In this document: one piece after another, positions 1-64,000 of the stretch
How the letters are laid out: each line of letters begins with the position of its first letter
Numbering within the stretch: the stretch's first letter is position 1
Assembly: GCA_019637395.1 (NCBI GenBank)
Contig: JAHBVR010000012.1
Location: forward strand, 65,842 to 129,841
Length of the DNA: 64,000 bases
DNA from: Vulcanimicrobiota bacterium
Lineage (GTDB): Bacteria; Vulcanimicrobiota; Xenobia; Xenobiales; JADMJV01
Reading direction: 5' to 3'
Notes under the pieces: model-generated
The model's input: the letters and a program-made list of their open reading frames with translations, nothing else
Databases searched by the model: none
Told to the model about the DNA's origin: nothing
Program-made: the position numbers and the translations under genes

Positions 1-1460
1 ACGGACGTCCGTCGACCCAGGCGCAGCGTGAGCCCTTCAAAGAGTTGAATGGTGTTGTCCAGGCGCAAGGTCGCTTCTTGACCGGCACGGACTTCCTGAC
101 CCTGCACTACCGCCATCAAGCCGGCCTGGCGATGCTGATAACGCAACGAGGTTTCACTGACGACCAGGCGGCCGGTCAAAGGTACCAGACGTTCGTCGTC
201 GATCTTGATATCACAGTGCGGTCCGTTGCCAATCAAGTTGGTAGTTCGCCGCAGAGGCAGTTCGCGGGCACCCTGAAAAAGGCTGTAGCTGTTGATTCGC
301 GCCTGCAGAGGCAGATATTCGTAACGAACCACCGTGCGCCCCAGACGGAAACAATCCCCGGAAGCCAATTCCTGGTGATGGCCCGGAGTGACTTCCTCGC
401 CGTTCAGCGGCAAGGTCAACTCACCGTCGAGATTGGTCAAAACCATGCCGTCGTCTTTGTAGGCCAGTTCGCAGTGCACGGCCCCGCGATCGGTCAACTC
501 CACCAGGGTCTTCTGACCGATGCGGCCCAATGTAATAGGGCGCTCCATCTTGCGATGATCCACCCAAAAATGAGTGCCTTTGAGGGGTCCGGCTAGAAAA
601 CGCAGTAAGTGCTGTTCGCCGCGATTCCAGAGGCGATCTCCTTCATGAAAAAGCCCCCCCTGCAACGGGCTGACTTGCTCTCCGGCCAGCAGCCGGGTGC
701 GCAAATCGTTAGCCTGATCGCCAGGTACCAGCATGACCGCCACTCCACCGACCAGCAGCAGACTCTGGCTGCTCAGCAGATTACCGAATTCCGGTCCGGG
801 ATGACGCTGGCGCACGACCCCACCCAGAGGAGTGTCCAGCAGCACCGGACGCGTGCCGGTTTCCGCGCAGGTCACATGAATCTCGGGAGGCTTGTAGAGC
901 AACAGACAACGACTGCTTCCCGCCCCCTGGACATTCAGAGTGGGCTCGAAGGTCTGGACCGCCCCCGGTTCTTGCAGAATCAGCGTTTCCTGCTGAATCG
1001 GATGCAACCGCCCGGCGTCCGGTCCGTTCAAGATCAAGAGTTGATAGGCGGCCTGGGCGGTTTCGCTGGAGGCTACCGGGCGGGGCGGCGGAATACGCGC
1101 CGGAGCGGCTGCTTCAGCCGCCTCGGCCGCTTTGGGAGTGAGACGTAATTGCACCACCAGACTACCCATCTTGATGCGATCGCCCACGTGAATATACTGC
1201 GTGCCCTGCACCACTTTGCCGTTGATCAGGGTGTGGTTGGTGCTGGATCGGTGGGTAAGCAAAAAACGATTGCGCTTGGCGTCCCAGCTCAGAGTCGCGT
1301 GGATGCCTGAGACGGTGGGGTCGGGAAAACTGATCCGCGACGGCGACTCGTGCTTGGAATAAGGGTCTTTACGGCCGAGTTCGATTTGATCGGCCAGCAG
1401 GGGAAACAACTCCCCTTTGCCCTGGCCTTCGACCACCAGTAATTCTAGTTCTGCGCTCAT
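1..1460 (-). CDS. Multi-FHA-domain protein, 3' end truncated by the window edge (more than 486 aa visible)
   Basis: I translated the minus strand from the ATG at 1460..1458 (SD GGGA upstream) codon by codon back to position 1 and found no stop. The N-terminus reads MSAELELLVVEGQGKGELFPL...GRKD...SRISFPDPTVSGIHATLSWDAKRNRFLLTHRSSTNHTLINGKVV, a classic FHA fold. Two further FHA-like modules follow (TLGRIGQKTLVELTDRGAVHCELAYKDDGMVLTNLDGELTLPLNGEEV; LIGNGPHCDIKIDDERLVPLTGRLVV). The plus-strand ORFs at 45..596 and 609..1148 are antisense artefacts. Confidence 0.7.
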   Translation of the reverse strand, partial: MSAELELLVVEGQGKGELFPLLADQIELGRKDPYSKHESPSRISFPDPTVSGIHATLSWDAKRNRFLLTHRSSTNHTLINGKVVQGTQYIHVGDRIKMGSLVVQLRLTPKAAEAAEAAAPARIPPPRPVASSETAQAAYQLLILNGPDAGRLHPIQQETLILQEPGAVQTFEPTLNVQGAGSSRCLLLYKPPEIHVTCAETGTRPVLLDTPLGGVVRQRHPGPEFGNLLSSQSLLLVGGVAVMLVPGDQANDLRTRLLAGEQVSPLQGGLFHEGDRLWNRGEQHLLRFLAGPLKGTHFWVDHRKMERPITLGRIGQKTLVELTDRGAVHCELAYKDDGMVLTNLDGELTLPLNGEEVTPGHHQELASGDCFRLGRTVVRYEYLPLQARINSYSLFQGARELPLRRTTNLIGNGPHCDIKIDDERLVPLTGRLVVSETSLRYQHRQAGLMAVVQGQEVRAGQEATLRLDNTIQLFEGLTLRLGRRTS

Positions 1461-1488
1461 AGCTTTCCCGTGGTGTTTTCCATGGACA

Positions 1489-2796
1489 CTATGCCCACCT
1501 TTTTGAAGAACGGACCGTTCGCGCAATCCCATTCCACATTCCCGAGAGAGGCGGGGTGTATGGATGGTCCAGGTCCGAAAGGGCCTCGAAATCCAGGCCC
1601 TGGTCGATGGCCAGGGCCAAAGTCTGGAGCAGTGAGGTTACTTCGCCGCTGGCCACCGCCTGGGCTCCCAACAACCGCCGGCTGCGCGGGCAGAACTCGA
1701 GGCACAACTGCAGCCGACCCGGCTCGCTCCAATAAGCGGCCCGCAGGGGACCATCGCTCAAATAGCGGTCCCCCTCTCCCATTGCGCCCACCCAGCCCAC
1801 TTCCAGCTCGAACACTTTGACGCTGGCGCAAGGCACACAACCGGCAAAGCTGCTGGACTGGCCCATGGATGCCGCTCCGGCAGCCCGACCCAGCAGCGCC
1901 GCCGGACGCGCCAGAGGCAGGTAGACCGGACGAGTGCCCTGGCGCGGGGGAATCTCGCAACAATCGCCGGCTGCCCAAATGCGGGCTCGACTGGTCCGTC
2001 CCTGACGATCGACGCGCAATCCTCCCAGTGGACCTCGTTCCAGAGCCAGGCCTTCCAGCAGGGGATGGCGGGGGGACACCCCCGTGGCCAGCAAAGCCAG
2101 GTCGAAGTCGAGAACACTGCCGTCGCGGAGCTGAGCCCGCCGCTCTCCTTCCCAGGCCATCAACTCGTGCTGGCGCCACTCCACTCCGTGGCGCGCCAAT
2201 TCGCGCAACACCGTATCGTGCAGTGTGCCTACCAGGCCGAGAATGCGACTGCATGGGTCGAGCAAGGTCACCTGCTTACCGGCGAAGCGGGCCGCTTCGG
2301 CCAACTCCAGGCCGAGATAGCCCGCTCCCACCACCAGCACGCGGCGGCACTCGGGCTGGCGCAACCAGGCGCGCGCCCGCAGACTGCTGACCAGGTCGCG
2401 CGGCGCCAGCACGTTTTTCAGGTGGCCGCCGGGAAAATCAAAGCGCCCTCCGGGGGCCAGCAGCAGGTTCTGAAAAGGTAGATTATTGTTTTGTCCGCGG
2501 GCCAGGTCACGGTAATGGAGTCGTTGGTTGGCAAGGTCTATGGATTCCAGACGGCACTCGGTAAACAGGCGCAGGCCGCGCTCTTCCAATTCTTGGCGAG
2601 AATGAAGCAGCAGCTTCTGCGCATCGCCGATCTGGCCCCCCACCAGATAAGGCAATCCGCAGGTGCCGACCGAGAGCACAGGGGCCTGATCGAGCACCAG
2701 TACGCGCCCGGGTTGCCAGCGAGCCGCTTCCACGGCGGCGGCCAGGCCGGCCGCGCCACCACCTATCACCACCAGGGCCGGCTCTTGCAAACTCAC
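1489..2796 (-). CDS. FAD-dependent pyridine nucleotide-disulfide oxidoreductase (NADH oxidase / CoA-disulfide reductase-like)
   Basis: GTG start. N-terminal Rossmann motif VVIGGGAAGLAAAVEAAR and a second dinucleotide-binding motif VLVVGAGYLGLELAEA. Length ~435 aa is typical of the family. Confidence 0.8.
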   Translation of the reverse strand: MSLQEPALVVIGGGAAGLAAAVEAARWQPGRVLVLDQAPVLSVGTCGLPYLVGGQIGDAQKLLLHSRQELEERGLRLFTECRLESIDLANQRLHYRDLARGQNNNLPFQNLLLAPGGRFDFPGGHLKNVLAPRDLVSSLRARAWLRQPECRRVLVVGAGYLGLELAEAARFAGKQVTLLDPCSRILGLVGTLHDTVLRELARHGVEWRQHELMAWEGERRAQLRDGSVLDFDLALLATGVSPRHPLLEGLALERGPLGGLRVDRQGRTSRARIWAAGDCCEIPPRQGTRPVYLPLARPAALLGRAAGAASMGQSSSFAGCVPCASVKVFELEVGWVGAMGEGDRYLSDGPLRAAYWSEPGRLQLCLEFCPRSRRLLGAQAVASGEVTSLLQTLALAIDQGLDFEALSDLDHPYTPPLSGMWNGIARTVRSSKRWA

Positions 2797-2809
2797 CGGC
2801 GATGGTTAG

Positions 2810-3619
2810 TCAGGCTACTTTCTTGTCCTTCTTGAACAGGCCACTGAACCAGCGCACCACCCGTTGCACCAGCCCCAACTTGGCGGGAGGCGCGGCAGTG
2901 GCGGCGGCGACCGCCTTGAAAAAGTCGGGCGGCGGCCCCAGTTCTTCTTCCTCCTCAGCGACGACGGCGGCCTCTTCGGCCACCTCGGCTACGGCAGCGT
3001 AGTCTTCAGCGGCCAGGTCGAGACTGAGAGAAGGCTCCTCCTCGACCGGCATGACCGGCAAAGGAATGGAGGAGCGCTCCAAAGAGCGGAGCATCCACTC
3101 CCCGGAGCGGCGTTCCTGCTCGATGACGCCCTGAAAATCCTCGACGATCGGGTTGATCTCGCGCTGCAGCACGGGATAGGCCACCGGCCCGACCTGGAGC
3201 ACGCCTTCAATAGCGCCCAGACCGGCCTGTTGGGCGGCCCTGATGGAATCGAATCCAGCCCGGCAGGCCGCTTCCTGAGTGGCCACCACGGTAGCCTTGC
3301 CGGCCATCACGATATTTCCCCAGCGCTTGGCCACGGCCAGCACGGCCCGGTGGGAAGCGCGGCGAATGGCCCAATCGGCATCATCCTGGTCGGCGATGCT
3401 CTCGACCACTCCCCGCATCACTTTGCGGGTGACTTCAGACCAATCCGGCTTCTCATGGTCCAGATTCTTGTCGATGAGTTCTTCGACAGCGCCATCCAAC
3501 TCGGCAGGCTCGTTACTTTCAAAAGCCTGGGAGGCGCGCAACCGGGTCATGACCGAGAGCGCGTCGTTCTGCTCGGCACCGACCCGAAAAGAAGGGTCAT
3601 CGGCGGAATGTACTGACAT
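2810..3619 (-). CDS. Hypothetical protein with an acidic Ala/Glu-rich C-terminus
   Basis: ORF track extends to GTG at 3625. An internal ATG at 3619 is preceded by SD GAGGG. It lies 14 nt upstream of the oxidoreductase gene (operon-like). No recognisable domain. Confidence 0.45.
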   Translation of the reverse strand: MSVHSADDPSFRVGAEQNDALSVMTRLRASQAFESNEPAELDGAVEELIDKNLDHEKPDWSEVTRKVMRGVVESIADQDDADWAIRRASHRAVLAVAKRWGNIVMAGKATVVATQEAACRAGFDSIRAAQQAGLGAIEGVLQVGPVAYPVLQREINPIVEDFQGVIEQERRSGEWMLRSLERSSIPLPVMPVEEEPSLSLDLAAEDYAAVAEVAEEAAVVAEEEEELGPPPDFFKAVAAATAAPPAKLGLVQRVVRWFSGLFKKDKKVA

Positions 3620-3695
3620 AACCACCCTCGTCTCGAATTCGATTGAGGATTATTCAAATATGAGCCGGGCGGTCCTGCATGGATCTGAAAATTAT

Positions 3696-4115
3696 TCAAC
3701 AATCAGCAGCCGTCGTGGCTCCCAGCTTCTTCTGCAGGTGACTCAGGAGTTGTTGGAGTTTCTTGCGGCTATCCCGCTGATGCAGCACCGACAGCCCCAG
3801 CGAGTGGCCGAAGCTGGACAGGTCGACCCATTCCACTTCGACATTGAGTTCCACCGGTTCCATATCCGGCCACTGCAACTCCAATCTGAGAATGGCGCCT
3901 TCCTCCTCGAGCCGGCCGGTTTTACACACCAGCGATTCCAGGCTGACGGCCGTGACGGCCACCTTGGTGACAGCCATGGGACTGGCCGGTTCCGACATGA
4001 GAGCAGGCAAAAGCATCGGCACCTTCATCAAGGGATCGGGCACCGAAGCCTGCGGGCGCGGGCGAAACCAGTTGTTGAAGCGATAGCGAGACCAGAGCCG
4101 TCGCAAATGAGTCAT
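3696..4115 (-). CDS. PilZ domain protein (c-di-GMP binding, putative)
   Basis: Perfect SD AAGGAGGT 6 nt upstream of the ATG. RxxxR motif (RRLWSR) near the N-terminus and D-x-S-x-x-G (DLSSFG) downstream, matching the PilZ signature. Confidence 0.55.
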   Translation of the reverse strand: MTHLRRLWSRYRFNNWFRPRPQASVPDPLMKVPMLLPALMSEPASPMAVTKVAVTAVSLESLVCKTGRLEEEGAILRLELQWPDMEPVELNVEVEWVDLSSFGHSLGLSVLHQRDSRKKLQQLLSHLQKKLGATTAADC

Positions 4116-4167
4116 AGAACACCTCCTTTATTAAGATTTTTACCCAATTACCCTCAACACCGGACAC

Positions 4168-4815
4168 TTGCCGAAAGAGAATAATGTGCAAGGTTGGGCT
4201 GTTCTGCTCTTGTTGGCCGGTTTGTTGTTGCGCCTGCGCACCACCGTGGTGGTGTTGCTTTCCGCTGGCGTGGCCGGCCTGGGCTGCGGACTGGACGGGC
4301 GCAAACTGCTGGAAATCCTTGGCCAGGCGTTTCTAGAAAACCGTACCCTGACGCTCTTTTTACTCACCTTGCCGGCCGTGGCCACGGTCGAACACTACGG
4401 TCTCAAGGAATGGATCGGCCGCTGGATTCATCACCGTGGCTGGCACCGGCCCGCCCAACTGTTGCTGGGTTATCAGTTCTTTCGCGTGGTCTGCGGCACG
4501 CTCGGTTTGCGCCTGAACGGGCATCCCAATTTGGTGCGACCTCTGCTGGCGCCCATGGTCTGCGCGGAGACTCCCGAAGAGCAACACGAAACGATGAAAG
4601 CCGCCGCGGCCGCCGCCGAGAACTACGGAAACTTCTACGGTCAGAACCTGTCGCCGGTGGGTGGAGGCGTGCTCATGGCCTTCGCTACCATGAAAGGGTT
4701 AGGCTATGAAATGAGCTTGTGGCGCATGGTCGCGTTCGCCACCTTTCCCTGCGCCCTGGCGCTGCTCTTCGGCGCCCTCCAGTTTCGCCACCTGAGCCGT
4801 AGACACGATGCTTGA
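4168..4815 (+). CDS. DUF969 family membrane protein
   Basis: Multi-TM hydrophobic protein of ~210 aa, immediately followed by and overlapping a DUF979-like gene (the usual DUF969/DUF979 pairing). The start may be the in-frame GTG at 4186. Confidence 0.5.
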   Translation: MPKENNVQGWAVLLLLAGLLLRLRTTVVVLLSAGVAGLGCGLDGRKLLEILGQAFLENRTLTLFLLTLPAVATVEHYGLKEWIGRWIHHRGWHRPAQLLLGYQFFRVVCGTLGLRLNGHPNLVRPLLAPMVCAETPEEQHETMKAAAAAAENYGNFYGQNLSPVGGGVLMAFATMKGLGYEMSLWRMVAFATFPCALALLFGALQFRHLSRRHDA

Positions 4816-5713
4816 AGCCGTCTACTCGCTGGTGGGACTTATGCTGCTCTGGTTCGCTCTGCTGACCTTGGGCGACCAGGAGCATCCCAGGCGGCTGCCG
4901 ACCGGAGCTTTCTGGCTGATCCTGGGCATCCTGTTCGGAGCCGGCAGCCTGTTGCCGCACTGGCTGGCCGGTCTGCTGGTGGTCGCCCTGGTCCTCCTGG
5001 ACGGACTGGGCCTGGTCAAAGCCGGTCCCACCCCGCCCAGCCTGCCGGCGGGCTCGGCTCGTCTGACCATCCCGATCCTGCTCATGCCGGCCAGCATTCT
5101 GGCCGCCAGCCTGCTGTGTCGCTGGCGGGGTTGGGATCTTTCCCAGGGCGCTTTGCTGGGACTGGCGCTGGGTAGCCTGCTGGCTTTACTGGCCGCCTGG
5201 GGCCTGACCGGCGCACCTCTACAGGAGATCGGCCACGCCGGCCGCCGCCTCAATGACACGCTGGGCGCCCTGAGCCTGCTCCCCCAACTATTGGCCTCGC
5301 TGGGAGTGGTTTTCGCCCGGGCCGGCGTGGGAGATTGGCTGGCCGGGGGCGTTCTGCAACTGGTGTCCCCCGACCAGCGAGTGGCCCTGGTGGTGGCCAA
5401 CTGCCTGGCCATGGCCGGACTGGCCGCCTTGACCGGCAATTCCTTCGCCGCCTTTCCGGTGGTGGCTCAGGGAATCTTAAGTCCGCTTCTACTCAAACCT
5501 TTCGGCAGCGATCCCAACGCGCTGGCCATGCTCACCCTGGCGGTGGGAGCCAGTGGCACGCTGATCACCCAGATGGCCGCCAATTTCAACCTGGTGCCGG
5601 TGGCCTTGCTGGAGCTGAAAAGTTCGCTGGCGGTCATTCGTCTGCAACGGCCGGTGGCGCTGGCCCTGTTCCTGGGCCAGTTGCTCTTCATGATTTATCT
5701 GACTACTGGTTAA
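4808..5713 (+). CDS. DUF979 family membrane protein
   Basis: 301 aa, highly hydrophobic, Ala/Leu/Gly-rich multi-TM. It overlaps the upstream DUF969-like gene by 8 nt. Confidence 0.5.
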   Translation: MLEAVYSLVGLMLLWFALLTLGDQEHPRRLPTGAFWLILGILFGAGSLLPHWLAGLLVVALVLLDGLGLVKAGPTPPSLPAGSARLTIPILLMPASILAASLLCRWRGWDLSQGALLGLALGSLLALLAAWGLTGAPLQEIGHAGRRLNDTLGALSLLPQLLASLGVVFARAGVGDWLAGGVLQLVSPDQRVALVVANCLAMAGLAALTGNSFAAFPVVAQGILSPLLLKPFGSDPNALAMLTLAVGASGTLITQMAANFNLVPVALLELKSSLAVIRLQRPVALALFLGQLLFMIYLTTG

Positions 5714-6075
5714 TCGTCTCCACGAAGCGCAAATGGTCGAGTTTCAAGCTTTTGGTTTCTTTCTTGATGGTCACGAACTGACGAAAAATAGAAATGTGTT
5801 TCTCACCTTTGCTCAGGCACATCACTTCGACCTCCCGTTTCTCATTGGGTATGCGCCCCTTGAGAATGGCCCGAAATTCCTTGAGCCCGGGCTTGAAATA
5901 ACGATGGTCGGATAGTCCGCTCTCGTCATCGGTCAAAGAGACATGAATGGTCTGCGTCCATTTGGGCGGAAATTTGCCCTGTGGCAAAGGGATGACCACG
6001 ATGATGGTGCGCGTCCTGGCCAAGCCCGGCCCGGCCAAGCTCAGCAGATACAGAAGCAAAAGCAACTTTTTCATT
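5703..6075 (-). CDS. Small secreted protein (signal peptide MKKLLLLLYLLSLAGPGLA)
   Basis: The long ORF 5703..6398 carries an implausible N-terminal extension. The internal ATG at 6075 gives a 124-aa protein with a classic signal peptide. It overlaps the DUF979 3' end by 11 bp in convergent orientation. Confidence 0.5.
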
Positions 6076-6146
6076 TCCGAGCGATCTTCGCAGCGCCGGG
6101 CCCGAATCCCTGAAGGCCCCCGCCAGCGAAAAAAAGAATGCGCTGC

Positions 6147-7800
6147 GATGAGCATCAAGCCGATTCTAATTGCCGGTGCAGGCCCGGTAGGACTGACGTT
6201 GGCCTGTGAACTGGTGCGGCACGGCCTTCCCGTGCGCATTGTCGATCGCAATGCTGAACCCAGCGACAAATCCAAAGCGCTGGTGGTCTGGCCCCGCACC
6301 CTGGAGCTATTGGAGAAAGCCGGACTGGTCCAGCGCTTTTTGGAAACCGGCATGCCTCTCCGCGGCCTGAGCATGTATGAAAGCAAAGACAAGCGCATGG
6401 CCCAGGTAACCTTCAGCGACCTGGAAACGCCCTACCCCTTCGTGCTGAGCATTCCCCAAAACGCCACCGAAGCTCTGCTGATCGAGCATCTGGCTGCCCA
6501 GGGGGTCGAGGTGGAGCGCCAGTTAGAGGTGGTCGGCTTCAAGCAGCACGCTACTCACGTGGAGGTCGAATTGCACCACGCCGACGGCCGCAGCGAGACC
6601 ACCACGACTTCCTGGCTGCCGGCTTGCGACGGAGCCCGCAGTAGCGTGCGTCATATTCTGGGAGTTACTTTGGAAGGCGACACGGTGGCCCAGGAATTTG
6701 CCATGATCGATTGTGACGTGGAAGGACTACCGCTTCATGACGAGGTGGTGGCCTACAACACTCCGCACGGCCTGGCCGCCTTCTTTCCGATCCGTGAAAG
6801 GCGCATGCGTGCTTTTATTCTGCGCGATCGGTGCGGGCAGGAGGCCACTCCCTGCCCGCCCACGCTGGAGGAAATGCAAAACGAGCTGATCGCCCGCCGG
6901 CTGGATCACCTCAAGTTGTCCAATCCGGAGTGGTTGGCCGCTTTCCGCATCAACGAGCGCCACGCGAAAAGTTACCGCCACGGACGCGTGCTGCTGGCCG
7001 GCGACGCCGCCCACGTGCACAGCCCTGTCGGCGGCCAGGGCATGAACACCGGCATGCAAGATGCCTTCAACCTGGCCTGGAAACTGGCCCTCATCGAGAA
7101 AGGCAAGATCGCCGCCGAGCCATTCTTGGATTCCTACAGCCAGGAGCGCGAGCCAATCGGAGCGGCCGTGGTTCACAAAACCAGCCGGGCCCGCCAGGCC
7201 ATCACCCTGCGCAATCCACTGGCCAAGGGCCTGCGCAATGCCCTGCTGACTTTCGCTGCCTCGTTTGAGTTCGTGCGCCACAAAATCGCGGAAGAAGCTT
7301 CCGAACTGGCCGTGCGCTACCCGCACAGCCCGCTGAATCGCGAGGTGCACCCCGGCAACGCGGCCTGGCTTTTAGGCCACGGCGTGCACCCCGGAGACCG
7401 CGCACCCGATGGGCATGTGCTGAAGGATGAGAACGCGGCCCATCTTTTCGGTCTGATGGCCGACACACGTTTCCATCTGCTGATTTTATCCGGCCTGGGT
7501 CCGGGAGATCCGCCGGCCGAGGTGGTGGAGTGCGCCCGCTGGGCCAACGCCAGCCTGCACGAACTGGTGGGAGTCCACTGGATCGGCTTCGATCCACATC
7601 ACCTGCCGGCCGCCTTACCCTCGGCCTGGTGGGACGAAGGCAGTCTCATCCACAAGCGCTACGGAGCCGTTCAGCCTACCCTCTACCTGGTCCGGCCGGA
7701 CGGCTACGTGGCTTTCCGCAGTCAGCCGGCGGCCCGCGCCGACCTGGAGAAATACCTGGAGGACATCGGTCTTCTACCGGCCGTCCGCGTAGCGGACTAG
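6147..7800 (+). CDS. FAD-dependent aromatic-ring monooxygenase (PheA/TfdB/UbiH family) with a C-terminal thioredoxin-like domain
   Basis: The real start is the internal ATG at 6147 (MSIKPILIAGAGPVGLTLACELVRHGLPVRIVDR, a GxGxxG Rossmann motif). It also has the DG motif (ACDGARSSVR) and GDAAHVHSPVGGQGMNTGMQDAFNLAWKL. The upstream part of the track ORF is junk. Confidence 0.8.
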
Positions 7801-7901
7801 ATAGCTGCTGAAGAACTCGGCGAAGCCGGGTTCTTCAGTCAGCGACGATCAACAGGTTGTGCCAGGTGGCCGCTCCCAATTGCCCCATTGGCGACCGAGT
7901 G

Positions 7902-9392
7902 TCAAACCGTGTGTTCGGGGCCCGTGACGGTCTGGATACGCCCCTCCAGCCGGGGCGACACGACCTTGTGATGGTGCAGGTACTCAATCAAGGCAACGCC
8001 CTCGGCGGGAGCGTCGTGTGGCTCCACCAGCAATTTGGCCTGGGGCAGCATCTCGTAACCGCAGCCGCCTTTGCGAATAAACTCGCTGCAGGCAAAGGTA
8101 TAGTCCGCCTCGGGGCGCACCGGCTGACCGGCCACCTGCAACTGAAGCACCCGCTGCCCCGGCAGCCTGGCCGGGTCGTAGCGGATTCGCAGGCGGGAAA
8201 CCTGAGGAAAAGAGTTGCTGTCTGCTCCCAGGACGCTCAGCGAATGCTCCACAACCGCCAGAAGCTCTCGACCACTCAGGCGCACTTTTACTACTCCGTT
8301 CTCGTAGGGCAAGATCATCATGGCCTGGCGCCGCGTCAAGACTCCCGCCGGAACCACCCGATCCACACGGATACTACTGCCGGTAATCAAAGCACAGTCG
8401 GCCCCCGTCTGTTCGCGCATGGCGTCGGCCACCAGATTGCCCAGATTGGTTTCCTGCTGGCGGCACACGGAGGAGCGGCCTTCCAACTCGACCGCCACCT
8501 TGACCAGCGGTTCATCAAGTTGGCGCGCCAGCTGCTCCTCGTAGTGAGCAGCCAGCCGGGTCACCCCGGCCTCGGAGGCCACCGACCTGCCCACGGATAG
8601 CCCTTGCCAATCCATTTCCACGATCCGGCCGCCGTCCACTTGCAAGTCGACTTTGCCCAAAATGCGCGCATCACTGCCCCACTTGAAGATAGGGGTGGCG
8701 CCCACCAGCGATTCGGAGGGTTCGTGCTCGTGCCCGCCTAGAATCAAATCCACCGAAACCTCACGAGCTAACCGCTTATCATCGGCCAGACTGAGGTGAG
8801 TCAGAGCCACTACCACCTGAGCTCCCTGGGAACGCAGGCGGGGCACCAGCAGGCGGGCGGCCTCGACTGGGTCCCGAAAGACCACCTCAGAACCACAGTT
8901 GGAAGTTTCGCCGGTATCCGGGGTGAGCAGGCCGAAAATTCCGACTTTGACACCCCCCACATCGCGCATCACATATTCAGGCATCCTGGCAAACGAGCCG
9001 CCGGCTCGGTCCCGCACGTTAGCGGCCAGCCAGGGAAAATGCGATTCTCCCATGCGCTGGCGCAGCACTTCCGGACCGAAGTCGAATTCATGATTGCCCA
9101 GGGTGGCCACATCCAGGTGGATAGCGTTCCACATCTCGATCATCTGGCGGCCGCGAAAGAAGCTGGAGGCCACCGACGGACTCAGCGTATCCCCGGAAAA
9201 GAGAAAAAGGGTATTGGGGTTGGCCGCCACCGCCTGGCGACGCAGAGTTTCCAGGCGCGCGAAGCTCCCCTTGCGGCCGTCGTCCACGCTGGCATATTCA
9301 TAGACATCGTTGAGGTGCAGCAAGGTAATGTGAGTGGGAGCGGCCAGGACCGGGGAAACCAGGCCCAACCCCAGCAAAAACAAGAGCTTCAT
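7902..9392 (-). CDS. Secreted bifunctional metallophosphatase / 5'-nucleotidase family protein
   Basis: Signal peptide MKLLFLLGLGLVSPVLAA. Calcineurin-like metallophosphoesterase motifs (LHLNDVYE, GDTLSPS, GNHEFDFG, GGHEHE) followed by a 5'-nucleotidase C-terminal domain. The ATG lies 1 nt after the upstream DUF2063 stop (TGAAATG). Confidence 0.8.
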   Translation of the reverse strand: MKLLFLLGLGLVSPVLAAPTHITLLHLNDVYEYASVDDGRKGSFARLETLRRQAVAANPNTLFLFSGDTLSPSVASSFFRGRQMIEMWNAIHLDVATLGNHEFDFGPEVLRQRMGESHFPWLAANVRDRAGGSFARMPEYVMRDVGGVKVGIFGLLTPDTGETSNCGSEVVFRDPVEAARLLVPRLRSQGAQVVVALTHLSLADDKRLAREVSVDLILGGHEHEPSESLVGATPIFKWGSDARILGKVDLQVDGGRIVEMDWQGLSVGRSVASEAGVTRLAAHYEEQLARQLDEPLVKVAVELEGRSSVCRQQETNLGNLVADAMREQTGADCALITGSSIRVDRVVPAGVLTRRQAMMILPYENGVVKVRLSGRELLAVVEHSLSVLGADSNSFPQVSRLRIRYDPARLPGQRVLQLQVAGQPVRPEADYTFACSEFIRKGGCGYEMLPQAKLLVEPHDAPAEGVALIEYLHHHKVVSPRLEGRIQTVTGPEHTV

Positions 9393-9393
9393 T

Positions 9394-10230
9394 TCAGGCT
9401 CGAAAAATGCCCCAATCTCCCCACTGATGGAACCAGCGCTGCAATTCCGGCGCCCCCACCGCTGGAAATTTACGCACCACCCGCTCGACCGCCGGCGCCA
9501 GCTTTTTACCGGAGAACAAATCCCTCAACAGATGAAAGCCGGCTTCGGGCAAGACCACCCGATTCATCTGATAGCCCTGGCGCATGATCAGAATGCGCTG
9601 AGGATGCCTGACCGGCCTGCGAGGCTCCAGTTCGTTGTCGACCTGGTGTAGATAATGCGAGACGGGATAGTCAAATTTCAGCAGGCGTGAGGTGGGCCGA
9701 GGTTGCAGAACCAGTTCGTCCCAGCCCTCGGGCGCAAGCGACTGCAACGCTTCCGGATTCAAGGCCGGCACTTCCGGCTCATCGAATACCTGCGCCAGAT
9801 TCAGCTCCAGAACCGCCAACTGGTGTAAGAAAGTCCGGCCACGCAGAGAGCTGCGCGCGATGTAGGCGGGAAAGTGCAGGCCCAGATGGTTGAGAGTCCA
9901 GCTCGAGGAAGGATGTTCCTCCACATAGCTCATGACCAGCGCTTCGAAAGCTTCCGGCCCAAGGGTGTAGGCCACGCCGGGAAAATCGATCTGCAGCGAC
10001 TCGACCATGCGGAGGGGGAACATGCCGCGGTAAATCCAGAGCCGGCTTTCCGGATCGAGTCCGTAGCCTTCTTTGATAAAATCCCCGGTATTGGCCATGG
10101 CTTCCTCCAGGCGATCGGGGGGACAGGTAACCACTTGCTGGAGCCAGGCCTGCTGCTGGCGCAGACCGTGGGCCTGGACCTTTTGCCGGGAAACGCGCAC
10201 CGGAGCGGGAGAACGCTCGGGGAGCACCAT
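9394..10230 (-). CDS. DUF2063 family protein (MbnC/HvfC-like partner of DUF692)
   Basis: It sits immediately downstream of the DUF692 gene and has the DUF2063-type pattern (QQAWLQQVV...RLWIYRGMFPLRMVESLQIDFPGVAYTLGPEAFEALV...). The track ORF extends into the DUF692 coding region. The real start is either ATG 10230 or TTG 10266 (overlapping the DUF692 TGA as TTGGCTGA). Confidence 0.6.
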   Translation of the reverse strand: MVLPERSPAPVRVSRQKVQAHGLRQQQAWLQQVVTCPPDRLEEAMANTGDFIKEGYGLDPESRLWIYRGMFPLRMVESLQIDFPGVAYTLGPEAFEALVMSYVEEHPSSSWTLNHLGLHFPAYIARSSLRGRTFLHQLAVLELNLAQVFDEPEVPALNPEALQSLAPEGWDELVLQPRPTSRLLKFDYPVSHYLHQVDNELEPRRPVRHPQRILIMRQGYQMNRVVLPEAGFHLLRDLFSGKKLAPAVERVVRKFPAVGAPELQRWFHQWGDWGIFRA

Positions 10231-10258
10231 CCCTTTGGCATTCGAGACGACTTCGCGC

Positions 10259-11104
10259 TCAGCCAACTTTGGACACCACCGGCTTCCGGCAGGTGGCCGC
10301 TTTGAGCACTTCGGCGTGGACCACTTCAAACGGGGGAATTTCCGCATCCCACTCCACCATGGTGGTGCGTGCGCCCAGACGCTGATAGCACTGGGTGTAG
10401 AGCGCCCAGACCTCATCGATGACGTGGTCGTCGTGGGTATCGACGATGTAGGTTCCGTTATTGGTGTGGCCGGAGAGGTGGTGGTAAACCACGTGTTCCC
10501 CAGAGATCTTCTGAATGTATTCCTGGGCGGAAAATCCGTGATTGTAGGAGCTGACATAGACATTATTGACGTCGAGCAACAGGCCGCAGTCGGTTTCTTG
10601 GGTAAGAGCGTTGAGGTAATCCCATTCGGTCAACTGATCCTGGGCCCACTCCAGATAGGTTGAGGGATTCTCCAGAACCAGCGGGACCTCCAGATAGTCC
10701 TGGATTACTTTGAGGCGCCGGCTGACGTGCTCCAGGCTTTCCTGAGTCAGCGGCATCGGCAGCAAGTCGTGGGTATTGCGCCCCAGAATGCCGGTCCAGC
10801 AAAGGTGATCGGAAACCCAGCGGGCTTTGACCAGACCGATCAGATTCTTGAGCAGCTTGAGGTATTCGAAGTCGATCGGGTCGGTGCTGCCCACCGAAAG
10901 AGAAACGCCGTGCAGCAACACCGGATAGCGCTCGGCGATCTGCTCGAGCATGTAAATGGGACGGCCACCCGAACCCATGTAGTTCTCGACGATGATTTCA
11001 AAGAAATCGACCTGGGGCCAGTGCTCTAAAATATGACTGTAGTGCACGGTGCGCAGGCCCATGCCAAATCCCAGGTCCGGAAATCCCCACTTGTTGACGA
11101 TCAT
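10259..11104 (-). CDS. DUF692 / UPF0276 family protein (MbnB-like TIM-barrel di-iron enzyme family)
   Basis: N-terminal signature GFGMGLRTVHYSHILEHWPQVDFFEIIVENYM. Length 281 aa. Confidence 0.8.
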   Translation of the reverse strand: MIVNKWGFPDLGFGMGLRTVHYSHILEHWPQVDFFEIIVENYMGSGGRPIYMLEQIAERYPVLLHGVSLSVGSTDPIDFEYLKLLKNLIGLVKARWVSDHLCWTGILGRNTHDLLPMPLTQESLEHVSRRLKVIQDYLEVPLVLENPSTYLEWAQDQLTEWDYLNALTQETDCGLLLDVNNVYVSSYNHGFSAQEYIQKISGEHVVYHHLSGHTNNGTYIVDTHDDHVIDEVWALYTQCYQRLGARTTMVEWDAEIPPFEVVHAEVLKAATCRKPVVSKVG

Positions 11105-11164
11105 CGTGGTTGACTTTTCTTTTACGGGAGGGGTGTCACCTGCGCAAAGCTAATTTCAGCAGCG

Positions 11165-11629
11165 ATGTCGATGATCTGCCAGGCCTGCGGAGTGGAAGCT
11201 CCCACGCGTAAGGTCCAATTTCACAAACACACCGGCATGTTGATCGTGATGCAGCACGGTCACTTCGGGGGAAACTTCTGTAAGCGCTGCATCAACAAAT
11301 ACTTCGCCCAGTTCACCGGCTGGACGGCGCTGGCCGGCTGGTGGGGAATGATCTCGTTTTTCATCACCCCCTGCGTGCTGCTCTGGAACACGGGGCTGTA
11401 TCTGACCACGCTGGGACTGCCTGCTCCGGCGCCGGGTGCCGCTCCACCGCAACTCACCCAGGAAGCCATAGACAAACTGGGCCCATATACCGACCGCCTT
11501 TTCTCTGCTCTGAACGCGGGCCGGCCGCACAAACAGGTGGCCGAAGAGATCGCCGGACTGGCCGGAGTAACTCCCATGCAGGTTCTGCTCTACATCAACG
11601 CCGTCATCGAGGCTTCCCAAGAAGGCTGA
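11165..11629 (+). CDS. Zinc-ribbon membrane protein (hypothetical)
   Basis: N-terminal CxxC...CxxC (CQAC...CKRC) followed by a TM hairpin (WTALAGWWGMISFFITPCVLLW). Good GC3 codon bias. Divergent from the DUF692 operon. Confidence 0.55.
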   Translation: MSMICQACGVEAPTRKVQFHKHTGMLIVMQHGHFGGNFCKRCINKYFAQFTGWTALAGWWGMISFFITPCVLLWNTGLYLTTLGLPAPAPGAAPPQLTQEAIDKLGPYTDRLFSALNAGRPHKQVAEEIAGLAGVTPMQVLLYINAVIEASQEG

Positions 11630-11732
11630 TGTTAACATTGAGGGGAAGAAGGTAAGGTATTTTTAATGCCGTTCACCTTTCCGTAACGAAACCCACCCTC
11701 CCAAAACCCACGTAAGCGTTTAGCATTTCTTT

Positions 11733-13448
11733 ATGAGAGGGTTTCCTGGGTTTATGAACCAGAAGATGGGGGGGGCGCCTACTCCCCCGTCGCTGCCCTC
11801 GCTTTTACCCAAGGCTACTTTGCCGCCCGCTCCCCTGCTGGCTCGCCCTCTGATGGTCGTGCCGGTGGTGCGCCCGGTGACGGTGGCTACCGTCACCCGT
11901 AATCTGCAGGCCGTGCTGGGTCCGCAAACGCCACCGCCCGCTCCCACCACCCAGGGCTTTCCGGGCTTCGTTTCGCGCAACTTCAACCAGGTCAGCCAAC
12001 ATGCTCCCAACGCCAGCAATGCCAACCATCTGAACGGACTGGCCAACCTGTTCCACAAGCCCGCGCCGGAGCGCCGTCAGGCGGAGCGTCCTCCCGCCCC
12101 CACCCGTCCCGCTGTCGTGGCCAAACCGGCCGCCCCGCCCCCCAGGCCTCAAGTGGCCGCCCCCGTCGTAACGAAGAAGCCCGAGGCAGCAGCCAGGGCT
12201 CCGCTACCCACCATCAAGCCCACCGAACTTCCCAAGCCTGCCGTGATGGTCCACCATCAGCCCGCCGCCTCCGCTCCCAAGCCGGCCCAGGCCGCGCCCC
12301 AACCCAAGCCCCCGGCACAGGCGCCCCAACCAGCGCTGCAGCAGGCTCCCAAGTCAACCGCGCTGGAATTGCCCAGGCCGCCCGCGCCCCCCAAAGTCAA
12401 GGAAGAAGGAGACAAGAAGCCCCCGGCGGGATTTTCTCCCCCCGGCAAACCGGCCGCCAACAAAGTGGGGGCCGCCAAAACCGCCAACCCCGCTGCTCCG
12501 GCCACCCAACCCCCATCGGGCGACCTGAAGCCCCCCGCCGAAGCCCCCAAAGTGGAATCCCAAGCTCCCCTGGCCGAGGCCAAACCGGCCCGAGAATTGG
12601 AGCCCACCAAGCTCGCTCAGGAAACCAAAAATCCCGAGCGCGTCGAGGGACCAAGCGCGGTGGCCAAGGCCCCCGCCGCTCAGGCGCCCGCTTCCAGGTT
12701 GGCGCCCCCGGCCAACCTGGAGAAAATCGCCCAGACTCGGCCCGAGACCAGCGAACTCAAGGTCGGCGAAGTCCAACGCCAGCAGGTCAACTCCCAGCAG
12801 GCTCCGATCAGCCGCGAACAAATGGCGCTGGTGCAACAGAACGGCGCGGGCCTATCGGCCGGCGGCGGTTCCGGCCAGGGTGGCGGCGGCGGCCAGGGTC
12901 GCCAGCAGCGCCGCCAGCAAGATGGCGAAGAAGGAGTGGAAGAAATCGGCGCAGCCGAGGCTCTGGGTGGCGACGACCAGGTGCAGTGGTGGCATCTGCG
13001 AGGCGAAGAAACCCTGCGCGCCCTGTCCTCCGAGCTGCGCGAAGCGATGTTCCTGTTGCGCACTCCGCAACGCGCGCTGGGAGTTGACCCCAAGCAGGTG
13101 CGCCAGCAAAAAAGTACCCGCTCCAAGGAGTCTCTCGAGCAACCTCAGGTCCAGGTTCGCGAGCAGGAGCCGCCGCAGCAGGTCCAGAGCGACCAGGTGC
13201 ACTTGGAAGCCGCTGACTTCTGCGCCAGTTGCGGCAGTGAACTGAACGGCCTGGACCCGCGCCGCTGCCCGGCTTGCCTGCGCCAGGCCGCCCTGGCAAC
13301 GCTGGCCGTGCTGGAAAAAGATGGCCGCTTCATCGCTTACCGCGTATTCCTGACCAAGAGCTGCCGACCGGTGGCTTCACGCGCCGTCTACCGCCTGCGC
13401 GATTTCAGCAGCCTGCCCAGCGACGCCTACTGTATCCAGGCCGCATAA
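11733..13448 (+). CDS. Pro/Ala/Lys-rich low-complexity protein with a C-terminal Cys4 zinc ribbon
   Basis: About 400 aa of PAPK/AQAP-type low complexity, then a Gly/Gln-rich segment, a charged coiled region, and CASCGSEL...CPAC at the C-terminus. Start is uncertain (ATG 11733, 11754 or 11766). Confidence 0.5.
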   Translation: MRGFPGFMNQKMGGAPTPPSLPSLLPKATLPPAPLLARPLMVVPVVRPVTVATVTRNLQAVLGPQTPPPAPTTQGFPGFVSRNFNQVSQHAPNASNANHLNGLANLFHKPAPERRQAERPPAPTRPAVVAKPAAPPPRPQVAAPVVTKKPEAAARAPLPTIKPTELPKPAVMVHHQPAASAPKPAQAAPQPKPPAQAPQPALQQAPKSTALELPRPPAPPKVKEEGDKKPPAGFSPPGKPAANKVGAAKTANPAAPATQPPSGDLKPPAEAPKVESQAPLAEAKPARELEPTKLAQETKNPERVEGPSAVAKAPAAQAPASRLAPPANLEKIAQTRPETSELKVGEVQRQQVNSQQAPISREQMALVQQNGAGLSAGGGSGQGGGGGQGRQQRRQQDGEEGVEEIGAAEALGGDDQVQWWHLRGEETLRALSSELREAMFLLRTPQRALGVDPKQVRQQKSTRSKESLEQPQVQVREQEPPQQVQSDQVHLEAADFCASCGSELNGLDPRRCPACLRQAALATLAVLEKDGRFIAYRVFLTKSCRPVASRAVYRLRDFSSLPSDAYCIQAA

Positions 13449-13530
13449 TAGAGGCCTTGGACCGCTTCGGAACCACTGTTAGAGGGAATGGACCTGGATG
13501 GCCAAGGGCGGAGCGGTGGAGGTTGGCTTG

Positions 13531-14234
13531 TGAAGATCGTGCAACTGGCTATCGCCATGCTGATGGGGGTGAGCCTTGGATTGGGCCTGGCGCTGGCGAT
13601 GCTGCAAGCGCAGAACGCCAGGACGGCCCGGAGTCCGCTGAACGCAGCTCAACAGGCCCGCTTGAGTCAGTTGATGCAGCTGAAACAGCGTGGAGGAACC
13701 GCGTTTCTGGGCGATTCACTGACTGAGAACTTCCCCTTGGACCAGTACTTCCAGGACTCGGGACTGGTTAACCTGGGGCTATCGGGGGATACCATCGGCG
13801 GGGCAGGACCCCTGGGCTGTCTGGAACGGCTGGATCAGGGGGTCACGCAGTTGCAGCCGGAGCGAATTGTGTTGCTCATCGGCATCAACGACCTGCTCTT
13901 GAGCCGCTACGAAGACGGCCTGGGGGCGAAGCTGGATCGCTACGAGGCGCTGGAGATCCGCCTGCGCAAAAGGCTGCCGCAGGCTCAACTATGCCTGGTG
14001 TCGCTCCTGCCCACGAGCGGAGAGTTCGCCTACGTCAATCCCGAAATTCTGGTCTTCAATCAGCAAATCCGCCGGCTGGCGGAACGCGACCACGCCCTCT
14101 ACATTGATGCTTACCAGGCCTTTGGCAAGCTGTCACCCGACGACTCCCCGGACGGAATGCACCTCAGCCCACTGGGCTACCGCCGCCTGGCCGAGACGTA
14201 CGCCCGGGCCCTGGGCCTGAAGCTACGCAAGTAG
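13531..14234 (+). CDS. SGNH/GDSL hydrolase family protein (membrane-anchored or secreted)
   Basis: Block I FLGDSLTENF, DGxH-like block DGMHLSPLGY, and an N-terminal hydrophobic anchor. Likely start is GTG 13531 with GGAGG 7 nt upstream (the track ORF begins at 13488). Confidence 0.7.
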
Positions 14235-14299
14235 GCTCGCGCCAAACAGCCTCCCAAGCCAGGTTCGCCTCCAAGCAGGCGGGGTCCGTCCGGGGGTAG

Positions 14300-15634
14300 C
14301 TACCTGCTCAGATAGGAGCGGGCCCAGTCCAGGGCGGCCCGGTCGGCCGGGTTTTCCAAGCCGGGAGTGCTGGTGGCCGATTGCAGGCCGCTGACGATGA
14401 GTTTTCGGAATTCTTGGAAAGCCGGCCCGGGCGCTTGGAGGACGGGCATGTGGTCGAAAGCCGGGCCTTCACCGCGGTTCAGCGCCAGAAAATGGCGGCA
14501 GCCCTCGCTGGCGGGAGGGATTTCCTGGCCGTAAACCTCGCTCAGAACCCAGGCTCGTTTGGCGCCGGTTTCGCCGCCAGCGTGCAAATAAAGATCGGGA
14601 TTCTTTTTGATCTGATCCCAGTTCTTCAGGACGTCAGCGTGGGTCTCGGCGAAGTCTTCGCGCGGGTCCCCCAAACTTCCGTAGGGAGTGACCGAGTCAC
14701 CTTTGCCGAAAGGGGAGTCGGCCCGCTGTGAATAGCCTCCCAGGTTGTCGACCAGATGGCCCATTTCGTGGAAAAGCACCCAACGGGTGGTTTCGCTGGT
14801 ATCGGTCACAGAGCGGCGCAGCACGGCGGTGGGATAGCCGGCGAAAACCTGACCGTTGGTAACAGTCTCCGGTCCCTCGGGCAAAGGGGCGGATTCCAAC
14901 ACCACCAGACTGCAAGCTTCCAGCGCCTTCGGGCAGCGCTCCTTGACATAAGAAAGCGCCTGGCTGAGGTGCTCGCGTTCGCGCTCGTTGCGACATCCGG
15001 AGATCTGGATTCCTTCGTGAGCAAAGCTTTCTGAAGAGGTAGCGGAGGCCAGCACGGTGGCCACCACGTTGCCGGAGAGCTGCTGGAGCTTCTCGGTATC
15101 AAAGTCCTGAAGAATGCTCATCAGAGCCGGGCTGAGCGGCCCGGCTCCGCTGCTGGCACTGAGAAAACTCAAGTATTCACCCTGCCGGGCCAGGCCCTTG
15201 GCGCCTTCGGAGACGGACAGACTCTTCAAATCGAAGACGCCGTTGACCCGACTCAACTCGACCTGGGAAGGTGCGTTTGGGTTAGCGCCCAGACTGCGTT
15301 CAAACAGACTCAAGGCGGTCGACTCCACCACCAACGGTTCCAGTTCCACAAACATTGAACCCCAGGCGGACTGAGTCATCTGCTCTCCCGCCCTGGCCAC
15401 TATCTGGCGGGCCTTTTCGCGAAAAGGATCGGCCGGGTTCTTCAACTTTTCGAGGGGAGCCGGTTCGGGCTCGGCCATCGGCCCATAGGCAGTATTCACC
15501 GGCACGCTGGCAGCCAGACGTTGGGCCGTCAGCATGACATGGTCAGCCGGCATCTCCTCCGCTACCGGCGCTACGGAGCGAGGGATGGGACGCATCGTCG
15601 GGCCGTTCAGCGGACCACGAATGGGATCGATCAC
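14300..15634 (-). CDS. Putative zinc metalloprotease (HExxH motif) / hypothetical
   Basis: HEMGHLVD motif plus a downstream acidic EDFAE. No other family assignment possible by eye. Confidence 0.45.
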   Translation of the reverse strand: MIDPIRGPLNGPTMRPIPRSVAPVAEEMPADHVMLTAQRLAASVPVNTAYGPMAEPEPAPLEKLKNPADPFREKARQIVARAGEQMTQSAWGSMFVELEPLVVESTALSLFERSLGANPNAPSQVELSRVNGVFDLKSLSVSEGAKGLARQGEYLSFLSASSGAGPLSPALMSILQDFDTEKLQQLSGNVVATVLASATSSESFAHEGIQISGCRNEREREHLSQALSYVKERCPKALEACSLVVLESAPLPEGPETVTNGQVFAGYPTAVLRRSVTDTSETTRWVLFHEMGHLVDNLGGYSQRADSPFGKGDSVTPYGSLGDPREDFAETHADVLKNWDQIKKNPDLYLHAGGETGAKRAWVLSEVYGQEIPPASEGCRHFLALNRGEGPAFDHMPVLQAPGPAFQEFRKLIVSGLQSATSTPGLENPADRAALDWARSYLSR

Positions 15635-15676
15635 CCCCTGAGTTTCGCGCTCCTTCGATGCAGGCCTCTTCCCTCG

Positions 15677-16705
<1,029 letters not shown>

Positions 16706-16872
16706 TTACGAGATGCGCTTAGCATAGTCTCGTCCGGATCCATGGTGGTAGACCATTTCCGCAGGCACCTTGCCTATTCGTGCAACGAGGTGTCACGTGG
16801 GGGCAATCGCGCAAGCACGATCAGCCGCTCTAAAACGCGGGAAAGTCGGGGGTCACGCGGAATGCCTGGTGG

Positions 16873-17310
16873 ATGAAAGCCGCGCGAATCTTTTTGAGCC
16901 TGGCCTGGTTCGGTATCGCCCCATTGTGGGCGACCGAGGGGAATGACTGCTTTACCCGGTGGGCCTTTCACTACGGCGTGATACTCTCCATGGCGCTGGC
17001 CTTTTTTTCGGGCTGGCTCTACCATTGGGTGGGTTACCACTTGGTGTCGTTCCAGCACCGGAAGAACGCGGCCTATCTGAGCGCGCTGATCTTTGTGCCG
17101 CTGCTCGCTTTGCTCGGGTCGGGCGGGCTCAGCGAAATCTGGGCCAGTCAGGCAGATCCCGATTACTATCGGCGCAACGGCGTCGGTCCGGTGAATATCG
17201 TAGCTCTGTTGGCTCAATCCGCGGGAATCTTCATGAGCTGGTTTCATTATTGGAGAAGTCGAAAGCGCACGGAAGGCGCGTTGTCCTGGGTGGATTCCGA
17301 GAGCCTTTGA
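16873..17310 (+). CDS. Hypothetical membrane protein
   Basis: Four predicted TM segments and good codon bias. Confidence 0.4.
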   Translation: MKAARIFLSLAWFGIAPLWATEGNDCFTRWAFHYGVILSMALAFFSGWLYHWVGYHLVSFQHRKNAAYLSALIFVPLLALLGSGGLSEIWASQADPDYYRRNGVGPVNIVALLAQSAGIFMSWFHYWRSRKRTEGALSWVDSESL

Positions 17311-17442
17311 GCAAAGCGGGTTCTAGCCGCTCCAGGCCGTGGGGCTCGTAAGGTGGACTTGACGGCAAATAAATTTCGTCGTAAATTACATTTACACAGT
17401 TAACAGACAGAACCCCATCGTCGAGACGAAAGGTCACATCAG

Positions 17443-18012
17443 ATGCTCCTCCTACCTCTCGGACTTTCCGTTTACGCTCTGGGTCTGGGCGCGGCCTCGC
17501 GTTACTTTTTCGGCAAATACCTGGTTTACGGTCACCATCCGGGAATACTCTACCTGGCGGGGTTGGTACTCAGCCTCTGTCTTTGTCCCTGGGGTGCGCA
17601 GACTGTCTATGCTCGATTCTGGTCGGTGCTGGCCAGCTTCTTCACCGCCTTGACCGCCACGCTCACAGCCTTTCTTTACCTGGTGATGAAGCGCAACTAC
17701 GAGCGCTACTGGTTTCTCGTCATCGTCCTGGCCGTCTGCGTCGGAGTTCCCCTGCTGGCCCTGGCGGTGACCTCCCCAGTGTTGCTTTTCGTTTATCATA
17801 TGGCCCTGGCTCTCGGTCGCCGCTACTTCCCGCTGCTGGCCCTGGAAGGACTCGTGTTTTTGGGCCTGTGCCTTTTCCGCATCTACGGGGCCTACCATCC
17901 AGAATACGAACTCATGGCCTTCCGAGCCTTTGGCTACTGGTGTATTAGCTATAGTCTCACCCTGCTCGGTCTGGCCCTCAGCTACTACCTCCACCCCCAC
18001 AAGCCGACTTAG
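17443..18012 (+). CDS. Hypothetical polytopic membrane protein
   Basis: Six hydrophobic segments. A candidate promoter TTGACG-17-TAAATT lies at ~17362-17396. Ends with a TAG stop at 18010-18012. Confidence 0.45.
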   Translation: MLLLPLGLSVYALGLGAASRYFFGKYLVYGHHPGILYLAGLVLSLCLCPWGAQTVYARFWSVLASFFTALTATLTAFLYLVMKRNYERYWFLVIVLAVCVGVPLLALAVTSPVLLFVYHMALALGRRYFPLLALEGLVFLGLCLFRIYGAYHPEYELMAFRAFGYWCISYSLTLLGLALSYYLHPHKPT

Positions 18013-18180
18013 GGCTCGGCGCTTGATAAGGTGGGCGTTTCGGCGCCAGATGGCGTGAGGAGGAACGACAAGGCGTATCGGGTTATCGGTGCGGAGTTGC
18101 GACGCAGCGGGTGGGGATGGATCTGGCGCCCAAACGTCTGAGTTATTAAGCGACGGGTCCTTAACTGAAGGAGGACCTAG
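18013..18180 (+). repeat. Conserved intergenic element, copy A (candidate 3'-UTR sRNA or miniature repeat); inverted partner at 48122..48296
   Basis: The ~97-nt core at 18064..18160 is ~98% identical to the reverse complement of 48136..48236. The flanks are partly conserved. The element starts directly at the TAG stop of the upstream gene. Confidence 0.6.
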
Positions 18181-18186
18181 GAATCG

Positions 18187-18544
18187 CTTGATTTGGCCGA
18201 TAGCCAGCTCACTGATTGGGCTTCTAATCTTGGGAGCCTGTGGGAAAGAACCGCCTAAACGTTTCGGCAATAAAGTGACTGCCTATGGCGCTCCGGAATG
18301 CACCAGCAATCTGAAGAATATCGGCACCGCTTTAGAAATGTATAAAATGGATCACAGCCTGGCTCAGCTGGTTCCTCAATATTTCAAGGCCCTGCCCACC
18401 TGCCCCGCCGTGCAAAGTGACACGTATCCGGCAAGTTACCAACTGAAAGGCAGCCGCTACGAGTTTTGCTGCCGGGGTAACAACCACGACTTCGGAGGTG
18501 ATCGGCCGTCCTATTCCAGCGACGGAGGGTGCATCACCCGCTAG
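18187..18544 (+). CDS. Small Cys-rich lipoprotein (hypothetical)
   Basis: TTG start preceded by AGGA. Lipobox LILGAC. Six Cys in ~120 aa. Confidence 0.45.
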
Positions 18545-18622
18545 CGAGGACGCTCGCACGGTAACCCTGGCCCTCCAATCCTTGGCTGGCTTAAGTCATA
18601 CCTCAGAAAAGCCTCAGCCAAT

Positions 18623-19678
18623 TTGGTAGGGCCCGACGAGGTCGAGCGAGAAGCGCTGCCCTGGCCCATGAGACATCAACCAACCGAAGAAACCGCCAAG
18701 GCGGATGAAGCCTTTAAAAAGCGCCATTGGAAGGACGCGGAAGACTCTTTCCAACGCATCCTGACCCGAGTTCCCGAGCACATCGAGGCCTATCTGGGCC
18801 TGTTCGAAACCCAGGCGGTGTTGGGCCACTTCACCTCCAGTGTGCAGACGCTCTGGCAAGCGGTCGAGATCTGCGAGCAGACCAATCAGCTCGAACAAGG
18901 CCTGGAGATCATCGCCCGCATCCTGGAACTCAAACCGCATCACGAGCAGGCTCTACAAAAGCGCATCGATCTGCTCTTCGGTAACCAGCGCAACAGCGAG
19001 GCCGTGGCCTTCTCGCGTGATTTGGCCCAGTGGTATCTGGAAAACGACAACGTCGACGCGGCCATTCGCCTGCTTTTGCGGGCCTTCCAAATCAACCACG
19101 ACGATCTGGAGCTGACCCTGGTGCTGGCCGAGGCCTACCTCACCAACGGCCAGATGCGCGAAGCCACCGGGCTCTTTCGTCAGGTTATCCCCCACTTTCT
19201 GGAAGCCCAGGACTGGGAAAAAGCGGCCGGGATCATGCGCAGGCTCAGCCTCATGGACCCGAAAGATCCGCGCAACTTCATGGAGATGGGCGACCTCTAT
19301 ATCAAACTCGAACGTTATCAGGAAGCGGACCAGCAGTTCCGAGCGGTGTTGCGCATCGACCTGAACCATCGCGAAGCCCTGTTGAAAATCGCTGAAGTCT
19401 CGCTGCTGCGCAAACTTTTCCGAGATGCCTCGATGGTCTATAACCGACTTATCACCCTCAGTTCGGATGATGCGGAAGCCCACGAAGGCCTGGGCATGGT
19501 TTACAAAGGTCAGGGCATGCAGGCGGACGCGGCCAAACACTTGTTGATGGCCGGTCTGGCTTTCGCCGACAAAGACGTCAAGGCCCGCGCCCACAGCTGT
19601 TTCGCGGCCGTGCTGGAGATCGATCCGGCCAACAACATCGCTTCGCGTCAAATGAAAATTCTGGCTCCGGGAGTCTAA
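18623..19678 (+). CDS. TPR repeat protein
   Basis: Multiple 34-aa TPR-like repeats (AYLGL...W..A...Y...G....A...F). Start is uncertain (possibly ATG 18668). Confidence 0.65.
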   Translation: MVGPDEVEREALPWPMRHQPTEETAKADEAFKKRHWKDAEDSFQRILTRVPEHIEAYLGLFETQAVLGHFTSSVQTLWQAVEICEQTNQLEQGLEIIARILELKPHHEQALQKRIDLLFGNQRNSEAVAFSRDLAQWYLENDNVDAAIRLLLRAFQINHDDLELTLVLAEAYLTNGQMREATGLFRQVIPHFLEAQDWEKAAGIMRRLSLMDPKDPRNFMEMGDLYIKLERYQEADQQFRAVLRIDLNHREALLKIAEVSLLRKLFRDASMVYNRLITLSSDDAEAHEGLGMVYKGQGMQADAAKHLLMAGLAFADKDVKARAHSCFAAVLEIDPANNIASRQMKILAPGV

Positions 19679-19683
19679 GCACC

Positions 19684-20526
19684 ATGAAACTGCCCAAAGG
19701 CACAATCTTCATGCCGGAAGGCCTGCTGCTCAGCGCACCCGACCTCCAGTCGATGCTGGACAACCTGATGCAGGACCATTTCTCGGGATACTTCCGAGTG
19801 GAATTCCCGGGAGCCAACAAGGGCTTTGTCTTTCTCTCCCGCGGCCAGATGTTGCGCGCCTTCGAATGGACTCCCGACCTGATCAAGCTCTATACCCCGG
19901 AGCGACTCTTCGCCAAAGCGGGTGACGGCGCGGCTACTTCCTCTTACGTGCTGACGGCGGAAATGGCCGAGGCGCTGGCCGCCTCCTTCGCGCTGGAATC
20001 GGTGCCTGCAGGCAATTGGAGGGAAACCATTCAACAAGGGCGCCAGACCGGTTTCGTGGAGTTCGCTCAGCCCTTTGCCGGCACCATCCTCTACCATAAA
20101 GGCGAGCCCATTCAAGAGAGTCTGACCACTCACTACGGCGAAGTGGTCTGCGGTCGCGACGGCCTCAGCAAACTTCTCAATGAAGGCAGACCGTCGCTGG
20201 TGATGGCCGGAGACCCCGCCAAGATCGAAGAAAAGTGTAGCAAAGCCCACAAAGATCTGGATGCCATGCGAGAGGTGAAACTCAAGTCCGTGTCCGGCTT
20301 CTTCGCCACCAAAGACGCCCTCAAGGTCGAGGCGGACCTTGCCGCCGGCTGGGGGGTCAGTTCCAAAGGCTTCAACCTGGTGGTTGAATCTCTCGACGGA
20401 GAATGGCTGGGCACCCTCAAGGCGGTGACCGGCTGCAAGAAACCCGGGGTCATGGAAATCCCCCTCAAGGTCATGCAAGAGTGGGGAGCCAACGAAGACC
20501 AGGACGTGCTCGTCTACCCCGAATAG
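19684..20526 (+). CDS. Hypothetical protein
   Basis: 280-aa ORF with good codon bias, SD GGGAG upstream, 5 nt after the TPR gene. Confidence 0.45.
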   Translation: MKLPKGTIFMPEGLLLSAPDLQSMLDNLMQDHFSGYFRVEFPGANKGFVFLSRGQMLRAFEWTPDLIKLYTPERLFAKAGDGAATSSYVLTAEMAEALAASFALESVPAGNWRETIQQGRQTGFVEFAQPFAGTILYHKGEPIQESLTTHYGEVVCGRDGLSKLLNEGRPSLVMAGDPAKIEEKCSKAHKDLDAMREVKLKSVSGFFATKDALKVEADLAAGWGVSSKGFNLVVESLDGEWLGTLKAVTGCKKPGVMEIPLKVMQEWGANEDQDVLVYPE

Positions 20527-21249
20527 TCAGGCTTTAAATTCGGTTTCCAACGCTCTGGCCAAAGTTTCGCGCTGATCCGGCTTGAGCTGATTCAAGCTTT
20601 CGATGGCCGCATTGATACGCGGTTGAGCTTCGCGAGGAATAGTGCCTTTTTTTACTTCGCCGGCGATCTGATCTTTCAACTGGCCAAAAATATTGACCAC
20701 GAAGAAATGACCGGAGACGAAAGCTTTGCGATTCTTCACCTTGCCGAAAATGGTATCGGTCCTACCATTCACGCGTCCTGACATCCATTTGCGAGCGCCG
20801 ACGTCGAGGTCTACGTAACTTTTTTGCGTCTCGGGCGGCAACGTGTTCAGCAGCGTGCGCACTTCCGGCTTAAGTTGAGCCAGCCGCTCCGCCACCGTGC
20901 CAGGCGGGATTTTGCCCGTGACCAGACTGCTGGCCACCAATTGGCGCACGGCCGGGTCCTTGCTGGGCACCAATCCTCCGTGCTGCAATTGGGCGGCGGC
21001 GGCGGTGGGAATACCGGCCAACAAGCCGGCCACTCCGGTGGTGGTCAGACAGGCGGTGAAGACGGCTTTGCGCACCAAGTGCTTGCCCAGGCCGGCCAGC
21101 GGAGCAGGCGGAGCTTCGGCTGCACTCAGATTATCCGTCTCCAGAGCAATAAACTGGTCACGCGGTTCCGTTACATCGGGGCGGTCCTGGCGGGGCGGGG
21201 CGGCGTTGCGTAAAGGACTGGGCAAACCGGAGGCAAGCGGGGAAATCAT
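20527..21249 (-). CDS. Hypothetical single-pass membrane protein
   Basis: Internal ATG at 21249 (MISPLAS...). Central TM segment AVFTACLTTTGVAGLLAGI. Confidence 0.4.
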   Translation of the reverse strand: MISPLASGLPSPLRNAAPPRQDRPDVTEPRDQFIALETDNLSAAEAPPAPLAGLGKHLVRKAVFTACLTTTGVAGLLAGIPTAAAAQLQHGGLVPSKDPAVRQLVASSLVTGKIPPGTVAERLAQLKPEVRTLLNTLPPETQKSYVDLDVGARKWMSGRVNGRTDTIFGKVKNRKAFVSGHFFVVNIFGQLKDQIAGEVKKGTIPREAQPRINAAIESLNQLKPDQRETLARALETEFKA

Positions 21250-21398
21250 CCTACTGTCTTCTGGAGGTCTAGACTTAAGTCCTACGATTCCAAAATAAGT
21301 CTGGAAAATCGTGATCTGATTAACAATTCTTTCACCTCTGCCGTAGTATACTGGCAGTATAGGCACCGCCTAGAAAAGATGGAGTGGAGAAAACTCAC

Positions 21399-22010
21399 AT
21401 GCGCTTGTCCGTCACCGTAGGTTTAGTAGCTTGCCTGGTAGGAGTGGCCGCGGCTCAACCCAGCTACCCCACCTTCCAACAGCAGAACTACTCCAATCCC
21501 GCCAACAGTTACTCGATGCAGAACTCGCTGCCGGATCCCTACGGGCGCAACATCGCGCCGTATTTCAACAACCAGGAGGTTCGCCTGCCGAACCAGGCCT
21601 GGGCCGGACACGTTGGTGAACTGGTGCGCCAGGCCGATGGTGGTCTGTGGATCGTCAACACCAGCGGATTGATGCCCAAGGGCAGCACCGTCTCGATCAT
21701 GCGCAACGGGCTGATGGTCAACGGCGGTCAGGTGGTCGAATCGGGTGCCGGCACGGCGCTCATCAAGCCCTGGGCCAGCAGTGACGTCAAGGGCGGCGAC
21801 AATGTCTATCTCCAGTCGGTCGCCCCGGTGGCCATCGCCCCGGTCTACGATAAGTTCCAGGTCAATCGTCCCACCATGCAGGACCCGACCTACCTCTACT
21901 ACACCGACTATATGCATCAGGATCACCCGGGTCAGATGACCTCGCTGTTCAGCAACTATAACGGCTGGGGTTACTACCCCGGCTTTAACAACTACTACTA
22001 CCGCCGCTGA
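21399..22010 (+). CDS. Secreted hypothetical protein (Asn/Tyr-rich C-terminus)
   Basis: ATG 21399 with SD TGGAGA. Signal peptide MRLSVTVGLVACLVGVAAAQP. Confidence 0.5.
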   Translation: MRLSVTVGLVACLVGVAAAQPSYPTFQQQNYSNPANSYSMQNSLPDPYGRNIAPYFNNQEVRLPNQAWAGHVGELVRQADGGLWIVNTSGLMPKGSTVSIMRNGLMVNGGQVVESGAGTALIKPWASSDVKGGDNVYLQSVAPVAIAPVYDKFQVNRPTMQDPTYLYYTDYMHQDHPGQMTSLFSNYNGWGYYPGFNNYYYRR

Positions 22011-22047
22011 ACAGGACTCGGGCACGTAAACGCCCAAAGCCGAGAAT

Positions 22048-25000
22048 ATGAACTCGGCGCCTGTCAAAATCTCGAAGGCCGCCCGATTGCTAGCCGAATT
22101 GCTGGCAGTCAGCGGCCTTTCTCTTTCCAAGCCGGCCTGGAGCAATGGACTCCGATCTTACGCACGGTTGGCCGACGCCAGCCTGCCCACTGCCGATCTC
22201 GACCCCGTTCTCCAAGAGCTGGTGGACCATGATATGGTGGCTCGCCAAAACGACCAGGCCAAACTGGTGGACCGAGTTTGCGAAGAGATTCTTCTTCAGA
22301 TCCGCAAGGAAAGGCGGGCCGGACTGGTTTCCAGCGCTCTTTTCGAGCATGTTTTTCCGCTGCTGAGCAGCCCTTTTGACAAGGCTCAGGTGAACTTCCG
22401 CACCAGCCTGCTTTTCGGCACGGCCCGCTACATCAATCAGAGCTACCATCAATTTGAGGGGGCGGCCGGCAAACCACGGGAACTGGCCCAAATCGCCCGC
22501 GGCTGGCGCCACGCCGAGTCTTTTCAACAAGTGGATTCGCGCTGGCACCAGGCGCTGCTGGAAAAGTCGCTGGAATGGGCGGTGGAACGCTGCGAAGAAG
22601 CCCCCGGCGCGGTAGCCTTTTGTGAGCGCCAATCGCAACTGAACAACCAGGTTCTGCTTTACCTGGGGCTCTACTGGTTCACGCGCGGCAACGACGAGCA
22701 AACCAGACGCTTTCTGCAAGCGGCCAACCGCATCCCCAGCCTGCCGGGGCTGGTAGCTTTCGACCTCAAACGCTACGACACGGCACTGGAATGCTTCGCC
22801 CAGGCGGCCAGCCGCACCGAAAATCCGGTTCTTTACCTACCTATCACCCGCCTGGCCCGGGTTCTCTGCCTGTTGCGCCAGGGTGAGGCGGCCCAAGCTC
22901 AGGTCTGCTGCGGACCTGAGCTGCAGGGGGTCGATCCCTGGCTGCGCTGGCTGTGCGACCAGCGCCAGGGCAAAGCGCGCCATGCCCGGCCCAGTTTCAA
23001 CGCCGCCGAGGGAGCGGGAACTTCCCTCTGGCTGACGGCGGCCAGTTGCGCCCTGACGGTCAACGACCGAGAATTGCAGGGGCAATTGCGCGAAAGCGGC
23101 CAACAGTTAGCTCAGCAAGCCCATTCCCAAGGTTTTCTCTGGGTGGAACGGCAGCTGCAGCGCTTTCTGCACAAGTTCGCTCACCCTCGCGCCGAATGCT
23201 GCCCCTGGGACTGCGTGGTGCCCGAGCAGCCCTGGAAGCTACGCCTCAAACAGTTACTCGACCTGGCCCAGAAACCCCGTTTCGAGCCCGAGGAACGGAT
23301 CATCTGGACGGTCCGGCCGGCGGCCGCCGGCTGGGAAGCAGTGCCCAAGCTGCAAAGCCAGGCCAAGCGCGGCGGCTGGTCCAAAGGCCGCCAACTGGAA
23401 TTGTTCCGCACCCCTCCCGCCTGCGCCGATGAATACGATCTGCGCGTCTTCCGCCAGGCGCTGGCCCGCGATTTTACCTTGAGCGACGTATTCCACTCGC
23501 TGGTCGGCCATCCCCGAGTGTTCCACGAAGACACCGGCCAGCAAATCGAGATCGTGGAGGGCCGCCCCGAGTTTCAGGTCAACAAAGGCCCAAACGGATT
23601 GGCCGTGCGCATCCTGCCCAGTTGCCTGGACTCGAGCGGCCAGGTGATCGAGCTGGTCGGCCACACCACGCTAAAAGTCTATCGATTCGACCCGCTACTG
23701 CGAGAATTTAGCGAGATTCTGGGCGATGGCCTGGAAGTGCCCGAGAGCGAGCAGGCGGCTGTGCAATTGTTGCTGGATAAGCTGCCGGCTGAATTCGCCA
23801 TCGCTTCCGACCTGGCCAGCGAAGCGGTCCAGGAAGTGGCCGGCGACCCCACTCTCTACCTGCGCATCCGCCCCCTGCGTGAGGGCCTCGAATTGAACAT
23901 GCTGGTCCGCCCTTTAGGCGCGGATGGACCCGAGTATCCCCCCACCCACGGGGGCCAGAGGGTACTGTTGCGCCAGCATGGGCGCCGGGTCCAGGCGGTG
24001 CGCAATCTGGAGTCGGAGAGTCTGGCCTGCCAACGGGTGTTGGAGGCCTGCCCGGGCCTGAGGCCGGAGCAGGGCACGGCCCACTGGGTCACTCCCGACT
24101 TGCCGGCCAGCCTGGAGGTTCTCGAGCAAATCGGACGCCTGCCGGCCGAGGCCCTGACGGTGGAATGGCCGGAAGGACAATCGCTGCGCATCCGCCACCG
24201 GGTGGGCGGCGAAAATCTGCGCCTGCAGGCCCAGACGCAAGGCGACTGGTTCCATGTGCAGGGACAGTTGGAACTATCGGCCGAGGAACACTGGCAACTT
24301 CAGGACTTGTTGGAGCGCATGCGCAATCAAACGGGTCGATTCATCGCCCTGGGCTCGGGCGAGTTCCTGGCTCTGACCGAAGAGTTGCGCCGCCGCCTAC
24401 AAGAACTCTCCAACCTGGTCGAACCGGCCAAAGGCAAAGCCATCAAAGTTCATGGTCTGCTGATCGGGGCTCTGCAAGAAATCGCCCCCACCGAAGGTGA
24501 CGAGCACTTTCAGGAACGTCTGGCGCGCCTCAACGACAGCCACTCGATCAAGCCTCCGCTCCCCAAGACTTTCCAGGCCGAGTTGCGCGCTTACCAGAGG
24601 GAAGGCTTCGAGTGGCTGAGCCAGCGGGCTCACTGGGGGGTGGGAGCCTGTCTTTCAGACGATATGGGGCTGGGCAAAACCCTGCAAACTCTGGCTCTGT
24701 TGGTGCACCGGGCGCCGCTGGGCCCGGCCCTGGTGATTGCTCCCACCTCGGTATGTGGCAACTGGTTGGAGGAAGCGCGCCGTTTCGCCCCCACCCTGCG
24801 GGTCCACTGGCTGCTCGACGGGGAGCGCCAGAGCGTGGTGGAAAAAGCGGAAGCTTTCGATGTCCTGCTCGTCAGCTACGGCGTGGTCGTGCGCGAACTC
24901 AAGATTTTGAGCGCGCGCACCTTCGCCACTTTGGTGGTGGACGAAGCCCAGGCCATCAAGAATCACGCCACCCAGCGTTTTCAAGCGGTGCTCAAGATTC

Positions 25001-25938
25001 CCTCCGACTTTCGAGTGGTCACCACCGGAACCCCGGTGGAAAACCGCCTGGAAGAACTGTGGGCGCTCTTCCGTTTCCTCAATCCGGGACTGTTGGGCAG
25101 CCTGGAACGTTTCCGCGAGCGCTTTATCGCTCCCATCGAAGCCGGTCAGGCACCGGCCCGCCAGCACCTCAAGAAGCTGGTCCATCCGTTCCTGTTGAGG
25201 CGCACCAAGACCCAGGTGCTGCACGAATTGCCGGCGCGCACCGATATCACGCTGGAAGTTCCGCTCAGCCCCTCCGAGCGCACCTTTTACGAGGCCTTGC
25301 GCACGCGGGCGCTGGAGAAACTCAACGGCAGCGAGGTCGAAGCCATGCAGGTGCTGGCCGAGTTGACCCGCTTGCGCCGAGCCTGCTGCCATCCCTCTCT
25401 GGTCGAGCCCAAAAAGAAGGCGGGCGAAGGTTCCAAGTTGGAAGCCGTGCGCGAATTGCTCAACGACATGCGCGAGGGAGGCCATCGCGCTCTGATCTTC
25501 AGCCAGTTCGTCGACCATCTGCAGCTTTTGCGCCAGGAACTGGACCAGCAGCAGTTGAGCTATCAGTACCTCGACGGCACCACCCCGGCCCAGGAACGCA
25601 GCCGCCGGGTGAAGGCTTTTCAGGCGGGTGATGGCGAGGTGTTCCTCATCAGTTTGCGCGCCGGTGGCTTCGGCTTGAATCTGACCGGAGCGGATTACGT
25701 GATCCACATGGATCCCTGGTGGAACCCGGCGGTCGAGGATCAAGCTTCGGACCGAGCACACCGCATCGGGCAGCTGCGTCCGGTCACCGTCTACCGGCTG
25801 GTAGCCAAGGACACGGTAGAGGAAAAAATCCTGGCGCTGCACCGCCAAAAGCGAGAGCTGGCTCAAGGCCTGCTGGAAGGGGCAGAGGAAGGACTGCGCC
25901 TCAGCGCCAGCGAGCTGCTGGCCTTGATGCAGGCTTGA
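22048..25938 (+). CDS. SNF2-family DNA-dependent ATPase/helicase with a long N-terminal extension (bacterial SNF2-associated region)
   Basis: C-terminal half carries SNF2_N motifs (LRAYQREGFEWL, DDMGLGKTLQTLALL, DEAQAIKN, TGTPVENRLEELWALFRFLNPG) and the helicase-C motif (QASDRAHRIGQ). About 800 aa of N-terminal extension. 1296 aa in total. Confidence 0.85.
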   Translation: MNSAPVKISKAARLLAELLAVSGLSLSKPAWSNGLRSYARLADASLPTADLDPVLQELVDHDMVARQNDQAKLVDRVCEEILLQIRKERRAGLVSSALFEHVFPLLSSPFDKAQVNFRTSLLFGTARYINQSYHQFEGAAGKPRELAQIARGWRHAESFQQVDSRWHQALLEKSLEWAVERCEEAPGAVAFCERQSQLNNQVLLYLGLYWFTRGNDEQTRRFLQAANRIPSLPGLVAFDLKRYDTALECFAQAASRTENPVLYLPITRLARVLCLLRQGEAAQAQVCCGPELQGVDPWLRWLCDQRQGKARHARPSFNAAEGAGTSLWLTAASCALTVNDRELQGQLRESGQQLAQQAHSQGFLWVERQLQRFLHKFAHPRAECCPWDCVVPEQPWKLRLKQLLDLAQKPRFEPEERIIWTVRPAAAGWEAVPKLQSQAKRGGWSKGRQLELFRTPPACADEYDLRVFRQALARDFTLSDVFHSLVGHPRVFHEDTGQQIEIVEGRPEFQVNKGPNGLAVRILPSCLDSSGQVIELVGHTTLKVYRFDPLLREFSEILGDGLEVPESEQAAVQLLLDKLPAEFAIASDLASEAVQEVAGDPTLYLRIRPLREGLELNMLVRPLGADGPEYPPTHGGQRVLLRQHGRRVQAVRNLESESLACQRVLEACPGLRPEQGTAHWVTPDLPASLEVLEQIGRLPAEALTVEWPEGQSLRIRHRVGGENLRLQAQTQGDWFHVQGQLELSAEEHWQLQDLLERMRNQTGRFIALGSGEFLALTEELRRRLQELSNLVEPAKGKAIKVHGLLIGALQEIAPTEGDEHFQERLARLNDSHSIKPPLPKTFQAELRAYQREGFEWLSQRAHWGVGACLSDDMGLGKTLQTLALLVHRAPLGPALVIAPTSVCGNWLEEARRFAPTLRVHWLLDGERQSVVEKAEAFDVLLVSYGVVVRELKILSARTFATLVVDEAQAIKNHATQRFQAVLKIPSDFRVVTTGTPVENRLEELWALFRFLNPGLLGSLERFRERFIAPIEAGQAPARQHLKKLVHPFLLRRTKTQVLHELPARTDITLEVPLSPSERTFYEALRTRALEKLNGSEVEAMQVLAELTRLRRACCHPSLVEPKKKAGEGSKLEAVRELLNDMREGGHRALIFSQFVDHLQLLRQELDQQQLSYQYLDGTTPAQERSRRVKAFQAGDGEVFLISLRAGGFGLNLTGADYVIHMDPWWNPAVEDQASDRAHRIGQLRPVTVYRLVAKDTVEEKILALHRQKRELAQGLLEGAEEGLRLSASELLALMQA

Positions 25939-25939
25939 C

Positions 25940-26368
25940 ATGCGGCTCTGCTTCCTGATCCTGCTGGCCTCGGTGGCGCTGGCCGAAGAGCCGGCCAAGG
26001 ACGACCTGAGCGAACTTTACTCCAAGTTGGGAGCGGTTTCTCCCAAGGTGGTCAAAGCCGGTTTCACGATTTTGCACGTGGAGTTTGACCGGCTCGCGCC
26101 CGGTGGCGAGTACACCCTCAAGCGCCAACTTTCGGCTCAGAACAAATACAAGCTGGTCGGCGTGGGCTCCCAAGGCATCACCGATCTGACGCTGCGCCTG
26201 ATCGACTCCAAGGGCAAGGTTGAAGCCAACGATCCCCGCCCCGACAGCGTGGCCATCGTGAACCTGGTGCCTAAGATCAGCGGGATGTTCACCATTAAGC
26301 TGGGAGCCCGCCGAATCACCGGCAACCAACCTTACTTCTTCTGCCTGATCGCCAGTAAGCCCAAGTAG
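25940..26368 (+). CDS. Small secreted protein (hypothetical), translationally coupled to the upstream SNF2 gene
   Basis: The ATG is 1 nt after the SNF2 TGA. Signal peptide MRLCFLILLASVALA. Confidence 0.5.
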   Translation: MRLCFLILLASVALAEEPAKDDLSELYSKLGAVSPKVVKAGFTILHVEFDRLAPGGEYTLKRQLSAQNKYKLVGVGSQGITDLTLRLIDSKGKVEANDPRPDSVAIVNLVPKISGMFTIKLGARRITGNQPYFFCLIASKPK

Positions 26369-26533
26369 ACGAGTCAGGGTGCGAAACAGAAATAAAATTC
26401 TCGACCCTGGAGCAGGCAATATATGAACGAAGACATTCACAACTGTTACGAAAAGTTCAACCTTTCCGAGGCCATTTCATTAACGTCTACAAGCAGCTGA
26501 GTATCCTCTGAATATACCCCCACAGGGGACGGC

Positions 26534-27772
26534 TTGGAGGGAATTATGGCGCTCAGCCTCGGATCAATGGGAAACTTCTTTAGTCGCGCAATGGACTTCT
26601 CGAGTCCCTCCAGAGCTGCCGGCCCGAGCCTGACCGCCGGACAACCTGTTGGAAACTATGACGGTGCCAATTTCTCCGCCGAGATGTTGGATGGGATGCA
26701 AAACCTCCTGGTTGATTCGATCGCTCAGACCGTTCAACAGATTCAGTTGGCCCAAAGCTTCGGTGCCGATGCCTCCACCTCGTTGCAGCAACTGCAGCAA
26801 GAGTACCAGGCGGCCCAGATGCAGGGAGTGGCCTTGCCGCCGGAACTGCAGCAGGCGGTCGAACAGATTCTGAGCCAGGCCGGCTTGCTGCCCGGGATGG
26901 GCCAGGACGGCCTCACCCCCGGAGCGGGCGAGGGGGCAGGCAGCGGTGCTCCGGGCGGCACCGGCAGCAGCAGCGGCGGGGGTGGCTCTCCGCAGGCCGC
27001 CGCGGACGGCGGCGGTCAAGCGGCCGCCACCCAGAACGACGCTCCCGGGGCCGGCCCGGAGCAAACCTGGAAGCTGGCCGGGCTGTTCGACCAGGCCATG
27101 GCCAACGAACCGGCCGATTTCCGCAACCCCGAAGCCTGGGCCCAGGGGGATACGGCCGGTAACTGTTCGTCAGTGGCCGTGATCAAGGCCGCCACCGCCG
27201 AAAGTGGCAACGCCATCTTCCAGAGCGTGCAGAAAACCGAGGAGGGCTACCTGGTCACCACTCAGGACGGCCGCACCGTCAAGCTCAGCCAGGCGGAACT
27301 GGCCGCCGCCGAAAAGACGGCCGACTTCGAAGGGCCCGATAGCGCCTCCAAAGCCCAGGCGGTGATGGCCGCTGGCGTCATGGCCAAGAACTACCAGGCT
27401 GAACACCCGAACCTGACCTACCAGCAGGCCCTGAACGCCACCAACGGAGTGGTTGACCCGGTCTCCAATCCCAAGGGCGAAGGCCGCTTCCCTGAGCAGG
27501 CCGCCCACGACCTGGGCATTCCTTTTACGCGCACCAGCGTGCAGACGGCCGTCAATGACGTCAGAGCCGGCCGGGGCAGCGAAGCCGCCATCATCTACAA
27601 CGACCGCCACGCCGAAGTGGTCACCGGCAACCGCCAGGGAGGCGCCAGAGTCGACGACTACGGTCGCAGCACCAACAGCAACGGCCAGATCAGCAAGAAC
27701 GGCCAGACCAGCCAGGCCACCACCGGCATCGAACTCCACAGCAAACCCAAGCCCGCCCCCAAAGCCGCCTGA
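26534..27772 (+). CDS. Hypothetical protein with a Gln-rich N-terminus, a Gly/Ser linker and a C-terminal domain with a possible Cys/His pair
   Basis: 412 aa with no signal peptide. GNCSSVAVIKA ... DRHAEVV ... RVDDYG is compatible with a papain-like C/H/D arrangement, but this is speculative. Confidence 0.45.
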   Translation: MEGIMALSLGSMGNFFSRAMDFSSPSRAAGPSLTAGQPVGNYDGANFSAEMLDGMQNLLVDSIAQTVQQIQLAQSFGADASTSLQQLQQEYQAAQMQGVALPPELQQAVEQILSQAGLLPGMGQDGLTPGAGEGAGSGAPGGTGSSSGGGGSPQAAADGGGQAAATQNDAPGAGPEQTWKLAGLFDQAMANEPADFRNPEAWAQGDTAGNCSSVAVIKAATAESGNAIFQSVQKTEEGYLVTTQDGRTVKLSQAELAAAEKTADFEGPDSASKAQAVMAAGVMAKNYQAEHPNLTYQQALNATNGVVDPVSNPKGEGRFPEQAAHDLGIPFTRTSVQTAVNDVRAGRGSEAAIIYNDRHAEVVTGNRQGGARVDDYGRSTNSNGQISKNGQTSQATTGIELHSKPKPAPKAA

Positions 27773-27817
27773 CCCGGCGGGAAGGCCCTCCGGGCTTGTC
27801 TGTTGCATAGAAACTAG

Positions 27818-30800
27818 ATGAGCTCAAAGAAGGCCTCGGGGGGAGTGGCGGAGACTTCCACGCCCCGGGCGCGTTACAAAGCGTTGGGCTCCATGATCCA
27901 TGGGCTGTTGGAGCGATTGGGGGAGCACACTCGAGTGCTTTCTCAGCTCAAGAGCGCTCACTGCAATCCCAAGAGCGTTTACTGGGAGCTGCCCGCTTTT
28001 GTAGCCCCCTTGTTGGGCCAGCTGGCCCTCGAGTTAAAGGCGGCCACCGAGGAGTTGGGGGGCTGGCTCTTCGTGGAGGAACTCTCCAGAGCCATCACCT
28101 GTGAAAAGAACGTGGTGGGCAACCTGATTCGGCTGGCTTCGCTGCTGCAAGCCTTCGGCTGTCGGTTGGCCGAGGGCAAGCTCATCTGCACCGACGCCTC
28201 TCGCCAGCAACTCCTGGAACATCTGCGGCTGAGCGGGCGCGTACCCGGGCCACTCAGCCAGTTGCAGGCCGATTGCCAGGAATTTTTCGGCCGTTCTGTG
28301 GACGAAAAGACGCTGGCCTCGCTGATCGGACAGACGCTCTCGCCGGGCGTGGTGGCCGAGGTGGACAAGAAGTTGGTCGTTTTCAGCCTGGATCGACCTC
28401 CCTCGTGCCGGGATCTTTTGCTGGGCTGCCTGCGTCTCTGGAGAGGCCCCCTGAATTTGCGCGAGTTATTGAGCAAACTCAAGAAACTGGAAGTCTTTCA
28501 GGCCACCGCCTTGGAACTCGAAATGGAGGTCCACGGCCTCAAAGCTGAAGGCAAAGTCGGCGAGCGAGAAGGGATGTTTTTTCTGAGCGACAGCCGGCCC
28601 GGCCGCCTCGATCAGCTCGACCCGGCCGAGGTAGCCGATCTGGTTTTCCAGACGCTCTTTGAAATCGCCACCGCCGACGGAGTGGTGCGCTCGGAAGAAA
28701 TGTCCCTGATCGGCAACTTGCTGGCGGTGGAATTCGAGTTGCCCGCCGATGTGCGCGAGCCTTTCGAAACCCTGCTGGGTTTGGCCGTGCATCGCTCCCT
28801 GGACCATCAGCAACTGGGCCAACCTCTTTCAGCCCAAAAAGTGGCCGGCTTCCCCCAAGAATTGCGCGACCGGGTCTTCCGTGGAGCGGTGGCGGTGGCC
28901 TTTGTCGACCTCGAGATCCACGACCACGAACGCCAGGCCCTGGAAGGGGTGGCCCGGCGGCTGAGCACCTCGCTACCCGTGCCAGCCGTGGTCGAGCGCT
29001 TTGCCGAGATGTGCCGCCCTCCCTACGTCGACTATGCCTACTTCGGCATTTTGCCCGACCGTTACGACCCCGACCGATTGCATGAAAAATTCCTGGCCCT
29101 GCATCAGCACTACCTGGAGAAACTGGCCGGAGAGGATCAGCCGCCAGCCCAGGAAATCCGGCGCCTGCAACGGCTGCTCGGTGAATTCTACCGGCAACTC
29201 CCCTCTCAGCCCGCTCCCTGGTTGGTTGGCCTGGATCTGGAGAAGCCGGCCCTGCCTGCGCATAGCCTCTTGCCCCTCCATTGTTTCCTGCGCGTGGGGC
29301 GCTGCGATGGTCCCCTCAGCGAGAGGGAAGCCCGGGTTATTTCGCGATTGGTGCGTGGCAGTTTGGATAACCTGCAGGATCGCGCCCTATGGAATCTACA
29401 AACCCGCCCGCTGGCCAACCTGCAGCTGCCTGCTCCCGAGCTGGACGCGACCAGTTCGAGGCTGCGCATGCTCAGCTTCAGTCTGGTGGTGGCGCTCTGC
29501 GACGGGCCTCTCAACGTGGAAAAGTCGCGCGAACTGCTCTCTTTGGCCAGCGACCTGGGGGTCTCGGAGCGCAGCTTTCAGGTACTGCACCAACTGGAAC
29601 AGGCCGCCCGGCGACATCTTCAGGAGGATCCAGCCCTGGAGCAACTGGAGCGTTTGGAACTGGCTCTGGCCGAAGCCGAGCAACTGCCTGTGGACTCAAG
29701 CGCAGGCGCAACGGCCAGGGCCACGCCGCTGGTGTTGCCGGAATTGGAGCCGGGAGGTCATCCTTATCTGGTGGTGATCCGCCCCTCAGGGCGGCACAAT
29801 TTCATCGTCCACCTGCGGGTGCGCTCCGAACTCAACGACGTCCCCTTTCTCCAGGAGCAATTGAACGCGGCCATCCAGGCCCGGCCCTGGTTACGCGACC
29901 AGTGCGGTGGGCGCAGCTGGTTTCTCTGCAAGGGGGTGAGCAACTGCCTGCGCCTGCTCCATGAAGTGAAAGACAGTCCCTTTGAAGTGCAGTGGCCCCA
30001 CGGCCAGCCCTTCCAGGTTTTGGGCAAAGCCGGACTGCATAACCTGCGAGCCACCATCGGCCAAAAACAAGGCTGGTTCGAAATCGGCGGCAAACTACAG
30101 TTAGGTCAGGGACACCAGATCGGCTTGCTGGACTTGCTCGAGCGGGTGCGTCACCATCCCGACGCCATCGCCGTGGCTCCCGATACCTTCGTGCAGATCG
30201 ACGACGCCTTGCGCGGGCAGTTAGAAACGCTGAACTCGCTCTTACCCGAGGACATGAACGCCGGTACCATCGACCCTTTGCGGGCTCGCCTGGTGGCCGG
30301 TCAGGTACATTTTTTCGAGGACCAGACCAACAATCACGAGTTCTCCCGCCTGGCCGCCCTGATCGAGGAGGCCGGCGAAATTCGCCCCGACCTCCCCGCC
30401 GAGCTCTGGGAACGCCTGCGTGACTATCAAAAAGAAGGCGTGGAGTGGATGCTGCGCACTCTCCACGCCGGTCTGGGCGCCTGTTTGGCCGACGACATGG
30501 GCCTGGGCAAGACCTTGCAAACCCTTTGCGTCCTCTATCACCGACGCGCTCAGGGCCTCAGCCTGGTGGTGGCGCCTACTTCCGTTACCTATAACTGGAA
30601 AGAGCAGGCGCAGCGTTTTTTACCCGACCTGCGCGTCATGCTCTACGAGGGGCCGGGCCCGGTCCGCCATCTGGCGGCGGAGAAGCTGGACGAGTTTGAA
30701 GTCATCGTGGTCAGTTACGGCATTTTTCACAAGGATCACGCGTTGCTGGGCCAGCGAGAGTGGAACTGCCTGGTGCTGGACGAAGCTCAGAAAATCAAAA

Positions 30801-31762
30801 ATCCTACCTCGGCCACGGCCCGGAGCGCCTTCCAAATGCATGCGCGCGCCCGCCTGGCCACGACCGGCACGCCCATCGAAAACCATCTGCTGGAACTGTG
30901 GAGTCTGATGAACTTCCTCAATCCCGGCTTGCTCGGCTCGCAAAACAGCTTTCGCCAGACCTACCTGAGCCGGAACGAAGAGGGAGCGGAGAACGAGCGG
31001 CTGGTCCGGCTGCGCTCGCAAGTGGCCCACTTTATCCTGCGCCGGCGCAAGCAAATGGTGGCCCCGCAACTGCCGGCCAAGTTGGAAACAGTGCACCGTA
31101 TCGACCTTTCCAGCCAGGAGCGCGAATTCTATAACCAGATCCGCCGTGGCGCGCTGCAAATGCAAAAAGAAGATCGAATCAGCCTGCTGACGGCGCTCAC
31201 GCGCCTGCGCCAGGCCTGTTGTGATCCGGCGCTGGTGGATGAGCAATGGATGGCGGCCAGCTCCAAGATCGTGACGGCCGTGGAGATGCTGGCGGAAGTC
31301 AGCGCTGAGGGCCACCAAATCCTGGTTTTCAGCCAGTTCGTGAGCCTGCTCAAGCGCCTGGCCCGCCAGTTGGACGAAGAAGGCCTGCCCTACCGAACTC
31401 TTTACGGCTCCACGGTGGTGGAAGAACGGCGCGCCCTGGTGGAGGATTTCCAGCAGGGCAACTTCCGTATCTTCCTGATCAGCCTGAAAGCTGGCGGCAC
31501 CGGGCTGACACTGACCCGAGCCGACTACGTGTTGCACCTGGACCCCTGGTGGAATCCGGCTGTTGAGGATCAAGCCACGGACCGTGCCCATCGCATCGGC
31601 CAGACCCAGACGGTCAACGTCTACCGTCTGATCGCCCGCGAAACCGTCGAGGAAAAAGTGCTGGAATTGCACCAGAGCAAACGCGAGTTAGCCGAAGCAG
31701 TGCTGGCTCAGGACGGCTCTCCCAGCGTGCTCAGCCTCGAGGACCTGAAAGCTCTACTCTAG
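27818..31762 (+). CDS. SNF2-family ATPase/helicase, paralog 2, with TerB-like repeats in the N-terminal extension
   Basis: SNF2 motifs (LRDYQKEGVEWML, DDMGLGKTLQTLCVL, DEAQKIKNP, TGTPIENHLLELWSLMNFLNPG, QATDRAHRIGQ). The N-terminus carries two segments with an A.ADG....E..L pattern (ATADGVVRSEEMSLIGNL; ALCDGPLNVEKSRELLSLASDLG) that resemble TerB/DjlA-N. 1314 aa. Confidence 0.85.
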   Translation: MSSKKASGGVAETSTPRARYKALGSMIHGLLERLGEHTRVLSQLKSAHCNPKSVYWELPAFVAPLLGQLALELKAATEELGGWLFVEELSRAITCEKNVVGNLIRLASLLQAFGCRLAEGKLICTDASRQQLLEHLRLSGRVPGPLSQLQADCQEFFGRSVDEKTLASLIGQTLSPGVVAEVDKKLVVFSLDRPPSCRDLLLGCLRLWRGPLNLRELLSKLKKLEVFQATALELEMEVHGLKAEGKVGEREGMFFLSDSRPGRLDQLDPAEVADLVFQTLFEIATADGVVRSEEMSLIGNLLAVEFELPADVREPFETLLGLAVHRSLDHQQLGQPLSAQKVAGFPQELRDRVFRGAVAVAFVDLEIHDHERQALEGVARRLSTSLPVPAVVERFAEMCRPPYVDYAYFGILPDRYDPDRLHEKFLALHQHYLEKLAGEDQPPAQEIRRLQRLLGEFYRQLPSQPAPWLVGLDLEKPALPAHSLLPLHCFLRVGRCDGPLSEREARVISRLVRGSLDNLQDRALWNLQTRPLANLQLPAPELDATSSRLRMLSFSLVVALCDGPLNVEKSRELLSLASDLGVSERSFQVLHQLEQAARRHLQEDPALEQLERLELALAEAEQLPVDSSAGATARATPLVLPELEPGGHPYLVVIRPSGRHNFIVHLRVRSELNDVPFLQEQLNAAIQARPWLRDQCGGRSWFLCKGVSNCLRLLHEVKDSPFEVQWPHGQPFQVLGKAGLHNLRATIGQKQGWFEIGGKLQLGQGHQIGLLDLLERVRHHPDAIAVAPDTFVQIDDALRGQLETLNSLLPEDMNAGTIDPLRARLVAGQVHFFEDQTNNHEFSRLAALIEEAGEIRPDLPAELWERLRDYQKEGVEWMLRTLHAGLGACLADDMGLGKTLQTLCVLYHRRAQGLSLVVAPTSVTYNWKEQAQRFLPDLRVMLYEGPGPVRHLAAEKLDEFEVIVVSYGIFHKDHALLGQREWNCLVLDEAQKIKNPTSATARSAFQMHARARLATTGTPIENHLLELWSLMNFLNPGLLGSQNSFRQTYLSRNEEGAENERLVRLRSQVAHFILRRRKQMVAPQLPAKLETVHRIDLSSQEREFYNQIRRGALQMQKEDRISLLTALTRLRQACCDPALVDEQWMAASSKIVTAVEMLAEVSAEGHQILVFSQFVSLLKRLARQLDEEGLPYRTLYGSTVVEERRALVEDFQQGNFRIFLISLKAGGTGLTLTRADYVLHLDPWWNPAVEDQATDRAHRIGQTQTVNVYRLIARETVEEKVLELHQSKRELAEAVLAQDGSPSVLSLEDLKALL

Positions 31763-32504
31763 ACTGCAAAAAGGCTACCACGCGCTGGAATTCGGCTTCC
31801 AGTTCGGGCAACCGGTCCTTTTGCAGGGCTTTCTCCTGCTCACCCAACATTTCAGCCAGGCGTAGCGCTCCCACCATGGCCGCGCTGCCCTTGAGCGAAT
31901 GCAGCGTGTGCGAACTATAGTTGAAGGCCAGGCTGGCCAGTTGGCGCCGTCCCTCAGCCGTGAACGTCTCGATCAGTTCGCGTTCGAACTCGGCATCATC
32001 CATGCAGGAGCGATTGAGTGCCTCCAGATCGACAGGAACTCCCGACTGCTGAGCCGGACAAGGGCAGCGCAAGAGCCGCCCATCGTCCAGGCGCGCTCCC
32101 AACTGAGCCAGCAAATAAGCCAGCAACGGACCGCGCAAGCTTTCTTCGTCAACCGTCCCGGCGGCCTCGAAGGTAAGCTCGGCGTCGTCCCCGCCGATAC
32201 GCAGGGGCGCGAATCCTCGCCAGCCCAGAGCCAGCAGCAGATATTCCAGGGCCTGAGGACGGCCCCGGCGCAGGGTTGGCAGGCCTTCCGCCCACTGCAA
32301 CTGCAGGTCATGGCGCTGGTTCAGATCCCGGGCCCAAACTTGCAGGTCAAAAAGTTGCGGGCCCTCATCGCGGCGCGAGAACTCGCAAGCCCAGCGGCCC
32401 TGGCGGGCCAACCAGCGCAAGTCCGGGAGAGAGAGCGGCTCCTGCAACCCCCCCTCCAGACCGGCCCAGAGCTCCTCCCAAACTTCCAGAGGCAAAAGCT
32501 TCAC
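31731..32504 (-). CDS. Hpt (histidine phosphotransfer) domain protein with an unknown N-terminal domain
   Basis: C-terminal HTLHSLKGSAAMVGA (HxxKG Hpt motif). The 3' end overlaps the convergent SNF2 gene by 32 bp. Confidence 0.55.
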   Translation of the reverse strand: MKLLPLEVWEELWAGLEGGLQEPLSLPDLRWLARQGRWACEFSRRDEGPQLFDLQVWARDLNQRHDLQLQWAEGLPTLRRGRPQALEYLLLALGWRGFAPLRIGGDDAELTFEAAGTVDEESLRGPLLAYLLAQLGARLDDGRLLRCPCPAQQSGVPVDLEALNRSCMDDAEFERELIETFTAEGRRQLASLAFNYSSHTLHSLKGSAAMVGALRLAEMLGEQEKALQKDRLPELEAEFQRVVAFLQSRVELSGPRG

Positions 32505-32890
32505 GAGGCCGTCACTTTAGCCAGTAGCGCCCTGACCCGCTCCACCAACTCAGCCGGGTCAAAGGGCTTGGCCAGAAAGTCATCCGCCCCGGCGCGCCGG
32601 GCCTGCTCGGCAATATCGCTTTCCGTAATCGAGCTGAAAATTAGCAGGGGGATATGTTTGTAGTCGAGGTGAAATTTTAGCAGCCGGCACAAGGCCAGGC
32701 CGTGCAGGGACGGTAGAATCAGGTCCATCAACAAGAGGCCCGGCTGGTTCCGCTGCACCGCGCGATAAGCTTCCAGTCCATCGTGAAAGAGGGTTACCTC
32801 GAGTTGGGGTAATTGTAAGAGAGCGCGCTTGACCCCCAGCGCCTGGGTGGGGCTGTCCTCAACCACGTAAACTTGAATGGTTTCGCTCAT
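32501..32890 (-). CDS. CheY-like single-domain response regulator (receiver)
   Basis: Internal ATG at 32890 (MSETIQVYVVEDSP...LLLMDLILP...ADDFLAKP). The track ORF is over-extended upstream into pilC. Confidence 0.7.
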   Translation of the reverse strand: MSETIQVYVVEDSPTQALGVKRALLQLPQLEVTLFHDGLEAYRAVQRNQPGLLLMDLILPSLHGLALCRLLKFHLDYKHIPLLIFSSITESDIAEQARRAGADDFLAKPFDPAELVERVRALLAKVTAS

Positions 32891-32983
32891 GCTGGGGGCC
32901 GTTCGCGCTTGTCCAGGCATTTCCCCGTGGTTCCCAGGACCCCCCCAAATCAGGCCGAACCCCCAAGGGCAGGAGACGGGATA

Positions 32984-34189
32984 TTGGCGAGATTTACTTA
33001 CGAGGCTCAGGACGCTGAAAATCATACGGTGACGGGAACGCTGCAGGCGGCCGATCGGAATGCCGCCCTGCAAACACTCTCGGAAAAGTATCCCCTGGTC
33101 ACCGAATTGACGGAGCTGATCCCCAAGAGATCACTTCTAGCGATGATGCGGCGCGGTCCGAGCACGGAACAAATTCTGGGCGTCTACCAGCAATTGGCGG
33201 TGGCCACCGGAGCCGGCGTACCCCTCAAACAGAGCCTGGACACCATGGCTGAAGATTCCGACAGCCCGCGCCTGCAGGCGGTGCTCTTTCAAATGTCGGC
33301 CTCGCTCTCCTCCGGGCTGACCTTGAGCCAGGCCATGAGCGAGCACCCTGATGTTTTTGCTCCCTACCAGCCCAAATTGATTCAGGCCGGCGAGGTCTCC
33401 GGCAAGATGGCCGAGATCCTGGCCCAGCTCGCGCTCGATATGGAAGGTCGCGAAGCTCTCACCAGCCAGGTTCGCTCGGCCATCGCCTATCCGATCTTCG
33501 TGTTGGTGGTGGCGGGCCTTTTGTCGGCCGCCATGCTGGGCTGGGGGGTGCCGCAAATCAAAGGGGTCTTCGACGCCATGGGAGCCGAACTGCCTCTGCC
33601 CACGCGCTTTTTAGTGTTGGTCGGCTTGAGCCTCTCGCAAATGTGGTGGATGTGGATATTGGGTCTGGCCCTGGCGGTATGGCTCTACCAGCGCCTCTCA
33701 AAACATCCTCGAGCACGGCGGTTCGTGGAGCGGGTGGTATTGGTCAGCTGGCCTTTCGGCGAAGTCTACCGCCTGTTGAACGTCTCCCTCTTCGCCCGCA
33801 CCCTGGGCCTGCTTTATCGGAGTGGTTTGCCCCTTTCGACTGCTTTGGAGGTGCTCGGGGAAGCCACTTCCAGTTTGCGTATGGTCGAAGTCATCCAGGT
33901 TCTGAGGCGCCGGGTAACCCACGGCGAGCTGCTTTCTTCCGCCATGCGGGGGAGCGGTTTCTTTCCCTCGATGGCGGTGGAGATGGTTTCCACTGGCGAG
34001 AGTTCCGGTTCGCTCGACAAAATGCTCCACGAGTTGGATCGTTTTTATACGCGGCGTTGCGAGCACGCCATTAAAGCCCTGACCAGCCTGATCGAGCCGG
34101 CTCTGACGGTGGTGGTGGGCATCCTCCTGGGCGGTGTGATTTTAGGATTGGCCTTGCCCTTCCTCAATCTGCCGGCCCTGATGATGTGA
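32984..34189 (+). CDS. pilC: Type IV pilus assembly protein PilC / T2SS GspF family inner-membrane platform protein
   Basis: Two GspF repeats. N-terminus ARFTYEAQD, typical of PilC. TTG start at 32984 chosen to avoid overlap with the divergent receiver gene. Confidence 0.8.
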   Translation: MARFTYEAQDAENHTVTGTLQAADRNAALQTLSEKYPLVTELTELIPKRSLLAMMRRGPSTEQILGVYQQLAVATGAGVPLKQSLDTMAEDSDSPRLQAVLFQMSASLSSGLTLSQAMSEHPDVFAPYQPKLIQAGEVSGKMAEILAQLALDMEGREALTSQVRSAIAYPIFVLVVAGLLSAAMLGWGVPQIKGVFDAMGAELPLPTRFLVLVGLSLSQMWWMWILGLALAVWLYQRLSKHPRARRFVERVVLVSWPFGEVYRLLNVSLFARTLGLLYRSGLPLSTALEVLGEATSSLRMVEVIQVLRRRVTHGELLSSAMRGSGFFPSMAVEMVSTGESSGSLDKMLHELDRFYTRRCEHAIKALTSLIEPALTVVVGILLGGVILGLALPFLNLPALMM

Positions 34190-34557
34190 GCATGCGGCGC
34201 GGCTTTCTCTTGATGCAAATGGTAGTCGCCTTCGCATTGCTGTTTGTCAGCGGGATGTCGATGTTTACCACTCTGGCCAGCAGCGACCGCGGCTACAGCC
34301 AGGCCATTCAAACCCGGGTGGCTCTGCGCCTGTGCAGCGAAACCCTGGAGTCGCTACGCGCCGGCACGCTCAAGCCCACGCTGGGAACGCAAAGTCTGGG
34401 CAGCGTCCGCCAGACGGCCGGCAAATCCGCCACCGTTTATACGCCCCGGCTGGTGGTCAGCAGCAGCGGAACTATGCTCTTGGTGCGCTCCCAGGTCAGT
34501 TGGGTGGAAGGCCGGCGCACACATTTGGTGGAGCTGAAGACCCTTGTCGCGCCCTGA
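34186..34557 (+). CDS. Prepilin-like (pseudopilin) protein with a Q at +5 of the variant N-terminal motif
   Basis: MRRGFLLMQMVVAFALLFVSG follows a class-III-signal-like pattern but has Gln where the conserved Glu5 normally sits. GTGA overlap with the pilC stop. Confidence 0.5.
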   Translation: MSMRRGFLLMQMVVAFALLFVSGMSMFTTLASSDRGYSQAIQTRVALRLCSETLESLRAGTLKPTLGTQSLGSVRQTAGKSATVYTPRLVVSSSGTMLLVRSQVSWVEGRRTHLVELKTLVAP

Positions 34558-34564
34558 AGCTGGA

Positions 34565-35122
34565 ATGACTCTGATGGAGACGCTCGTGTCGTCTTTCTTG
34601 CTGGGCATTACTTGCACCCTGATGATGACCTTTTTCGTTTACGCCCTGCGCCAGACCCAGCGCAACCTGCTGCGCCAGGAACTGATTCTGGGCGGGGAAA
34701 AGGTGGTCGACCGGGTGATCCGCAGTTACATGGCCAGCCATGACACCTACATCCTGGCCAACACCTCCATCAACGGGGTGCTGATAGCCCAGGCTTCGGC
34801 CGTCAATTCGAGCAAACTGATTTTTGATACTTCGGGCAACCTGACCTGGAGCAGTTGGAAAGCCTTCGGCTACGACAGCGCCAAAGGCCAGGTCTGGCAG
34901 GCCTGGCAGGCCTTCGTGACACCGGTGGCCAGCGGCGGAGAACTGACCACCGGCCCGACTGTGCTGCTTCCCGCCAACTGGTCTCGGCGGGTCATCTCTC
35001 AGAACGTCTCTTTGTTCAGTGTGACCGGCCCCTCCAATGGAGTCATCCGAGTGCGGGTGGTTCTCTCCGACCGCAACGGTTACCAGGTGGAAATTGCTTC
35101 TTCCGGAGACGCGCTCAATTGA
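34565..35122 (+). CDS. Type IV pilin / pseudopilin with a prepilin-type N-terminal cleavage-methylation motif
   Basis: AG|MTLMETLVSSFLLGI is the canonical G|(F/M)TLxE motif. Confidence 0.65.
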   Translation: MTLMETLVSSFLLGITCTLMMTFFVYALRQTQRNLLRQELILGGEKVVDRVIRSYMASHDTYILANTSINGVLIAQASAVNSSKLIFDTSGNLTWSSWKAFGYDSAKGQVWQAWQAFVTPVASGGELTTGPTVLLPANWSRRVISQNVSLFSVTGPSNGVIRVRVVLSDRNGYQVEIASSGDALN

Positions 35123-36369
35123 GACCCCGGCGACGCGCTTTCATCCTGCCCCTGGCCGTCCTACTGTGCTTCTTGATGTTATTGATCGCCTTTGTCTTAC
35201 AGGATCAGAGTCGCAAGCAGATGCGCTTCGCCGCCTTACAGGTGCGCGCCGGACAGGCCGCCAATGCGGCCGACGCGGGCCTGGCCGTGGCCTTGCAGCA
35301 ACTGGCCGGCAATGCCGCCTACACAGGCGTGAGCACGCCGCAACTGCTGGCGGAAGGACCGGAGACCTACACCATCCAGGTGCTGCAGCCAGGAGCCGCC
35401 ATGCCCGACGGCCAAAATGTGCCCAGCGGCTTTCTCTTCGTGTTGGCCAGCGGCTTCAGCCTGGGCAAAGCCAACGCGCGCAGCGGAGCCCTGGTCAAGG
35501 TCGGCAGCAGCGGCAGCAAAGGCCTGCCCGGCGTCTACGGAGCCAGTGTCCGACTTTCCGGAGGCTCCTTCGTCGATTCCTACAATAGCACCAAGGGTGC
35601 TTATGCGACCGGCTCCAAGAACGGCAGTGTGCTGACCAATTCCACCAGCGCCGGCTCGGTGATCCTCGAGGGCGCTTCCCAAGTGTACGGCCCCATCGCT
35701 ATCGGACCTAAAGGTACATTAGATCCCAACAGCTCGGGCGGGACCACCATGAACAGCGCTTATACCGTCTGGAGAGACTGGAGCACCAGCTATGTCTCCT
35801 CCAGCCTGCAGTCCACTCCCAAAGAAATGCCGGCCGTCGCTTTACCCTCGGCCGTGGGCAAGACCAGTGTATCCATGGGCTGGGGCACCAACAGCCTGGC
35901 GCCCGGCAACTATGATTCGGTTTCCATCGGCAACGCCGGGACGCTGACCTTGAAGGCCGGGACCTACGTGGTCAACAGCTTCAACATCGGCGGTGGCGCC
36001 AGCATCCAGGTGGCCGGCGATGGACCGGTGAAAATCTACGTAGCCAAGTCCTTTAGCCTGAATAACGGCGCCGCCGTTTCCAATTCCAAGGTGAGCCCTT
36101 CGCTACTCCAGATCAACATGGCCGAAAATTCCACCTATGATCAACAAGGCGGCACCCAATTAACCGGCGTGGTTTACGGGCCCAACGCCACCGCCAACCT
36201 GAGTAATGGCTCCACCGTCTACGGCTCGCTTTCGGGAAATAACGTGAAGATCTCCGGCGCCTCCTGGGTGCATTATGACGAGTCCCTGAGCGAATTCTCG
36301 TTGGGTGGCGAGACTTCCGGAGGCGGCAGCAGCTCCGGAGTAAGCGTACTCTTTCGCCAGCGCTGGTAG
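35119..36369 (+). CDS. PilX-N-like minor pilin / pilus-associated protein with an Asn/Ser/Gly-rich C-terminal region
   Basis: TTG start overlapping the upstream stop (TTGA). N-terminus RRAFILPLAVLLCFLMLLIAFVLQ...AALQ.RAGQAANAADAGLAVALQQL resembles the PilX N-terminal domain. The N-terminal part of the track ORF is in the wrong frame context. Confidence 0.5.
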   Translation: MRPRRRAFILPLAVLLCFLMLLIAFVLQDQSRKQMRFAALQVRAGQAANAADAGLAVALQQLAGNAAYTGVSTPQLLAEGPETYTIQVLQPGAAMPDGQNVPSGFLFVLASGFSLGKANARSGALVKVGSSGSKGLPGVYGASVRLSGGSFVDSYNSTKGAYATGSKNGSVLTNSTSAGSVILEGASQVYGPIAIGPKGTLDPNSSGGTTMNSAYTVWRDWSTSYVSSSLQSTPKEMPAVALPSAVGKTSVSMGWGTNSLAPGNYDSVSIGNAGTLTLKAGTYVVNSFNIGGGASIQVAGDGPVKIYVAKSFSLNNGAAVSNSKVSPSLLQINMAENSTYDQQGGTQLTGVVYGPNATANLSNGSTVYGSLSGNNVKISGASWVHYDESLSEFSLGGETSGGGSSSGVSVLFRQRW

Positions 36370-36401
36370 GGAAGGCTTGGGGGCTATCCGAAGCAGAGGC
36401 G

Positions 36402-37403
36402 ATGCTCTGGGGCAAGAAAACTCATCTCGGCATCGATCTGGGCAGCGACTCGCTGAAGGTTTGCACACTGGACAGTAAGGGCACCTCGTGCAGCGTTTCC
36501 TTGTTCCCCGTCCTTCCTGATCGTTCCAGCCAGGAGCAAAAGCTGGAAGGGCCGGCTCTGCACCAGCGCCTGGCCGCCCTGGCCGGGGAGTTACCTTCCA
36601 AGGGGAAGAGCAAAGTGCATCTCTCCTTGCACAGCCCCACCAGCGCCAGCGGCTACCTGGAACTGCCCAAACTCAGCGCGGATAAGCTTCAGGTGGCCAT
36701 TCCCTCGGCTGTGGCCCGCGAAATTCCTCACCCCCTTCACGAAGTCAACTTATTTCCTCAGTTGGTCCCGGCTCTTATGGACAGCCACGCGCAAGGAATC
36801 TTTTTCGTGGCCGTGCCCAAAGCCGTCCAGGAAGCGCACCTCCAGGCTTTCACACAGGCAGGCTTCGAAGTCAGTGCCCCCACGCCAGGGATGGTAGCCC
36901 GCCTGCGGGGGGTCACCCGCAACCTGACCTTGCCGCCCGAGCAGGTGACAGCCCTGGTTCTCTCGGGCTACCAACGCACGGCGGTGATTTTACTGAAGGG
37001 TCCCCACCCCTATTTTTGTCGGAAATTTCGCCTGGCCGGCAGCGATTTTACTTATGCCTTCCAGATGGGCGATCAGGTGGATTGGGCCGAGGCGGAGCGG
37101 CGTAAGCGCGCCTATGATGTGAGCGAGAAAGACTTTAAGGTCGAGTCGTTTGTGCAACGCTGGCTGGGAGAGGTGCAACGTTCCCTGACTTATGCCTCGC
37201 AAAAATACTCTCAACTGGTGCCGACCCAACTCATTTTGAGCGGCGGTACGGCCTTATGGAAGGGCCTGGCCGAGCGGCTCAGCGAATTTCTCAGCCTGCC
37301 CGTGACGCGCCACCAATGGAACCAACTCAAACTGCAAAGCAGCAGCGGTCCCAGCGACATGGCCCTCTTCGATGAAGCCATCGGGCTGGTGTGCCGGCCT
37401 TGA
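36402..37403 (+). CDS. pilM: Type IV pilus assembly protein PilM (actin-like ATPase fold)
   Basis: N-terminus KKTHLGIDLGSDSLKVCTLD. Length 333 aa and position next to pilB. Confidence 0.65.
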   Translation: MLWGKKTHLGIDLGSDSLKVCTLDSKGTSCSVSLFPVLPDRSSQEQKLEGPALHQRLAALAGELPSKGKSKVHLSLHSPTSASGYLELPKLSADKLQVAIPSAVAREIPHPLHEVNLFPQLVPALMDSHAQGIFFVAVPKAVQEAHLQAFTQAGFEVSAPTPGMVARLRGVTRNLTLPPEQVTALVLSGYQRTAVILLKGPHPYFCRKFRLAGSDFTYAFQMGDQVDWAEAERRKRAYDVSEKDFKVESFVQRWLGEVQRSLTYASQKYSQLVPTQLILSGGTALWKGLAERLSEFLSLPVTRHQWNQLKLQSSSGPSDMALFDEAIGLVCRP

Positions 37404-39037
37404 GCTGGTACGACCGTCTCGACCTGGACGATGAGCAGCGGCAGATGCTGCAACGCTCGAGCGAGCCTTTAGAACTCATACTGGAACGCAAATGGGCCAG
37501 CGAGAACGACGCCTTCCAGGCCGCTTCGCTGCATTATAATTGCCCGGTGCTTTCGCTGCGACGCTATCAACCCGATCAGGAAACGGTGAGCCTGCTCAGC
37601 GAACAGCAAGCGCGCCGCGTGCGTTCGGTCCCCCTCTTCCGCGTCGGCAATCGCCTTTACCTGGCCGTCAGCGACCCGGACAATCTCCAGGCCCAAGATT
37701 TCGTCGCCCAATTGACGGGCTGCATTATCGAACCCGTGCTGGTTCTGAGCAAAGATATCGACGAGGCGCTCAATCGCTCGATGATCACAGCGGAAAGCTC
37801 AAGCCAGGCCCTGGAGGCCATGACCGCCGCCGTGGAAGGCGAGACCAGAGCGGTGCAACAGTCGGCCGTCATCGAGGACCGCGACGTCCCCACCGTCAAA
37901 ATGGTCGATCACATTATTATGCAGGCGATTCGTCTGGGCGCCAGCGACTTGCATTTGGAGGCATTTCCGCACAAGATTCTGCTGCGCTACCGCATCGACG
38001 GGCAATTACGTGAATATCCCGCCCCTCCCAAACCGGTCTACGCGGCCGTCGTTTCGCGCATCAAGATCACCTCCAGCCTGGATATTGCCGAACGGCGTCT
38101 ACCTCAGGACGGCCGCGCCAGCATCATGGTGGATGACAAGAAATATGACCTGCGCGTGTCCATTATTCCCAACGTGCATGGAGAAGGCATCGTCATCCGT
38201 ATCCTAAACCCCCATGCCGTGTCGATGGATCTGACCGCACTCGGCTTCGAAAAAGATATTCTGGAGCGCTACCAGCGCATTCTGGCCCGTCCTCACGGGG
38301 TCGTGCTGGTGACCGGCCCGACCGGATCAGGCAAATCAACCACGCTTTACGCCACCCTCAATCAGATCAGCGGGATCGCCAAGAAGATCATTACCCTGGA
38401 GGATCCGGTCGAGTACCAACTGGCCAACATCACCCAGATTCAGATCCAGCCGGACATCGGTTACACCTATGCACAAGGCCTGCGCGCCATTCTGCGCCAC
38501 GATCCCGACGTGGTGCTGGTGGGCGAAATCCGCGATCTGGAGTCGGCTCAGATCGCCATCCGGGCCGCCTTGACGGGCCACCAGATGTTCTCCACCCTGC
38601 ACACCAACGACGCACCCCAGGCGGTGACCCGCTTGTTGGACATGGGGATTCCCTTTTATCAGTTGCAGGCCGCCCTCAACGGCATCCTGGCCCAGCGCCT
38701 GGTGCGCCGCCTGTGTCCCCGCTGCCGCCTACCCGACCAGGACGCGCCTGATGCGCTGCTGGACCTGGGCCTGCGCCCCGACCAGGGCTCTTATATGGCG
38801 GTGGGCTGTCCTGAATGCAACAACATCGGCTACCGCGGCCGCGTAGCCGTCCACGAACTGCTCGACTTCACCCCCAGCCTGCGCCGCCTGCGCGGCGATC
38901 AAATCAACGCCGAAGACATCGCCCACCAGGCCGCCTCGGAAGGCGCCTTCTTCACCATGGCCGACAGCCTGCGCCGCAAAGTCCTGGCCGGCACCACCAG
39001 CCTCAACGAAGCCCTGCAACTACTCCACGTGGAGTGA
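37391..39037 (+). CDS. pilB: Type IV pilus assembly ATPase PilB / T2SS GspE family
   Basis: T2SSE_N domain, Walker A GPTGSGKST, Asp/His boxes, and a tetracysteine CPRC...CPEC. GTG start overlapping the pilM stop. Confidence 0.9.
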   Translation: MPALSWYDRLDLDDEQRQMLQRSSEPLELILERKWASENDAFQAASLHYNCPVLSLRRYQPDQETVSLLSEQQARRVRSVPLFRVGNRLYLAVSDPDNLQAQDFVAQLTGCIIEPVLVLSKDIDEALNRSMITAESSSQALEAMTAAVEGETRAVQQSAVIEDRDVPTVKMVDHIIMQAIRLGASDLHLEAFPHKILLRYRIDGQLREYPAPPKPVYAAVVSRIKITSSLDIAERRLPQDGRASIMVDDKKYDLRVSIIPNVHGEGIVIRILNPHAVSMDLTALGFEKDILERYQRILARPHGVVLVTGPTGSGKSTTLYATLNQISGIAKKIITLEDPVEYQLANITQIQIQPDIGYTYAQGLRAILRHDPDVVLVGEIRDLESAQIAIRAALTGHQMFSTLHTNDAPQAVTRLLDMGIPFYQLQAALNGILAQRLVRRLCPRCRLPDQDAPDALLDLGLRPDQGSYMAVGCPECNNIGYRGRVAVHELLDFTPSLRRLRGDQINAEDIAHQAASEGAFFTMADSLRRKVLAGTTSLNEALQLLHVE

Positions 39038-39043
39038 AAATAA

Positions 39044-39090
39044 AAAGAGCCGCCTCGCTCCAGCTGCGAGGCGACTCAAGAGAAAAGTAT
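39044..39090 (+). terminator. Rho-independent terminator after pilB
   Basis: 8-bp stem CGCCTCGC/GCGAGGCG with loop TCCAGCT, followed by a T-rich tract. Confidence 0.5.
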
Positions 39091-39097
39091 TTTGCTT

Positions 39098-39262
39098 TTA
39101 AGCCGTCCGGGCCAGTCGGAAAATCAGGCCCAGCACGAAGACGACCAGGAAGATTTGTAGGAGCAGGTGACCGGCGCCCGCGGCCGTGCCGGCGACGCCG
39201 CCGAATCCTAAGAACGCGGCGATAATAGCGATAATAAAGAAAGTAATTGCCCAGTTTAACAT
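39098..39262 (-). CDS. DUF1328 (UPF0391) family small membrane protein, 54 aa
   Basis: [54 protein letters not shown]. Not in the ORF track because it is under 60 aa. Confidence 0.6.
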
Positions 39263-39805
39263 TGTGAATGTCTCCAATTCCGTTTGGCGGACATCCGGTC
39301 CGCGTTGGACTTAGCTTAAGCCACCAGGACGAAGGTCACGAGAAATAGGCGTACGCTTTCTCACGGATCGGCATACTCATGGTTTAATCAGGTAATACAC
39401 GTCGGTCTCCCATTTCTTGGGATCCATTTCGGCGGGATAAGCAACCCGGTAAATACCCCAGAGCGCTTCGTCCACCAACAGGTGCCGGCCGGCCGCCCAC
39501 TGGCGCAGCTCCATATAACGGCCGTGCAAATGAGAGAGTGGCTTCCTTGATGGCGCAGGGACCGTCCAGGTTAATCGAGCCCATACCACCGGACTTGAGA
39601 ATTTCCCCGGACTTGAGCGGCACGCAGGCCCGATTCGCGACAGCCTTTCGAGCTCCTCGAGAGGAACCACCTCAAACTTTGGTCTCGGTCGGCGCCGGGA
39701 CGGACAACCTGCCTTTGGGTATCGACTTACCTGGAGCGAAATCGGCCCGGGCCTTAACCTGGGAACAAGCAACCTAACGTTTTCACACCCAGGAGGTAAC
39801 CTATT

Positions 39806-40213
39806 ATGCGTAAGTTTCTTTTAGGCGCCGGACTTTTTGTCACCATGGCCTGTTCAGCCTTCGCTCAGGCCGGCGGCATTCTGCAGCCGGGCAGCACCAT
39901 GTTTCCCGGTCAGGTGGCCTGGTCGAGTGACGGCCGCTACCATCTGAACTTCCAGGAAGACGGTAATCTGGTGCTCTATAACAACTTTGGCACCGTGATG
40001 TGGGCCACTCAGACCAACGGCGCTCCGGCCACCGAGCTGCGCATGCAGCCGGACGGTAACCTGGTCATGTATGGCAACGGCCAGACCATCTGGGCTTCCA
40101 ACACCGCCGGTCACCCGGGCGCTCAGTTACGCGTGCAGAACGACGGCAACGTGGTCATCTATAGCCCTCGCCAGCGCGTCCTCTGGGCCACCGAGTCCAA
40201 CGGCCGCGGTTAA
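39806..40213 (+). CDS. Secreted bulb-type (monocot mannose-binding, B-lectin) lectin domain protein
   Basis: SD AGGAGG. Signal peptide. Three QxDGNxVxY motifs (QEDGNLVLY, QPDGNLVMY, QNDGNVVIY). Confidence 0.8.
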   Translation: MRKFLLGAGLFVTMACSAFAQAGGILQPGSTMFPGQVAWSSDGRYHLNFQEDGNLVLYNNFGTVMWATQTNGAPATELRMQPDGNLVMYGNGQTIWASNTAGHPGAQLRVQNDGNVVIYSPRQRVLWATESNGRG

Positions 40214-40228
40214 ACCCGGCTTTACGAC

Positions 40229-40260
40229 CGCCCCCTCTACGGAGGGGGCTTTTTCTGTTT
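40229..40260 (+). terminator. Rho-independent terminator after the lectin gene
   Basis: GCCCCCTC-TAC-GGAGGGGGC hairpin followed by TTTTTCTGTTT. Confidence 0.75.
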
Positions 40261-40277
40261 AGAGAAGCGGCTCAACC

Positions 40278-40709
40278 ATGGGTGATGAAAAGTGGATGGC
40301 TACTGTCAAAGAATTTTTCGAAGAGCATATCGCTTTCGACAAGTACCTGGGGTTGCTGGTCGAGGAGCTGCGACCGGGCTGGGTGCGCGTGCGTTTACCT
40401 TACCGGCCGGAATTCCTCGGCGATCCTTTCCGTAAGGCTTTGCACGGTGGAGTCATTTCCACCGTGGTGGACGCCACCGCCGGCGCAGCCGCTCTTTCCA
40501 CCCTGCCCTACGGCAGCCGCTGCAGCACCGTGGACATGCGGGTAGACTATCTGTTGCCGGCTCAGCCCCAGGAATTGCTGGCCGAAGGAACGGTCTTGCG
40601 CACCGGCAACCAGGTGGCCGTGATCAACGTGGAAGTTTTCCAGAGGGAAAATCAGCGCATCGCCACCGGCCGCGCGGTCTACAGTCTTAAGGCGGCGACG
40701 TCGCAATGA
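40278..40709 (+). CDS. PaaI-family (hotdog-fold) thioesterase
   Basis: 143 aa. Hotdog/4HBT-type pattern (...HGGVISTVVDATAGAAA...). Confidence 0.7.
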   Translation: MGDEKWMATVKEFFEEHIAFDKYLGLLVEELRPGWVRVRLPYRPEFLGDPFRKALHGGVISTVVDATAGAAALSTLPYGSRCSTVDMRVDYLLPAQPQELLAEGTVLRTGNQVAVINVEVFQRENQRIATGRAVYSLKAATSQ

Positions 40710-41470
40710 AACGATGGATTCTGCTTGTGCTTGTGAGTGGAATGGCCTGGGGTCAGCCCGCCCAGGTGGACGCGCGCGAAGCTCAGACAGCCGGCCTGCG
40801 CGTCTGGCAAAACGAATGCTCGGGCACTATCGACGGATTAACATCCTGGAACTACGGCGAGGAATTCCCTTCGCTGGGTATCGGGCATTTCATCTGGTAC
40901 CCGAAGGGGCGCAGCGGCCCCTTCCAGGAGAGTTTCCCGCAGCTCATCGCCTTTCTACGCGAGCGCCATCAAGATGTGCCCAAGTGGATTCCGGCCGCCT
41001 GTCCCTGGCCGGACCGGGCCTCCTTCCTGGCCGATTATCACGGCCCGCGGCTCAAGGAATTGCGCCGCTACCTGGCTGCGCGAGTCGGTGACCAGACCCA
41101 GTTCATGGTGCTGCGGCTGCAGGAGGCCCTGCCCAAGATGCTCGCGATCAGCCGTCATCCAGAGCAGGTCAGGCAGCGGTTCTATACGCTACTCAAGACT
41201 CCCGGGGGAACTTACTGCCTGTTGGATTATGTCAATTTCAAAGGCGAAGGAATCAAAGCCACGGAGCGTTACGCCGGACAAGGTTGGGGACTGCTGCAAG
41301 TGCTGGAAGAATGCAATCCGAATACCTTTTCCCGCCATCCGCTGGCCGCCTTCAGTCAATCCGCCGAAGCGGTGCTGCGCCGGCGGGTGCGCAATTCTCC
41401 GCCCGACCGCGGCGAGCAGCGCTGGCTGCCGGGCTGGCTGAATCGGATTCATGGCTATTCATCCTATTGA
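40706..41470 (+). CDS. Secreted hypothetical protein
   Basis: ATGA overlap with the thioesterase gene. Signal peptide MKRWILLVLVSGMAWG. Confidence 0.5.
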   Translation: MKRWILLVLVSGMAWGQPAQVDAREAQTAGLRVWQNECSGTIDGLTSWNYGEEFPSLGIGHFIWYPKGRSGPFQESFPQLIAFLRERHQDVPKWIPAACPWPDRASFLADYHGPRLKELRRYLAARVGDQTQFMVLRLQEALPKMLAISRHPEQVRQRFYTLLKTPGGTYCLLDYVNFKGEGIKATERYAGQGWGLLQVLEECNPNTFSRHPLAAFSQSAEAVLRRRVRNSPPDRGEQRWLPGWLNRIHGYSSY

Positions 41471-41601
41471 ATTCCTACCCGCGTAGTATGAATTGCTTAA
41501 GTGAATCTTCAGAAAAATCGGGTAGTCGCTTCAGCCTCCGGGGCTACTCTGTGAAGGAAGAAATTCACAGAAAACAAGTCAAAACACGGAGGTAATTCAA
41601 G

Positions 41602-41967
41602 ATGAAAAAGATGATTTGTGCAGCCCTGGTGGTTCTCGGCAGTCTGGCCGCTTCGGCCGCTCCCATCACCAGCGGGGTCGTCACCGGAACCAACCGCAAC
41701 GGTGTCTACCTGGCCAACAACCAGGGAGTGACCTTCATCCCTTACTCGCAGGCTCAATTCCGCGTCAATGGCCGCAACATCTCCGATCGGCGGGTCCAGA
41801 CCGGAATGCGCGTCACCGCACTTCCGCAGGGCAATTTTAGGACCCAGTATATTCCTCAGGCGTTCTACAACAGCCACCGCAACTGGGATTGGAACCAGCA
41901 GCAAGCCGGCTGGAATCAGGACCGCAACCACTGGCGTCAGGATCGCACCGGCTGGCACCGCTACTAA
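41602..41967 (+). CDS. Small secreted protein (hypothetical; Asn/Gln/Trp-rich C-terminus)
   Basis: SD GGAGG. Signal peptide MKKMICAALVVLGSLAASAAP. A perfect 7-bp inverted repeat, CTGTGAA-n8-TTCACAG, lies upstream at 41549..41570. Confidence 0.55.
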   Translation: MKKMICAALVVLGSLAASAAPITSGVVTGTNRNGVYLANNQGVTFIPYSQAQFRVNGRNISDRRVQTGMRVTALPQGNFRTQYIPQAFYNSHRNWDWNQQQAGWNQDRNHWRQDRTGWHRY

Positions 41968-42235
41968 GTACCGAAATACCGGGCTCCCGGGATCCGAATA
42001 CCTCTCCTGAACTCCGTTAACACTCCTATCATGAGGTTGGAAGACAACCAGGAGGCGAACAAACTCATACGCGATTTGATGTGAGTCCCGAACTGGTCCC
42101 TCGGGCAGCGTCACAGTTCTTGGAAGCTTCTTCGGACTCTCTGGTGTCACAGGGCTCTGACAACGTCAGGGCCCTGCCCCTTTTCCGGCGCAAAACAGGT
42201 TGTCACCCGCCTGACACCTAAGACTCTTACCCTTC

Positions 42236-42889
42236 ATGACCGTGGATACAATTTTAATTGTCGAAGACGATCCTTCGATTGCCGAACTGCTGACCTTGAC
42301 CCTGGAACAAGAGGGCTTTCGCAGCCTGTGGGCCAGTGACGGGGGATTGGGTTGGGAAATGTTCCAACGCGAGAACCCGGCGGCCGTTCTGCTTGACCTG
42401 CGTTTGCCCCGCCTGAGCGGCCTGGAGGTGCTGCGCAATATTCGGCGCCATTCCGAAGTGCCGGTGCTGATCATGTCGGTGAAAGATCAGGAATCCGACA
42501 AAGTGGCCGGTTTGGAATTAGGGGCCGACGACTATGTCACCAAACCGTTTTCTCCCCGTGAGTTGATGGCTCGCTTGCGCCGCAACCTGCGCAAAGGCAA
42601 ACTCACCCAGACCCAGATGGGCGAACTGCGGGTGGACTGGCAGCGCGCCGACGTGTTTCGCGAGGAAGCCCGGGTGCTCCTGACCGCGCGTGAGTTTGAG
42701 GTCTTGCGGGTGCTCTATGAAAATCGCGAGCGCGTACTGGAACGCGATTCTCTGCTGGAAAAAGTGTGGGGCTATGATTTCGAGGGGGACGCCCGAGTGG
42801 TGGACACCACCATCAAACGCTTGCGTAGCAAGGTGGGCCAGAACCTGATCGAAACGGTGCGCGGACTGGGATATCGCCTCGCCTTGTGA
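42236..42889 (+). CDS. OmpR/PhoB-family two-component response regulator
   Basis: Receiver domain (ILIVEDDP...LLDLRLP) plus a winged-helix Trans_reg_C domain. Confidence 0.9.
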   Translation: MTVDTILIVEDDPSIAELLTLTLEQEGFRSLWASDGGLGWEMFQRENPAAVLLDLRLPRLSGLEVLRNIRRHSEVPVLIMSVKDQESDKVAGLELGADDYVTKPFSPRELMARLRRNLRKGKLTQTQMGELRVDWQRADVFREEARVLLTAREFEVLRVLYENRERVLERDSLLEKVWGYDFEGDARVVDTTIKRLRSKVGQNLIETVRGLGYRLAL

Positions 42890-44253
42890 AACGCCCGCCT
42901 TCCTGGCTGCTGGCCGTACTTTTCCTGGTCGCCCTGGGCAGCCTGATTTCGTTGTGGCTGAGCCGATTTGAACGGCAATCCCTGAACGAGCTGGAAGGCT
43001 ATATGCTGTCGGTGGGACGTCCAGTGGCCGAGTTTGCCGGTCAAGGTCTGGAGTCGGACAAACTGCCCAACCTGGAACGACTGGCGCGCGCCACCCAGAA
43101 CGCCAGCGGCTGCCGTATCCGCATTCTCGACCGCGAACGCCGCCTGCTGGTGGATTCGCTGGGAGTGGGGCCGCAACAACCGAGCGTAGCCTTTCGCGTC
43201 GAGGTGAGCGAAGCCCTCAAAGGCCACTACAGCGGCTACACGCGCTTGAGCGACGAGAGTCCCATGTCGCTGGCCTTGTTCACGGCCATTCCCATCAACA
43301 TCGGCAAGCGCGTGGCCGGGGTGGTTTATGTTTCCCATACCACCGACGAAATTCTGCAGCGCCTCGGCGATCTACGCCGCATGCTGCAGCGCCTGGTGGT
43401 CCTGTTGGCTCTTTCGGCCTTCGTTATGTCCCTCTATTACTCAGGGCAGTGGCGCGGCAGTTTGAAACGCCTGCGCCAACGGGCCGGTCAGTTGGAGGGC
43501 GGCGATGACGTGGAAGCCATCGGCCAGGGCATCGATAAGTTGGTGGCTTCGTTGCAAAGCCAGGTGGCCCAGCTCGAGGAAGAAAAGCTGAAGACCCGAT
43601 TATTTTTGGAGGATGTGGCTCATGAGCTGAAAACGCCCATCACCGGCGTGAGTGGTTCGGTGGAGTCCTTGTTAAACGAGAAGGACGATGAGCGGCGCGC
43701 CCGTTTACTGCACACTCTGGATCGAGAGACACGGCGTCTGGCGGAGCTGGTGGGCCGCCTGGTGGAACTGCAGAACCTCGACTATTACGAGCTGCGCTGC
43801 CAGTCGCTGGAACTCTACTCGCTGCTGCAAACCGTGGTGGATACTTTTGAGGGAGAGGCGGCCAAGAAGCACATTCGCCTGGGGCTGGAGGGCATCGACG
43901 AGGAGGAAGTTCCGCGCCTGTGCGTCTGGGGAGACGCCGACAAACTGCTGGTGGTGCTCTCCAACCTGGTCGACAACGCTCTCCGCTGCTCTCCTCAGGA
44001 CAGCCGCGTGGACGTGACCGCCACACGGGAAGGGGACTTCGTGACCGTGGCCGTGCTGGACGAGGGTCCTGGCTTTCAGCACTCGCTGATCGCCCGGCGT
44101 CAACGGGCCGGAGATTCTTCGAATTTGGGCAGCTCCGGGCTGGGCCTGGCCATCGCCAGCCGGGTGGTGGCTTTGCATGGTGCCGAGCTGGACGTCCGCT
44201 CCCGCCCCGAGGGCGGAGCCTGCGTTCAGTTTCGCCTGAAGGTGAGTCCTTAG
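42886..44253 (+). CDS. Sensor histidine kinase (TM, HAMP-like, HisKA, HATPase_c)
   Basis: GTGA overlap with the regulator gene. H-box VAHELKTPIT. N, G1 and G2 boxes (LSNLVDNALR, DEGPGF, GSSGLGLAI). Confidence 0.9.
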   Translation: MKRPPSWLLAVLFLVALGSLISLWLSRFERQSLNELEGYMLSVGRPVAEFAGQGLESDKLPNLERLARATQNASGCRIRILDRERRLLVDSLGVGPQQPSVAFRVEVSEALKGHYSGYTRLSDESPMSLALFTAIPINIGKRVAGVVYVSHTTDEILQRLGDLRRMLQRLVVLLALSAFVMSLYYSGQWRGSLKRLRQRAGQLEGGDDVEAIGQGIDKLVASLQSQVAQLEEEKLKTRLFLEDVAHELKTPITGVSGSVESLLNEKDDERRARLLHTLDRETRRLAELVGRLVELQNLDYYELRCQSLELYSLLQTVVDTFEGEAAKKHIRLGLEGIDEEEVPRLCVWGDADKLLVVLSNLVDNALRCSPQDSRVDVTATREGDFVTVAVLDEGPGFQHSLIARRQRAGDSSNLGSSGLGLAIASRVVALHGAELDVRSRPEGGACVQFRLKVSP

Positions 44254-44305
44254 CCGGAGCGGGGGAGCAAGGAAGTTCCGTTGGTCCAAGGAAGAGTCGG
44301 CGGCT

Positions 44306-45010
44306 ATGATGAGTTTTCTCCAAGCCGTGGGCGTGCTGCCCTTTCTTTTCCTGGCGGCCTTCACGGCCGGCCTGGCGCTGGCCCCGGCCGTGCACGCTTA
44401 CAATCTGATGACCTCCTGCATGGTCAGTTGGACTCCCGGTTGGCATTACGCCGGGGTCGGTATCGCCATGGCTCTGTCCTATATGGTCTATGGCTTTTCG
44501 CTAATTCTCATCGCACCGTTGATCAACTTGCTGCTGGGAGGGCGGCTGCAGCCCTGGCGCGGCAAGCAAGTCTCTCCCGGCGCCCTGCGCTGGTACGTGC
44601 ACGCCACCATGACGCTGCTCCCCCGCCTGTCTTTTCTCGACTTCATCTCGGCCACGCCCTATATCACCCTCTACTATCGCCTGATGGGCATGAAAATCGG
44701 CCACAACGTCACCATCAACACCACCGCCATCGCCGACCCCTCGCTCATCGAGCTGGGCGACAAGGTCACCCTGGGCGGTTCGTGCAGCTTGCTGGCCCAC
44801 TATGCCCAGGGCGGCTACCTGGTCATCGCTCCCGTCAAAGTCGGCCGCGGCGCCACCATCGGACTGCGCGCCATCGTCATGGGCGGCGCCACCATCGGTG
44901 AAAAGGCCAAAGTGCTGGCCGGCTCCTTCGTGCTTCCCAAAACCGTCATTCCCGACGGAGAAACCTGGGGCGGCATTCCCGCCGTGAAAGTGGAGCTACA
45001 TCACGAATGA
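44306..45010 (+). CDS. Membrane-anchored hexapeptide-repeat (left-handed beta-helix) protein
   Basis: Two N-terminal TM helices followed by isoleucine-patch hexapeptide repeats (GHNVTIN..., VTLGGSCSL, ATIGLRAIV, ATIGEKAKV). Confidence 0.55.
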   Translation: MMSFLQAVGVLPFLFLAAFTAGLALAPAVHAYNLMTSCMVSWTPGWHYAGVGIAMALSYMVYGFSLILIAPLINLLLGGRLQPWRGKQVSPGALRWYVHATMTLLPRLSFLDFISATPYITLYYRLMGMKIGHNVTINTTAIADPSLIELGDKVTLGGSCSLLAHYAQGGYLVIAPVKVGRGATIGLRAIVMGGATIGEKAKVLAGSFVLPKTVIPDGETWGGIPAVKVELHHE

Positions 45011-45624
45011 CTCTCAACATCTTCTTTCGTCTGCTGGGCGTGGTGGTGCTCATCGGCATCTGGCATTTGACTCAGAGTATCCTGGGCAAGCGGGGTTTGC
45101 CCGACGACGGTAAAATCGGCGACAAGATCCATATCTGGATGGCTCCGTTGCACGCCTACCTGGCGCGCACTCCCTGGGCGGTATCGGCTTTGCTCATCAC
45201 CAGTTCACTGGGCATCGACCTGCTGGGTCTTTCCGTACTTTATCTGGGCATCTTCGGAGCCAGCTTTCGCCCCATCATCGGATTGGTAGCCTTGCTGCTG
45301 TTGCGCCAATCGGCCCAGTACCTGACGGCTCTACCCGCTCCCGAGGGCATGATCTGGCGCAACCCCGGCTTTCCCTCGCTTTTCGTCACCTACGGAGTGA
45401 GCAACGACCTGTTTTTCTCCGGCCACACCGGCCTGGCCGTCTACGGCTCGCTGACCCTGGCCAGCCTGGGCATTCCCTGGCTGACCGGTCTGGTCATCGC
45501 CATCGGACTCTACGAGATCTTCGCGGTGCTGGCTTTGCGGGCCCACTGGACGATGGACGTCTATGCCGGACTGGTCAGCGCCATCCTGTGCTGGGTCGTT
45601 TCAGGGATCTTTCCAAACTTCTAG
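45007..45624 (+). CDS. PAP2-superfamily-like integral membrane protein (putative lipid phosphatase)
   Basis: ATGA overlap with the upstream gene. Motifs FFSGHT and LRAHWTMDVYAG resemble PAP2 motifs 2 and 3. Polytopic. Confidence 0.45.
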   Translation: MTLNIFFRLLGVVVLIGIWHLTQSILGKRGLPDDGKIGDKIHIWMAPLHAYLARTPWAVSALLITSSLGIDLLGLSVLYLGIFGASFRPIIGLVALLLLRQSAQYLTALPAPEGMIWRNPGFPSLFVTYGVSNDLFFSGHTGLAVYGSLTLASLGIPWLTGLVIAIGLYEIFAVLALRAHWTMDVYAGLVSAILCWVVSGIFPNF

Positions 45625-45636
45625 CCATAATAGCCG

Positions 45637-46714
45637 GGTGAAGATCGGCAACCCCTTTTCCAAACTCAGCTTCACTGCTTGCCTCAACCGCCAGGCTCAG
45701 GCTGATTTTCAGCCGCAGTCGGTGGAGCAGGCAGTGGACGGCATGGTTTTCTCTAAAGCTCTCAAAGCCGCCCGTCCCGAAACCGATCGCACTTTTAAGA
45801 CCGACCGCCTGAACCCAGCTGCTGACGCTCTGTTACTCAATCTGGTCGACAAGCTTCCCAGGTCGCTGGCCAGCATGACCTGGTCGGCCATCAAGCGCTG
45901 GGTACACCAGGGCGACGCCACCCCGGAGCCACTCAAAGACAAGCAGGGGGCCGACTTTCAGGTAGGCACCCAGGTCCCCATCAAGATGGACGCCCTGATG
46001 GATACGCTAAGAAGCGAGATGACGGAGTATAAGCCCAGCATTGGCGCCGAGCATGTCTGGAGCAAGGATGCCAAAGGTTACCAGGGTCTGGGCTTCTGGA
46101 GCCGAGTCGGCTCGTTCCTCAAAGGCGAGCGACCCTTTCCCTTCCCCACCTTCGGCCGCAGCAAGTTGATTTGCGCCCTGGGCCTGGGAGCCACCAGTGT
46201 GGTGATGCCCACCGGCCAGGAAAAGGGACTGCGCGACTGGATGCTGGAGCAAAAGCAGGGCTCCATCGAGCTTCATCAACTCTTCGGGCAGGCCTACAAG
46301 CTCAATCAGGGAGACCTCTACAGCACTCTGCTGTGCGCCGAGAACGTGCTCAGCGAGGGGCTCTATGATCCCAATCGTCAGGACCGCGAAGTCATCTCCA
46401 AACTCAGCTACCTGCGCAGCGATTCCGCCCCGCTGGGAGACAATTTCGGCGGCTGGTATCATCTCTTCGGCGCCGCCCTGTATTCCCTGATGCGCCCGGA
46501 GTGGAAATCCAGCGTATGCCTCAAAGTCGAGGACATGGGCAGCTTGATCCTGGAAGGCAAGGATACCCAGGAAGATCATATCAACCAGTTGGGCAGACAG
46601 CTCGGCATCGAACTCAAGAAAATCGCCCGCCAAGGCTTGCAGCCGGGCGGCCAAGCCCATCCCTACCTGAACCTGGCCGAATTCAACTGGCCCCGCAGCA
46701 CCAAAGTCGTCTAG
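45637..46714 (+). CDS. Hypothetical protein
   Basis: The track ORF starts inside the upstream gene. The start is either GTG 45637 or ATG 45737. No recognisable domain. Confidence 0.4.
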
Positions 46715-47361
46715 TCGTCATGGCTGGCTTTGGCGCTACCGGTGATGGGGATCTCGGGGCCTAGAAAGGCCGGGTCAGGACGAAGGATGTAAACGTTGAG
46801 GACGGCTTTGCAACGAGCTAAATACTCACGGGAGTCGTTGTAGTTGGCGTCCAGGTAGGCGCGCTTGTCGGCCACTACTCCCTGCGCCTTGATGCCCGCA
46901 CTGCGAGCCAAAAACACGGAGCGGTCCAGGTGAAAACCGTTGGTGACCACCACCGCGTTCTCTACCAAAAAAACCCGGCGGGCGCGGACCATGGTGTCGT
47001 AGGTGTTGAAGCCGGCGTGGTCGGTGAAGATTTTATCGTCGGGAACGCCGCGGTCACGAGCGTAGCGGCGCATGGCGTTGACTTCATCGTAATTGGACTG
47101 GCCGTGATCGCCGCTCATCAGCAGCCGCTCCACTTTACCCGCTTTATAGAGCGCGATGGCCGCGTCGACCCGATCCTCCAGCACCGGGCTGAGGCGCCCG
47201 CTGCGGCCGTAAACCAGAGCCCCGAGCACGATGCCCACCTGGGCGTGGTCTACTTGCTCCGGCGGCACCACGTAGGGCCGGGCCCTCCAGTGCACCCACC
47301 AGTTCATCAAGGGAGCCGCGCACAAAGCTCCAAAGAACAGCACAAAGAACAACCACAGCAT
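46711..47361 (-). CDS. SanA / YdcF (DUF218) family protein
   Basis: DUF218 core (LVLGALVYGRSGRLSPVLEDRVDAAIALYKAGKVERLLMSGDHGQSNYDEVNAMRRYA...). The ATG at 47361 has SD GAGGA. N-terminal TM anchor. Confidence 0.65.
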   Translation of the reverse strand: MLWLFFVLFFGALCAAPLMNWWVHWRARPYVVPPEQVDHAQVGIVLGALVYGRSGRLSPVLEDRVDAAIALYKAGKVERLLMSGDHGQSNYDEVNAMRRYARDRGVPDDKIFTDHAGFNTYDTMVRARRVFLVENAVVVTNGFHLDRSVFLARSAGIKAQGVVADKRAYLDANYNDSREYLARCKAVLNVYILRPDPAFLGPEIPITGSAKASHDD

Positions 47362-47497
47362 CTTTCGTCCTCGCGACCAGCCTTTCATTGTTCTGCATCA
47401 TAGCAGGACAGGTATACCGAGGGCGAGGTACCTCCTCGTCCTGTTCGCCGCCGATGTTTCGCATACGATGGAGATACACCCGAGATGGGAGAAGACG

Positions 47498-47893
47498 ATG
47501 ATGAAAAACCAATGGATGATTTTGTTGACCGCCGCCACTCTGGCGCTAGGCTGTTCTCAAGCGGAACGCAGCGATATGGCCAGTAAGGCCGATCAGAGCA
47601 TGCAGCAAGCGGAACAAACGGCCAAAAAGGAAGTGAAAAAAGCCGGACAGGCCCTGGACGAAGGCATGAGTTCCACCCGCATCAAGTCCGCTTTGCTGGC
47701 CAGCAAAAAGCTGGACGCCAGCAATATTAACGTAGATACGGCGCAGAAGACCGTCTTTCTACGCGGCAGTGTAAAAACCGAAGAGCAGAAGAAATTAGCC
47801 AACGACCTGACCAATAACCTGATGGAACCGGATCAGAAGCTGGTGAATGAGTTGAAAATCGCCGCCCATCCCGATCCGAATCGACCTCAGTAG
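47498..47893 (+). CDS. BON-domain lipoprotein (OsmY-like)
   Basis: SD GGGAGA. Lipobox LALGCS. BON-like segment (IKSALLASKKLDASNINVDTAQKTVFLRGSVKTEEQK). Confidence 0.6.
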   Translation: MMKNQWMILLTAATLALGCSQAERSDMASKADQSMQQAEQTAKKEVKKAGQALDEGMSSTRIKSALLASKKLDASNINVDTAQKTVFLRGSVKTEEQKKLANDLTNNLMEPDQKLVNELKIAAHPDPNRPQ

Positions 47894-47921
47894 GCCCCGC
47901 CGGCACGGAGGGATGGAACGA

Positions 47922-48074
47922 ATGACAGAGCCAATTTTCGAACTTCGCTTTCAAGAACTGATTGGGGAGCGTCCCATCGTCAAAGAAGGCAGCCGCTCGG
48001 CCGTCATCTTTCTGCAGGCCCTCTTTGAGGTGGCCGGCGAGTTTTACGAAGAAGAAGAGGACGAGGCGGCCTGA
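47922..48074 (+). CDS. Small acidic protein, ~50 aa (hypothetical, unlisted ORF)
   Basis: MTEPIFELRFQELIGERPIVKEGSRSAVIFLQALFEVAGEFYEEEEDEAA, with GGAGG ~10 nt upstream and a strong terminator immediately after. Confidence 0.3.
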   Translation: MTEPIFELRFQELIGERPIVKEGSRSAVIFLQALFEVAGEFYEEEEDEAA

Positions 48075-48082
48075 TCAACGCG

Positions 48083-48121
48083 AAAAAAATCGACCGGGAA
48101 GTTTCTCCCCGGTCGATTTTT
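48083..48121. terminator. Bidirectional rho-independent terminator
   Basis: AAAAAAAT-CGACCGGG-aagtttctc-CCCGGTCG-ATTTTT: an 8-bp GC-rich stem with A-runs and T-runs on the two sides. Confidence 0.75.
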
Positions 48122-48296
48122 GCCGGAGGAGCTTAGGACCCGTCGCTTAATAACTCAGACGTTTGGGCGCCAGCTCCATCCCCACCCGCTGCGTCGCAAC
48201 TCCGCACCGTATAACCCGATACGCCTTGTCGTTGCTCCTTGCGGGAGGGGCGCCTCTGGCACCGAAACGCCCACCTTATTAAGCGCCGGGCCCCTA
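48122..48296 (-). repeat. Conserved intergenic element, copy B (reverse orientation)
   Basis: The reverse complement of 48136..48236 matches 18064..18160 with one indel and one mismatch. The element begins at the TAG stop (48294-48296) of the minus-strand ligase gene and ends at the bidirectional terminator. Confidence 0.6.
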
Positions 48297-49463
48297 GATA
48301 GCCAGCGCCACCGGCTCCATGTTGAAGCGGAACTCTTCCATGAGGTGGTTGAGCACCGCCTTCAGGCTGCGGCTGCGCCGGTAAACCTGACGCTGACGCT
48401 GGGCACTGTTACCGCGCTCCAGGATGAGGTGGGCGCGGTGCAGATGGTGAGCGCAGCCCAGGCGTTGGGCGTGGCTTTCCAGGCGGTGGAACAGAGCGTG
48501 CAACTCCTGCCCCAGGCAGGTGATGGTAGCCTGCTCGTCGGTGATCATTTCGGCTTCCAGGCCCCAGCGAATGGCGCGCCACTTGTTCTCGCGCAAACGC
48601 CACTCGGAGGTGTGAGCGGGCAAGCGTCCCTGCTGGCGCTGCTCTTCCAGATAGGAAAACAGGCTCTGCACCACGGCCACCAGCGCCATGGTATCACCCA
48701 GGTGAGCCTGGCCGTCACAAATGCGCAACTCCAAGGTGCCGAAGTGAGGGCAGGGTCGGATATCCCAGTGCAGATCCTTGAGACTCCCGATGGCACCGCT
48801 GCGCAGCATCTGGCGAGTCAGATTCAGATAATCCTGCCAGTCGCGCAAAGGCGGAGCCGGGCCGGAGATGGGCTGGCTCTCGAAGACGGTGGCGCGCGAA
48901 CTGGCCAGGCCGCTGTCTTGACCGTGCCAGAAAGGCGAGCTGGCTGAGAAGGCCAGCAGGTAGGCCAGATAGGGACGAGCGGCGTTAAGTAACTCGATGG
49001 CCTGCTGGCCGCTGGTCATTCCCAAATGAATATGCAGTCCAAAAAGATTCTTGTTCTTGCCGATCCACTGATTTTTCTTGAGCAGGCGGCGATAGCGGCG
49101 GTCCGGATAGAGATGGGCCTCTTGACCCAGACCGGCAAACGGATGGGTGCCCACACCGGCAATGGCGATGCCGAACTTTTCCGCCACTTCCAGTAAGCGG
49201 TAGCTGGATTCTCCCAGGTCGCGCTCGGCTTCATCCACCGTTTTACAGACTCCAGTGACCATTTCCAGCATCGTTGAATAAAATTCAGGCTTGAAGGCTG
49301 AGGAATCACCCAGGGCGGCCAACAGCCGAGGCGAGACGGGGGCCAGGTCGAGCGACTTGCGATCCAGCAGCTGCACTTCGACTTCGACGCCCAGCGTCAG
49401 GAATTCTGAAGGATGAAAGTCCTCATTTTGAGTGGCTAGCTGTAGCATGGATGCGCGCTCCAA
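48294..49463 (-). CDS. ybdK: Carboxylate-amine ligase, YbdK / glutamate-cysteine ligase family 2 (GCS2)
   Basis: 389 aa. The N-terminal LTLGVEVEVQLLD motif matches the GCS2 fold. Confidence 0.75.
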   Translation of the reverse strand: MERASMLQLATQNEDFHPSEFLTLGVEVEVQLLDRKSLDLAPVSPRLLAALGDSSAFKPEFYSTMLEMVTGVCKTVDEAERDLGESSYRLLEVAEKFGIAIAGVGTHPFAGLGQEAHLYPDRRYRRLLKKNQWIGKNKNLFGLHIHLGMTSGQQAIELLNAARPYLAYLLAFSASSPFWHGQDSGLASSRATVFESQPISGPAPPLRDWQDYLNLTRQMLRSGAIGSLKDLHWDIRPCPHFGTLELRICDGQAHLGDTMALVAVVQSLFSYLEEQRQQGRLPAHTSEWRLRENKWRAIRWGLEAEMITDEQATITCLGQELHALFHRLESHAQRLGCAHHLHRAHLILERGNSAQRQRQVYRRSRSLKAVLNHLMEEFRFNMEPVALAI

Positions 49464-49579
49464 TCCCGTAAAATCGGCGATCGCTGACCGCCTCTAGAAT
49501 AAAGCTTAAGAGGACGGGTGCCCGGTCCGTTAGGTACTCCAGTATGGGGCCTATAGTTGCCTGTTGCTAGGCCGGTCCG

Positions 49580-49622
49580 GTTGGCAAAACGCAAAAAGCG
49601 CCAGGGAAGTCTCCCTGGCGCC
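49580..49622 (-). terminator. Rho-independent terminator for the nuclease gene
   Basis: 10-bp perfect stem GCGCCAGGGA/TCCCTGGCGC with loop AGTC. On the minus strand it is followed by TTTTTGCGTTTT. Confidence 0.75.
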
Positions 49623-49646
49623 CGACTGGAAGCGAAACCGCGGCCG

Positions 49647-50642
49647 TTACTTGCCCTTGGGGGCTTCCTGGATATCGCCGAAGTGGATGTGGGTCATGTC
49701 TTCGAGTTGTTTGATGGTCACGCGGAACTGGTCGAAGTTGGTGAGTTCGATGTGGTGCTGGCCCTTGGATTCTTGATTGATCAGGTCGTCCTGGTGCATC
49801 ACGTAGGCGGCGCCTTGCAGACCGCCTTTTCCATCGGCCTCCACAGCCACTTTGTAGAAGGCGCGGGGGGTCTGGGTGGGCGGGTTGATTTTGCCCTTGT
49901 TGTTAAACTTGGGATCATCCTCTTGCAACACCGGGCCGGTGAATACGGTCACTTTCTTGTGCTCGTTGATGGCGCCGTTAAGCACGTGGTTCTCCAGGTC
50001 CAACCAATTCTTCTGATTGAGGTCGGAATGTTGGAGAGCAGCGTTGGTATAGACGAAGGTATCGTCCTGACCTTTCCCGGCGTCCGGTCCCCACATCGGG
50101 TCGCGGCGGCGCACCATGTGGCCTTTGTCGAAGGAGTTGTTGGAGTAGGCTTCGTTACCGAGCTGATACTTACGCTCGATACGCGAGTCGAAGACCCACT
50201 TGCCATCGCGCTCGTGCTCGACATATTGCGCGCCGTCCACGTTGACGGCGGTGAGCAAGGGCGTGCGGCGCTCTTTGTGCTGGATGACCGAGAAATGAGT
50301 ATACTTCAGCTCGTGGCTGCTCGGGTCATCCTTGAGCGGGGCAGCCTGGGCCTCCAGCTCAGGGTCCAGCCTGGGCAGCGGCAGATCGACGCCCAGAAAA
50401 TCGGCCTGGTAGCCCTCGCGGTTGGGGAAGTCGCGAAACAGCTCTCCACCCATCTGGTGAGGGGCTTCGTTCTTGGGAACGCGGCCCTGAGACCTGGCGA
50501 AATCGCGCAGGCGATTGGCGTCCTGTGAATGCTTGTGGTCGTCCCGGACGTAGCGATCGCTATGGCGTTCGTTCTTGGCCTGACCCTTTTTATGGTCATA
50601 GCGGGAAACGACATTCTGGTTATGGTTCAGACGGGTCAACAT
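49647..50642 (-). CDS. DNA/RNA non-specific endonuclease (EndoG / NUC-like), no signal peptide, His/Lys/Asp-rich N-terminus
   Basis: Endonuclease_NS active-site region FDKGHMVRRRD (compare the DRGH motif) with a downstream N...E. The 323-aa plus-strand ORF at 49557..50528 is an antisense artefact. Confidence 0.65.
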   Translation of the reverse strand: MLTRLNHNQNVVSRYDHKKGQAKNERHSDRYVRDDHKHSQDANRLRDFARSQGRVPKNEAPHQMGGELFRDFPNREGYQADFLGVDLPLPRLDPELEAQAAPLKDDPSSHELKYTHFSVIQHKERRTPLLTAVNVDGAQYVEHERDGKWVFDSRIERKYQLGNEAYSNNSFDKGHMVRRRDPMWGPDAGKGQDDTFVYTNAALQHSDLNQKNWLDLENHVLNGAINEHKKVTVFTGPVLQEDDPKFNNKGKINPPTQTPRAFYKVAVEADGKGGLQGAAYVMHQDDLINQESKGQHHIELTNFDQFRVTIKQLEDMTHIHFGDIQEAPKGK

Positions 50643-50756
50643 GTGTGCGGGTTTACCTCTCCGGGATCTGATCGCAGCTTATACGGACCGGGAGGTTAAA
50701 ACTGTTACAAAAACATGAACAGGCCGGAGAGACAGGGAAATGTTTTCAGCAACTTT

Positions 50757-52400
50757 TCAGGACAAAGCCAGCTCGGCGCGATGATACAACTCCAAAAGCT
50801 CCAGCCTTGGCTCGACTCCGAAGTCGTTCTGCAGGCAGTTTTTCACCTCGCGAAAGCGCCTCACCACCTGCTCGGGCCGGCCCAGGCGCAGCCAGGAGCG
50901 GAAGAGCACGGCCACCAGATCCTGGCGTTCCCAACCTTCCTCCCCCACCCCCTCGGCGGCGCGCGCGCTTTCTTCGAAATCCCCGCGCGCAAAGGCCATA
51001 TTGGCCTGGCGGCAGGCGAATCGTAAGTAGTCCTCGTGAAACTGGTCGCGGCGGCGCAAGATCCAGTCCTCGAAACCACCCTCTAAATAAGGCCCCCGGT
51101 AAAGACTCAGAGCACGCTTCAAATCGCCTTCCTCCAGAGAGTCGGCGCCCACCGAGCGGAATTCGACCACGTCGGACCAGAGCGGGAATTCGCGCGGCAT
51201 GATCACAAAGCCGGCCCGACGCTCCAAGGGATCCAGAGTGCAGCCTTCGGGACGCAGGATGGTACGCAGCGTGCTCAGGGCGCCGCGCAGGCTTTTGCGG
51301 GCCGAATCACCACCCTGAGGCCAGAATTCATCCATGAGCACCTCTTCGTTGCAGCGCAAATCGCGTGAGCCCAACAGATAGGCCAGCAGCATACGCACTT
51401 TCTGCGACTTGAAGCGCCCGGCCGGCACTTGCTCGTTGCCCACCCAGACTTCAAAAGGCCCGAAGCTATGCACGCGCACCTTGGGCTGCTCCACACTGAC
51501 GCTGAGTGGCCTGGACGAACTGGCCGAGAGCTTTTGCTGCAGGAGCTTCCGCACCTGGGCCGGGGCCAGGTGCGGCGCCGGAGGCTCCAGGAGGCAGGCG
51601 CGCCCTCCCGTTTGGGAGAGCAAGTTGGCGGCCAGCGCGGCGGCTCTTTCGGAGTTGGCCTCGGCCAGCACCATGAGAAACTGGTTCTCGGCCAGCCGGC
51701 CCAGTGCCTGGTAAGGCGCCAGTTGGCGTCGCAATTCCTCGGCCTTGGCGCGGGCCACTTCGGTTTCCAGCAAAAGCACCATCAGGGGACGGCCGTGCTC
51801 GCTGCTGCGCAGGCTTTCCCGCCGCAGGATGTCGAGGATGGCTTCAGCCGACCAGCTGCGCGTCAATGGGTCTACCAGCGAGCGCCTCTGCTGACTATCG
51901 GATTCCTCCCAGAGGGCCTGCTCGCTGCTGCTCCAGGACGAAGCCCGCAGCTCGGTTTCGGCGCAGGCGGCCAGGTCTTGCAGCGCGGCCAGATCCGTTT
52001 CGCTGAATTCCCGAGACTTTTGATCGAGAATGCACAGGGTGCCCACCAATTTGCCTTCCGGGGCGCGCAACGGCACTCCGGCGTAAAAACGCAAGTGAGG
52101 CTCGCCGCAAACGATGGGAAATTCACAGAAACGTTCATCCTGGTCGAGTTTGTTCAAGACCAGCGCCTGGCCAGCGCGCAAAGCGTGTACGCAGAAGGAA
52201 ATCTCCACCGGTGATTCAGTCAGAGTCGTTCCCTGAGCGGATTTGAACCACTGCCGGTCGGGCGTAACCAGGGTGAGCAGAGAGACGGGCACGGAAAAGC
52301 AGCGACGGGCCAGACGCGTGAGGCGATCAAAACGCTCCTCGGCGGGACTGTCCAAGATCGCCTCGCAGGTGGGTCCCAGCAGACTGCTCAGCTCATCCAT
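50757..52400 (-). CDS. GAF / degenerate GGDEF / winged-helix-BTAD (SARP-type) transcriptional regulator
   Basis: N-terminal GAF. Middle segment with a degenerate GGDEF (RLAENQF in place of RxGGDEF). C-terminal FGPFEVWVGNEQV...KVRMLLAYLL is a Trans_reg_C wHTH, followed by a BTAD-like helical domain. Confidence 0.6.
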   Translation of the reverse strand: MDELSSLLGPTCEAILDSPAEERFDRLTRLARRCFSVPVSLLTLVTPDRQWFKSAQGTTLTESPVEISFCVHALRAGQALVLNKLDQDERFCEFPIVCGEPHLRFYAGVPLRAPEGKLVGTLCILDQKSREFSETDLAALQDLAACAETELRASSWSSSEQALWEESDSQQRRSLVDPLTRSWSAEAILDILRRESLRSSEHGRPLMVLLLETEVARAKAEELRRQLAPYQALGRLAENQFLMVLAEANSERAAALAANLLSQTGGRACLLEPPAPHLAPAQVRKLLQQKLSASSSRPLSVSVEQPKVRVHSFGPFEVWVGNEQVPAGRFKSQKVRMLLAYLLGSRDLRCNEEVLMDEFWPQGGDSARKSLRGALSTLRTILRPEGCTLDPLERRAGFVIMPREFPLWSDVVEFRSVGADSLEEGDLKRALSLYRGPYLEGGFEDWILRRRDQFHEDYLRFACRQANMAFARGDFEESARAAEGVGEEGWERQDLVAVLFRSWLRLGRPEQVVRRFREVKNCLQNDFGVEPRLELLELYHRAELALS

Positions 52401-52432
52401 GCACGCACCTTCTCGGCCTATCAGAATCAGAC

Positions 52433-53554
52433 CTACGTGGGGATTTGGCCGGTAGTCAGGCGGAAAACAGCGCGCGCCGTGCTTTTCAATCCCTCGAGCT
52501 GACTTTCCAACGAATCAGCCGGCACGTTCGCCAAAGCCTGGGCGAGCATTTCGAACTGGCGCGAGTTGATCTGGAAGCGCCGGGCCATGGCCGGATTCCA
52601 ATGGGCCAGCAGGCGGTCGCGGTCGGGCAGCTCGGCCTTGGGCAAGCCCAATTGGCCGGCTATCTGCTGGTCGAACCGGGTATCTTTGCCCACGTCGGCC
52701 AGGAAGGTGGGAGTAAATTTCAATGAGCCGGCCAGGCCCATGTTCAGCTCCTGAGCTAATCCCTGCACCGATTCCACGGCCATATCGAAGCTGTGGGCGT
52801 AGAAACCGGCCTGATCGGCAAAACGCAGCGCCAGTCCGTCGCGCATTATCTCGACTTGCTTCTCGGGGGGGAGCTGCTGAAGTAGTTCCTGGTAGACCTG
52901 GACTGAACTCTGGCCGTCGTAGCGGGTGCCCATGGCGGCTTTGGGCTGGTCGTCGAAGGGAAAGTCGCTACGGGCCACCAGAGCCTTGGCTTCGATAAAC
53001 TGCTCCGGACTCCAGCCGAAACGCCCGCTCAGTTCCTCTTGCTGCTGCTCCATCCACTCCAACGTCACCTGGGCCCGGGCCGGGGTGCCCGTTTTGACTT
53101 CGCCGCTGTCCACCTGACTGCGATCGTCGGCGTCATGGAGCAGGGCGACCTGCTGGATGAACTGCTTGCGTTCGGGCGACCAACCCAAACCCTGGCCGAA
53201 AGCACCGGCTGCCTCGGCCACCACCAGCGGGTGATCAAAGTTATGGTAAGTTCCACTATTGAGTGCTTGAAACTCGGTGCTGCTGAAATAGCGCGAGGCC
53301 AGCTCGGCTACGCCGGAGCAGGCAGTGCCGTGCCAGCTGGCCTCAGCTCCTCGGGCCAACTGTTCGGCCTTAGGGTTGACCAGCGAAGCGGCCGGCTCCC
53401 ACTTTAACGTCCTGGGTGGGAGATCCCATGGCTGAGCGCTCTCAGCCGAACATCCCGTTTCAAAAGTTGGCGCAGCCGCGGCGGAGTTTGCTCTCGGGCA
53501 ACCCTTGGGGAGGGAGGTGAGGCGAGGCAGGGTCAGGTTGCTGATGATGGCCAT
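52433..53554 (-). CDS. HD-motif domain protein, paralog 1 (uncharacterised family)
   Basis: The track ORF (to 53980) has an implausible N-terminus. The ATG at 53554 has SD AAGGAG 8 nt upstream. H...HD motifs YHNFDHP / ALLHDADDR. Shares a strongly conserved core with the gene at 60047..61012. Confidence 0.6.
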   Translation of the reverse strand: MAIISNLTLPRLTSLPKGCPRANSAAAAPTFETGCSAESAQPWDLPPRTLKWEPAASLVNPKAEQLARGAEASWHGTACSGVAELASRYFSSTEFQALNSGTYHNFDHPLVVAEAAGAFGQGLGWSPERKQFIQQVALLHDADDRSQVDSGEVKTGTPARAQVTLEWMEQQQEELSGRFGWSPEQFIEAKALVARSDFPFDDQPKAAMGTRYDGQSSVQVYQELLQQLPPEKQVEIMRDGLALRFADQAGFYAHSFDMAVESVQGLAQELNMGLAGSLKFTPTFLADVGKDTRFDQQIAGQLGLPKAELPDRDRLLAHWNPAMARRFQINSRQFEMLAQALANVPADSLESQLEGLKSTARAVFRLTTGQIPT

Positions 53555-53750
53555 TGGGGATGCTCCTTTTGGTCGCGGTATTCTCTGTGTGCCAAGCATG
53601 CCCGGCGACCGCCCCGAGATCGCAAACTGGAGGCCGCCCATGTTAACAGTTTGCAACAGTACTGCGGTACTGCTCCGGCGGTGACCATCCGGTCTGGGTT
53701 TCCGGCTCCGGTGCGCGGAGAATAGGGAAAATGGGCGTGGAGGAATTGGA

Positions 53751-54035
53751 ATGGTGAAGCGCTGGCAGGACGAAATCTTACTCGGGCTGGTTTTAATGGG
53801 ATGCTCCGCCTTGGGCGGCTTTTTCGGAGCCAAAATGGCGCAAATCGACGGCTCGGAAACCTTTGGAAGGCTGCCGCCACCGTGCGAGTCGATCATGCTC
53901 AGTTCCGAGCAGCCACCTCCGGTGATTGTGATTGTCGTGAATGACTCGCGCACTTCCGGCGCACGGCCCGAAGCAGCCATCTACACACTCCGGCAGCCCT
54001 TGAATCTAATTCAGAAAACCGTGAATTTCATTTAA
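53751..54035 (+). CDS. Small putative lipoprotein (hypothetical)
   Basis: GGAGG 7 nt upstream of the ATG. Lipobox-like LGLVLMGCS. 94 aa with moderate codon bias. Confidence 0.35.
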   Translation: MVKRWQDEILLGLVLMGCSALGGFFGAKMAQIDGSETFGRLPPPCESIMLSSEQPPPVIVIVVNDSRTSGARPEAAIYTLRQPLNLIQKTVNFI

Positions 54036-54420
54036 GAATAGAAAGTTTTCCACTTATTCACAATTTATACCCAGGTGGACTTATTCCGAGGCTCGCACTT
54101 ATGTTCGTTTCGTGGTGCTTATGCACCACCTCTCAAGTATTATTAATAGACTAGACATTGGGTTCTGGAACCTGTATCATATTGTTCTTATACTTTCGTG
54201 GGTCAACATTCTTAGGGGGAAATTTGGAACCACTCAACAGCGGGCCATCGGTAGGTCCCAGCAACAAGATTCCAGCCCGGAAACGCAAGCCCAGCCCCGA
54301 ATTCCTCACGGCTTTGAACCTTTTGGCAGACAGCTACGTAGTGGCCACCTCGCCGAAAAGCCTTATCGAACCCCCGAAAAGCGCGGCCGGACCGGCCAAA
54401 GCCGAGACCAACCTGGCGAA

Positions 54421-56589
54421 TCAAGGGTAATCTCGGCTTATCCTGGTCTCTTTGCGGCGGAGCACGATCTGGCAGGCCAGAGGCGGATCCAGAACCACCT
54501 GGTCGTCCTGCCAGTGGAGCACCTGGTCGGCGCGGCGCGCCGTGCCCTTGCCCTCCTCGGGAAAAATCCACCAAATGCGCTGTGCCACCGGCTCCTGGGT
54601 GGAAAGGCGGGGAGAATCCAGCGGGATGGCCCGGCCGCCGCGTAGAAAAGTGGGCATTTTCCCCAGCGGCGCCTGCCAGACTCGGAATGCCGGGCCTTCC
54701 ACCACCTGATTCGACCAATAATCATACCAACTGCCGGGGGGGAAATAGATCTGGCGGTGGCTATGGCCGGGACGGGTGATCGGAGCAATCAAAATAGCCT
54801 CGCCGAACATGGCCTGGTCTTCGTGCACGGCACTTTCGGGGTCGTCCGGAAATTCGAAAAACAGCGGGCGCAGAATCGGTTGACCGTGTTCGTGCGCCTG
54901 GCTAGCCAATTCTTCTAAATAGGGCAGTAGCTGGTAGCGGCGCTGAATATGCCCGCGCACGCGTTCTTCCACCTCGGGTCCAAAAGCCCAGGGCTCCTGA
55001 GCACGCGTTCCGAGCGCCGAATGATTGCGCATGAAGGGATAAAAAACGGCCTGTTCCATCCAGCGCTCGAACAACTCGGCGTGGGTGTTGCCGAAAAAAC
55101 CGCCGATATCGACGCCCACCAGCGGAGAGCCGCTCAATCCCATGCTGACCAGTTGGGGTAGAGTAAGGGCCAGGTGCTCCCACCAGGAGTGATTGTCGCC
55201 CATCCAAGAAATCGCCCATTTCTGGGTGCCCACGAAGGCCGAGCGGGTGAGCACCCAGGGGGTTTCCCGCGGTCGCAGTTGGCGCAGGCCCTGGTGGGTA
55301 GCCTGGGCCATTTGATGGCCGTAAAGATTATGCACTTCGGCGTGGACGGTCAAGTCCTCGCCGATGCCGCTGGGCAGACCCAGCGGCATCGGCAACTGCG
55401 AGGAGAAACCCTCAGAAAACGGGCTGGCGAAAGTGGCCGGCTCGTTCATGTCGATCCAAACGCCGGCAATGCCGCGATCCAGCAGGAAACTCTGCTGCTC
55501 GCCCCACCACTGGCGCGCGTCCGCTTTGGCATAGTCGGTGAAGAGAGCGGCATCCGGCCAGCAATAGGCGCTAAAAGGTGAGCCATCCCGGTTTCGCAAA
55601 AAATGACCGCCGGCGCTGCCCTGGCGAGCCACTGCATAGGAGCTGTGCAGGTCGAAGCGGATGCCGGGATCGATGATGGTCACCAGGCGTACGCCCTGCG
55701 CCCCCACTTCTTCCGCCAGGGCGCGCGGATCCGGAAAGCGCTCGGGGTGAAAAGTGAAGCTGCGGAAATCATCCATGTAGTCGATATCCAGGTGGACCAC
55801 GTCGAGGGGAATCCGGCGGCGCCGGAACTGAGCCACCAGTTCGGCAATCTCGCTCTGCTCGCGGTAGCCCCAGCGCGATTGATGAAAGCCCAGCGACCAC
55901 AAGGGAACCTGCATGGGGAAACCGGTCAGCTCGGCCAGCCGGTGGCTGAGTTCGGCCGGAGTAGAGGCGGCCAACACATAGAGATCAGCCTCACCGCCCA
56001 GGGTGCGGATGACGATTTCGTCTTCGTGTTCCAGGCCCAGGTCAAAGCTGGAGAACCAGCTGGAATTCAGGAACAAGCCCAGGGCCAAACCTCGGTTCTG
56101 GGGGCTGACGGGCCGGTGCAGCATCAGGTAGGGATGAGCCTGATACATGGAGGCGATGCCGCGGTGATGGCCGCTGGAGGGCGGGTCGACGGTCCAATTG
56201 CAGAAACAGCCGGGATCGCGGCGCATGGGGCCCATGCGCTGGCCCAGGCCATAATAGGCGGCCGTAGGCTCGCGGCGCAAGCGCAGGCGAATTTCCTGGG
56301 AGGCGGGGCCGGGTGGCAGCTGATCGCCGGGGCGGGCCGGTAGTTGGCCGTGATAGTCCGAGAGCCGCGCCGGGCGACCATCGGGCGGGCTGGCCAGTTC
56401 CAGCAGCGTTCCCCAGTCCGGATGGTTCAGGGCGGTGCCGTCCCATTCGAACTTCGATGGCGTCTCGGCGCTGAGTTCCACCACGTTCCAACTGCGCGCC
56501 GGCCGGAAGTCGGTCAGTGCGTAGTGGAGGCGGTAGATATGGGAGTGGACGGCGTGATGGCGGTGGTGAGAGGCGGTACTCCAGGTCAT
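54421..56589 (-). CDS. Glycoside hydrolase family 31 (alpha-glucosidase / alpha-xylosidase-like), cytoplasmic
   Basis: GH31 catalytic region GIAGVWIDMNEPA. 722 aa. No signal peptide. Confidence 0.85.
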   Translation of the reverse strand: MTWSTASHHRHHAVHSHIYRLHYALTDFRPARSWNVVELSAETPSKFEWDGTALNHPDWGTLLELASPPDGRPARLSDYHGQLPARPGDQLPPGPASQEIRLRLRREPTAAYYGLGQRMGPMRRDPGCFCNWTVDPPSSGHHRGIASMYQAHPYLMLHRPVSPQNRGLALGLFLNSSWFSSFDLGLEHEDEIVIRTLGGEADLYVLAASTPAELSHRLAELTGFPMQVPLWSLGFHQSRWGYREQSEIAELVAQFRRRRIPLDVVHLDIDYMDDFRSFTFHPERFPDPRALAEEVGAQGVRLVTIIDPGIRFDLHSSYAVARQGSAGGHFLRNRDGSPFSAYCWPDAALFTDYAKADARQWWGEQQSFLLDRGIAGVWIDMNEPATFASPFSEGFSSQLPMPLGLPSGIGEDLTVHAEVHNLYGHQMAQATHQGLRQLRPRETPWVLTRSAFVGTQKWAISWMGDNHSWWEHLALTLPQLVSMGLSGSPLVGVDIGGFFGNTHAELFERWMEQAVFYPFMRNHSALGTRAQEPWAFGPEVEERVRGHIQRRYQLLPYLEELASQAHEHGQPILRPLFFEFPDDPESAVHEDQAMFGEAILIAPITRPGHSHRQIYFPPGSWYDYWSNQVVEGPAFRVWQAPLGKMPTFLRGGRAIPLDSPRLSTQEPVAQRIWWIFPEEGKGTARRADQVLHWQDDQVVLDPPLACQIVLRRKETRISRDYP

Positions 56590-56611
56590 GCAAGGCGGAC
56601 TTCGTCCGTCT

Positions 56612-58579
56612 CTAGGACCCCCCTGTCACCACCAACTTATCCAGGTAAAATCCGTCCTGACACACGTCTTCGTCGGTTTTCATGCGGAAGCGCAGGCGCA
56701 GGTCATCCCCGCAATAGGGTGTCAGGTCGTAGCTGCGCTCTTCCCAACCGATGAGGCCTTCGTAGACGGCCAGTTTGTCCCACTTTTCCCCGTCGCGTGA
56801 AACTTCCAGGGTGACCGAGTCAAAAGTGCGCTCCAAATCGTAGCGACATTCGAAGTCCACTTTGGCCGTCTGATAATCTTTAAGGGAAAAGGTCTTCGAA
56901 GTAATGGAACCTTTGGCGCCCAGTGCGTAGGAGCCGTTAGGGCTATCGGTCCAAACCCGGCCACGCCCCGGCACCTGTTGCAGACCCCAGCCGCCCACCG
57001 CCGTCCACTGCTCCACACCGGCCTCGGCATCGCCGGCGAAGGCCACCTGGGCCGCCGGCACGGCCACCTCCAACTGGCTGACGGGCCCGCGCTGGCCCAC
57101 GTTGTCGACGGCGCGGGCGGCCACATAAAGGGTGTGGTCCTGGCCGCGCGGTTGAATCTTCAGGGTGATTTGTTCGTCGGCACCGGCCGATCCGGGGGCC
57201 GGGCCGGGCACCGGCCGCGCCCTGGCAAAATCCTCTTCGCTTTCGATGGGTTGGTAGGCGAAGCGCAGTTCATAGGCGCTGGCCTGGCCCTGGTCACCGT
57301 CGTCGCCGGTAGCTTTCCAACGCAAGGGGATCGCAAACGGAGTAATGCCTTCAGCGTGCAGGTCCTGTAGAAAACCAGGCGCCAGCGTATCGTGCTCGAC
57401 CGCCTTGGCGGCGTTGAGATGGCCTCCGGAAAAGACTTTTCCCTGTAATTCGGGAGTGCGGTCGACGGCGAAGAGCAATCGGTCCTTGAGCTGGTCGTTG
57501 CTGATGCCGGGATGCTCCGTGGCGATCAAAGCGGCCACGCCGGTTACATGGGGGGTGGCCATGGAAGTCCCGCTCTTATATCCATATTGATTGCCCGGGA
57601 GGGTCGAATAGATTTTGTCGCCGGGGGCGGCCACGTGCACGCTGTCGATTCCGTAGTTGGAAAAAGAGGCCAACCGGCCTTCGGCGTCGGTGGCGGCCAC
57701 GGCCAGCAGGTTGGGCAGGCTGTAGCCGGCCGGATAAACGGCGCGCACGTCGTTATTGAAGCTGTCGTTGCCGGCCGCGCAGATATGCAAGGCCGGCGAG
57801 GCGGCCAGCGTGTCGCACAAAGCCTGGCTGTAATTGATGCCGCCCCACGAGTTGGAGGTAAGGCGCGCGCCCATCTTGGTGGCGTAAAGAATGCCCTCGA
57901 TAGCGTCAGCCGTGTCGCCGTACCCCTGGGCCAGGAACTTTACCGGCATGAGATTGGCTTCCCAGTCGACTCCGACCACACCCTGGCCGTTGTTGCCCAC
58001 GGCGCCGATGGTGCCATGCACGTGAGTGCCGTGACTGCCATCGTCCATGGGATCGCCGCTTTTAGCGGCGGCATTGAATCCGTGCACATCGTCGATGACG
58101 CCGTTACCATCGTCATCCAGGCCGTTGCCGGGGATCTCGCCGGAATTGACATAGATGTTGGGCGCCAGGTCGGGGTGCAGGTAGTCGGCGCCCGAATCCA
58201 TGATGGCGACCAGAGGGCCCTTTTGCTTGCTGCCGTGGGTCACCTCCCAGGCTGGGGGAGCGTTGAGTTTGCGCAGTCCGTAAAGCTGCTCATCGAAGTC
58301 GTCGGGTTGGGCGAATTCATAAACCAGGTAGTTCGGCTCGGCGTAAGCGACCCGGGGGTCTTTCTTGAGTTCGGCCAGGGCCTGATCGGTTTGTTCTACT
58401 TTCAAGCGCAGGATGGCCCCGTCCGAGCGGGGTCCCGGCAGATCATAACGGCGCAACAACCTGGCGCCGTGGTCATGGCACAACTCACCCAGGCGTACGC
58501 GGTCAGACTGAACGCGCACCAATACTTCGCCCTCGCGCCGCTGGGGAGCCGGCACCGGGGAAGAAGACATGATCTTCAT
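56612..58579 (-). CDS. Subtilisin-like serine protease (S8) with an N-terminal I9 propeptide-like region and a C-terminal beta-rich extension
   Basis: Catalytic triad motifs DSGADYLHPD, HGTHVHGTIGAVGNNG and GTSMATPHVTGVAALI. No obvious signal peptide. It lies 22 nt upstream of the GH31 gene. Confidence 0.85.
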   Translation of the reverse strand: MKIMSSSPVPAPQRREGEVLVRVQSDRVRLGELCHDHGARLLRRYDLPGPRSDGAILRLKVEQTDQALAELKKDPRVAYAEPNYLVYEFAQPDDFDEQLYGLRKLNAPPAWEVTHGSKQKGPLVAIMDSGADYLHPDLAPNIYVNSGEIPGNGLDDDGNGVIDDVHGFNAAAKSGDPMDDGSHGTHVHGTIGAVGNNGQGVVGVDWEANLMPVKFLAQGYGDTADAIEGILYATKMGARLTSNSWGGINYSQALCDTLAASPALHICAAGNDSFNNDVRAVYPAGYSLPNLLAVAATDAEGRLASFSNYGIDSVHVAAPGDKIYSTLPGNQYGYKSGTSMATPHVTGVAALIATEHPGISNDQLKDRLLFAVDRTPELQGKVFSGGHLNAAKAVEHDTLAPGFLQDLHAEGITPFAIPLRWKATGDDGDQGQASAYELRFAYQPIESEEDFARARPVPGPAPGSAGADEQITLKIQPRGQDHTLYVAARAVDNVGQRGPVSQLEVAVPAAQVAFAGDAEAGVEQWTAVGGWGLQQVPGRGRVWTDSPNGSYALGAKGSITSKTFSLKDYQTAKVDFECRYDLERTFDSVTLEVSRDGEKWDKLAVYEGLIGWEERSYDLTPYCGDDLRLRFRMKTDEDVCQDGFYLDKLVVTGGS

Positions 58580-58700
58580 CCGGCTATTTTACAAAGCGAC
58601 CCTTACAGGAAGTTCAAAAGGGGACTGCGCTCCTCCTCGTCAAATATTTACAACTCGACACTTAAGCATACTCAGGCTGGTCTGCTACGCTGCAACCGTC

Positions 58701-59384
58701 ATGATCAATGTCAGCTCTTGTTTCTGGTTCAAACCGCCAGCGCCGCGCGGACAGCGCCCCGAAATTCCCTCCCAGGATCTTCCCGTCGAGGAACGATTCG
58801 CTTACTACCAGGGCCTGATCGAGTCCAACCAGGGCGTCTTTGAGCCCGGCACGCCGGCCTTGCTGGGTTTGCGCGGATTGGCTCCGGACAACCAGCGCCA
58901 CGATTCGGCCCAGAATACGGGACCATATAATGATACCCTGGTGCTGCTCCACCGCCAGCCCGACGGCACACCGCTACTCAAGGAATACCGGGGTTCCACC
59001 CATGCGGGTCAAAAAAGCTCCAGCCTTTCGCCCGGGGGCGTGGCCCAACTGCGTCCCGGCAACTATAAGACCATCGACCACGGGGATCACAATAATATGC
59101 CCTCCTGGCATTTTGTGACACTGGCGGGCGAGGACAATGTGCCGGCCTGGCGCGACGTCAATAAAGACGGCTATATTTCCAGCCAAGAGAAGGCCAAGGC
59201 CGAGCGCGAGGGCTGCACCGCCACCGCCATCCTGCTCCACAACGGCGTCAATGAAGACCACGGCCGCTCTATCGGCTGCCAGACGCTACCGCCTCGCTCC
59301 ATGCAAGACTTCATCGATACTCTAGGAGAACACACTCCCTTCAAATACACGCTGGTCGACGCCAACCAACCTACTCCTCAATGA
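58701..59384 (+). CDS. Hypothetical protein with a YkuD (L,D-transpeptidase)-like H...SxGC motif, no signal peptide
   Basis: The internal ATG at 58701 is chosen because the track ORF overlaps the divergent S8 gene. C-terminal HNGVNEDHGRSIGCQTL resembles the L,D-transpeptidase catalytic H/C signature. Translationally coupled to the downstream GNAT gene by an ATGA overlap. Confidence 0.4.
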   Translation: MINVSSCFWFKPPAPRGQRPEIPSQDLPVEERFAYYQGLIESNQGVFEPGTPALLGLRGLAPDNQRHDSAQNTGPYNDTLVLLHRQPDGTPLLKEYRGSTHAGQKSSSLSPGGVAQLRPGNYKTIDHGDHNNMPSWHFVTLAGEDNVPAWRDVNKDGYISSQEKAKAEREGCTATAILLHNGVNEDHGRSIGCQTLPPRSMQDFIDTLGEHTPFKYTLVDANQPTPQ

Positions 59385-59950
59385 AGCAGTTGTGGATCCG
59401 CACCGATCGATTGGTGTTGCGCCCTTGGGAGGAAAGCGACGCCAACCGGCTGGTGCTCATGACCCAGGATCAGCAGTTTCGGTCTCGTTGGGGCGTTTTT
59501 CGTGAACCCATGGACGCCGTCCGCGCCCTGGAATGGGTGCGCACCGTCCGCAAATCGGTGGAATCCGAACAACTGGGCTCCTGGGCGGTGGTGGAGAACG
59601 GCCAGGTGGTCGGCTGCGCCTCCCTCCTGCCACGCTGGCCCGATTTGGAAGATGAGCCGATGATGGCCGTGGAATATCGCCTGCTGCATTCGGCCCAGGG
59701 CCGCGGCCTGGCTACCGAGGCGATTTTGGGACTGATCCATTTTGGCCAGGCTCAGCACGGTATCGAGGAATTCCACGCCTTTATCACACCCGAGAATACT
59801 CAGGCCAAGAACGTGGCCTTTAAAGTCGGTATGAAATACTGGCGAATGGGCCGGATCGAAGGCGTGGTGGTGGAAATTTATCGGACCCACGCCCATCCCG
59901 GCCAACCGGCCACGCGGCGCAATCAGGAACGACGCGAGGAAGTCGCTTAG
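59381..59950 (+). CDS. GNAT family N-acetyltransferase (RimJ/RimL-like)
   Basis: TDRLVLRPWEESDANRL...VGCASLL...Q/RGRGLATEA acetyl-CoA-binding motif. Confidence 0.8.
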   Translation: MKQLWIRTDRLVLRPWEESDANRLVLMTQDQQFRSRWGVFREPMDAVRALEWVRTVRKSVESEQLGSWAVVENGQVVGCASLLPRWPDLEDEPMMAVEYRLLHSAQGRGLATEAILGLIHFGQAQHGIEEFHAFITPENTQAKNVAFKVGMKYWRMGRIEGVVVEIYRTHAHPGQPATRRNQERREEVA

Positions 59951-60046
59951 CCCGATATCTGAGAAAAAGCTGGCGGGCTTCCAACCGGGCGGAGAAACTC
60001 CAACGCCTTCAGAGCATGACGAATGATTGGCCTGAGGTCGTGACTG

Positions 60047-61012
60047 TTATAGGGAATGTCCCTCCTTCTGTAAGGCCAGAAACGCCTCTCGTCGGTTGGG
60101 CGACAGAGCCCCCAGCAGAATGTCGCGGGTCGCAAAATCTCCGCTGGGAACAGCCAGGTCATCGGCAATCTTCCAATCCTCGGCCATGTCCAATCCAGCG
60201 GCCCGCAAAAAATCCGGGCTGCCCTTGGCCAGTTGCTCATTGGTGATGTTGATCCCGACGCCGCGCATCTCATCGCCCAGGCCGGCGATGTAGCGGGCGG
60301 ACTGCTCGGCGTCCACGGTGTAATTGCCGGTCTGATCGGCGAAGCGCAAAATCAACCCATCTTCCATGGTCTGCTGACGGCGCTCTTCGGGCACCGCCGC
60401 CAGCAGGTTCTGATAGAGCATGATCGGACTCTGGCCATCGTAACGGGTAGACAGGTTCTTGGGCTTCTCGTCAAAGGGAAAATCAGTGCGGGCGATTAGC
60501 GCCTTGGCCTCGGCAAAATCCGCGCTGTTCCAGCCGAAACGGCCACCCAGGGCCTCCTGATTACGGTCCATCCATTCCAGCGTCACCGGGGCCCGGGCCG
60601 GAGAGACGGCGCTACTCTGGCCGATGCGTTCATCCACGTCGTGCAGCAGGGCCACCTGCTGTAGAAACTCGGCGCGCTCCGGGCTACGCCCCAAATTCCC
60701 AGCGACCTCCGCCACCGTGTTGGCCACATGAACCGGATGCTCCTGATCGTGGTAGTGGCCCGGATTGAGCCTGGCCCACTCCCCCACCGTGAAGTAGCGC
60801 AGCACCAGAGCCGGCAAGCTCCCGTTGGCGGTGGCCGCCGATTGCGCCGCCGCTTCCCCCGAGCGGGCCAGCCGGGCTGCGCCGCCCACTTCCAGCGGCT
60901 GCCCATTCAAAGAGACCAGGTCGAGACATTCCGGCTCAACCGCCGGGACAGAAGGGCGGGAAGCTGTTGGGGGATGACAAACGGGGCTCTTGAACAGAGG
61001 TTGAATAGTCAT
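60047..61012 (-). CDS. HD-motif domain protein, paralog 2
   Basis: YHDQEHPVHV / ALLHDVDER. Strongly conserved core shared with 52433..53554 (FLQQVALLHD, VTLEWM, RFGW, FAEAKAL.AR.DFPFD, TRYDGQS, DGL.LRFADQ). Confidence 0.6.
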   Translation of the reverse strand: MTIQPLFKSPVCHPPTASRPSVPAVEPECLDLVSLNGQPLEVGGAARLARSGEAAAQSAATANGSLPALVLRYFTVGEWARLNPGHYHDQEHPVHVANTVAEVAGNLGRSPERAEFLQQVALLHDVDERIGQSSAVSPARAPVTLEWMDRNQEALGGRFGWNSADFAEAKALIARTDFPFDEKPKNLSTRYDGQSPIMLYQNLLAAVPEERRQQTMEDGLILRFADQTGNYTVDAEQSARYIAGLGDEMRGVGINITNEQLAKGSPDFLRAAGLDMAEDWKIADDLAVPSGDFATRDILLGALSPNRREAFLALQKEGHSL

Positions 61013-61148
61013 AGCTCAAGGATAGCGATGGGACCACCCCAGCCATGTGGTCGGGCTCACAAGAACCGTTAACCTTTCCGGCGCAATTTGTAAACGTTTT
61101 TGTTCAGGGGAGCGGTGAGGGGCGACGCGAAGAAGTCAACCGCGTGGT

Positions 61149-61655
61149 TTAGCGCTTTGCCCAGGTGCGAATGAACTCGATCTGGGCGTCGGTCTGCGGA
61201 GAGCGGGGAAAGCGCCTGACTTTTTCCATCGTCTGCCAGCGCCGGGCGATGTGTTCGAGAGCCTGGTCGGCGGTCATTCCTTGCTCGACCAGGTGACAGC
61301 CGATCACGGTGCCGGTACGGCCGATACCGCCCCAGCAGTGCACGTAGACTGTGTGACCCGAATCGAGCCGTTGCTGGAGGTGGTCGAGGATTTCCCGCAT
61401 GCTCTCGCGGCTGGGCACGTCCATGTCGCGGATGGTCATGCGGCGGTGTTCAAAGGGCCTGCCTATCTGCATGGTTTCGTAAGGATGCAGACCGTCGGCC
61501 GGATCGGTGAGATCGAGGAAATCGGTGATGCCGGCGTCGAGAATGCCCTGCAGCTTCTTATGTCCGACTTCCAGGTCGCGCACGATGGGATATTCGCCAG
61601 CCATCAGGTGAGGAGTCACCCAGTAGCAATTCTGGTGGGGCCGGTCGAAACTCAC
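61149..61655 (-). CDS. Dual-specificity / tyrosine protein phosphatase (CX5R)
   Basis: VHCWGGIGRTGTV active-site loop. GTGA overlap with the upstream gene. Confidence 0.8.
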   Translation of the reverse strand: MSFDRPHQNCYWVTPHLMAGEYPIVRDLEVGHKKLQGILDAGITDFLDLTDPADGLHPYETMQIGRPFEHRRMTIRDMDVPSRESMREILDHLQQRLDSGHTVYVHCWGGIGRTGTVIGCHLVEQGMTADQALEHIARRWQTMEKVRRFPRSPQTDAQIEFIRTWAKR

Positions 61656-62407
61656 TGGAACTGAACGCGCATCTTCAGTTTGGGAGAGACTTCGAAACTC
61701 TTGTCCTGGCTACCGTGGAAGTCCGGGCCGACGATAGCGCTGACTACGGCGGGACGGCCGAAAACCTTCATCGGATAGTCGCGCCGCACGCCAACCAGAA
61801 ACGAGTAACGAAATTGGGTGGAGGGCTGCTCGGCGTGACTGCCGGCCACGCGCTGGCCGATACTCTGGCGGCCTTCCAGATGCCAGCTCAAGGACTGCTC
61901 GCGCCACTTGAAGTCGCCGCCTTTGACTTCCTGATAAGCCTGGAGACCGACGTTGGTGGTGTTGTGGATCAGATCCTGATAGGCGCCGCCGCTGACTTCG
62001 AACCTGGCGTGCAGTCCGGGTTTGAGATTGCCTTCCCAGCGGCGGAAACCCTCCAAATGGAGGCTGCCATTGACATCGCCAAAGGTGTTGATATCGCCGT
62101 GGACGCGGCCGCGCAGGCCCTGGGTCCGGGTCCAGCCGTCGTTCAGAGGTAGAGTCTTGGAGAGCTCAGCGTCGAAAAATTCACCTTTGACCCGCAGTCC
62201 GGGCTTCCTACCCGAGAGACGAGGGCTGACATCGATGTCGGCGGGGCGGAAATGCAGAGTGTAATCACCGACCTGAGTGGAAGACTTGGTGAAGACATCG
62301 GCCAGCTCCGGGTTGACCCTGGCCACGGTCTTGCCCACGTTGGCCGCCTGGGCCACCTGCGGCGCCATGCTGATCCCCGTCAAAACGGCCAGGCCAGCGG
62401 CTCCCAT
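61652..62407 (-). CDS. Secreted beta-rich hypothetical protein (possible outer-membrane or periplasmic)
   Basis: The ATG at 62407 has SD AAGGG. Signal peptide MGAAGLAVLTGISMAPQVAQA. The upstream part of the track ORF is implausible. Confidence 0.45.
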   Translation of the reverse strand: MGAAGLAVLTGISMAPQVAQAANVGKTVARVNPELADVFTKSSTQVGDYTLHFRPADIDVSPRLSGRKPGLRVKGEFFDAELSKTLPLNDGWTRTQGLRGRVHGDINTFGDVNGSLHLEGFRRWEGNLKPGLHARFEVSGGAYQDLIHNTTNVGLQAYQEVKGGDFKWREQSLSWHLEGRQSIGQRVAGSHAEQPSTQFRYSFLVGVRRDYPMKVFGRPAVVSAIVGPDFHGSQDKSFEVSPKLKMRVQFQ

Positions 62408-62581
62408 CAAACCCTTGGAAACCTCGCTGCACTGCCGTTCCACCGCTCCGGCACCAGCGCCGAGCGGGCGGTGAGGTCCGGCGAAGGCGGGCCCGGTATG
62501 CAGAGGCGAAAGGTTTCTCATAGGTCCATGTTAGCCCCTCGGGCTGAAAAAATACTGCCCTGCGCGGGCGCGGGTGGCTCG

Positions 62582-63364
62582 CTACTTGCCTTTGAGCAAG
62601 TCCAGCATGCGCTTCCAGCCGTCCTTGCAGGCCTGGGCATTGGCCTCGGAAGCGTCGGGGGCGGCGCCGGCGCGCATGAAGCCGTGGCCCGCCCCCGTGT
62701 AAATCCTGGGTTCAAAGGTCTTGCCGGCGGCCTGCATGGTTTTTTTGGTGGTTTCCAGCGTCTGGTTGATGCGCGCGTCGTTCTCGGCATAGAAGCCGTA
62801 AATCGGGCAGGCGGCCTTCTCGGGGTGCTCCGGCGGGGAGCCGTAGAAGACGAGGGCGCGCTGCAGGCCTGGTTCCGTGGTGGCGAAGCGAAAACTCTGG
62901 GCTCCGCCCCAACAAAATCCCGCCACCGACTGCTCTGAGGAAGCGGCCGGCAAAGTCTTCACATAGCCGGCGGCGGCGTGAAGATCGGCGGTGACTTGCT
63001 CGGGTTGGAGAGTGCCGACCCCTTTGCGGGCCGCGTCGTCCCCGCCGAACTCGGCCGTGCCGCCGCCTTTGGGGCCCATTTCCGACAACAGGTCAGGGGC
63101 GATGACTACGTAGCCGTGGGCGGCCAGTTCATCGGCCACCAGGCGCACCCAGTCGGTCAAACCGAAGATTTCGTGGATAAGCACGATCGAGGGTGCCTTC
63201 CCTTTGACTTCGGGATAGGCCACGAAACATTCGACCGTGCGGGCGCCGGCCTTGACTTTGACCCATTCCAGATGGCGGGGCGACTTCTCCAGGCGCGCCC
63301 TGGCCCATTCTTGAGCCAGCCCGTGAGTGCACAACAAAATCAGCAGCAGCAGAATCTTTCGCAT
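62582..63364 (-). CDS. Dienelactone hydrolase family protein (secreted alpha/beta hydrolase)
   Basis: Signal peptide MRKILLLLILLCTHGLA. Nucleophile elbow GFCWGG and a C-terminal GAGHGF block typical of the DLH family. Confidence 0.8.
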   Translation of the reverse strand: MRKILLLLILLCTHGLAQEWARARLEKSPRHLEWVKVKAGARTVECFVAYPEVKGKAPSIVLIHEIFGLTDWVRLVADELAAHGYVVIAPDLLSEMGPKGGGTAEFGGDDAARKGVGTLQPEQVTADLHAAAGYVKTLPAASSEQSVAGFCWGGAQSFRFATTEPGLQRALVFYGSPPEHPEKAACPIYGFYAENDARINQTLETTKKTMQAAGKTFEPRIYTGAGHGFMRAGAAPDASEANAQACKDGWKRMLDLLKGK

Positions 63365-63377
63365 GCAGATTCCCTTT

Positions 63378-63956
63378 TCAGGGAAGCGGGAATTTCCCCC
63401 CGGGACCGCCGTTCAGAAATTTTTGGATACGCTGCGAGCCGTCCACCACATTGCGGTCAAAGATGTAGTCGGGCGAATGGAAATGGTAAACCACTGGAAT
63501 ATCTTTGCCCTTGATCATATCGTAGAGATAACGGGCGGCGTCAACGGCGAATCCCACCGCCGAGCCGAGGCTGAGCGGGCCCAGGTAGTGGCGAAAAATA
63601 CTGTAGACCGGGTCCTGTTCGCTGCCGGTATAGAAAAGGTTCTCAGCCTTGACACCGGCCTTGGTGAAGTCCTTGTGAGCGGCGGCTGAAGCCATGGAAA
63701 GCACGCGCACATGGTCGCCGATCTCTTGCTTCATCCCCTCGCGAGCCAGCAGAGTCAGGGCGGCAGCCGTTTCGGCCCCGCCGCCGCTATGCGTGATAAG
63801 CTGCACTTTGCGCCCGGCCAGCAACGATTGCCTGACCTCATCGTGAACCGACTTGATAGCCGGGTCGATTTTGTAAATCTGCTTGCTGGCCCATTCCAAC
63901 GGGATCACGCGATTTTGTACCAGCTTCAGCATGAACAGAGCCTTGCCAATGCGCAC
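63378..63956 (-). CDS. Hypothetical protein (possibly continuing upstream toward the window edge)
   Basis: 192-aa ORF with good codon bias. No upstream in-frame stop checked before the window end. Confidence 0.35.
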   Translation of the reverse strand: MRIGKALFMLKLVQNRVIPLEWASKQIYKIDPAIKSVHDEVRQSLLAGRKVQLITHSGGGAETAAALTLLAREGMKQEIGDHVRVLSMASAAAHKDFTKAGVKAENLFYTGSEQDPVYSIFRHYLGPLSLGSAVGFAVDAARYLYDMIKGKDIPVVYHFHSPDYIFDRNVVDGSQRIQKFLNGGPGGKFPLP

Positions 63957-64000
63957 TCCATCGTGCAGGCCTGATTTGCCGGCGCCTTCGTGGATACCGA

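Follow-up and report, generated by a model that had tools for sequence, protein, structure and literature searches.

A bufferin maturase pair without a linked precursor gene in a Vulcanimicrobiota bacterium

Bufferin maturation is best described for the Buf2 system of Caulobacter vibrioides (bufA2-bufB2-bufC2, CCNA_03001-02999; Leprevost et al., 2024, PMC11626156), and the conversion of Cys to 5-thiooxazole and the binding of copper are known biochemically from Caulobacter only (PMC11626156). In that system, BufB and BufC are both required for thiooxazole formation and suffice for it, and the signal peptide is not needed (PMC11626156). A sizeable share of Buf1 and Buf2 precursor genes are unlinked to MNIO genes, and MNIOs from other loci may act on their products (Antoine et al., 2025, PMC12452194); for such stand-alone precursors, including those of Legionella pneumophila subsp. 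fraseri, the presumed maturase is an MNIO/DUF2063 pair located elsewhere in the genome (PMC12452194). In the bufferin literature, modification in trans is an assumption (PMC12452194, PMC11626156). Two other described systems are the HvfB/HvfC pair of non-typeable Haemophilus influenzae, which acts on the DUF2282 protein HvfA (PMC11252979), and the MbnB/MbnC pair of methanobactin biosynthesis, in which an iron enzyme of the MNIO superfamily (PF05114) and a partner protein act on Cys.

The window (the whole 64-kb stretch of DNA that was analysed) contained three tightly coupled genes on the minus strand, namely bufB, bufC, and a gene encoding a secreted Metallophos/5'-nucleotidase-like protein. 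bufB (10259..11104, minus strand) was predicted to encode a 281-aa MNIO (DUF692) bufferin maturase that matched PF05114 (E=1e-103) and passed the curated NCBIfam cut-off for BufB (NF050167 MNIO_BufB, 342.3 bits vs. 310). Its scores against the NCBIfam HvfB, ApyH, ChrH, and MbnB models were all far under the respective cut-offs, with 254.5 bits (cut-off, 360) for HvfB and 51.8 bits (cut-off, 325) for MbnB (TIGR04159). The DUF2063 partner, encoded by bufC (9394..10266, minus strand), matched PF09836 at 54.4 bits (cut-off, 27.2) and reached 44 bits with the HvfC model NF050145 (cut-off, 142). The initial annotation had placed a DUF692 gene at these same positions and named profile searches as a possible refutation of both memberships; the two memberships were confirmed, whereas the framing of the pair as MbnBC- or HvfBC-type was not. 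On the basis of these scores, the pair is assigned to the BufB/BufC branch of the bufferins, with a precursor of the BufA2 type (Buf_6/12Cys) and neither MbnA nor DUF2282/HvfA.

As in Caulobacter Buf2, a BufB-equivalog MNIO gene was directly followed at its 3' side by a DUF2063 gene, no DoxX gene was present, and the precursors of the lineage were Cys-rich proteins of the BufA2 type carrying a Sec signal. The locus differed from Caulobacter Buf2 in that it contained no bufA 5' of bufB, which breaks an otherwise strict bufABC order, in the long BufA2 proteins of the lineage (136-205 aa, with at least 12 Cys rather than 6), and in an extra secreted metallophosphoesterase gene that was coupled to bufC. 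HvfB/HvfC share the two-protein architecture, the Cys-directed chemistry, and a Sec-exported substrate with this locus. However, the window proteins fell short of both equivalog cut-offs (254 vs. 360 bits for HvfB, 44 vs. 142 bits for HvfC), the lineage substrate was BufA2 and not DUF2282, and the Cys-containing ORFs of the window gave no DUF2282 match, as a Buf1-type/HvfABC system would require. MbnB/MbnC differs, as the partner in the window was DUF2063 and not MbnC, no MbnB equivalog and no MbnA-like leader/core peptide were present, and a bufferin is a small periplasmic protein, in contrast to a secreted chalkophore. By homology to the characterized proteins of Caulobacter, BufB would act as a multinuclear non-heme iron oxidase and, together with BufC, which carries an RRE-like partner domain, turn Cys of the Sec-exported BufA2 precursor into 5-thiooxazoles; the mature periplasmic bufferin would chelate copper.

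The start of bufC was set by gene callers at ATG 10230 (278 aa). An in-frame TTG at 10266 gives an 8-nt overlap with the bufB stop and is the likely start; the resulting junction, GTTGGCTGA, was conserved in the window, the sister genome (L003), L008, and L016, as was the peptide AEREVVSNAK. The TGA of bufC (9396..9394) was followed by a single base and then by ATG 9392 of the 496-aa nucleotidase-like gene (TGAaATG). Both junctions agreed with what had been read earlier, namely a DUF2063 start that overlaps or abuts the DUF692 stop and a nucleotidase ATG 1 nt past the DUF2063 stop.

A precursor gene was not detected in the window. Screening of the whole 64 kb for signal peptides with Cys and, in six frames, for Cys density yielded only off-frame noise, tblastn with the BufA2 of L005 gave a best match of E=0.09, and four other BufA2 proteins gave no match at E<=1e-3. 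None of the 76 window ORFs with at least 4 Cys matched the BufA2, DUF2282, or RiPP-precursor models of NCBIfam and Pfam, and all three positive controls of this search were matched. An MbnA-like ORF was likewise absent from the window. The report of no DUF2282-like or small signal-peptide ORF within about 2 kb was therefore borne out and extends to the entire window; the absence of a DUF2282 ORF is not a relevant test, because the precursor of this lineage is of the BufA2 type. Short RiPP precursors are often missed, and those of methanobactins are only 20-30 aa long, which would leave room for a peptide that is very short or free of Cys, or for a non-canonical ORF, in the spacer upstream of bufB or nearby. 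Such a local precursor is extremely improbable, as the only ORFs of 20 aa or more that the spacer contained on the bufB strand overlapped coding genes, the relatives all use a BufA2 of 136-205 aa, and the enzyme is a BufB equivalog that scored 52 bits with MbnB (cut-off, 325).

In eight relatives (L005, L008, L014, L016, L010, L011, and L012 among them), whose BufB proteins were 60-92% identical to that of the window, a bufA2 gene encoding a Sec signal and at least 12 Cys was located directly 5' of bufB. These precursors were 136-205 aa long, and LMSAVMAGLLLGGAQ serves as a signal-peptide signature of BufA2-like genes; the BufA2 of L005 (205 aa) scored 82 bits with NF050166 (cut-off, 60). In a neighbor-joining tree of BufB and BufC, (((window,L003)99,L016)97,L008)100,(L005,L014)100, only the window and L003 had no bufA2, thus indicating one loss, which would have occurred in their common ancestor and affected the operon-linked bufA2 that is normally located directly 5' of bufB. 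An orphan bufBC pair was also present at L007. Alignment with L016 and L008 revealed that the entire bufA2 segment, which spans ~810 nt in L008 with its upstream region and the bufA2-bufB hairpin, was gone from the window and from L003. The corresponding site in the window is a spacer of 60 nt (11105..11164), exactly the gap that the initial annotation had described between bufB and a divergent gene for a 154-aa CxxC membrane protein. Local alignment scores of the spacers (60 nt in the window, 82 nt in L003) against five bufA2 regions were equaled by 8-349 of 500 shuffles, and a scar is therefore not claimed. MAFFT had set CCCGTAAAAGAAAAGT of the window beneath the final bufA2 codons, and this candidate remnant was rejected because the shuffles did not support it. 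Two assemblies from separate sequencing runs were 100% identical to the window across the junction, which is therefore no assembly artefact.

The loss of bufA2 also removed the upstream region, which is the expected site of the operon promoter. A sigma-70 scan of 7700..11800 identified no promoter and likewise found none 5' of bufA2 in L008 and L017, so that the scan is uninformative for this phylum. The missing precursor and promoter region, the lack of a promoter-like site in the 60-nt spacer by a sigma-70-tuned scan that may not suit the phylum, and the orphan pair of L007 would be expected if bufB and bufC were relics, either decaying after the loss of bufA2 or carried along with the nucleotidase-like gene. 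The coding sequences make this very doubtful. Both ORFs were intact in two lineages at a near-saturated dS of ~1.4, the overlapping start of bufC was conserved, and, of 82 columns with at least 97% conservation among 120 homologs, BufB of the window retained 81. Between the window and the sister genome (dS ~1.3-1.4), dN/dS was 0.033 for bufB and 0.108 for bufC, and the pair L005 and L014, which retained bufA2, gave 0.026 and 0.138, respectively. Constraint on the orphaned genes was therefore no weaker than that on genes accompanied by bufA2, and strong purifying selection on bufB and bufC persists.

A DNA-pattern scan of species-representative genomes revealed a stand-alone bufA2 in the sister genome (L017; 60..539, 159 aa), on contig JAFKGI010000003.1, with its own 16-bp terminator; the bufBC locus of the same genome (L003) is on JAFKGI010000012.1. 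The L017 protein scored 50 bits with NF050166, which is under the cut-off of 60 (E=2.5e-13); the signal peptide and 12 invariant Cys were common to the stand-alone and the operon-encoded BufA2 proteins. The L017 sequence begins 59 nt 5' of bufA2, and the side further upstream is known only through synteny with L013 and L018. The outgroup genome SZAS-1 harbored both a full operon (L016) and a syntenic stand-alone copy (L018/L013). In a protein collection, two homology searches and an exact look-up returned three close BufA2 clusters, none of which came from the samples of the window, and the L017 protein was absent from the collection as well, which makes the lack of a match from the window organism uninformative.

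Purifying selection on bufBC, the stand-alone bufA2 of the sister genome, and the presence of both copies in the outgroup suggest that the locus is probably one half of an ordinary Buf2-type bufferin system that has been split, with a maturase locus that lost its own precursor gene and a stand-alone bufA2 encoded in trans. The second, monocistronic bufA2 would have predated the loss of the operon-linked copy, and, because this copy was already in the lineage, BufB and BufC may have been kept for modification in trans. The organism of the window would then carry its own stand-alone bufA2 outside the 64 kb. The initial annotation had considered an orphan pair acting in trans, an unrecognized substrate, or a different partner, and the first of these is the one backed by the comparative evidence. 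A layout with the precursor away from the maturase has already been described for bufferins, and the window presents no challenge to current understanding. The stand-alone genes at L017 and L018 resemble the published stand-alone precursors in being located away from the MNIO gene, whereas the window represents the reciprocal half, a maturase pair without a precursor that can be traced back to the loss of the linked copy (compare PMC12452194). With this traceable loss and another copy kept elsewhere in the lineage, the locus is a caution for RiPP genome mining against taking every MNIO/DUF2063 pair that has no neighboring precursor as a sign of a new substrate class. The locus also offers a natural test case for BufB/BufC serving a trans-encoded precursor, and the known range of bufferins is widened to Eremiobacterota/Vulcanimicrobiota genomes with long BufA2 proteins of at least 12 Cys.

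The gene downstream of bufC (7902..9392, minus strand) encodes a 496-aa protein with an N-terminal signal peptide, a Metallophos N-terminal domain (PF00149, E=1.3e-11), and a 5_nucleotid_C domain (PF02872, E=1.4e-35). Its best PDB match was the Thermus 5'-nucleotidase 2z1a (E=8e-55), and all NCBIfam equivalog scores were far under their cut-offs (165 vs. 600 bits for UshA). Motif I reads D-V-Y in place of D-x-H, invariantly among the orthologs, and GGDG of the C-terminal domain is replaced by GGCG; given these non-canonical motifs and the UshA score, the nucleotidase activity is putative. D-V-Y does not mark the enzyme as unusual, because it is common in the nearest subfamily of ~500-aa proteins (43 of 81 motif-matching representatives). 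The gene followed bufC in the window, L003, L016, L005, and L014, and was absent from L008, L010, L011, L012, L007, and all of the more distant bufABC loci. It is thus an accessory add-on of a narrow clade that was lost in one relative (L008). The gene was acquired downstream of bufC at the root of this small clade, and its product would be a co-expressed periplasmic accessory rather than the substrate.

The absence of a local precursor can also be read as a switch of substrate, in which BufB and BufC modify the nucleotidase-like enzyme, the 154-aa CxxC neighbor, or an unrecognized protein. Like bufferins, the enzyme is exported, its gene remained translationally coupled to bufC in the window, L003, L005, and L014, and the protein contains two invariant Cys (C310 and C435) in addition to the Cys of GGCG, where relatives have GGDG. 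Published work also regards large proteins as possible MNIO targets (PMC12452194). However, three relatives (L016, L005, and L014) carry both bufA2 and the nucleotidase-like gene, and L008 lacks the latter, so that this gene did not replace the precursor; moreover, the Cys of GGCG is Val in the L014 ortholog. BufA2-like Cys motifs were found in neither the nucleotidase-like nor the 154-aa protein, and no accelerated substitution, as might follow from a new substrate, was evident in BufB (dN 0.047 relative to the sister genome). A switch of substrate is thus improbable. A related idea, that the maturase and the phosphoesterase form a functional module in this small clade, either because BufB/BufC also modify Cys of the enzyme or because bufferin and the secreted dimetal phosphoesterase cooperate in the periplasm, is likewise improbable. 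In the case of cooperation, bufferin might, for example, protect or metallate the phosphoesterase under copper stress; in either case, the operon would represent a new functional module and not an accident of gene order.

The 154-aa CxxC...CxxC membrane protein, encoded divergently from bufB (11165..11629, plus strand), matched no family in Pfam or NCBIfam. Its gene occurred together with bufA2 in L008 and L016; in L014 it was located three genes from buf, and in L005 it was absent within 10 kb. Given this inconsistent synteny and the lack of a family, the protein was rejected as a substrate or regulator. The earlier proposal that either the nucleotidase or this Cys-rich neighbor had become the partner of the pair is not consistent with the co-occurrence of both genes with bufA2, and it is likely that neither protein is the substrate. 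The partner of the 154-aa gene is instead a gene on the other strand for a proline-rich protein of ~570 aa, and these two genes are conserved as a pair separately from the buf genes.

Three genes were tightly packed on the minus strand of the window, namely bufB (10259..11104), encoding a 281-aa MNIO (DUF692) bufferin maturase, bufC (9394..10266), encoding its DUF2063 partner, and a gene for a secreted 496-aa protein with a signal peptide and Metallophos and 5_nucleotid_C domains (5'NT-like; 7902..9392). One base separated the bufC stop from the 5'NT-like ATG (TGAaATG), and 60 bases lay between bufB and a divergent plus-strand gene (11165..11629) encoding a 154-aa CxxC...CxxC protein with one membrane segment and no family match in Pfam and NCBIfam profile searches. 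The initial annotation had read this layout accurately, and its assignment of the two proteins to DUF692 and DUF2063 was upheld by PF05114 (MbnB_TglH_ChrH; E=1e-103) and PF09836 (54 bits, cut-off 27). Gene callers placed the bufC start at ATG 10230 on the identical public contigs; starting instead from the in-frame TTG at 10266 gives an 8-nt overlap with the bufB stop, and bufC was taken as 9394..10266 because this TTG junction and its encoded peptide AEREVVSNAK were conserved in relatives. The window junction was 100% identical in two assemblies from separate sequencing runs. Two public contigs identical to the window, from different runs (L001 and L002), both ended exactly at window position 7844, just past the 5'NT-like stop, possibly because the assembly breaks there.

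The window MNIO passed the NCBIfam BufB equivalog (NF050167; 342 bits vs. a cut-off of 310) and clearly failed the other equivalogs (score/cut-off: HvfB 254/360, ApyH 94/400, ChrH 53/600, and MbnB 52/325), and the DUF2063 protein scored 44 bits, far below the HvfC equivalog cut-off of 142; the pair therefore belongs to the bufferin branch of the MNIO superfamily. Within this branch, BufB and BufC act on a Sec-exported precursor whose cysteines they turn into 5-thiooxazoles, yielding a periplasmic copper binder (PMC11626156). The gene order bufABC is strict, and further conserved genes beside buf clusters occur in extremely low proportions (Antoine et al., 2025, PMC12452194).

The precursor that the initial annotation had reported missing was indeed absent across the 64 kb. 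All window ORFs of 35-160 aa were screened for signal peptides and cysteines, and cysteine density was screened in all six frames; both screens returned off-frame noise only. The best tblastn match to the BufA2 of the relative L005 had E=0.09, and BufA2 proteins from four further relatives gave none at E<=1e-3. When all 76 window ORFs that measured 40-260 aa and contained four or more cysteines were scanned with NCBIfam and Pfam, BufA2 matches were confined to the three BufA2 positive controls (0/76 window ORFs), and neither DUF2282 nor other precursor families were matched.

The closest BufB homologs were annotated as Eremiobacteraeota, Vulcanimicrobiota or Xenobia. A bufA2 gene stood upstream of bufB in isolate SZAS-1 (L016; BufB 92%), L008/L009 (88%; 166 aa), L005 (85%; 205 aa), L014 (85%; 196 aa), and L010, L011, and L012 (75-60%; 136-174 aa). 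These upstream proteins carried a Sec signal peptide and 12-22 cysteines in CKGxNxCKGKGGC-like repeats, and that of L005 passed the curated BufA2 model (NF050166; 82 bits vs. a cut-off of 60). The 5'NT-like gene was present in L016, L005, and L014, and absent from L008/L009, L010, L011, and L012. The sister-genome locus L003 (GCA_017307785.1; BufB 92%) shared the window's layout, with an 82-nt spacer, a 5'NT-like gene, and no upstream bufA2. A bufB-bufC pair of Candidatus Xenobia (L007, 9125..10883; BufB 63%) had neither bufA2 within 20 kb nor a 5'NT-like gene; thus, orphan maturase pairs recur in this phylum. Divergent from the L007 pair lies a gene for a 133-aa protein that carries a C4 zinc finger of the ClpX type. 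In L005, genes for an ECF sigma factor and a zf-HC2-type anti-sigma factor (8524..9284) lay directly upstream of the Buf2-type operon; sigma/anti-sigma genes were present in Buf1 and absent from Buf2 clusters in a 2025 survey (PMC12452194). A strong hairpin between bufA2 and bufB in L008 (7941..7975; 15-bp stem and T-run) and L016 (about 3005..3050) suggests that the precursor transcript is in excess and that the maturase genes are reached by read-through.

Gene content was mapped on a neighbor-joining tree of BufB and BufC, (((window,L003)99,L016)97,L008)100,(L005,L014)100, with L010, L011, L007, and L012 outside. On this mapping, the window and L003 owe the absence of the operon-linked bufA2 to one loss in their shared ancestor; the 5'NT-like gene would have been gained behind bufC at the base of the six-member clade and later lost in L008. 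The 5'NT-like identities matched the tree (window-L003 85%, L005-L014 75%, and 64-67% between groups). Only from within bufB onward was the window homologous to L005 or L008, and alignment showed the whole bufA2 segment to be missing from the window; in L008, it comprises about 810 nt, including the upstream region, bufA2, and the 15-bp hairpin terminator. What looked like the remains of the bufA2 3' end in the window spacer aligned no better than shuffled controls and was rejected. Farther along, a segment of about 5.1 kb (13458..18604), shared with L001, had no counterpart in the syntenic stretches of L003 and L008 and represents an indel in otherwise conserved synteny; it contained genes for a GDSL lipase (13488..14234), a 444-aa protein of no family (14300..15634, minus), and an aldo-keto reductase (15677..16696, minus), plus small ORFs.

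The proposal that the co-transcribed nucleotidase or the cysteine-rich neighbor had become the new partner of BufB and BufC was not supported. The 5'NT-like gene coexisted with bufA2 in three genomes (L016, L005, and L014) and was dispensable in L008. Its C-terminal domain reads GGCG in place of the family GGDG, and this cysteine is not conserved because L014 reads GGVG. The protein is an accessory restricted to one clade, and it is very improbable that maturase and phosphoesterase form one functional module. "Nucleotidase" is a family label only for this 496-aa protein: every NCBIfam equivalog model failed, and motif I carries D-V-Y in place of D-x-H (LHLNDVYE, Tyr for His), invariant among orthologs and common in the nearest subfamily of about 500 aa (43 of 81 representatives with a recognizable motif). 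The 154-aa gene adjoined bufA2 in L008 and L016 (on the minus strand in both), lay three genes off in L014, and was absent near L005; the protein is therefore a neighbor of the buf genes by its variable position, not a partner. It was always followed by a Pro/Ala/Lys-rich protein of about 570 aa with a C-terminal zinc ribbon (window 11733..13448, plus; weak double-zinc-ribbon match, PF12773, E=0.004). This pair, of which the 154-aa member is a zinc-ribbon-like single-pass membrane protein, also occurred in L003, L008, and L014.

The orphaned genes remained under constraint. Between the window and L003, both without linked bufA2, dN/dS was 0.033 for bufB, 0.108 for bufC, and 0.071 for the 5'NT-like gene, at a dS of about 1.3-1.4 that leaves synonymous sites nearly saturated; the values for L005 vs. 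L014, which kept bufA2, were 0.026, 0.138, and 0.120, respectively. Window BufB retained 81 of the 82 columns with at least 97% conservation among 120 homologs. It is therefore unlikely that bufB and bufC are a relic, and a substrate of the pair must still exist.

The lineage-specific signal-peptide motif AVMAGLL[LF]GGAQ was back-translated and scanned across species-representative genomes, yielding five loci. One of these, L017 (contig JAFKGI010000003.1), comes from the genome that also contains L003 (contig JAFKGI010000012.1) and encodes a 159-aa BufA2-like protein (60..539; NF050166 E=2.5e-13, 50 bits, slightly below the cut-off of 60). It was followed by a terminator with a 16-bp stem, a convergent gene for a secreted EF-hand protein, an esterase-like gene, and an FHIPEP-domain gene, with no MNIO or DUF2063 gene downstream of bufA2 in L017. 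SZAS-1 holds a syntenic stand-alone bufA2 (L018/L013) as well as its complete operon. Stand-alone and operon copies shared the signal peptide and twelve invariant cysteines; therefore, the stand-alone bufA2 is older than the loss of the linked copy. The sister of the window organism keeps only the stand-alone bufA2, and phylogenetic bracketing makes the same most likely for the window organism, beyond the 64 kb seen. No stand-alone BufA2 from the window organism was matched in the protein collection, which is uninformative because the L017 protein is missing there as well.

We conclude with high confidence that the window carries a bufferin maturase pair left without its precursor when the linked bufA2 was lost, and the pair probably serves a stand-alone BufA2 in trans, as one of the readings in the initial annotation had it. 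Buf1 and Buf2 precursor genes without MNIO linkage make up "sizeable proportions", some being genuine single-gene units, and modification by MNIOs encoded elsewhere has been proposed for them; almost no genomes have Buf2 precursors without MNIO and partner genes (PMC12452194). Whereas those are precursors unlinked to an MNIO, the window locus is the reciprocal half, maturases without a linked precursor, and represents a split Buf2-type bufferin system of a kind already known; the words "orphan" and "nucleotidase" are absent from Antoine et al. (2025, PMC12452194). The gene convergent with the stand-alone bufA2 (L017 594..989, minus; also in L018 and L013) encodes a 131-aa secreted protein with EF-hand-like DxNxDG loops. 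Buf_EGKC|EF-hand_5 fusion proteins have been described (PMC12452194), so this adjacency may not be accidental.

What the first reader, a model, noticed from the sequence alone, without database searches (positions are those of the whole stretch)
18010..18180. Conserved ~165-nt intergenic element, copy A, beginning exactly at a TAG stop codon
Positions 18064..18160 match the reverse complement of 48136..48236 with one single-nucleotide indel and one mismatch, about 98% identity over ~97 nt. That is far above the surrounding intergenic similarity. The 5' flank (ggctcggcgcttgataaggtgggcgtttcggcgccaga) is also about 85% conserved. In both copies the element starts directly at the TAG stop of an unrelated upstream gene: a polytopic membrane protein here, the YbdK ligase at the other locus. 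It is co-oriented with that gene. Copy A ends in a GGTCC...GGACC hairpin that embeds the GGAGG ribosome-binding site of the downstream lipoprotein gene, where copy B carries CCTCC at the corresponding position. Copy B ends at a canonical terminator. That pattern suggests either a 3'-UTR-derived small RNA, a cis-regulatory RNA, or a miniature mobile repeat that targets stop-codon-proximal sites.
Basis: seen in the sequence. Interest (0 to 1): 0.7.

Follow-up and report, generated by a model that had tools for sequence, protein, structure and literature searches.

The report
Small mobile repeat inserted at stop codons
The two near-identical ~150-nt intergenic elements are copies of a miniature non-coding transposon (a MITE) that landed exactly in the TAA stop codons of two unrelated genes in an uncultured Vulcanimicrobiota bacterium; this is an ordinary kind of element in a little-studied phylum, not a new RNA gene.

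Summary
Copy A (18012-18160, +) and copy B (48136-48293, -) share about 89% identity over 159 nt, with a 96-98% identical core. Similarity stops exactly at the element ends. No other copy lies in the window and no Rfam family matches.

Each copy has imperfect ~38-40-nt terminal inverted repeats and folds into a long rod hairpin. Each is flanked by a short duplicated target: TTA/TTA for A and TAG/TAA for B, so at least TA.

Related genomes with 90% YbdK identity lack copy B. L004 reads ATC-TAA-GCGGCCTCCGGC where the window reads ATC-TAG-[158 nt]-TAA-GCTCCTCCGGC. That is a clean insertion into the stop codon.

Removing copy A restores ACT-TAA-CTGAAGGAGG, a tight operon junction with an unchanged protein end. 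Copy A also lies in a 5.15-kb block missing from relatives.

Break points of independent short-read assemblies suggest at least one more copy outside the window.

Best reading: a non-autonomous DNA transposon, most like IS5/PIF-Harbinger ("Tourist-like") or IS630-type MITEs. The RBS hairpin and the terminator are flanking DNA, not part of the element. A selected RNA-level role in the 3' UTR remains possible but unshown.

Verdict: new member of a known kind, low to moderate interest.

The parts
18012..18160 (+). Copy A of the MITE (149 nt, GGGCTCGG...CGGGTCC)
   Evidence: The fold is a rod hairpin of -71.8 kcal/mol. Excising it restores ACT-TAA-CTGAAGGAGG.
18009..18011 (+). Left target-site duplication of copy A (TTA). 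Its TA plus the element's first G form the present TAG stop of the 189-aa membrane protein.
   Evidence: Read directly; reconstructed.
18161..18163 (+). Right target-site duplication of copy A (TTA)
   Evidence: Read directly; reconstructed.
18012..18051 (+). Left terminal inverted repeat of copy A
   Evidence: It pairs with 18121-18160 in the fold. The end signature CGCTTRATAANNNNGNCGTTTNGGNGCCAG matches at 18020-18049.
18121..18160 (+). Right terminal inverted repeat of copy A
   Evidence: Fold. The end signature matches on the minus strand at 18123-18152.
48136..48293 (-). Copy B of the MITE (158 nt, GGGCCCGG...CGGGTCC)
   Evidence: Boundaries. It is absent from L004, L005 and L029 at the orthologous place. 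It is 100% identical in a 99.5%-identical strain, L033.
48294..48296 (-). Left flank triplet of copy B (TAG, the ybdK stop codon). Under a 3-bp model it is the left copy of a TAA duplication with one A-to-G change. Under a 2-bp model it is TA plus one extra G.
   Evidence: L004 has TAA at this position.
48133..48135 (-). Right target-site duplication of copy B (TAA), followed by flank GCTCCTCCGGC, which is orthologous to L004 GCGGCCTCCGGC
48255..48293 (-). Left terminal inverted repeat of copy B
48136..48173 (-). Right terminal inverted repeat of copy B
48085..48121 (.). Not part of the element. This is a bidirectional intrinsic terminator hairpin (AAAAATCGACCGGGGAGAAACTTCCCGGTCGATTTTT) between the convergent ybdK and a 50-aa ORF. 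It sits where relatives carry a DUF72 gene.
18170..18190 (+). Not part of the element. This is the pre-existing RBS GGAGG (18170-18174) and TTG start (18188-18190) of the downstream lipoprotein gene (signal peptide MIWPIASSLIGLLILGAC).
   Evidence: It lies outside the A/B similarity.

Best explanation
The two sequences are copies of a miniature inverted-repeat transposable element (MITE). A MITE is a 150-160-bp non-coding derivative of a DNA transposon that is moved in trans by a DDE transposase encoded elsewhere.

Inferred mechanism: the transposase binds the ~38-nt imperfect terminal inverted repeats (termini GGGCYCGG... / ...CGGGTCC), makes a staggered cut at a T(T/A)A (minimally TA) target, and repair duplicates that target.

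In this 60% G+C genome such A/T targets that can tolerate an insertion are scarce, and TAA stop codons supply them. Both surviving copies sit in a former TAA stop. A stop codon is still read (TAG), so neither upstream protein is changed.

Because both copies lie in sense orientation just after a gene, they are probably transcribed as long 3'-UTR or intercistronic hairpins. Any effect of that on mRNA stability or on translation of the downstream lipoprotein gene is inference only.

Shown here: repeat identity, inverted repeats, target duplication, an empty orthologous site, and unrelated flanks. Inferred: the transposase family (IS5/PIF-Harbinger-like preferred, IS630-like possible), further copies, and transcription.
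For: 1. Similarity is confined to the element. The flanks are an unrelated membrane-protein/lipoprotein operon and a ybdK locus, in opposite orientation 30 kb apart.

2. The inverted ends are related. One 30-nt signature matches all four ends and nothing else in the window, with 0.00 expected by chance. The two arms pair over ~36 bp.

3. There is an empty site for copy B.
- L004 (YbdK 91% identical) aligns with the window up to the stop codon and resumes beyond it.
- L004 reads ATC TAA GCGGCCTCCGGC. The window reads ATC TAG [158 nt] TAA GCTCCTCCGGC.
- With the element and one triplet removed the two align straight through the junction.
- 12 of the 14 bases after the TAA are identical. By my own binomial estimate that is about 3e-6 by chance at a fixed position.
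- L005 and L029 also lack the element.

4. Copy A is flanked by TTA on both sides. Excising it gives ...CCG ACT TAA CTGAAGGAGG..., the same C-terminus (HPHKPT*) and an RBS 5 nt after the stop, as expected for an operon junction.

5. Copy A lies in a 5.15-kb block (about 13450-18604) missing from two related lineages. Both copies are therefore lineage-specific and recent.

6. Break points of Logan contigs from independent samples were compared with what the A/B repeat alone predicts. Logan's k = 31 is my own knowledge.
- Left of A the observed end matches the prediction (18116).
- Left of B the contigs end at 48264 in five samples; A/B alone predicts 48180.
- Right of A the contigs start at 18134 in four samples; A/B alone predicts 18132.
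- These fit at least one more sequence sharing the exact termini GGGCCCGGCG... and ...GGGTCCTTA but with other flanks.

7. There is no Rfam family at any threshold that matters.

8. These traits are the published hallmarks of bacterial MITEs: under 200 bp, TIRs, TA-containing termini or targets, target duplication, and a stem-loop formed by 5'-3' end pairing (PMC2229807).

9. A 3-bp TTA/TAA duplication with GGG(Y)CCG... termini is the PIF/Harbinger-IS5 pattern (PMC2213677 and PMC4482050). IS1031-group IS5 elements use a 3-nt target (PMC2516522).
Against: - Only two copies could be read directly. A MITE family normally has many, and the further copies are only inferred from assembly break points, which co-occurring strain variants could also produce.
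- No autonomous element with the same ends was found. Both genome-contig scans are spent: the first, an exact 20-mer from the element, found nothing, and the second was a protein search with YbdK, so the collection was never searched with the end signature. Both scans of metagenome contigs (the 20-mer and the degenerate end signature) also found nothing. Scans of viral contigs with DNA patterns gave one chance match inside coding sequence and otherwise nothing. A blastn search of plasmids gave no match.
- The exact size of the duplication is ambiguous. A 3-bp model needs one A-to-G change in copy B. A 2-bp TA model needs a 1-nt length difference at one end of each copy.
- There is no empty site for copy A, because relatives lack the whole block.
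- The 38-nt arms are longer than typical IS5 or IS630 inverted repeats.
Confidence: 0.85

Rival explanations
1. Exapted RNA module. The element spread by transposition but is retained because its sense-strand transcript does something useful. The long 3'-UTR or intercistronic hairpin could protect the upstream mRNA from 3' exonucleases, be cut by RNase III to uncouple the two cistrons, or give rise to a small RNA.
For: - Both copies are in sense orientation directly behind a gene.
- The sense strand folds much better than the antisense strand: -71.8 vs -45.0 kcal/mol for A and -94.8 vs -70.6 for B. It has 8-9 G-U pairs against 1 on the antisense strand.
- All three A/B substitutions in the 5' arm keep pairing on the sense strand: C-G to U-G, G-U to A-U, and C-G to U-G.
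- Both insertions are at stop codons, although only about 12% of non-coding TWA sites overlap a stop. That is roughly 0.015 for two out of two, from a crude gene call.
- Correia/NEMIS and ERIC elements have such roles (PMC2229807).
Against: - Shuffled controls show that most of the strand difference is base composition: the z-scores are -4.55 vs -3.80.
- Two copies in sense orientation has a chance probability of 0.25.
- Copy A lost 8 nt and with it the 5' strand of the apical helix, so the full rod is not maintained.
- The element is absent from close relatives, so it is not needed at these genes.
- No expression data are available.
Confidence: 0.15
2. A non-mobile small RNA or cis-regulatory RNA gene present in two paralogous copies, for example a 3'-UTR-derived sRNA or a 6S-like rod RNA.
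For: The predicted structure is rod-like and stable: z = -4.6 for A, and -7.8 for B folded together with the terminator. Copy B is followed by a terminator.
Against: - No Rfam match even at E = 10 for copy A, and only terminator-driven chance hits for copy B.
- The element is missing from orthologous sites in relatives, with a clean empty site and a duplicated target.
- No promoter-like site was found in or before either copy.
- The terminator is outside the repeat.
Confidence: 0.03
3. A remnant of a segmental duplication or gene conversion between the two loci.
For: Only two copies were read, and they are 30 kb apart in inverted orientation.
Against: Identity drops to nothing exactly at the element ends on both sides. 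The flanking genes are unrelated. Each copy has its own flanking duplication.
Confidence: 0.01
4. An integron attC-type or other site-specific recombination site, which also lies just after a cassette ORF and folds as an imperfect palindrome.
For: It sits immediately after a stop codon, is co-oriented with the ORF, and is an imperfect palindrome with strand asymmetry.
Against: - ybdK is a syntenic core gene, not a cassette.
- The insertion added only the 158 nt and no ORF.
- The ends lack the RYYYAAC / GTTRRRY core sites, as read directly.
- There is no array.
- No integrase appears among the neighbouring genes whose Pfam hits were listed in related loci. The window's own ORFs were not systematically scanned.
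Confidence: 0.01

Closest known systems
Tourist-like MITEs of the PIF/Harbinger-IS5 superfamily (bacterial side: IS5 family, IS1031/ISL2/IS427 groups)
   Same: - It is small and non-coding, with inverted ends.
- The flanking triplets are TTA/TTA and TAG/TAA, matching the 3-bp TTA/TAA (TWA) duplication of PIF/Harbinger (PMC2213677, PMC4482050). The IS1031 group also uses a 3-nt target (PMC2516522).
- The termini GGGCYCGG / GGACCCGT resemble published PIF-type ends such as GGGTCCGTTTGG and GGGCCTGTTTG.
   Different: - No cognate transposase or full-length element was found.
- The G(N)5GTT end motif is only partly present (GGACCCGTC).
- The arms are ~38 nt rather than 14-25 nt.
- One triplet of copy B departs from a perfect duplication.
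- The end resemblance was read by eye and was not tested statistically.
RUP of Streptococcus pneumoniae (MITE mobilised by IS630-Spn1) and other TA-duplicating IS630/Tc1-mariner derivatives
   Same: It is a non-coding intergenic repeat of about 100-160 bp with inverted ends, and it inserts at a TA with duplication (PMC2229807). Both copies here are flanked by TA.
   Different: A pure TA model leaves a 1-nt length difference at one end of each copy. There is no sequence similarity to RUP, and no IS630-type partner was identified.
Correia/NEMIS elements of Neisseria and ERIC/IRU elements of enterobacteria
   Same: They are 100-170-bp imperfect palindromes in transcribed intergenic DNA. They are co-transcribed with neighbouring genes and form a rod hairpin by 5'-3' end pairing. 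Correia elements have TA ends and are cut by RNase III (PMC2229807).
   Different: - The sequence and the phylum are unrelated.
- This element is G+C-rich, whereas most of those are A+T-rich.
- Copy number appears low here.
- No RNA-level effect has been shown.
Integron attC sites / Vibrio VCR repeats
   Same: They are imperfect palindromes placed right after a stop codon in the sense orientation.
   Different: There are no core sites, no cassette structure, no array and no integrase. The insertion brought no ORF.

Membership tests
Bacterial MITE (non-autonomous DNA transposon) | Small size (under ~300 bp) and no coding capacity | tested here: met
   The copies are 149 and 158 nt. No ORF is confined to the element, and the ORFs crossing it are read-throughs or antisense artefacts.
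Bacterial MITE (non-autonomous DNA transposon) | Terminal inverted repeats | tested here: met
   The arms of ~38-40 nt are about 74% alike when reverse-complemented. One 30-nt signature hits all four ends, with 0.00 expected by chance.
Bacterial MITE (non-autonomous DNA transposon) | Target-site duplication flanking each copy | tested here: met
   Copy A has TTA|...|TTA. Copy B has TAG|...|TAA, so TA is shared and the 3-bp version has one mismatch.
Bacterial MITE (non-autonomous DNA transposon) | Filled versus empty sites among related genomes | tested here: met
   For copy B, L004, L005 and L029 are empty, and L004 aligns across the junction. Copy A cannot be tested because the whole block is absent in relatives.
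Bacterial MITE (non-autonomous DNA transposon) | Multiple dispersed copies in one genome | tested here: inconclusive
   Two copies lie in unrelated contexts in 64 kb. Further copies are only inferred from k = 31 contig break points in 4-5 samples. The rest of the genome was not available.
Bacterial MITE (non-autonomous DNA transposon) | A full-length transposon with the same ends that supplies the transposase | tested here: inconclusive
   No such ends occur elsewhere in the window or in 287 kb of related loci. The end signature is absent from metagenome contigs and viral contigs, and a blastn of copy B found nothing in plasmids. Genome contigs was searched only with one exact 20-mer, and the source genome is not in that collection.
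IS5 / PIF-Harbinger-derived (Tourist-like) MITE | 3-bp TWA (TTA/TAA) duplication | tested here: inconclusive
   Copy A is perfect (TTA/TTA). Copy B is TAG/TAA, which needs one substitution. Two copies are too few to decide (criteria).
IS5 / PIF-Harbinger-derived (Tourist-like) MITE | Ends matching those of an IS5/PIF-type transposon (e.g. G(N)5GTT) | tested here: inconclusive
   GGACCCGTC and GGGCYCGGC match only part of the motif (read; motif). No partner element was available for comparison.
IS630 / Tc1-mariner-derived MITE (RUP-like) | TA duplication and ends matching an IS630-family element | tested here: inconclusive
   TA is present on both sides of both copies, but the element length then differs by 1 nt at the ends. 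No IS630 partner was available.
Any described RNA family (Rfam 15), including 6S RNA, riboswitches and sRNAs | Covariance-model score at or near the family threshold | tested here: not met
   There are no hits at gathering score in the whole window. Copy A has none at E <= 10. Around copy B there are only three sub-threshold hits, each spanning or lying wholly within the terminator region downstream of the element (E 1.9-10, bits far below gathering).
3'-UTR-derived small RNA | Conservation at the orthologous 3' UTR in related genomes | tested here: not met
   The element is absent downstream of ybdK in L004, L005 and L029.
Integron attC site | R''/R' core sites (RYYYAAC ... GTTRRRY), cassette array and integrase | tested here: not met
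   The ends read GGGCYCGG... and ...GCGACGGGTCC. The sites are single, 30 kb apart and inverted. ybdK is a syntenic core gene.

The most novel reading that the evidence does not exclude
The element is not just junk. It would be a mobile 3'-end module that lands specifically in stop codons, keeps a stop codon in place, and installs a strand-specific, G-U-rich RNA hairpin that alters the stability or processing of the host mRNA. It would then be kept in sense orientation by selection, in a phylum where no regulatory RNA or mobile repeat has been characterised.
Probability: 0.12. Interest if true: 0.55.

Novelty: new member of a known kind. Interest (0 to 1): 0.25.

Why it matters
- **Annotation.** The element explains two odd intergenic regions, and probably several assembly breaks, in Vulcanimicrobiota (Eremiobacterota/WPS-2) genomes. 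This is an uncultured phylum whose mobile elements are essentially undescribed.
- **Use as a marker.** The element's ends and target give a handle for finding its transposase and for strain typing.
- **Insertion without damage.** It is a tidy example of a transposon inserting into a stop codon without harming the gene. The duplicated TA plus the element's first G, or the duplicated TAA itself, still gives a stop.
- **Possible effect on expression.** If the sense-strand hairpin affects mRNA fate, the element would also be a natural tool for studying 3'-end control in these bacteria.
- **Overall.** It does not open a new class of biology.

Tried and rejected
- **Rfam.** I scanned the whole window at gathering score and ran permissive scans around each copy. 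Nothing meaningful came up.
- **Exact 20-mer from the 3' arm.** It gave 0 hits in genome contigs and in metagenome contigs.
- **Degenerate end signature matching all four ends.** It gave 0 hits in metagenome contigs and in viral contigs.
- **Other viral scans.** One gave a single hit that turned out to be a chance match inside coding sequence. Another gave nothing.
- **Plasmids.** A blastn search of the plasmid collection found no match.
- **Homologues of the 189-aa membrane protein.** I used them to look for an empty site for copy A. They are only 56-62% identical and lie in a different gene neighbourhood, so they are not orthologous loci.
- **TPR-gene orthologues.** They showed that relatives lack the entire 5.15-kb block, so no empty site for copy A exists in the data.
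- **MAFFT alignment of filled versus empty sites.** MAFFT placed the gap wrongly, matching L004's G+C-rich post-stop bases to the element's start. The ungapped flank comparison and a pairwise alignment after excision are the valid tests.
- **nhmmer and blastn against 287 kb of fetched loci.** They found only the same two copies in the same strain.
- **Ideas considered and dropped.** These were 6S-like RNA, retron or CRISPR-type repeats, REP/BIME (too long, and has a target duplication), attC, and segmental duplication.
- **Strand asymmetry of folding.** It looked like evidence for RNA-level selection at first, but shuffled controls show that base composition explains most of it.

Full report
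**1. The observation**

- Copy A on the + strand and copy B on the - strand align over about 160 nt.
- The repeat finder reports an 80-nt arm pair at 96% and a 39-nt pair at 92%. blastn gives 88.7% over 159 nt, E = 3e-55.
- Exact shared runs are 18064-18086, 18087-18121 and 18123-18161. That is one 1-nt indel and one mismatch in the core.
- Between the 5' arm and the core is a divergent patch where copy B has 8 extra bases.
- Both copies start at the G of a TAG stop and are co-oriented with the gene that ends there. For copy A the gene is a 189-aa polytopic membrane protein with no significant Pfam family. For copy B it is YbdK/GCS2.
- No third copy lies in the window.

**2. Anatomy**

- Each copy has imperfect terminal inverted repeats of ~38-40 nt. 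One 30-nt signature, CGCTTRATAANNNNGNCGTTTNGGNGCCAG, matches all four ends and nothing else, with 0.00 expected by chance.
- As single strands the copies fold into long rods. Copy A has MFE -74.2 kcal/mol, z = -4.55. Copy B with the neighbouring terminator has -122.2 kcal/mol, z = -7.84.
- Copy B is paired almost to its tip. Copy A has lost the 5' strand of the apical helix through the 8-nt difference.
- No Rfam family matches, not even permissively.

**3. Organism and relatives**

- Protein-guided searches place the window in an uncultured Vulcanimicrobiota (Eremiobacterota) bacterium.
- Relatives with 90-92% identical YbdK are syntenic with the window on both sides of ybdK (L004, L005, L029), but they lack the element.
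- Instead, a convergent DUF72 gene follows ybdK in these relatives.

**4. The decisive comparison (copy B)**

- L004 reads ...GCC ATC TAA GCGGCCTCCGGC....
- The window reads ...GCT ATC TAG [GGGCCC...158 nt...GGGTCC] TAA GCTCCTCCGGC....
- After removing the element and one triplet, the two align straight across the junction.
- 12 of the 14 bases after the TAA agree. By my binomial estimate this is about 3e-6 by chance at a fixed position.
- Copy B is therefore a clean insertion into the TAA stop codon, with the target duplicated.
- Beyond those 14 bases the window has a 37-nt bidirectional terminator where the relatives have the DUF72 gene. That is a separate event and not part of the element.

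**5. Copy A**

- The flanks are CCGAC TTA [GGGCTC...GGGTCC] TTA ACTGAAGGAGG.
- Excision restores CCG ACT TAA CTGAAGGAGG. The protein end (HPHKPT*) is unchanged, and the lipoprotein's RBS follows the stop by 5 nt, as in a normal operon junction.
- No empty site could be found. Relatives at 89-92% TPR-protein identity lack the whole 5.15-kb block (about 13450-18604) that carries copy A.
- Both copies are thus lineage-specific.
- A 99.5%-identical strain from another sample (L033) has copy B unchanged.

**6. Size of the duplication**

- A 3-bp T(T/A)A model gives both copies identical termini (GGGCYCGG...CGGGTCC). It gives a perfect TTA/TTA for copy A but needs one A-to-G change in the left triplet of copy B (TAG vs TAA); both are stop codons.
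- A 2-bp TA model needs a 1-nt length difference at one end of each copy.
- Two copies cannot settle this. I slightly prefer the 3-bp model.

**7. More copies?**

- Logan contigs (k = 31, from my own knowledge) from the same strain break at fixed points in independent samples.
- Left of copy A the break (18116) is exactly what the A/B repeat predicts.
- Left of copy B the contigs stop at 48264 in five samples. A/B alone predicts 48180.
- Right of copy A the contigs start at 18134 in four samples. A/B alone predicts 18132.
- These breaks fit another sequence that shares GGGCCCGGCGCTTAATAAGGTGGGCGTTTCG, preceded by a base other than G, and ...GGGTCCTTA, with different flanks. That would be at least one further copy outside the window.
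- Co-occurring strain variants could mimic this, so it is suggestive only.

**8. Searches elsewhere**

- An exact 20-mer and the degenerate end signature found nothing in metagenome contigs.
- The 20-mer found nothing, and the second scan was a protein search with YbdK, so that collection never saw the end signature.
- DNA patterns scanned against viral contigs and a blastn search of plasmids gave nothing real.
- The source genome is not in those collections, so the family looks narrow or rare. Its transposase remains unidentified.

**9. Mechanism**

- The features match the published definition of bacterial MITEs: under 200 bp, inverted ends, TA-containing targets, target duplication, and a stem-loop made by end pairing (PMC2229807).
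- A TTA/TAA triplet duplication with GGG(Y)CCG-type termini is the PIF/Harbinger-IS5 pattern (PMC2213677, PMC4482050, PMC2516522).
- A TA duplication would instead point to IS630, as for RUP.
- I commit to a non-autonomous DDE-transposon derivative moved in trans. I rate IS5/PIF-like as more likely than IS630-like, roughly 55:35.

**10. Why stop codons?**

- In a crude gene call of the window, 389 TWA sites lie inside genes, 121 are intergenic and 17 overlap a stop codon.
- Two of two insertions at stop codons has a probability of about 0.015 if all non-coding sites were equal.
- This hints at selection for harmless 3'-end positions or at a wider target preference. With n = 2 it is weak.

**11. 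RNA-level role**

- The sense strand folds better than the antisense strand and has 8-9 G-U pairs against 1.
- The three arm substitutions between copy A and copy B all keep pairing.
- Shuffled controls show that composition accounts for most of the energy gap.
- Copy A has lost its apical helix, and relatives do without the element.
- A selected 3'-UTR function is possible (about 0.15) but unshown.

**12. Verdict**

- The finding is real and well bounded. It is explained as a MITE, a new member of a known kind in a poorly known phylum.

Noticed in passing
window 13450-18604: This 5.15-kb block holds six genes plus MITE copy A: a GDSL lipase, a 444-aa ORF, an aldo-keto reductase, a 145-aa ORF, the 189-aa membrane protein and the lipoprotein. 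It is absent from two related lineages (L017, L035), where the 582/584-aa gene is followed after ~60 nt by the TPR gene. The block begins right after the TAA stop of the 571-aa gene.
   Followed up: partly
window 48077-48132 versus L004 11180-12065: Relatives (L004, L005, L029) carry a 295-aa DUF72 gene between ybdK and the 50-aa ORF, overlapping the latter's stop. In the window it is replaced by a 37-nt bidirectional terminator hairpin (48085-48121). The replacement starts 14 nt from the MITE, so it is a separate event next to the insertion.
   Followed up: partly
Logan contigs L001-L003, L013-L016, L024-L028, L030-L032 (ends at window 18116, 18134, 48264, 48160/48164): Independent short-read assemblies of this strain all break inside the element. 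Three of the five break points are not those predicted from copies A and B alone. This implies another copy or allele sharing the exact termini. One inferred partner shares ...GGGTCCTAAGC, which may be a co-occurring strain with copy B but a different downstream flank.
   Followed up: partly
window 52941-53083 and 60459-60601: A 143-nt direct repeat at 75% identity, 7.5 kb apart. The same region of L004/L005 cross-matches window ~60400-60680. It is probably a pair of paralogous coding segments.
   Followed up: no
window 7902-11104 (minus strand): A three-gene run: Metallophos/5'-nucleotidase, HvfC_N (DUF2063) and MbnB/TglH/ChrH (DUF692). It resembles the gene pairs that modify small copper- or metal-binding peptides. 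It is conserved in the relatives (Pfam labels).
   Followed up: no
window 18623-19678 and 47913-48074: The mechanical ORF starts are too long. The database gene for the TPR protein starts 15 codons in (336 aa). ybdK starts at M6 (384 aa). The small ORF is recorded as 50 aa starting at 47922.
   Followed up: yes

Follow-up and report, generated by a model that had tools for sequence, protein, structure and literature searches.

ATP-driven translocases that act on double-stranded DNA displace or reposition the proteins bound to it, such as RNA polymerase, repressors and nucleoid proteins. RapA/HepA, which recycles RNA polymerase, is a housekeeping SNF2 ATPase of bacteria, and SNF2 ATPases are also frequent in defence systems. 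One bacterial Snf2 protein has been described as a transcriptional repressor (Basset 2017, as cited in PMC7899983). TerB domains are known from Shango and Bunzi, both of them defence systems (PMC10250203; bioRxiv 10.1101/2022.05.11.491447), and in Shango, a documented case of a TerB/helicase link, the TerB protein, the ATPase and the helicase are encoded by separate genes (PMC10250203).

Here, we describe a locus with two SNF2 ATPases, one of them carrying TerB, within a 64,000-nucleotide stretch of DNA (the window). Its annotated ORFs, all on the + strand, were confirmed as SNF2-1 (22048-25938), a gene for a small secreted protein (25940-26368), an accessory ORF (26534-27772) and SNF2-2 (27818-31762). 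The comparison set comprised 14 related contigs (L numbers below), all metagenomic and all from Xenobiales (Eremiobacterota/Vulcanimicrobiota). The comparison shows a conserved chromosomal operon of SNF2-1, the small gene and SNF2-2 that is vertically inherited and specific to Xenobiales. The two ATPases are paralogues of long standing within the prokaryotic SSO1653-like SNF2 family, and each is fused to a different N-terminal region of ~680-700 aa that is restricted to the clade.

Membership of the SNF2 family is clear for both proteins. SNF2-1 (22048..25938, + strand; 1296 aa) shows SNF2-rel_dom at residues 849-1118 and Helicase_C at residues 1130-1241; SNF2-2 (27818..31762, + strand; 1314 aa) combines the same domains and motifs with a TerB-containing N-terminal extension. 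SNF2-rel_dom is matched at E values of 4e-64 and 4e-65 in SNF2-1 and SNF2-2, respectively, Helicase_C is likewise matched in both, the domains exceed their gathering cut-offs, and neither protein has lost Walker A (GLGKT), DEAQ, TGTP or motif VI (DRAHRIGQ). Since all ATPase motifs are present, the two proteins are most likely ATP-driven double-stranded-DNA translocases. The best PDB match of either core is 1z63 (SSO1653), with E values of 2e-108 for SNF2-1 (24592..25938, +) and 6e-96 for SNF2-2 (30425..31762, +). Orthologues are 62-96% identical for SNF2-1 (dN/dS 0.06) and 63-90% for SNF2-2 (dN/dS 0.11).

A first-pass annotation of this DNA had pointed to the likeness between the segments WPEGQSLRIRHR and WPHGQPFQVLGK of the two proteins. 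This likeness is real, being part of an alignment of SNF2-1 residues 665-1294 with SNF2-2 residues 686-1314 at 42% identity (E 9e-140). The paralogy had been thought to cover ~300 aa ahead of the ATPase core, which proved too generous: profile-profile alignment (hhalign) paired SNF2-1 678-1293 with SNF2-2 699-1313, BLAST searches of orthologues pushed the boundary to residues 628/633 at best, and the detectable start thus lies only ~170-220 aa before the ATPase domain. The segment concerned is a pre-ATPase module, located at residues 678-848 of SNF2-1 (24079..24591, +) and at the paralogous residues 699-869 of SNF2-2 (29912..30424, +), which is common to other bacterial SNF2 proteins as well; the PADLOC and NCBIfam SNF2 models extend into it in SNF2-1. 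Upstream of this family-wide module, profile-profile comparison found no likeness between the paralogues.

Neither N-terminal extension has a detected sequence homologue outside the clade, and beyond TerB neither gave a PDB or Pfam match. Among 5.8e9 clusters, only two homologues of SNF2-1 residues 1-731 were found, and residues 1-640 of SNF2-2 had one representative among 1.84e9 clusters. Both extensions evolve under purifying selection, dN/dS being 0.07-0.19 across the two. SNF2-1 may begin with a winged-helix module at residues 10-87 (22075..22308, +), an assignment we make tentatively from a predicted helix-helix-helix-beta hairpin; the AlphaFold2 (AF2) model that contains it has a pLDDT of 41.5, and only residues 10-87 reach ~60-85. 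The clade-specific extension that follows (22315..24078, +; dN/dS 0.07-0.08) is all-alpha at residues 90-380, where TPR matches stay below threshold (TPR_2 E 0.0095), and mixed alpha/beta at residues 400-677; it has no PDB sequence match.

For SNF2-2, two TerB-like repeats had been proposed at first pass, and the first of these is a TerB domain: residues 278-382 (28649..28963, +) match PF05099 (cut-off 24.4 bits) with a score of 43 bits and an E value of 6.5e-11, and D287, E293 and E294 are invariant across 12 orthologues. The second, at residues ~484-605 (29267..29632, +), stays below threshold with 18 bits (E 0.0038). It aligns to the first by hhalign at E 0.067 and to DjlA at E 6.6e-6 with no separately significant stretch; D497-G498-P499 and D562-G563-P564 within it are invariant.

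The small gene (25940..26368, +) follows SNF2-1 at the distance first reported, with its ATG 1 nt past the SNF2-1 stop (TGA-c-ATG); across the window and relatives, the corresponding spacers range from -8 to +32 nt. Its 142-aa product consists of a signal peptide, one helix and a beta sandwich of the PPC/collagen-binding/GOLD-like type, and a hydrophobic N-terminus followed by A-x-A is kept in 25/25 family members. The fold matches solved pre-peptidase C-terminal (PPC), collagen-binding and GOLD-like domains, albeit with no more than 4-16% of residues identical, and Pfam gave no match; unlike the PPC domains attached to proteases, the protein stands alone and is secreted. The family comprises 26 clusters, and wherever a member or its contig carries a taxonomic label, this reads Eremiobacteraeota, Vulcanimicrobiota or Xenobiales. 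Such tight coupling of a gene for a cytoplasmic ATPase to one for a secreted protein is an observation that counts against our best explanation of the locus, given below.

The accessory ORF between the small gene and SNF2-2 was initially read as a 412-aa protein with a Gln-rich N-terminus, a Gly/Ser linker and Cys, His and Asp residues. These features stand, but the length does not: a GGAGG lies 7 nt upstream of the ATG at 26546, gene callers on identical contigs give 408 aa, and this start is the most likely one (26546..27772, +). In the 408-aa protein, residues 1-110 are the Gln-rich helical region and residues 111-175 a linker of Gly, Ser, Ala and Pro; the C-terminal domain takes up residues 176-408. 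Q200, C207, H355 and D370/D371 are invariant among the four orthologues compared, all of which are at least 69% identical, and might form a Gln...Cys...His...Asp/Asn catalytic arrangement like that of clan CA (papain-like) cysteine peptidases; the protein is a candidate papain-like Cys/His/Asp enzyme. Over its full length dN/dS is 0.23, with 0.65 for the linker, and searches of Pfam, the PDB, PADLOC and plasmids gave no match. The preceding spacer (26369..26545), which includes the GGAGG and is richer in A+T (GC 0.458 versus 0.61 for the window), probably holds a promoter of its own for the 408-aa gene.

Besides the window, 5/13 informative relatives (L010, L012, L013, L018 and L019) carry the 408-aa gene; it is absent from eight, including the closest, L009, whose SNF2-1 is 96% identical. 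Elsewhere, the same slot holds an M13 peptidase, a 3D-domain protein, coiled-coil genes, membrane proteins or an ECH fragment. The first-pass annotation had raised the possibility that all four genes are one cassette and had named intervening strain-specific filler as the finding that would speak against it. The 408-aa gene is strain-variable in just this manner, and the four-gene cassette has to be given up.

What is kept is the order SNF2-1, small gene, SNF2-2, seen in the window and in 11/11 relatives whose contigs cover the two positions and carry both ATPase genes, which bears out the proposed linkage of the two paralogues. In loci without an insert, only 10-62 nt separate the small gene from SNF2-2, suggesting a single transcript. 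The exception is L016, in which a 208-like gene is directly followed by the small gene, SNF2-2 is present and SNF2-1 is absent at the site; the two ATPases may therefore not act together.

Synteny extends beyond the unit over a longer block (a ~590-aa protein, the TPR protein, a 280-aa protein and the ~205-aa secreted protein), upstream of which both the window and L007 carry DUF979 and 5'-nucleotidase genes; in every relative recovered, the locus lies at one and the same place in the chromosome, between conserved flanks. The TPR protein (18623..19678, +; Pfam TPR families), whose gene opens the conserved upstream block, probably starts at ~18668 to give 336 aa, and has orthologues of 69-92% identity directly upstream in nine relatives. 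It is followed by a 280-aa cytoplasmic protein (19684..20526, +; orthologues 48-80% identical in nine loci), the N-terminus of which is weakly DUF4388/PATAN-like (DUF4388 E 0.03-0.0026 in three orthologues, below cut-off). An accessory ORF of 279 aa on the opposite strand (20527..21366, -; called as ~240 aa on relatives), found only in the window, L010 and L013 and matching neither Pfam nor PADLOC, shows where a second slot of variable content lies. No gene of the block is better conserved than that for the ~205-aa secreted protein with a Tyr/Gly/Pro-rich tail (21384..22010, +), which is 73-96% identical in 12 loci (dN/dS 0.05) and gave no match in family searches.

Downstream of SNF2-2, on the opposite strand (31731..32890, -), the Hpt gene (31731-32504) and receiver gene (32501-32890) noted at first pass are confirmed by Pfam (Hpt, Response_reg) as genes, but not as members of the system: in L007, L015 and L019 they are replaced by other genes. 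The pair travels with an adjacent T2SS/T4P-like pilus/secretion cluster, not with the ATPases, and lies outside the unit.

The view that the SNF2 pair is not a named system agrees with our screening, in which the curated SNF2 subfamily cut-offs were all missed. PADLOC returned generic SNF2 matches only, with the 'DpdE' and 'ZorD' SNF2 models scoring up to 605 bits on the ATPases, and no defence partner genes. The NCBIfam ZorD model NF041790 scored 236 and 239 bits versus a required 1500, and the 14 flanking or intervening proteins put through PADLOC gave no match, to ZorA, ZorB, ZorC or otherwise. For DpdE (NF041062), SNF2-1 reached 35 bits versus 500, SNF2-2 was not listed, and no DpdA/B/C partner was found. 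The DrmD models NF038318 (cut-off 950) and NF038317 (610) gave scores of 66, 98 and 45 bits, with DrmD_b at 66/98 versus 950, and DrmA, DrmB, DrmC or a methylase were not seen. As for Shango, no Sng model matched the N-terminal regions at E values up to 1, SngA included, none was among the best 25 PADLOC matches of either protein, and the locus has no extra ATPase gene. A RapA-like duplication, suggested at first pass, is not supported by RapA/HepA scores (NF003426) of 26 and 24 bits versus 576. Among curated families of bacterial SNF2 proteins, the highest scores (384-448 bits), in alignments that reach into the pre-ATPase module, came from the pilus expression-regulating Snf2 helicase (NF053675; 397 and 384 bits versus 1100) and the SCO1167/SCO6262 helicase (NF058637; 437 and 448 bits versus 1200), and these too lie far below the cut-offs.

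We favour, with about as much doubt as belief, the reading that the two ATPases are DNA translocases, passed on vertically as a pair, that serve in regulation or in remodelling of the nucleoid. Given that such translocases displace or reposition DNA-bound proteins, a role in transcription regulation or nucleoid maintenance seems most likely, comparable in kind to that of RapA or the pneumococcal Snf2 pilus repressor. Each paralogue would be separately targeted or controlled through its N-terminal region: in SNF2-1, a possible winged helix and, after it, an alpha-helical repeat region; in SNF2-2, one or two TerB domains, predicted to be sensor modules (ligand, metal or membrane-proximal), which could gate the motor when stress is signalled. 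As for the 408-aa protein and the small secreted one, both would be passengers of the operon, neither of them a likely motor subunit. We found the unit in a single uncultured soil lineage only (Xenobiales, Eremiobacterota), and we know of no cultured member of the order.

Two readings take the same genes differently. The SNF2 genes might be mere syntenic neighbours with separate jobs, the small gene belonging functionally with the upstream ~205-aa secreted protein. The arrangement in L016 would fit this, as would the lack of paralogue likeness upstream of the pre-ATPase module and the insertion of unrelated genes between the ATPases with neither being lost; however, the window and the 11/11 relatives with both positions and both ATPases preserve the gene order and its tight spacing down to ~62% identity of SNF2-1, and the short insert-free gaps suggest one transcript, so that we consider this rather unlikely. 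Very unlikely, in our estimate, are translocases for DNA repair or replication-fork remodelling (Rad54-, SMARCAL1- or Mfd-like) that serve stress survival in oligotrophic habitats, with TerB reporting metal or oxidative stress. The intact SNF2 core, the TerB domain and the housekeeping-like conservation of the proteins are compatible with such a function, yet no repair genes are adjacent, HARP, nuclease and RNAP-interaction domains were not detected, and nothing separates this reading from the regulatory one.

Defence would be the third possibility, with TerB-gated SNF2-2 and its partner SNF2-1 surveying or stripping invading phage or plasmid DNA as a fused analogue of Shango, Zorya, DISARM or Dpd. 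The PADLOC SNF2 scores, the frequency of SNF2 ATPases in defence systems, the occurrence of TerB in Shango and Bunzi, and the variable gene slot inside the locus speak for it. Against it, the ZorD, DrmD_b and DpdE equivalog cut-offs are missed by far, and neither the neighbours nor the N-terminal regions include ZorABC, DrmABC, DpdA-C, SngA/SngB, a nuclease or a methylase. Moreover, position and flanks are conserved in every relative recovered, the ATPases evolve at dN/dS 0.06-0.11 and have no viral or plasmid relatives that we could find, and what the variable slot carries are genes for secreted or membrane proteins rather than for defence. No integrase, tRNA or composition shift marks mobility at the locus. 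Nothing marks it as a phage-defence system, and we regard this reading as clearly unlikely; on the evidence, the housekeeping alternative offered by the first-pass annotation outdoes its defence reading.

Shango resembles this locus in combining a TerB domain with an SF2 helicase, but does so with three separate genes (SngA, SngB and SngC) in a defence hotspot, whereas here TerB is fused to the SNF2 motor in a core-genome context. ZorD of Zorya, DrmD of DISARM and DpdE of Dpd have homologous SNF2 cores, the ZorD structure 8qy7 being among the PDB matches, but their obligatory partners are absent here. RapA/HepA provides a functional analogy for the proposed role, although its N-terminal domain is missing from our proteins. 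The pneumococcal Snf2 pilus repressor (NF053675) and SCO1167/SCO6262 have unrelated N-terminal regions, and linkage to the pilus-like cluster is not conserved here. The best solved match of both cores is the SSO1653-like 1z63, the Rad54-like core from Sulfolobus solfataricus: while 1z63 is a core of 500 residues only, to which the proteins here each add ~850 N-terminal residues (~680-700 of them without a detectable relative outside the clade), all share the two-lobe SNF2 ATPase with its full set of motifs.

The locus represents a variant of the bacterial SNF2 ATPases, restricted to one clade, that combines novel N-terminal regions with a slot for accessory genes. The first-pass observation is well founded, and its interpretation is borne out in part. 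All four open reading frames of the first-pass annotation were found as placed, including the two long proteins at its borders, SNF2-1 (22048-25938, plus strand, 1296 aa) and SNF2-2 (27818-31762, plus strand, 1314 aa). Both match SNF2-rel_dom in Pfam (E 4.5e-64 and 4.2e-65) as well as Helicase_C, and both retain intact GLGKT, DEAQ, TGTP, and DRAHRIGQ motifs, so that, judging from sequence, the two proteins look catalytically competent. Residues 665 to 1294 of SNF2-1 and 686 to 1314 of SNF2-2 are 42% identical. Profile-profile alignment, using five orthologues of each, detected homology from residues 678/699 onward only, and the common N-terminal part is therefore about 170 to 220 aa long; the paralogy claimed for a stretch of ~300 aa thus holds over a shorter length. 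Since SNF2 models curated from other bacteria extend into this pre-ATPase region, it is a family-wide feature rather than one peculiar to the pair.

In SNF2-2, a TerB domain occupies residues 278 to 382 (Pfam, 43 bits; cut-off, 24.4). This is one of the two TerB-like repeats originally read into the protein; the other, at residues ~484 to 605, stays a weak candidate, with a Pfam score of 18 bits (E 0.0038), a sub-threshold DjlA match, and an hhalign E value of 0.067 against the first copy. Between the two regions lies YAYFGILPDRYDPDRL (window 29033-29080; residues 406 to 421), a motif that, as read by eye, resembles the start of a J domain without HPD. Taken with the weak DjlA match, this motif may point to a DjlA-like arrangement of TerB and a degenerate J domain in SNF2-2. 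As for SNF2-1, an AF2 model of residues 1 to 850, built from three sequences, had a pLDDT of 41.5 and was unusable for fold search. Its residues 10 to 87 were moderately confident, forming a helix-helix-helix-hairpin that looks winged-helix-like in the model, and residues 90 to 380 are predicted to be all-alpha, with sub-threshold TPR matches. With an E threshold of 5, Pfam searches run segment by segment over both N-terminal regions returned TerB and sub-threshold TPR only, and profile searches of PDB sequences with both regions (11 to 12 orthologues each) gave nothing below E 0.1.

Fourteen related loci (L007 to L020) were recovered, onto which the window proteins were mapped by tblastn. The order SNF2-1, small gene (a 142-aa signal-peptide protein; 25940-26368, plus strand), SNF2-2 is seen in the window and in L007, L009 to L014, and L017 to L020; L008 and L015 are interrupted by contig ends. 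In the window, the first two genes are joined as TGA-c-ATG, just as had been described from the sequence, and across relatives the spacer ranges from -8 to +32 nt. Upstream, all nine relatives that reach this far keep four genes, whose products are a ~590-aa protein, a TPR protein, one of 280 aa, and a secreted one of ~205 aa, and DUF979 and 5'-nucleotidase genes are found again upstream in the window and L007. No composition shift, tRNA, or integrase was detected near the locus in the window, the tRNA scan covering its whole length, and no Rfam family matched in the window. The conserved context is that of the core chromosome, not of an island. In L016, the small gene comes directly after the C-terminal end of the ~205-aa secreted protein, from which we conclude that SNF2-1 is absent there; three further genes separate the small gene from SNF2-2. 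The two ATPases, as this locus suggests, need not act together.

Several neighbors deserve mention in their own right. The ~205-aa secreted protein (21384-22010), whose tail is rich in Tyr/Gly/Pro/Asn, shows the highest conservation in the region (90 to 96% identity in close and 73 to 81% in distant relatives; dN/dS 0.05) and has no match in Pfam, NCBIfam, or PADLOC. The 280-aa protein (19684-20526) gave sub-threshold DUF4388 (PATAN-like) matches in three orthologues (E 0.03 to 0.0026), and its C-terminus, on visual inspection, resembles a pair of AbrB-like hairpins. Between these two genes lies a second variable slot with a minus-strand ORF (20527-21366; about 240 to 279 aa), present in the window, L010, and L013 only and matching no family. 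A 571-aa gene and the TPR gene are ~5 kb apart in the window and adjoin in L010, L012, L017, L019, and L020, so that the intervening 13488-18600, containing a GDSL lipase, a 444-aa ORF, an aldo-keto reductase, and two small ORFs, looks like an insertion. Farther upstream, an MbnB/TglH/ChrH RiPP-modification enzyme (10259-11104, minus strand; E 1e-103) adjoins a DUF2063 protein (9394-10563, minus strand), a combination characteristic of clusters for methanobactin- or bufferin-like peptides; in L012, L017, and L019, the MbnB gene is again found upstream of the conserved block.

What separates the small gene from SNF2-2 varies among relatives. This slot is empty in L007, L009, L015, L017, and L020 and holds, in the window, L010, L018, and L019, the gene of the Gly/Ser-rich protein first described as a 412-aa ORF (26534-27772), whose start is most likely the ATG at 26546, giving 408 aa. 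L012 has an M13 peptidase beside the 408-aa gene; L013 a 3D-domain protein, a 408-like gene, and an M13 peptidase; L008 and L011 a pair of coiled-coil genes; and L014 an ECH fragment. In L016, the most divergent relative, the slot (831-4352) contains two paralogues of 396 and 507 aa, sharing 32% identity and both predicted to have membrane segments, together with a 226-aa protein rich in Ser. No notable repeats surround the slot. Since SNF2-1 of L009 is 96% identical to that of the window, yet the 408-aa gene is missing, we regard this gene as accessory. The idea that the four genes might form one cassette is accordingly abandoned, on the very outcome its authors had named as speaking against it for the intervening genes.

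A GGAGG lies 7 nt 5' of ATG 26546, the preceding spacer is 177 nt long with 46% G+C, and just past the gene (27773-27817) a G+C-rich inverted repeat, CCCGG...CCGGG, is followed by a T-containing run. Combined, the repeat, the A+T-rich spacer, and the GGAGG suggest that the 408-aa gene may be its own transcription unit; a consensus promoter/terminator scan, which performed at chance level, did not return the repeat. In the protein, Q200, C207, H355, and D370/371 are invariant among orthologues too similar to prove much; their spacing resembles that of papain-like enzymes. It has no Pfam or PDB sequence match, and a metagenome scan matched low-complexity Gln-rich patterns, returning one locus.

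Downstream of SNF2-2, the minus-strand Hpt (31731-32504) and receiver (32501-32890) genes are indeed present. They open a T2SS/T4P-like block (31731-39037: Hpt, receiver, T2SSF, pilin-like small ORFs, DUF7305, PilM, MshEN-T2SSE ATPase), which occurs at this place in one subclade only. Other genes replace the Hpt/receiver block after SNF2-2 in L007, L015, and L019, removing the pair from the SNF2 unit with which it had been grouped; since the linkage is not conserved, we reject a functional tie of this unit to the Hpt/receiver and T2SS/T4P-like cluster. In L019, other genes, not the T2SS/T4P-like block, fill the interval from SNF2-2 to a B_lectin gene.

The family appears confined to its clade. 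The small protein forms 26 clusters, every one at least 49% identical, and is also found in NCBI MAG record KF760_20410 (324-kb contig), labeled Candidatus Eremiobacteraeota; exact matching places the window proteins on metagenome contigs as well; relatives are labeled Vulcanimicrobiota, with one ENA record labeled Xenobiales. An exhaustive phmmer search of 1.84 billion representatives with SNF2-2 residues 1 to 640 yielded a single cluster (P0030, 59% identity). A word-indexed search of 5.8 billion clusters, a method insensitive for long N-terminal queries, gave two homologues for SNF2-1 residues 1 to 731 and the self match alone for SNF2-2; SNF2 orthologues were recovered by way of small-protein matches. 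Neither the small protein nor the SNF2-2 N-terminus had a relative among IMG/VR viral contigs, and neither the SNF2-2 N-terminus nor the 408-aa C-terminal domain had one among PLSDB plasmids. The whole phylum has a single cultivated species (PMC9758169). Between the window and L012, where dS of ~1.1 is saturated and ratios are approximate, dN/dS was 0.06 for SNF2-1, 0.11 for SNF2-2, and 0.23 for the small protein, and for the 408-aa protein 0.23 overall and 0.65 in the linker. The clade-specific extensions (0.07 to 0.19) thus behave as functional protein rather than drifting sequence.

To our knowledge, bacterial SNF2 ATPases beyond RapA and defence systems are almost uncharacterized. The conserved pair offers two differing N-terminal control regions, unique by sequence, one with TerB. 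Two DNA-translocating motors would remodel protein-DNA complexes, the winged-helix and helical-repeat region targeting SNF2-1 and TerB sensor domains controlling SNF2-2. A bolder version, to which we give very little credence, makes SNF2-1, the small protein, and TerB-SNF2-2 an undescribed Xenobiales stress- or invader-sensing module, in which TerB would relay a signal from the envelope or from metals to two translocases working jointly, and the gap before SNF2-2 would be dedicated to receiving interchangeable secreted effectors (the Cys/His/Asp protein, M13 peptidases, the 3D-domain protein, membrane proteins). Should TerB gate a DNA motor, the pair would give a tangible way to study what TerB responds to. 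Its present value lies chiefly in annotation: PADLOC "DpdE/ZorD" here reflects generic SNF2 matches and is no evidence of defence, and the Gly/Ser-rich protein and Hpt/receiver pair fall outside the SNF2 unit.

The pair had been left as either defence or RapA-like housekeeping. The PADLOC "DpdE" and "ZorD" matches are strong but fall on the SNF2 core, and PADLOC revealed no defence-system partner genes among the neighbors or in the N-terminal extensions. The two proteins fell far short of the NCBIfam equivalog cut-offs, scoring 236/239 for ZorD (cut-off 1500), 66/98 for DrmD_b (950), and, in the case of SNF2-1, 35 for DpdE (500). The likeness to RapA likewise fell away (26/24; 576), and the models of a pilus-regulating Snf2 (397/384; 1100) and SCO1167 (437/448; 1200) were missed as well. 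We reject membership of the pair in DpdE, ZorD, DrmD, RapA, or Shango. With these equivalogs missed, no partners, a chromosomal position that stays fixed between conserved flanks, and strong purifying selection, we favor a housekeeping or regulatory role and consider one in defence unlikely. A regulatory SNF2 has bacterial precedent (Basset et al. 2017, cited in PMC7899983). Shango, a known defence system with TerB and a helicase (PMC10250203; bioRxiv 10.1101/2022.05.11.491447), has no Sng model match in the N-terminal regions or among the best 25 PADLOC matches per full-length protein; it consists of three separate genes, whereas here TerB lies within SNF2-2 itself.

Follow-up and report, generated by a model that had tools for sequence, protein, structure and literature searches.

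What kind of element occupies the stretch directly behind the stop codon of a ybdK gene in the genome of a Vulcanimicrobiota bacterium, and how does the same stretch come to recur, inverted, about 30 kb away behind an unrelated gene? Both copies, referred to here as copy B (at ybdK) and copy A, lie in a contiguous stretch of 64,000 nt that was analysed as a whole and is called the window below. Eremiobacterota (WPS-2), an uncultured phylum, is represented by hardly anything but MAGs, and we know of no description of such repeats or of post-transcriptional elements in it. Of the readings that we weighed, the best supported is that of a young, lineage-restricted family of MITE/REP-like repeats.

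The presence of a second, inverted copy of the element at about 18010-18170, claimed in the initial annotation, was confirmed by a repeat search of the window, by blastn and by MAFFT. The repeat search gave two reverse-complement matches, one of 80 nt with 96% identity (18087-18166 with 48130-48209) and one of 39 nt with 92% identity (18012-18050 with 48255-48293), and blastn aligned copies A and B over 159 positions with 88.7% identity (E = 2e-55). The MAFFT alignment revealed, next to a 1-nt indel, that the differences cluster in a single rearranged patch of about 25 nt, which comprises an 8-nt indel and substitutions; when this patch is excluded, the identity of the copies rises to about 96%. 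Copy B is 163 nt long and copy A about 154 nt. Their inverted orientation and the distance between them argue against a tandem duplication, as had been pointed out before. A 20-mer of the 5' arm, searched with up to 3 mismatches, matched only at copies A and B in the window, with 0.01 matches expected from shuffles, and no third copy in the window was detected by blastn, nhmmer or a covariance model. One weak covariance-model match, inside an aldo-keto reductase gene (16390-16511, minus strand; 16.5 bits, E ~0.1), is probably due to chance. Among all local inverted repeats of the window, the two hairpins of the element, with GGGCCCGGCGCTTAATAAGGTGGGCGTTTC and GTCTGAGTTATTAAGCGACGGGTCC as marker sequences, are the largest by a wide margin.

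The element is non-coding, as the 1-nt and 8-nt indels between copies A and B shift every frame. A small ORF within the element was considered and rejected, since its reading frame is not the same in both copies. Moreover, the six-frame translation of both copies, concatenated and used as a proxy for spuriously called ORFs, had 0 matches in 5.8 billion proteins.

Table 1. Features of the two loci of the element in the window (strand "." denotes both strands)
Feature	Position	Strand	Remarks
Predicted membrane-protein gene, 189 aa, upstream of copy A	17443..18012	+	
TAG stop of the 189-aa gene, abuts copy A	18010..18012	+	homologues end at the same residue, with TAA/TGA
Copy A of the repeat	18013..18166	+	contig breakpoints 18116, 18134
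Shine-Dalgarno GGAGG (18171-18175) and putative lipoprotein gene	18171..18544	+	probable TTG start at 18188
50-aa conserved ORF closing the BON operon	47922..48074	+	in relatives, stop overlaps the DUF72 start
Bidirectional intrinsic terminator, outside the repeat	48083..48121	.	G+C-rich hairpin with an A-run and a T-run on either side
9-nt spacer, sense UCCUCCGGC, outside the repeat	48122..48130	-	between repeat and terminator
Copy B of the repeat	48131..48293	-	limits from k=31 contig breakpoints 48160 (3') and 48264 (5')
TAG stop of ybdK	48294..48296	-	abuts the 5' end of the element
YbdK-family carboxylate-amine ligase gene, 384 aa, upstream of copy B	48294..49448	-	PF04107

Copy B is flanked by convergent genes (Table 1). 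It starts directly at the TAG of ybdK, in agreement with the initial annotation. The view that it runs into the terminator held only in part: a bidirectional terminator with 17-nt arms, 94% complementary, does follow, and it is predicted to serve both ybdK (minus strand) and the operon of the BON-domain gene and the small ORF (plus strand), but the repeat itself ends at 48131, and the terminator, together with the 9-nt spacer, lies outside of it. Transcription from ybdK through the element to this terminator is plausible from the arrangement. The proposed correspondence between GGAGG at copy A and CTCCTCC at copy B did not stand, as both motifs are located in non-homologous flanks: CTCCTCC belongs to the spacer, and GGAGG is the Shine-Dalgarno sequence of the next gene. 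The tiny ORF on the other side of the terminator is 47-53 aa long, has an acidic C-terminus (EEEEDEAA) and follows the BON-domain gene in all relatives. Copy A is located between unidirectional genes, and because a Shine-Dalgarno sequence and a gene, the putative lipoprotein gene without a Pfam match, follow directly 3' of it, this copy is intercistronic. No terminator was found after copy A.

The limits of the repeat could be read from the places at which assemblies of the same strain break. Logan contigs are the product of a k=31 de Bruijn assembly, and such an assembly breaks k-1 = 30 nt inside a repeat boundary. We located the strain in the Logan assemblies of several sequencing runs via exact-protein look-ups; the exact 384-aa YbdK product was found in 5 samples. 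The contigs with ybdK ended at 48264, 30 nt past the TAG, in 5/5 samples, and those of the BON side ended at 48160 (five samples) or 48164 (one sample). At the other locus, contigs with the gene upstream of copy A ended at 18116, and contigs with the genes downstream of it started at 18134, in three samples each. Each of the main breaks (48264, 48160, 18116 and 18134) lies 30 nt inside the repeat, and the opposite ends of the same contigs vary from sample to sample. It is from these positions that the limits of copy B, and the placement of the terminator outside the repeat, follow. An assembly artefact was rejected, as independent contigs from up to five samples reproduce all four junctions; these contigs cannot show one element copy joining both flanks of copy B. 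Contigs of the same strain, in two samples, also break at 60031, 60985 and 61117, close to the direct repeat D2 (60459-60601 with 52941-53083, 75%), which suggests that the region of about 60030-61120 is another repeat or a strain-variable region.

Copies A and B do not suffice to explain where the contigs break. The break at 18116 is accounted for by copy B, with which the identical run starts at 18087. Copy A differs from copy B at 3 of the first 31 nt, and the break at 48264 needs another copy that reads (not G)GGGCCCGGCG... at this place. Similarly, the break at 48160 needs a copy that has ...GGGTCCTAAGC in common with copy B, as copy A alone would lead to the break at 48164, seen in one sample, and the start at 18134 needs a copy that has ...GGGTCCTTA in common with copy A. 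Because three of the four breakpoints are unexplained by copies A and B alone, we infer that at least two more copies are present elsewhere in the genome, at least four in total, provided that the contigs are k=31 contigs; only copies A and B were seen in full. Judging from the breakpoints, the third copy shares TAAGC with copy B. Unbroken contigs of the same strain contained no further copy within about 22 kb to the left and about 18 kb to the right of the window, and the copy density is low. This low density, with no copy in the further ~40 kb, would suit a non-mobile, low-copy duplication, i.e., a functionless scar of recombination or repair in which gene conversion, or illegitimate recombination, had copied a palindrome a few times at the junctions of rearrangements; a total of at least four copies would not.

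The ends of the element are closely tied to stop codons. Both copies are at distance 0 from the TAG stop of the gene upstream, and their orientation with respect to this gene is the same. Copy A starts with GGCTCGG after ...ACT TAG and copy B with GGGCCCGG after ...ATC TAG, and they end with ...GGGTCCTTAAC and ...GGGTCCTAAGC, respectively, so that the termini overall read 5'-(Y)TAG-GGCCCGG...CCGGGTCC-TAAG(C)-3' and mirror one another as (C)TTAG-GG...CC-TAAG(C). Thus, the TAG of ybdK is mirrored by CTAA at the 3' end of copy B. The sequences CTTA...CTTA around copy A and CTA...CTA around copy B could represent a target-site duplication, and the same bases also extend the palindrome. TAG is not rare as a background in the window, where 21 of 57 crude gene calls stop with TAG and 87 intergenic TAGs occur on both strands. 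Estimated from these gene and TAG counts, the probability that distance 0 and the same orientation in both copies are a coincidence is well under 1%, which speaks against a scar. Placement at distance 0 is unlikely to have arisen by chance unless the TAG (or TA) belongs to the element or is its target. The two upstream genes differ in this respect. YbdK of the relatives ends at the corresponding residue, and its stop codon is also TAG; homologues of the 189-aa protein end at the corresponding residue as well, but their stop codon is TAA or TGA. For this reason the TAG of the gene upstream of copy A may derive from the element.

Each copy is, over its whole length, one long imperfect palindrome. 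RNA folding of copy B gave a hairpin of about 60 pairs, 8 of them G-U, with the apical loop near 48212. The sense strand, which is co-directional with the upstream gene, reached -95.3 kcal/mol in copy B (z = -5.7) and -72.7 kcal/mol in copy A (z = -5.0), as compared with -72.2 and -46.5 kcal/mol for the respective antisense strands. This gap is caused by G-U pairs, which number 8-9 in the sense fold as against 1 in the antisense fold; with DNA folding parameters, the asymmetry of the strands was smaller (-44.8 vs -36.6). Among the 1x1 mismatches, there were no A-C oppositions at all. If the palindrome had decayed at random, G-T and A-C oppositions would be expected at equal frequency, and the observed 8 versus 0 has a probability of about 0.008. 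Moreover, all of the A/B substitutions in shared helices (3/3) stay paired by wobble on the sense strand. In copy A, the three outer helices are intact and the inner helix is destroyed by the 8-nt deletion, which removed its 5' strand, and by substitutions. The halves of the element fold no better than shuffles (z from -0.05 to -0.99). The strand asymmetry is compatible with selection at the RNA level, and the tolerance of G-T wobbles would be equally compatible with a single-stranded DNA intermediate of transposition. A scar without function would hardly be expected to carry this excess of G-U over A-C, which implies selection on one strand.

The same data bear on the possibility that the element is a structured regulatory RNA family, either a 3'-UTR-derived sRNA or a cis-acting 3'-UTR element, with read-through from ybdK giving a stable RNA of about 200 nt. 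Strong strand-specific folding, the 8-9 G-U pairs, the wobble-keeping substitutions, the co-orientation of both copies with the upstream gene, and the intrinsic terminator 9 nt after copy B are all what such a family would predict. Nevertheless, we consider it quite unlikely. One helix takes up nearly all of the sequence, and copy A has no terminator and has lost its inner helix, yet is otherwise 96% identical to copy B, a sign that the copying is recent and not that purifying selection has acted over a long time. Palindromes that span the whole length and have TA in their termini are a typical form of mobile repeats, and the element is multi-copy and behaves like a repeat in assemblies. No promoter-like site was found at the element.

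Comparison with related genomes brought further evidence. The YbdK protein shares 88-92% identity with its counterparts from Candidatus Eremiobacterota / Vulcanimicrobiota MAGs. In two sets of relatives (L001-L010, about 79% nucleotide identity, and L011, about 84%), the locus is syntenic and a convergent DUF72 gene comes after ybdK; the BON-domain gene, the small ORF and the DUF72 gene are also present in the outgroup L038 (77% YbdK identity). In the relatives, DUF72 is translationally coupled to the small ORF through a TTGA overlap. Because the distant L038 has DUF72 as well, the gene is, on this comparison, ancestral and has been lost in the lineage of the window. The homology with L011 stops 1 nt past the ybdK stop and resumes 2 nt past the stop of the small ORF. 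Between these limits, L011 has 896 nt with an 888-nt DUF72 gene, and the window has 216 nt, consisting of the element, the spacer and the terminator (the interval corresponds to 48077-48292 in the window, 8501-9396 in L011, 11156-12045 in L002 and 9009-9887 in L038). A remnant of DUF72 in the 216 nt was rejected, as there is no room for it and no similarity, and no DUF72 gene was found elsewhere in the window or in its flanks of about 20 kb.

In none of the three related Eremiobacterota lineages (L001-L010, L011 and L038) does the 3' end of the orthologous ybdK carry the element, and blastn, nhmmer and a covariance model found none in about 140 kb of syntenic loci of relatives. The terminator occurs in contigs of the same strain only and is likewise absent from the loci of relatives. 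The lack of the element at the orthologous locus of three lineages weighs against a regulatory RNA. Thus, the suggestion in the initial annotation that the stretch yields a dedicated 3'-UTR sRNA is not borne out by the comparative data, which point elsewhere: the element is missing from ybdK orthologues, recurs at an unrelated locus without a terminator, has further copies, and has the anatomy of a repeat. At this site the element is present in one lineage and absent in others, as expected of a MITE, though the site represents a gene replacement with a terminator and not a simple insertion. Two further hallmarks of MITEs are also found. The element is non-coding and, at 154-163 nt, below the limit of about 300 bp; its terminal inverted repeats have arms of 38-41 nt that are 76% complementary without gaps, and its entire length makes one hairpin. 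The copies are about 96% identical outside the patch, against a nucleotide divergence of 16-21% between ybdK and its counterparts in relatives, and this fits a spread of the copies after speciation.

Homologues of the 189-aa gene (56-62% identical) occur in non-syntenic contexts, and an empty site for copy A, sought via these homologues, was not obtained. Both copies thus occur where gene order departs from that of relatives, with DUF72 lost at copy B and synteny broken at copy A, and no transposase is encoded nearby. A recombination scar would explain this readily, but not the identical placement of the copies behind TAG, their number or the wobble asymmetry, and we find it distinctly unlikely. 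A composite transposon or an invertible segment of 30 kb bounded by copies A and B was rejected, since relatives show the ancestral gene order across copy B. As a separate observation, ybdK alone is inverted in L038 (10001-11164, as compared with 10001-11155 in L001), between the DUF72 gene and an Endonuclease_NS gene; on this ground the locus seems liable to rearrangement. A search for inverted repeats on both sides of ybdK, which might account for the inversion, found none.

Searches beyond the locus are consistent with a narrow distribution. Exact 20-21-mers of both arms had 0 matches in 185,579 GTDB species genomes, and the 20-mer of the 3' arm had 0 matches in JGI metagenomes; a central 20-mer had 3 matches there, which were confined to the 20-mer and reflect chance. 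The patterns of both arms had 0 matches in IMG/VR, and blastn found no match of the element in plasmids and phages. In nhmmer searches of 373 kb of fetched loci, and in covariance-model searches of 240 kb of these, only copies A and B and contig ends of the same strain were recovered. Rfam gave 0 matches at gathering score in the window, and relaxation to E<=10 yielded sub-threshold matches on the terminator only and none on the element, which also counts against a regulatory RNA family. No tRNA or tmRNA genes were detected. Pfam runs and precomputed Pfam lists were negative for transposases, RAYTs and integrases, both in the window and in flanks of about 40 kb, and a Y1 transposase was likewise missing from the lists. 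No cognate autonomous IS, the ends of which would match GGGCCCGGCGCTTAATAAGG, was found in the window or flanks.

The element was compared with known repeats of bacterial genomes, with Di Nocera et al. 2013 (PMC3733652) and Bertels & Rainey 2011 (PMC3116915) as the sources on REPs, and Delihas 2007 (PMC2759123) as the source on ERIC and RU. REPs are located within 20 bp of the 3' end of the upstream ORF, and GTAG REPs frequently supply, with their termini, the TAG stop of the ORF (PMC3733652). Like GTAG-tagged REPs and REPINs, the element is an extragenic palindrome whose distance to the upstream ORF's 3' end falls in the REP range of 0-20 nt, with a terminal TAG that coincides with the ORF stop. 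It is also predicted to form a hairpin in single-stranded DNA or mRNA, lies between unidirectional (copy A) or convergent (copy B) genes as REPs and REPINs do, and, like REPs, is species-specific. In contrast to GTAG REPs, its tag is YTAG, with the 5' ends CTAG and TTAG and the 3' ends CTAA and TTAA, so that TAG is present without the G before it and the conserved GTAG (or CGTC) tag is lacking. Unlike a REPIN, it is a single 163-nt palindrome whose halves do not fold, and not a doublet of REP hairpins of 20-40 nt; moreover, no RAYT was seen near it and its copy number appears low. Because its halves are non-palindromic and its tag is not GTAG, the element is not a REPIN in the strict sense.

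The enterobacterial RU/ERIC MITEs are stable stem-loops of 103-168 bp with TA ends (PMC2759123). The element resembles ERIC/IRU (RU-1, 127 bp), RU-2 (168 bp) and RU-3 in size, in being an imperfect palindrome over its whole length and in its long stable stem-loop. It shares with them the intergenic location and TA at the termini, and ERIC/RU are transcribed with their neighbours and sometimes touch or replace the upstream stop codon. Differences are the lack of sequence similarity, the occurrence in another phylum (Eremiobacterota), a TA duplication that is ambiguous with the palindrome, and the single orientation relative to transcription seen so far (n=2). Correia elements of Neisseria are palindromic MITEs of about 100-160 bp with TA ends, which are co-transcribed with genes; their hairpins are RNase III substrates that alter mRNA stability. 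The element is likewise palindromic, of similar size and with TA ends, but it has no sequence similarity to them, and Correia elements have, in addition, IHF sites, promoter elements and a copy number in the hundreds. Finally, 3'-UTR-derived sRNAs, e.g., of the CpxQ or SroC type, use the terminator of the parent mRNA, and copy B is placed, as they are, between a stop codon and an intrinsic terminator. Unlike these sRNAs, the element is repeated at an unrelated terminator-less locus, is absent from orthologous loci and, being nearly all in one helix, has no obvious single-stranded seed.

An imperfect palindrome that directly follows a stop codon and folds in a strand-specific manner is also reminiscent of an attC-like integron recombination site at the 3' end of a gene cassette, and boxes GCTTAAT and ATTAAGC loosely resemble the R'' and R' core sites. 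However, these boxes have AAT/ATT where attC needs AAC/GTT (R'' RYYYAAC, R' GTTRRRY), and they are located 13-19 nt inside the ends of the element, which at 163 nt exceeds the usual 57-141 nt. As the copies are inverted and 30 kb apart and form no array, as no integrase is present, and as the genes on either side are, in relatives, core genes with conserved synteny, an attC-like site is extremely improbable.

We therefore return to a repeat of the MITE/REP kind. The element is probably a non-coding palindromic repeat of about 163 nt, dispersed in the genome and restricted to one lineage, which forms a 3'-UTR or intercistronic hairpin when transcribed together with the upstream gene. Such a repeat would spread, or would have spread in the past, by means of a transposase that acts in trans and has its gene outside the vicinity, and its terminal TAG or TA would be the target site or would supply the stop codon, as with GTAG-tagged REPs. 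After insertion, it would be transcribed together with the upstream gene; co-transcription is suggested by the lack of a promoter-like site and by the position between the stop codon and a terminator (copy B) or a Shine-Dalgarno sequence (copy A). In RNA, the transcribed strand only would fold into the G-U-rich hairpin of about 60 bp. Judging from REP, ERIC and Correia elements, this hairpin would most likely act as a barrier to 3' exonucleases and/or as an RNase III site; the message upstream would thereby gain stability and be uncoupled from the sequence after it. Copy B would then sit in the 3' UTR of ybdK ahead of a separate intrinsic terminator, and copy A in an intercistronic spacer. A more far-reaching reading, which we regard as unlikely, is that of a mobile RNA module homing to stop codons, inserted in a strand-specific manner (HUH/RAYT-like or other) directly 3' of TAG stops, with the hairpin then maintained by selection on the transcribed strand as a transferable device for mRNA 3' ends or insulation, or as a dsRNA precursor.

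If the reading as a MITE/REP-like repeat is right, this would be the first dispersed palindromic repeat family described in Eremiobacterota (WPS-2). The repeat breaks short-read assemblies at fixed points, marks a recent genome rearrangement in which the DUF72 gene was lost and a hairpin and terminator took its place, and adds a case of a repeat end that coincides with a stop codon. The wobble-pair asymmetry, which points to selection on one strand, makes it a candidate mobile mRNA-stability element. The element does not open a new category of system.

Some further features of the window were recorded. GC skew flips at about 46000-48000, adjoining copy B, being negative before about 46 kb and positive after it, and gene orientation turns from mostly plus to mostly minus in the same interval. 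In both copies (n=2) the sense strand of the element is on the locally C-rich strand. Between the two loci, the window carries two paralogous SNF2-family helicase genes of about 1300 aa (22048-25938 and 27818-31762, plus strand), the second of which encodes a TerB domain; small genes of unknown function come after each of them, and the direct repeat D1 (25642-25876 with 31472-31706, 72%) is located at their 3' ends. Upstream of copy A, at about 9300-11100 on the minus strand, an MbnB/TglH/ChrH-family gene adjoins an HvfC_N (DUF2063) gene, according to the Pfam list of a contig of the same strain (L026), and such a pair is typical of peptide-modification loci (RiPP-like or for metal-binding peptides).
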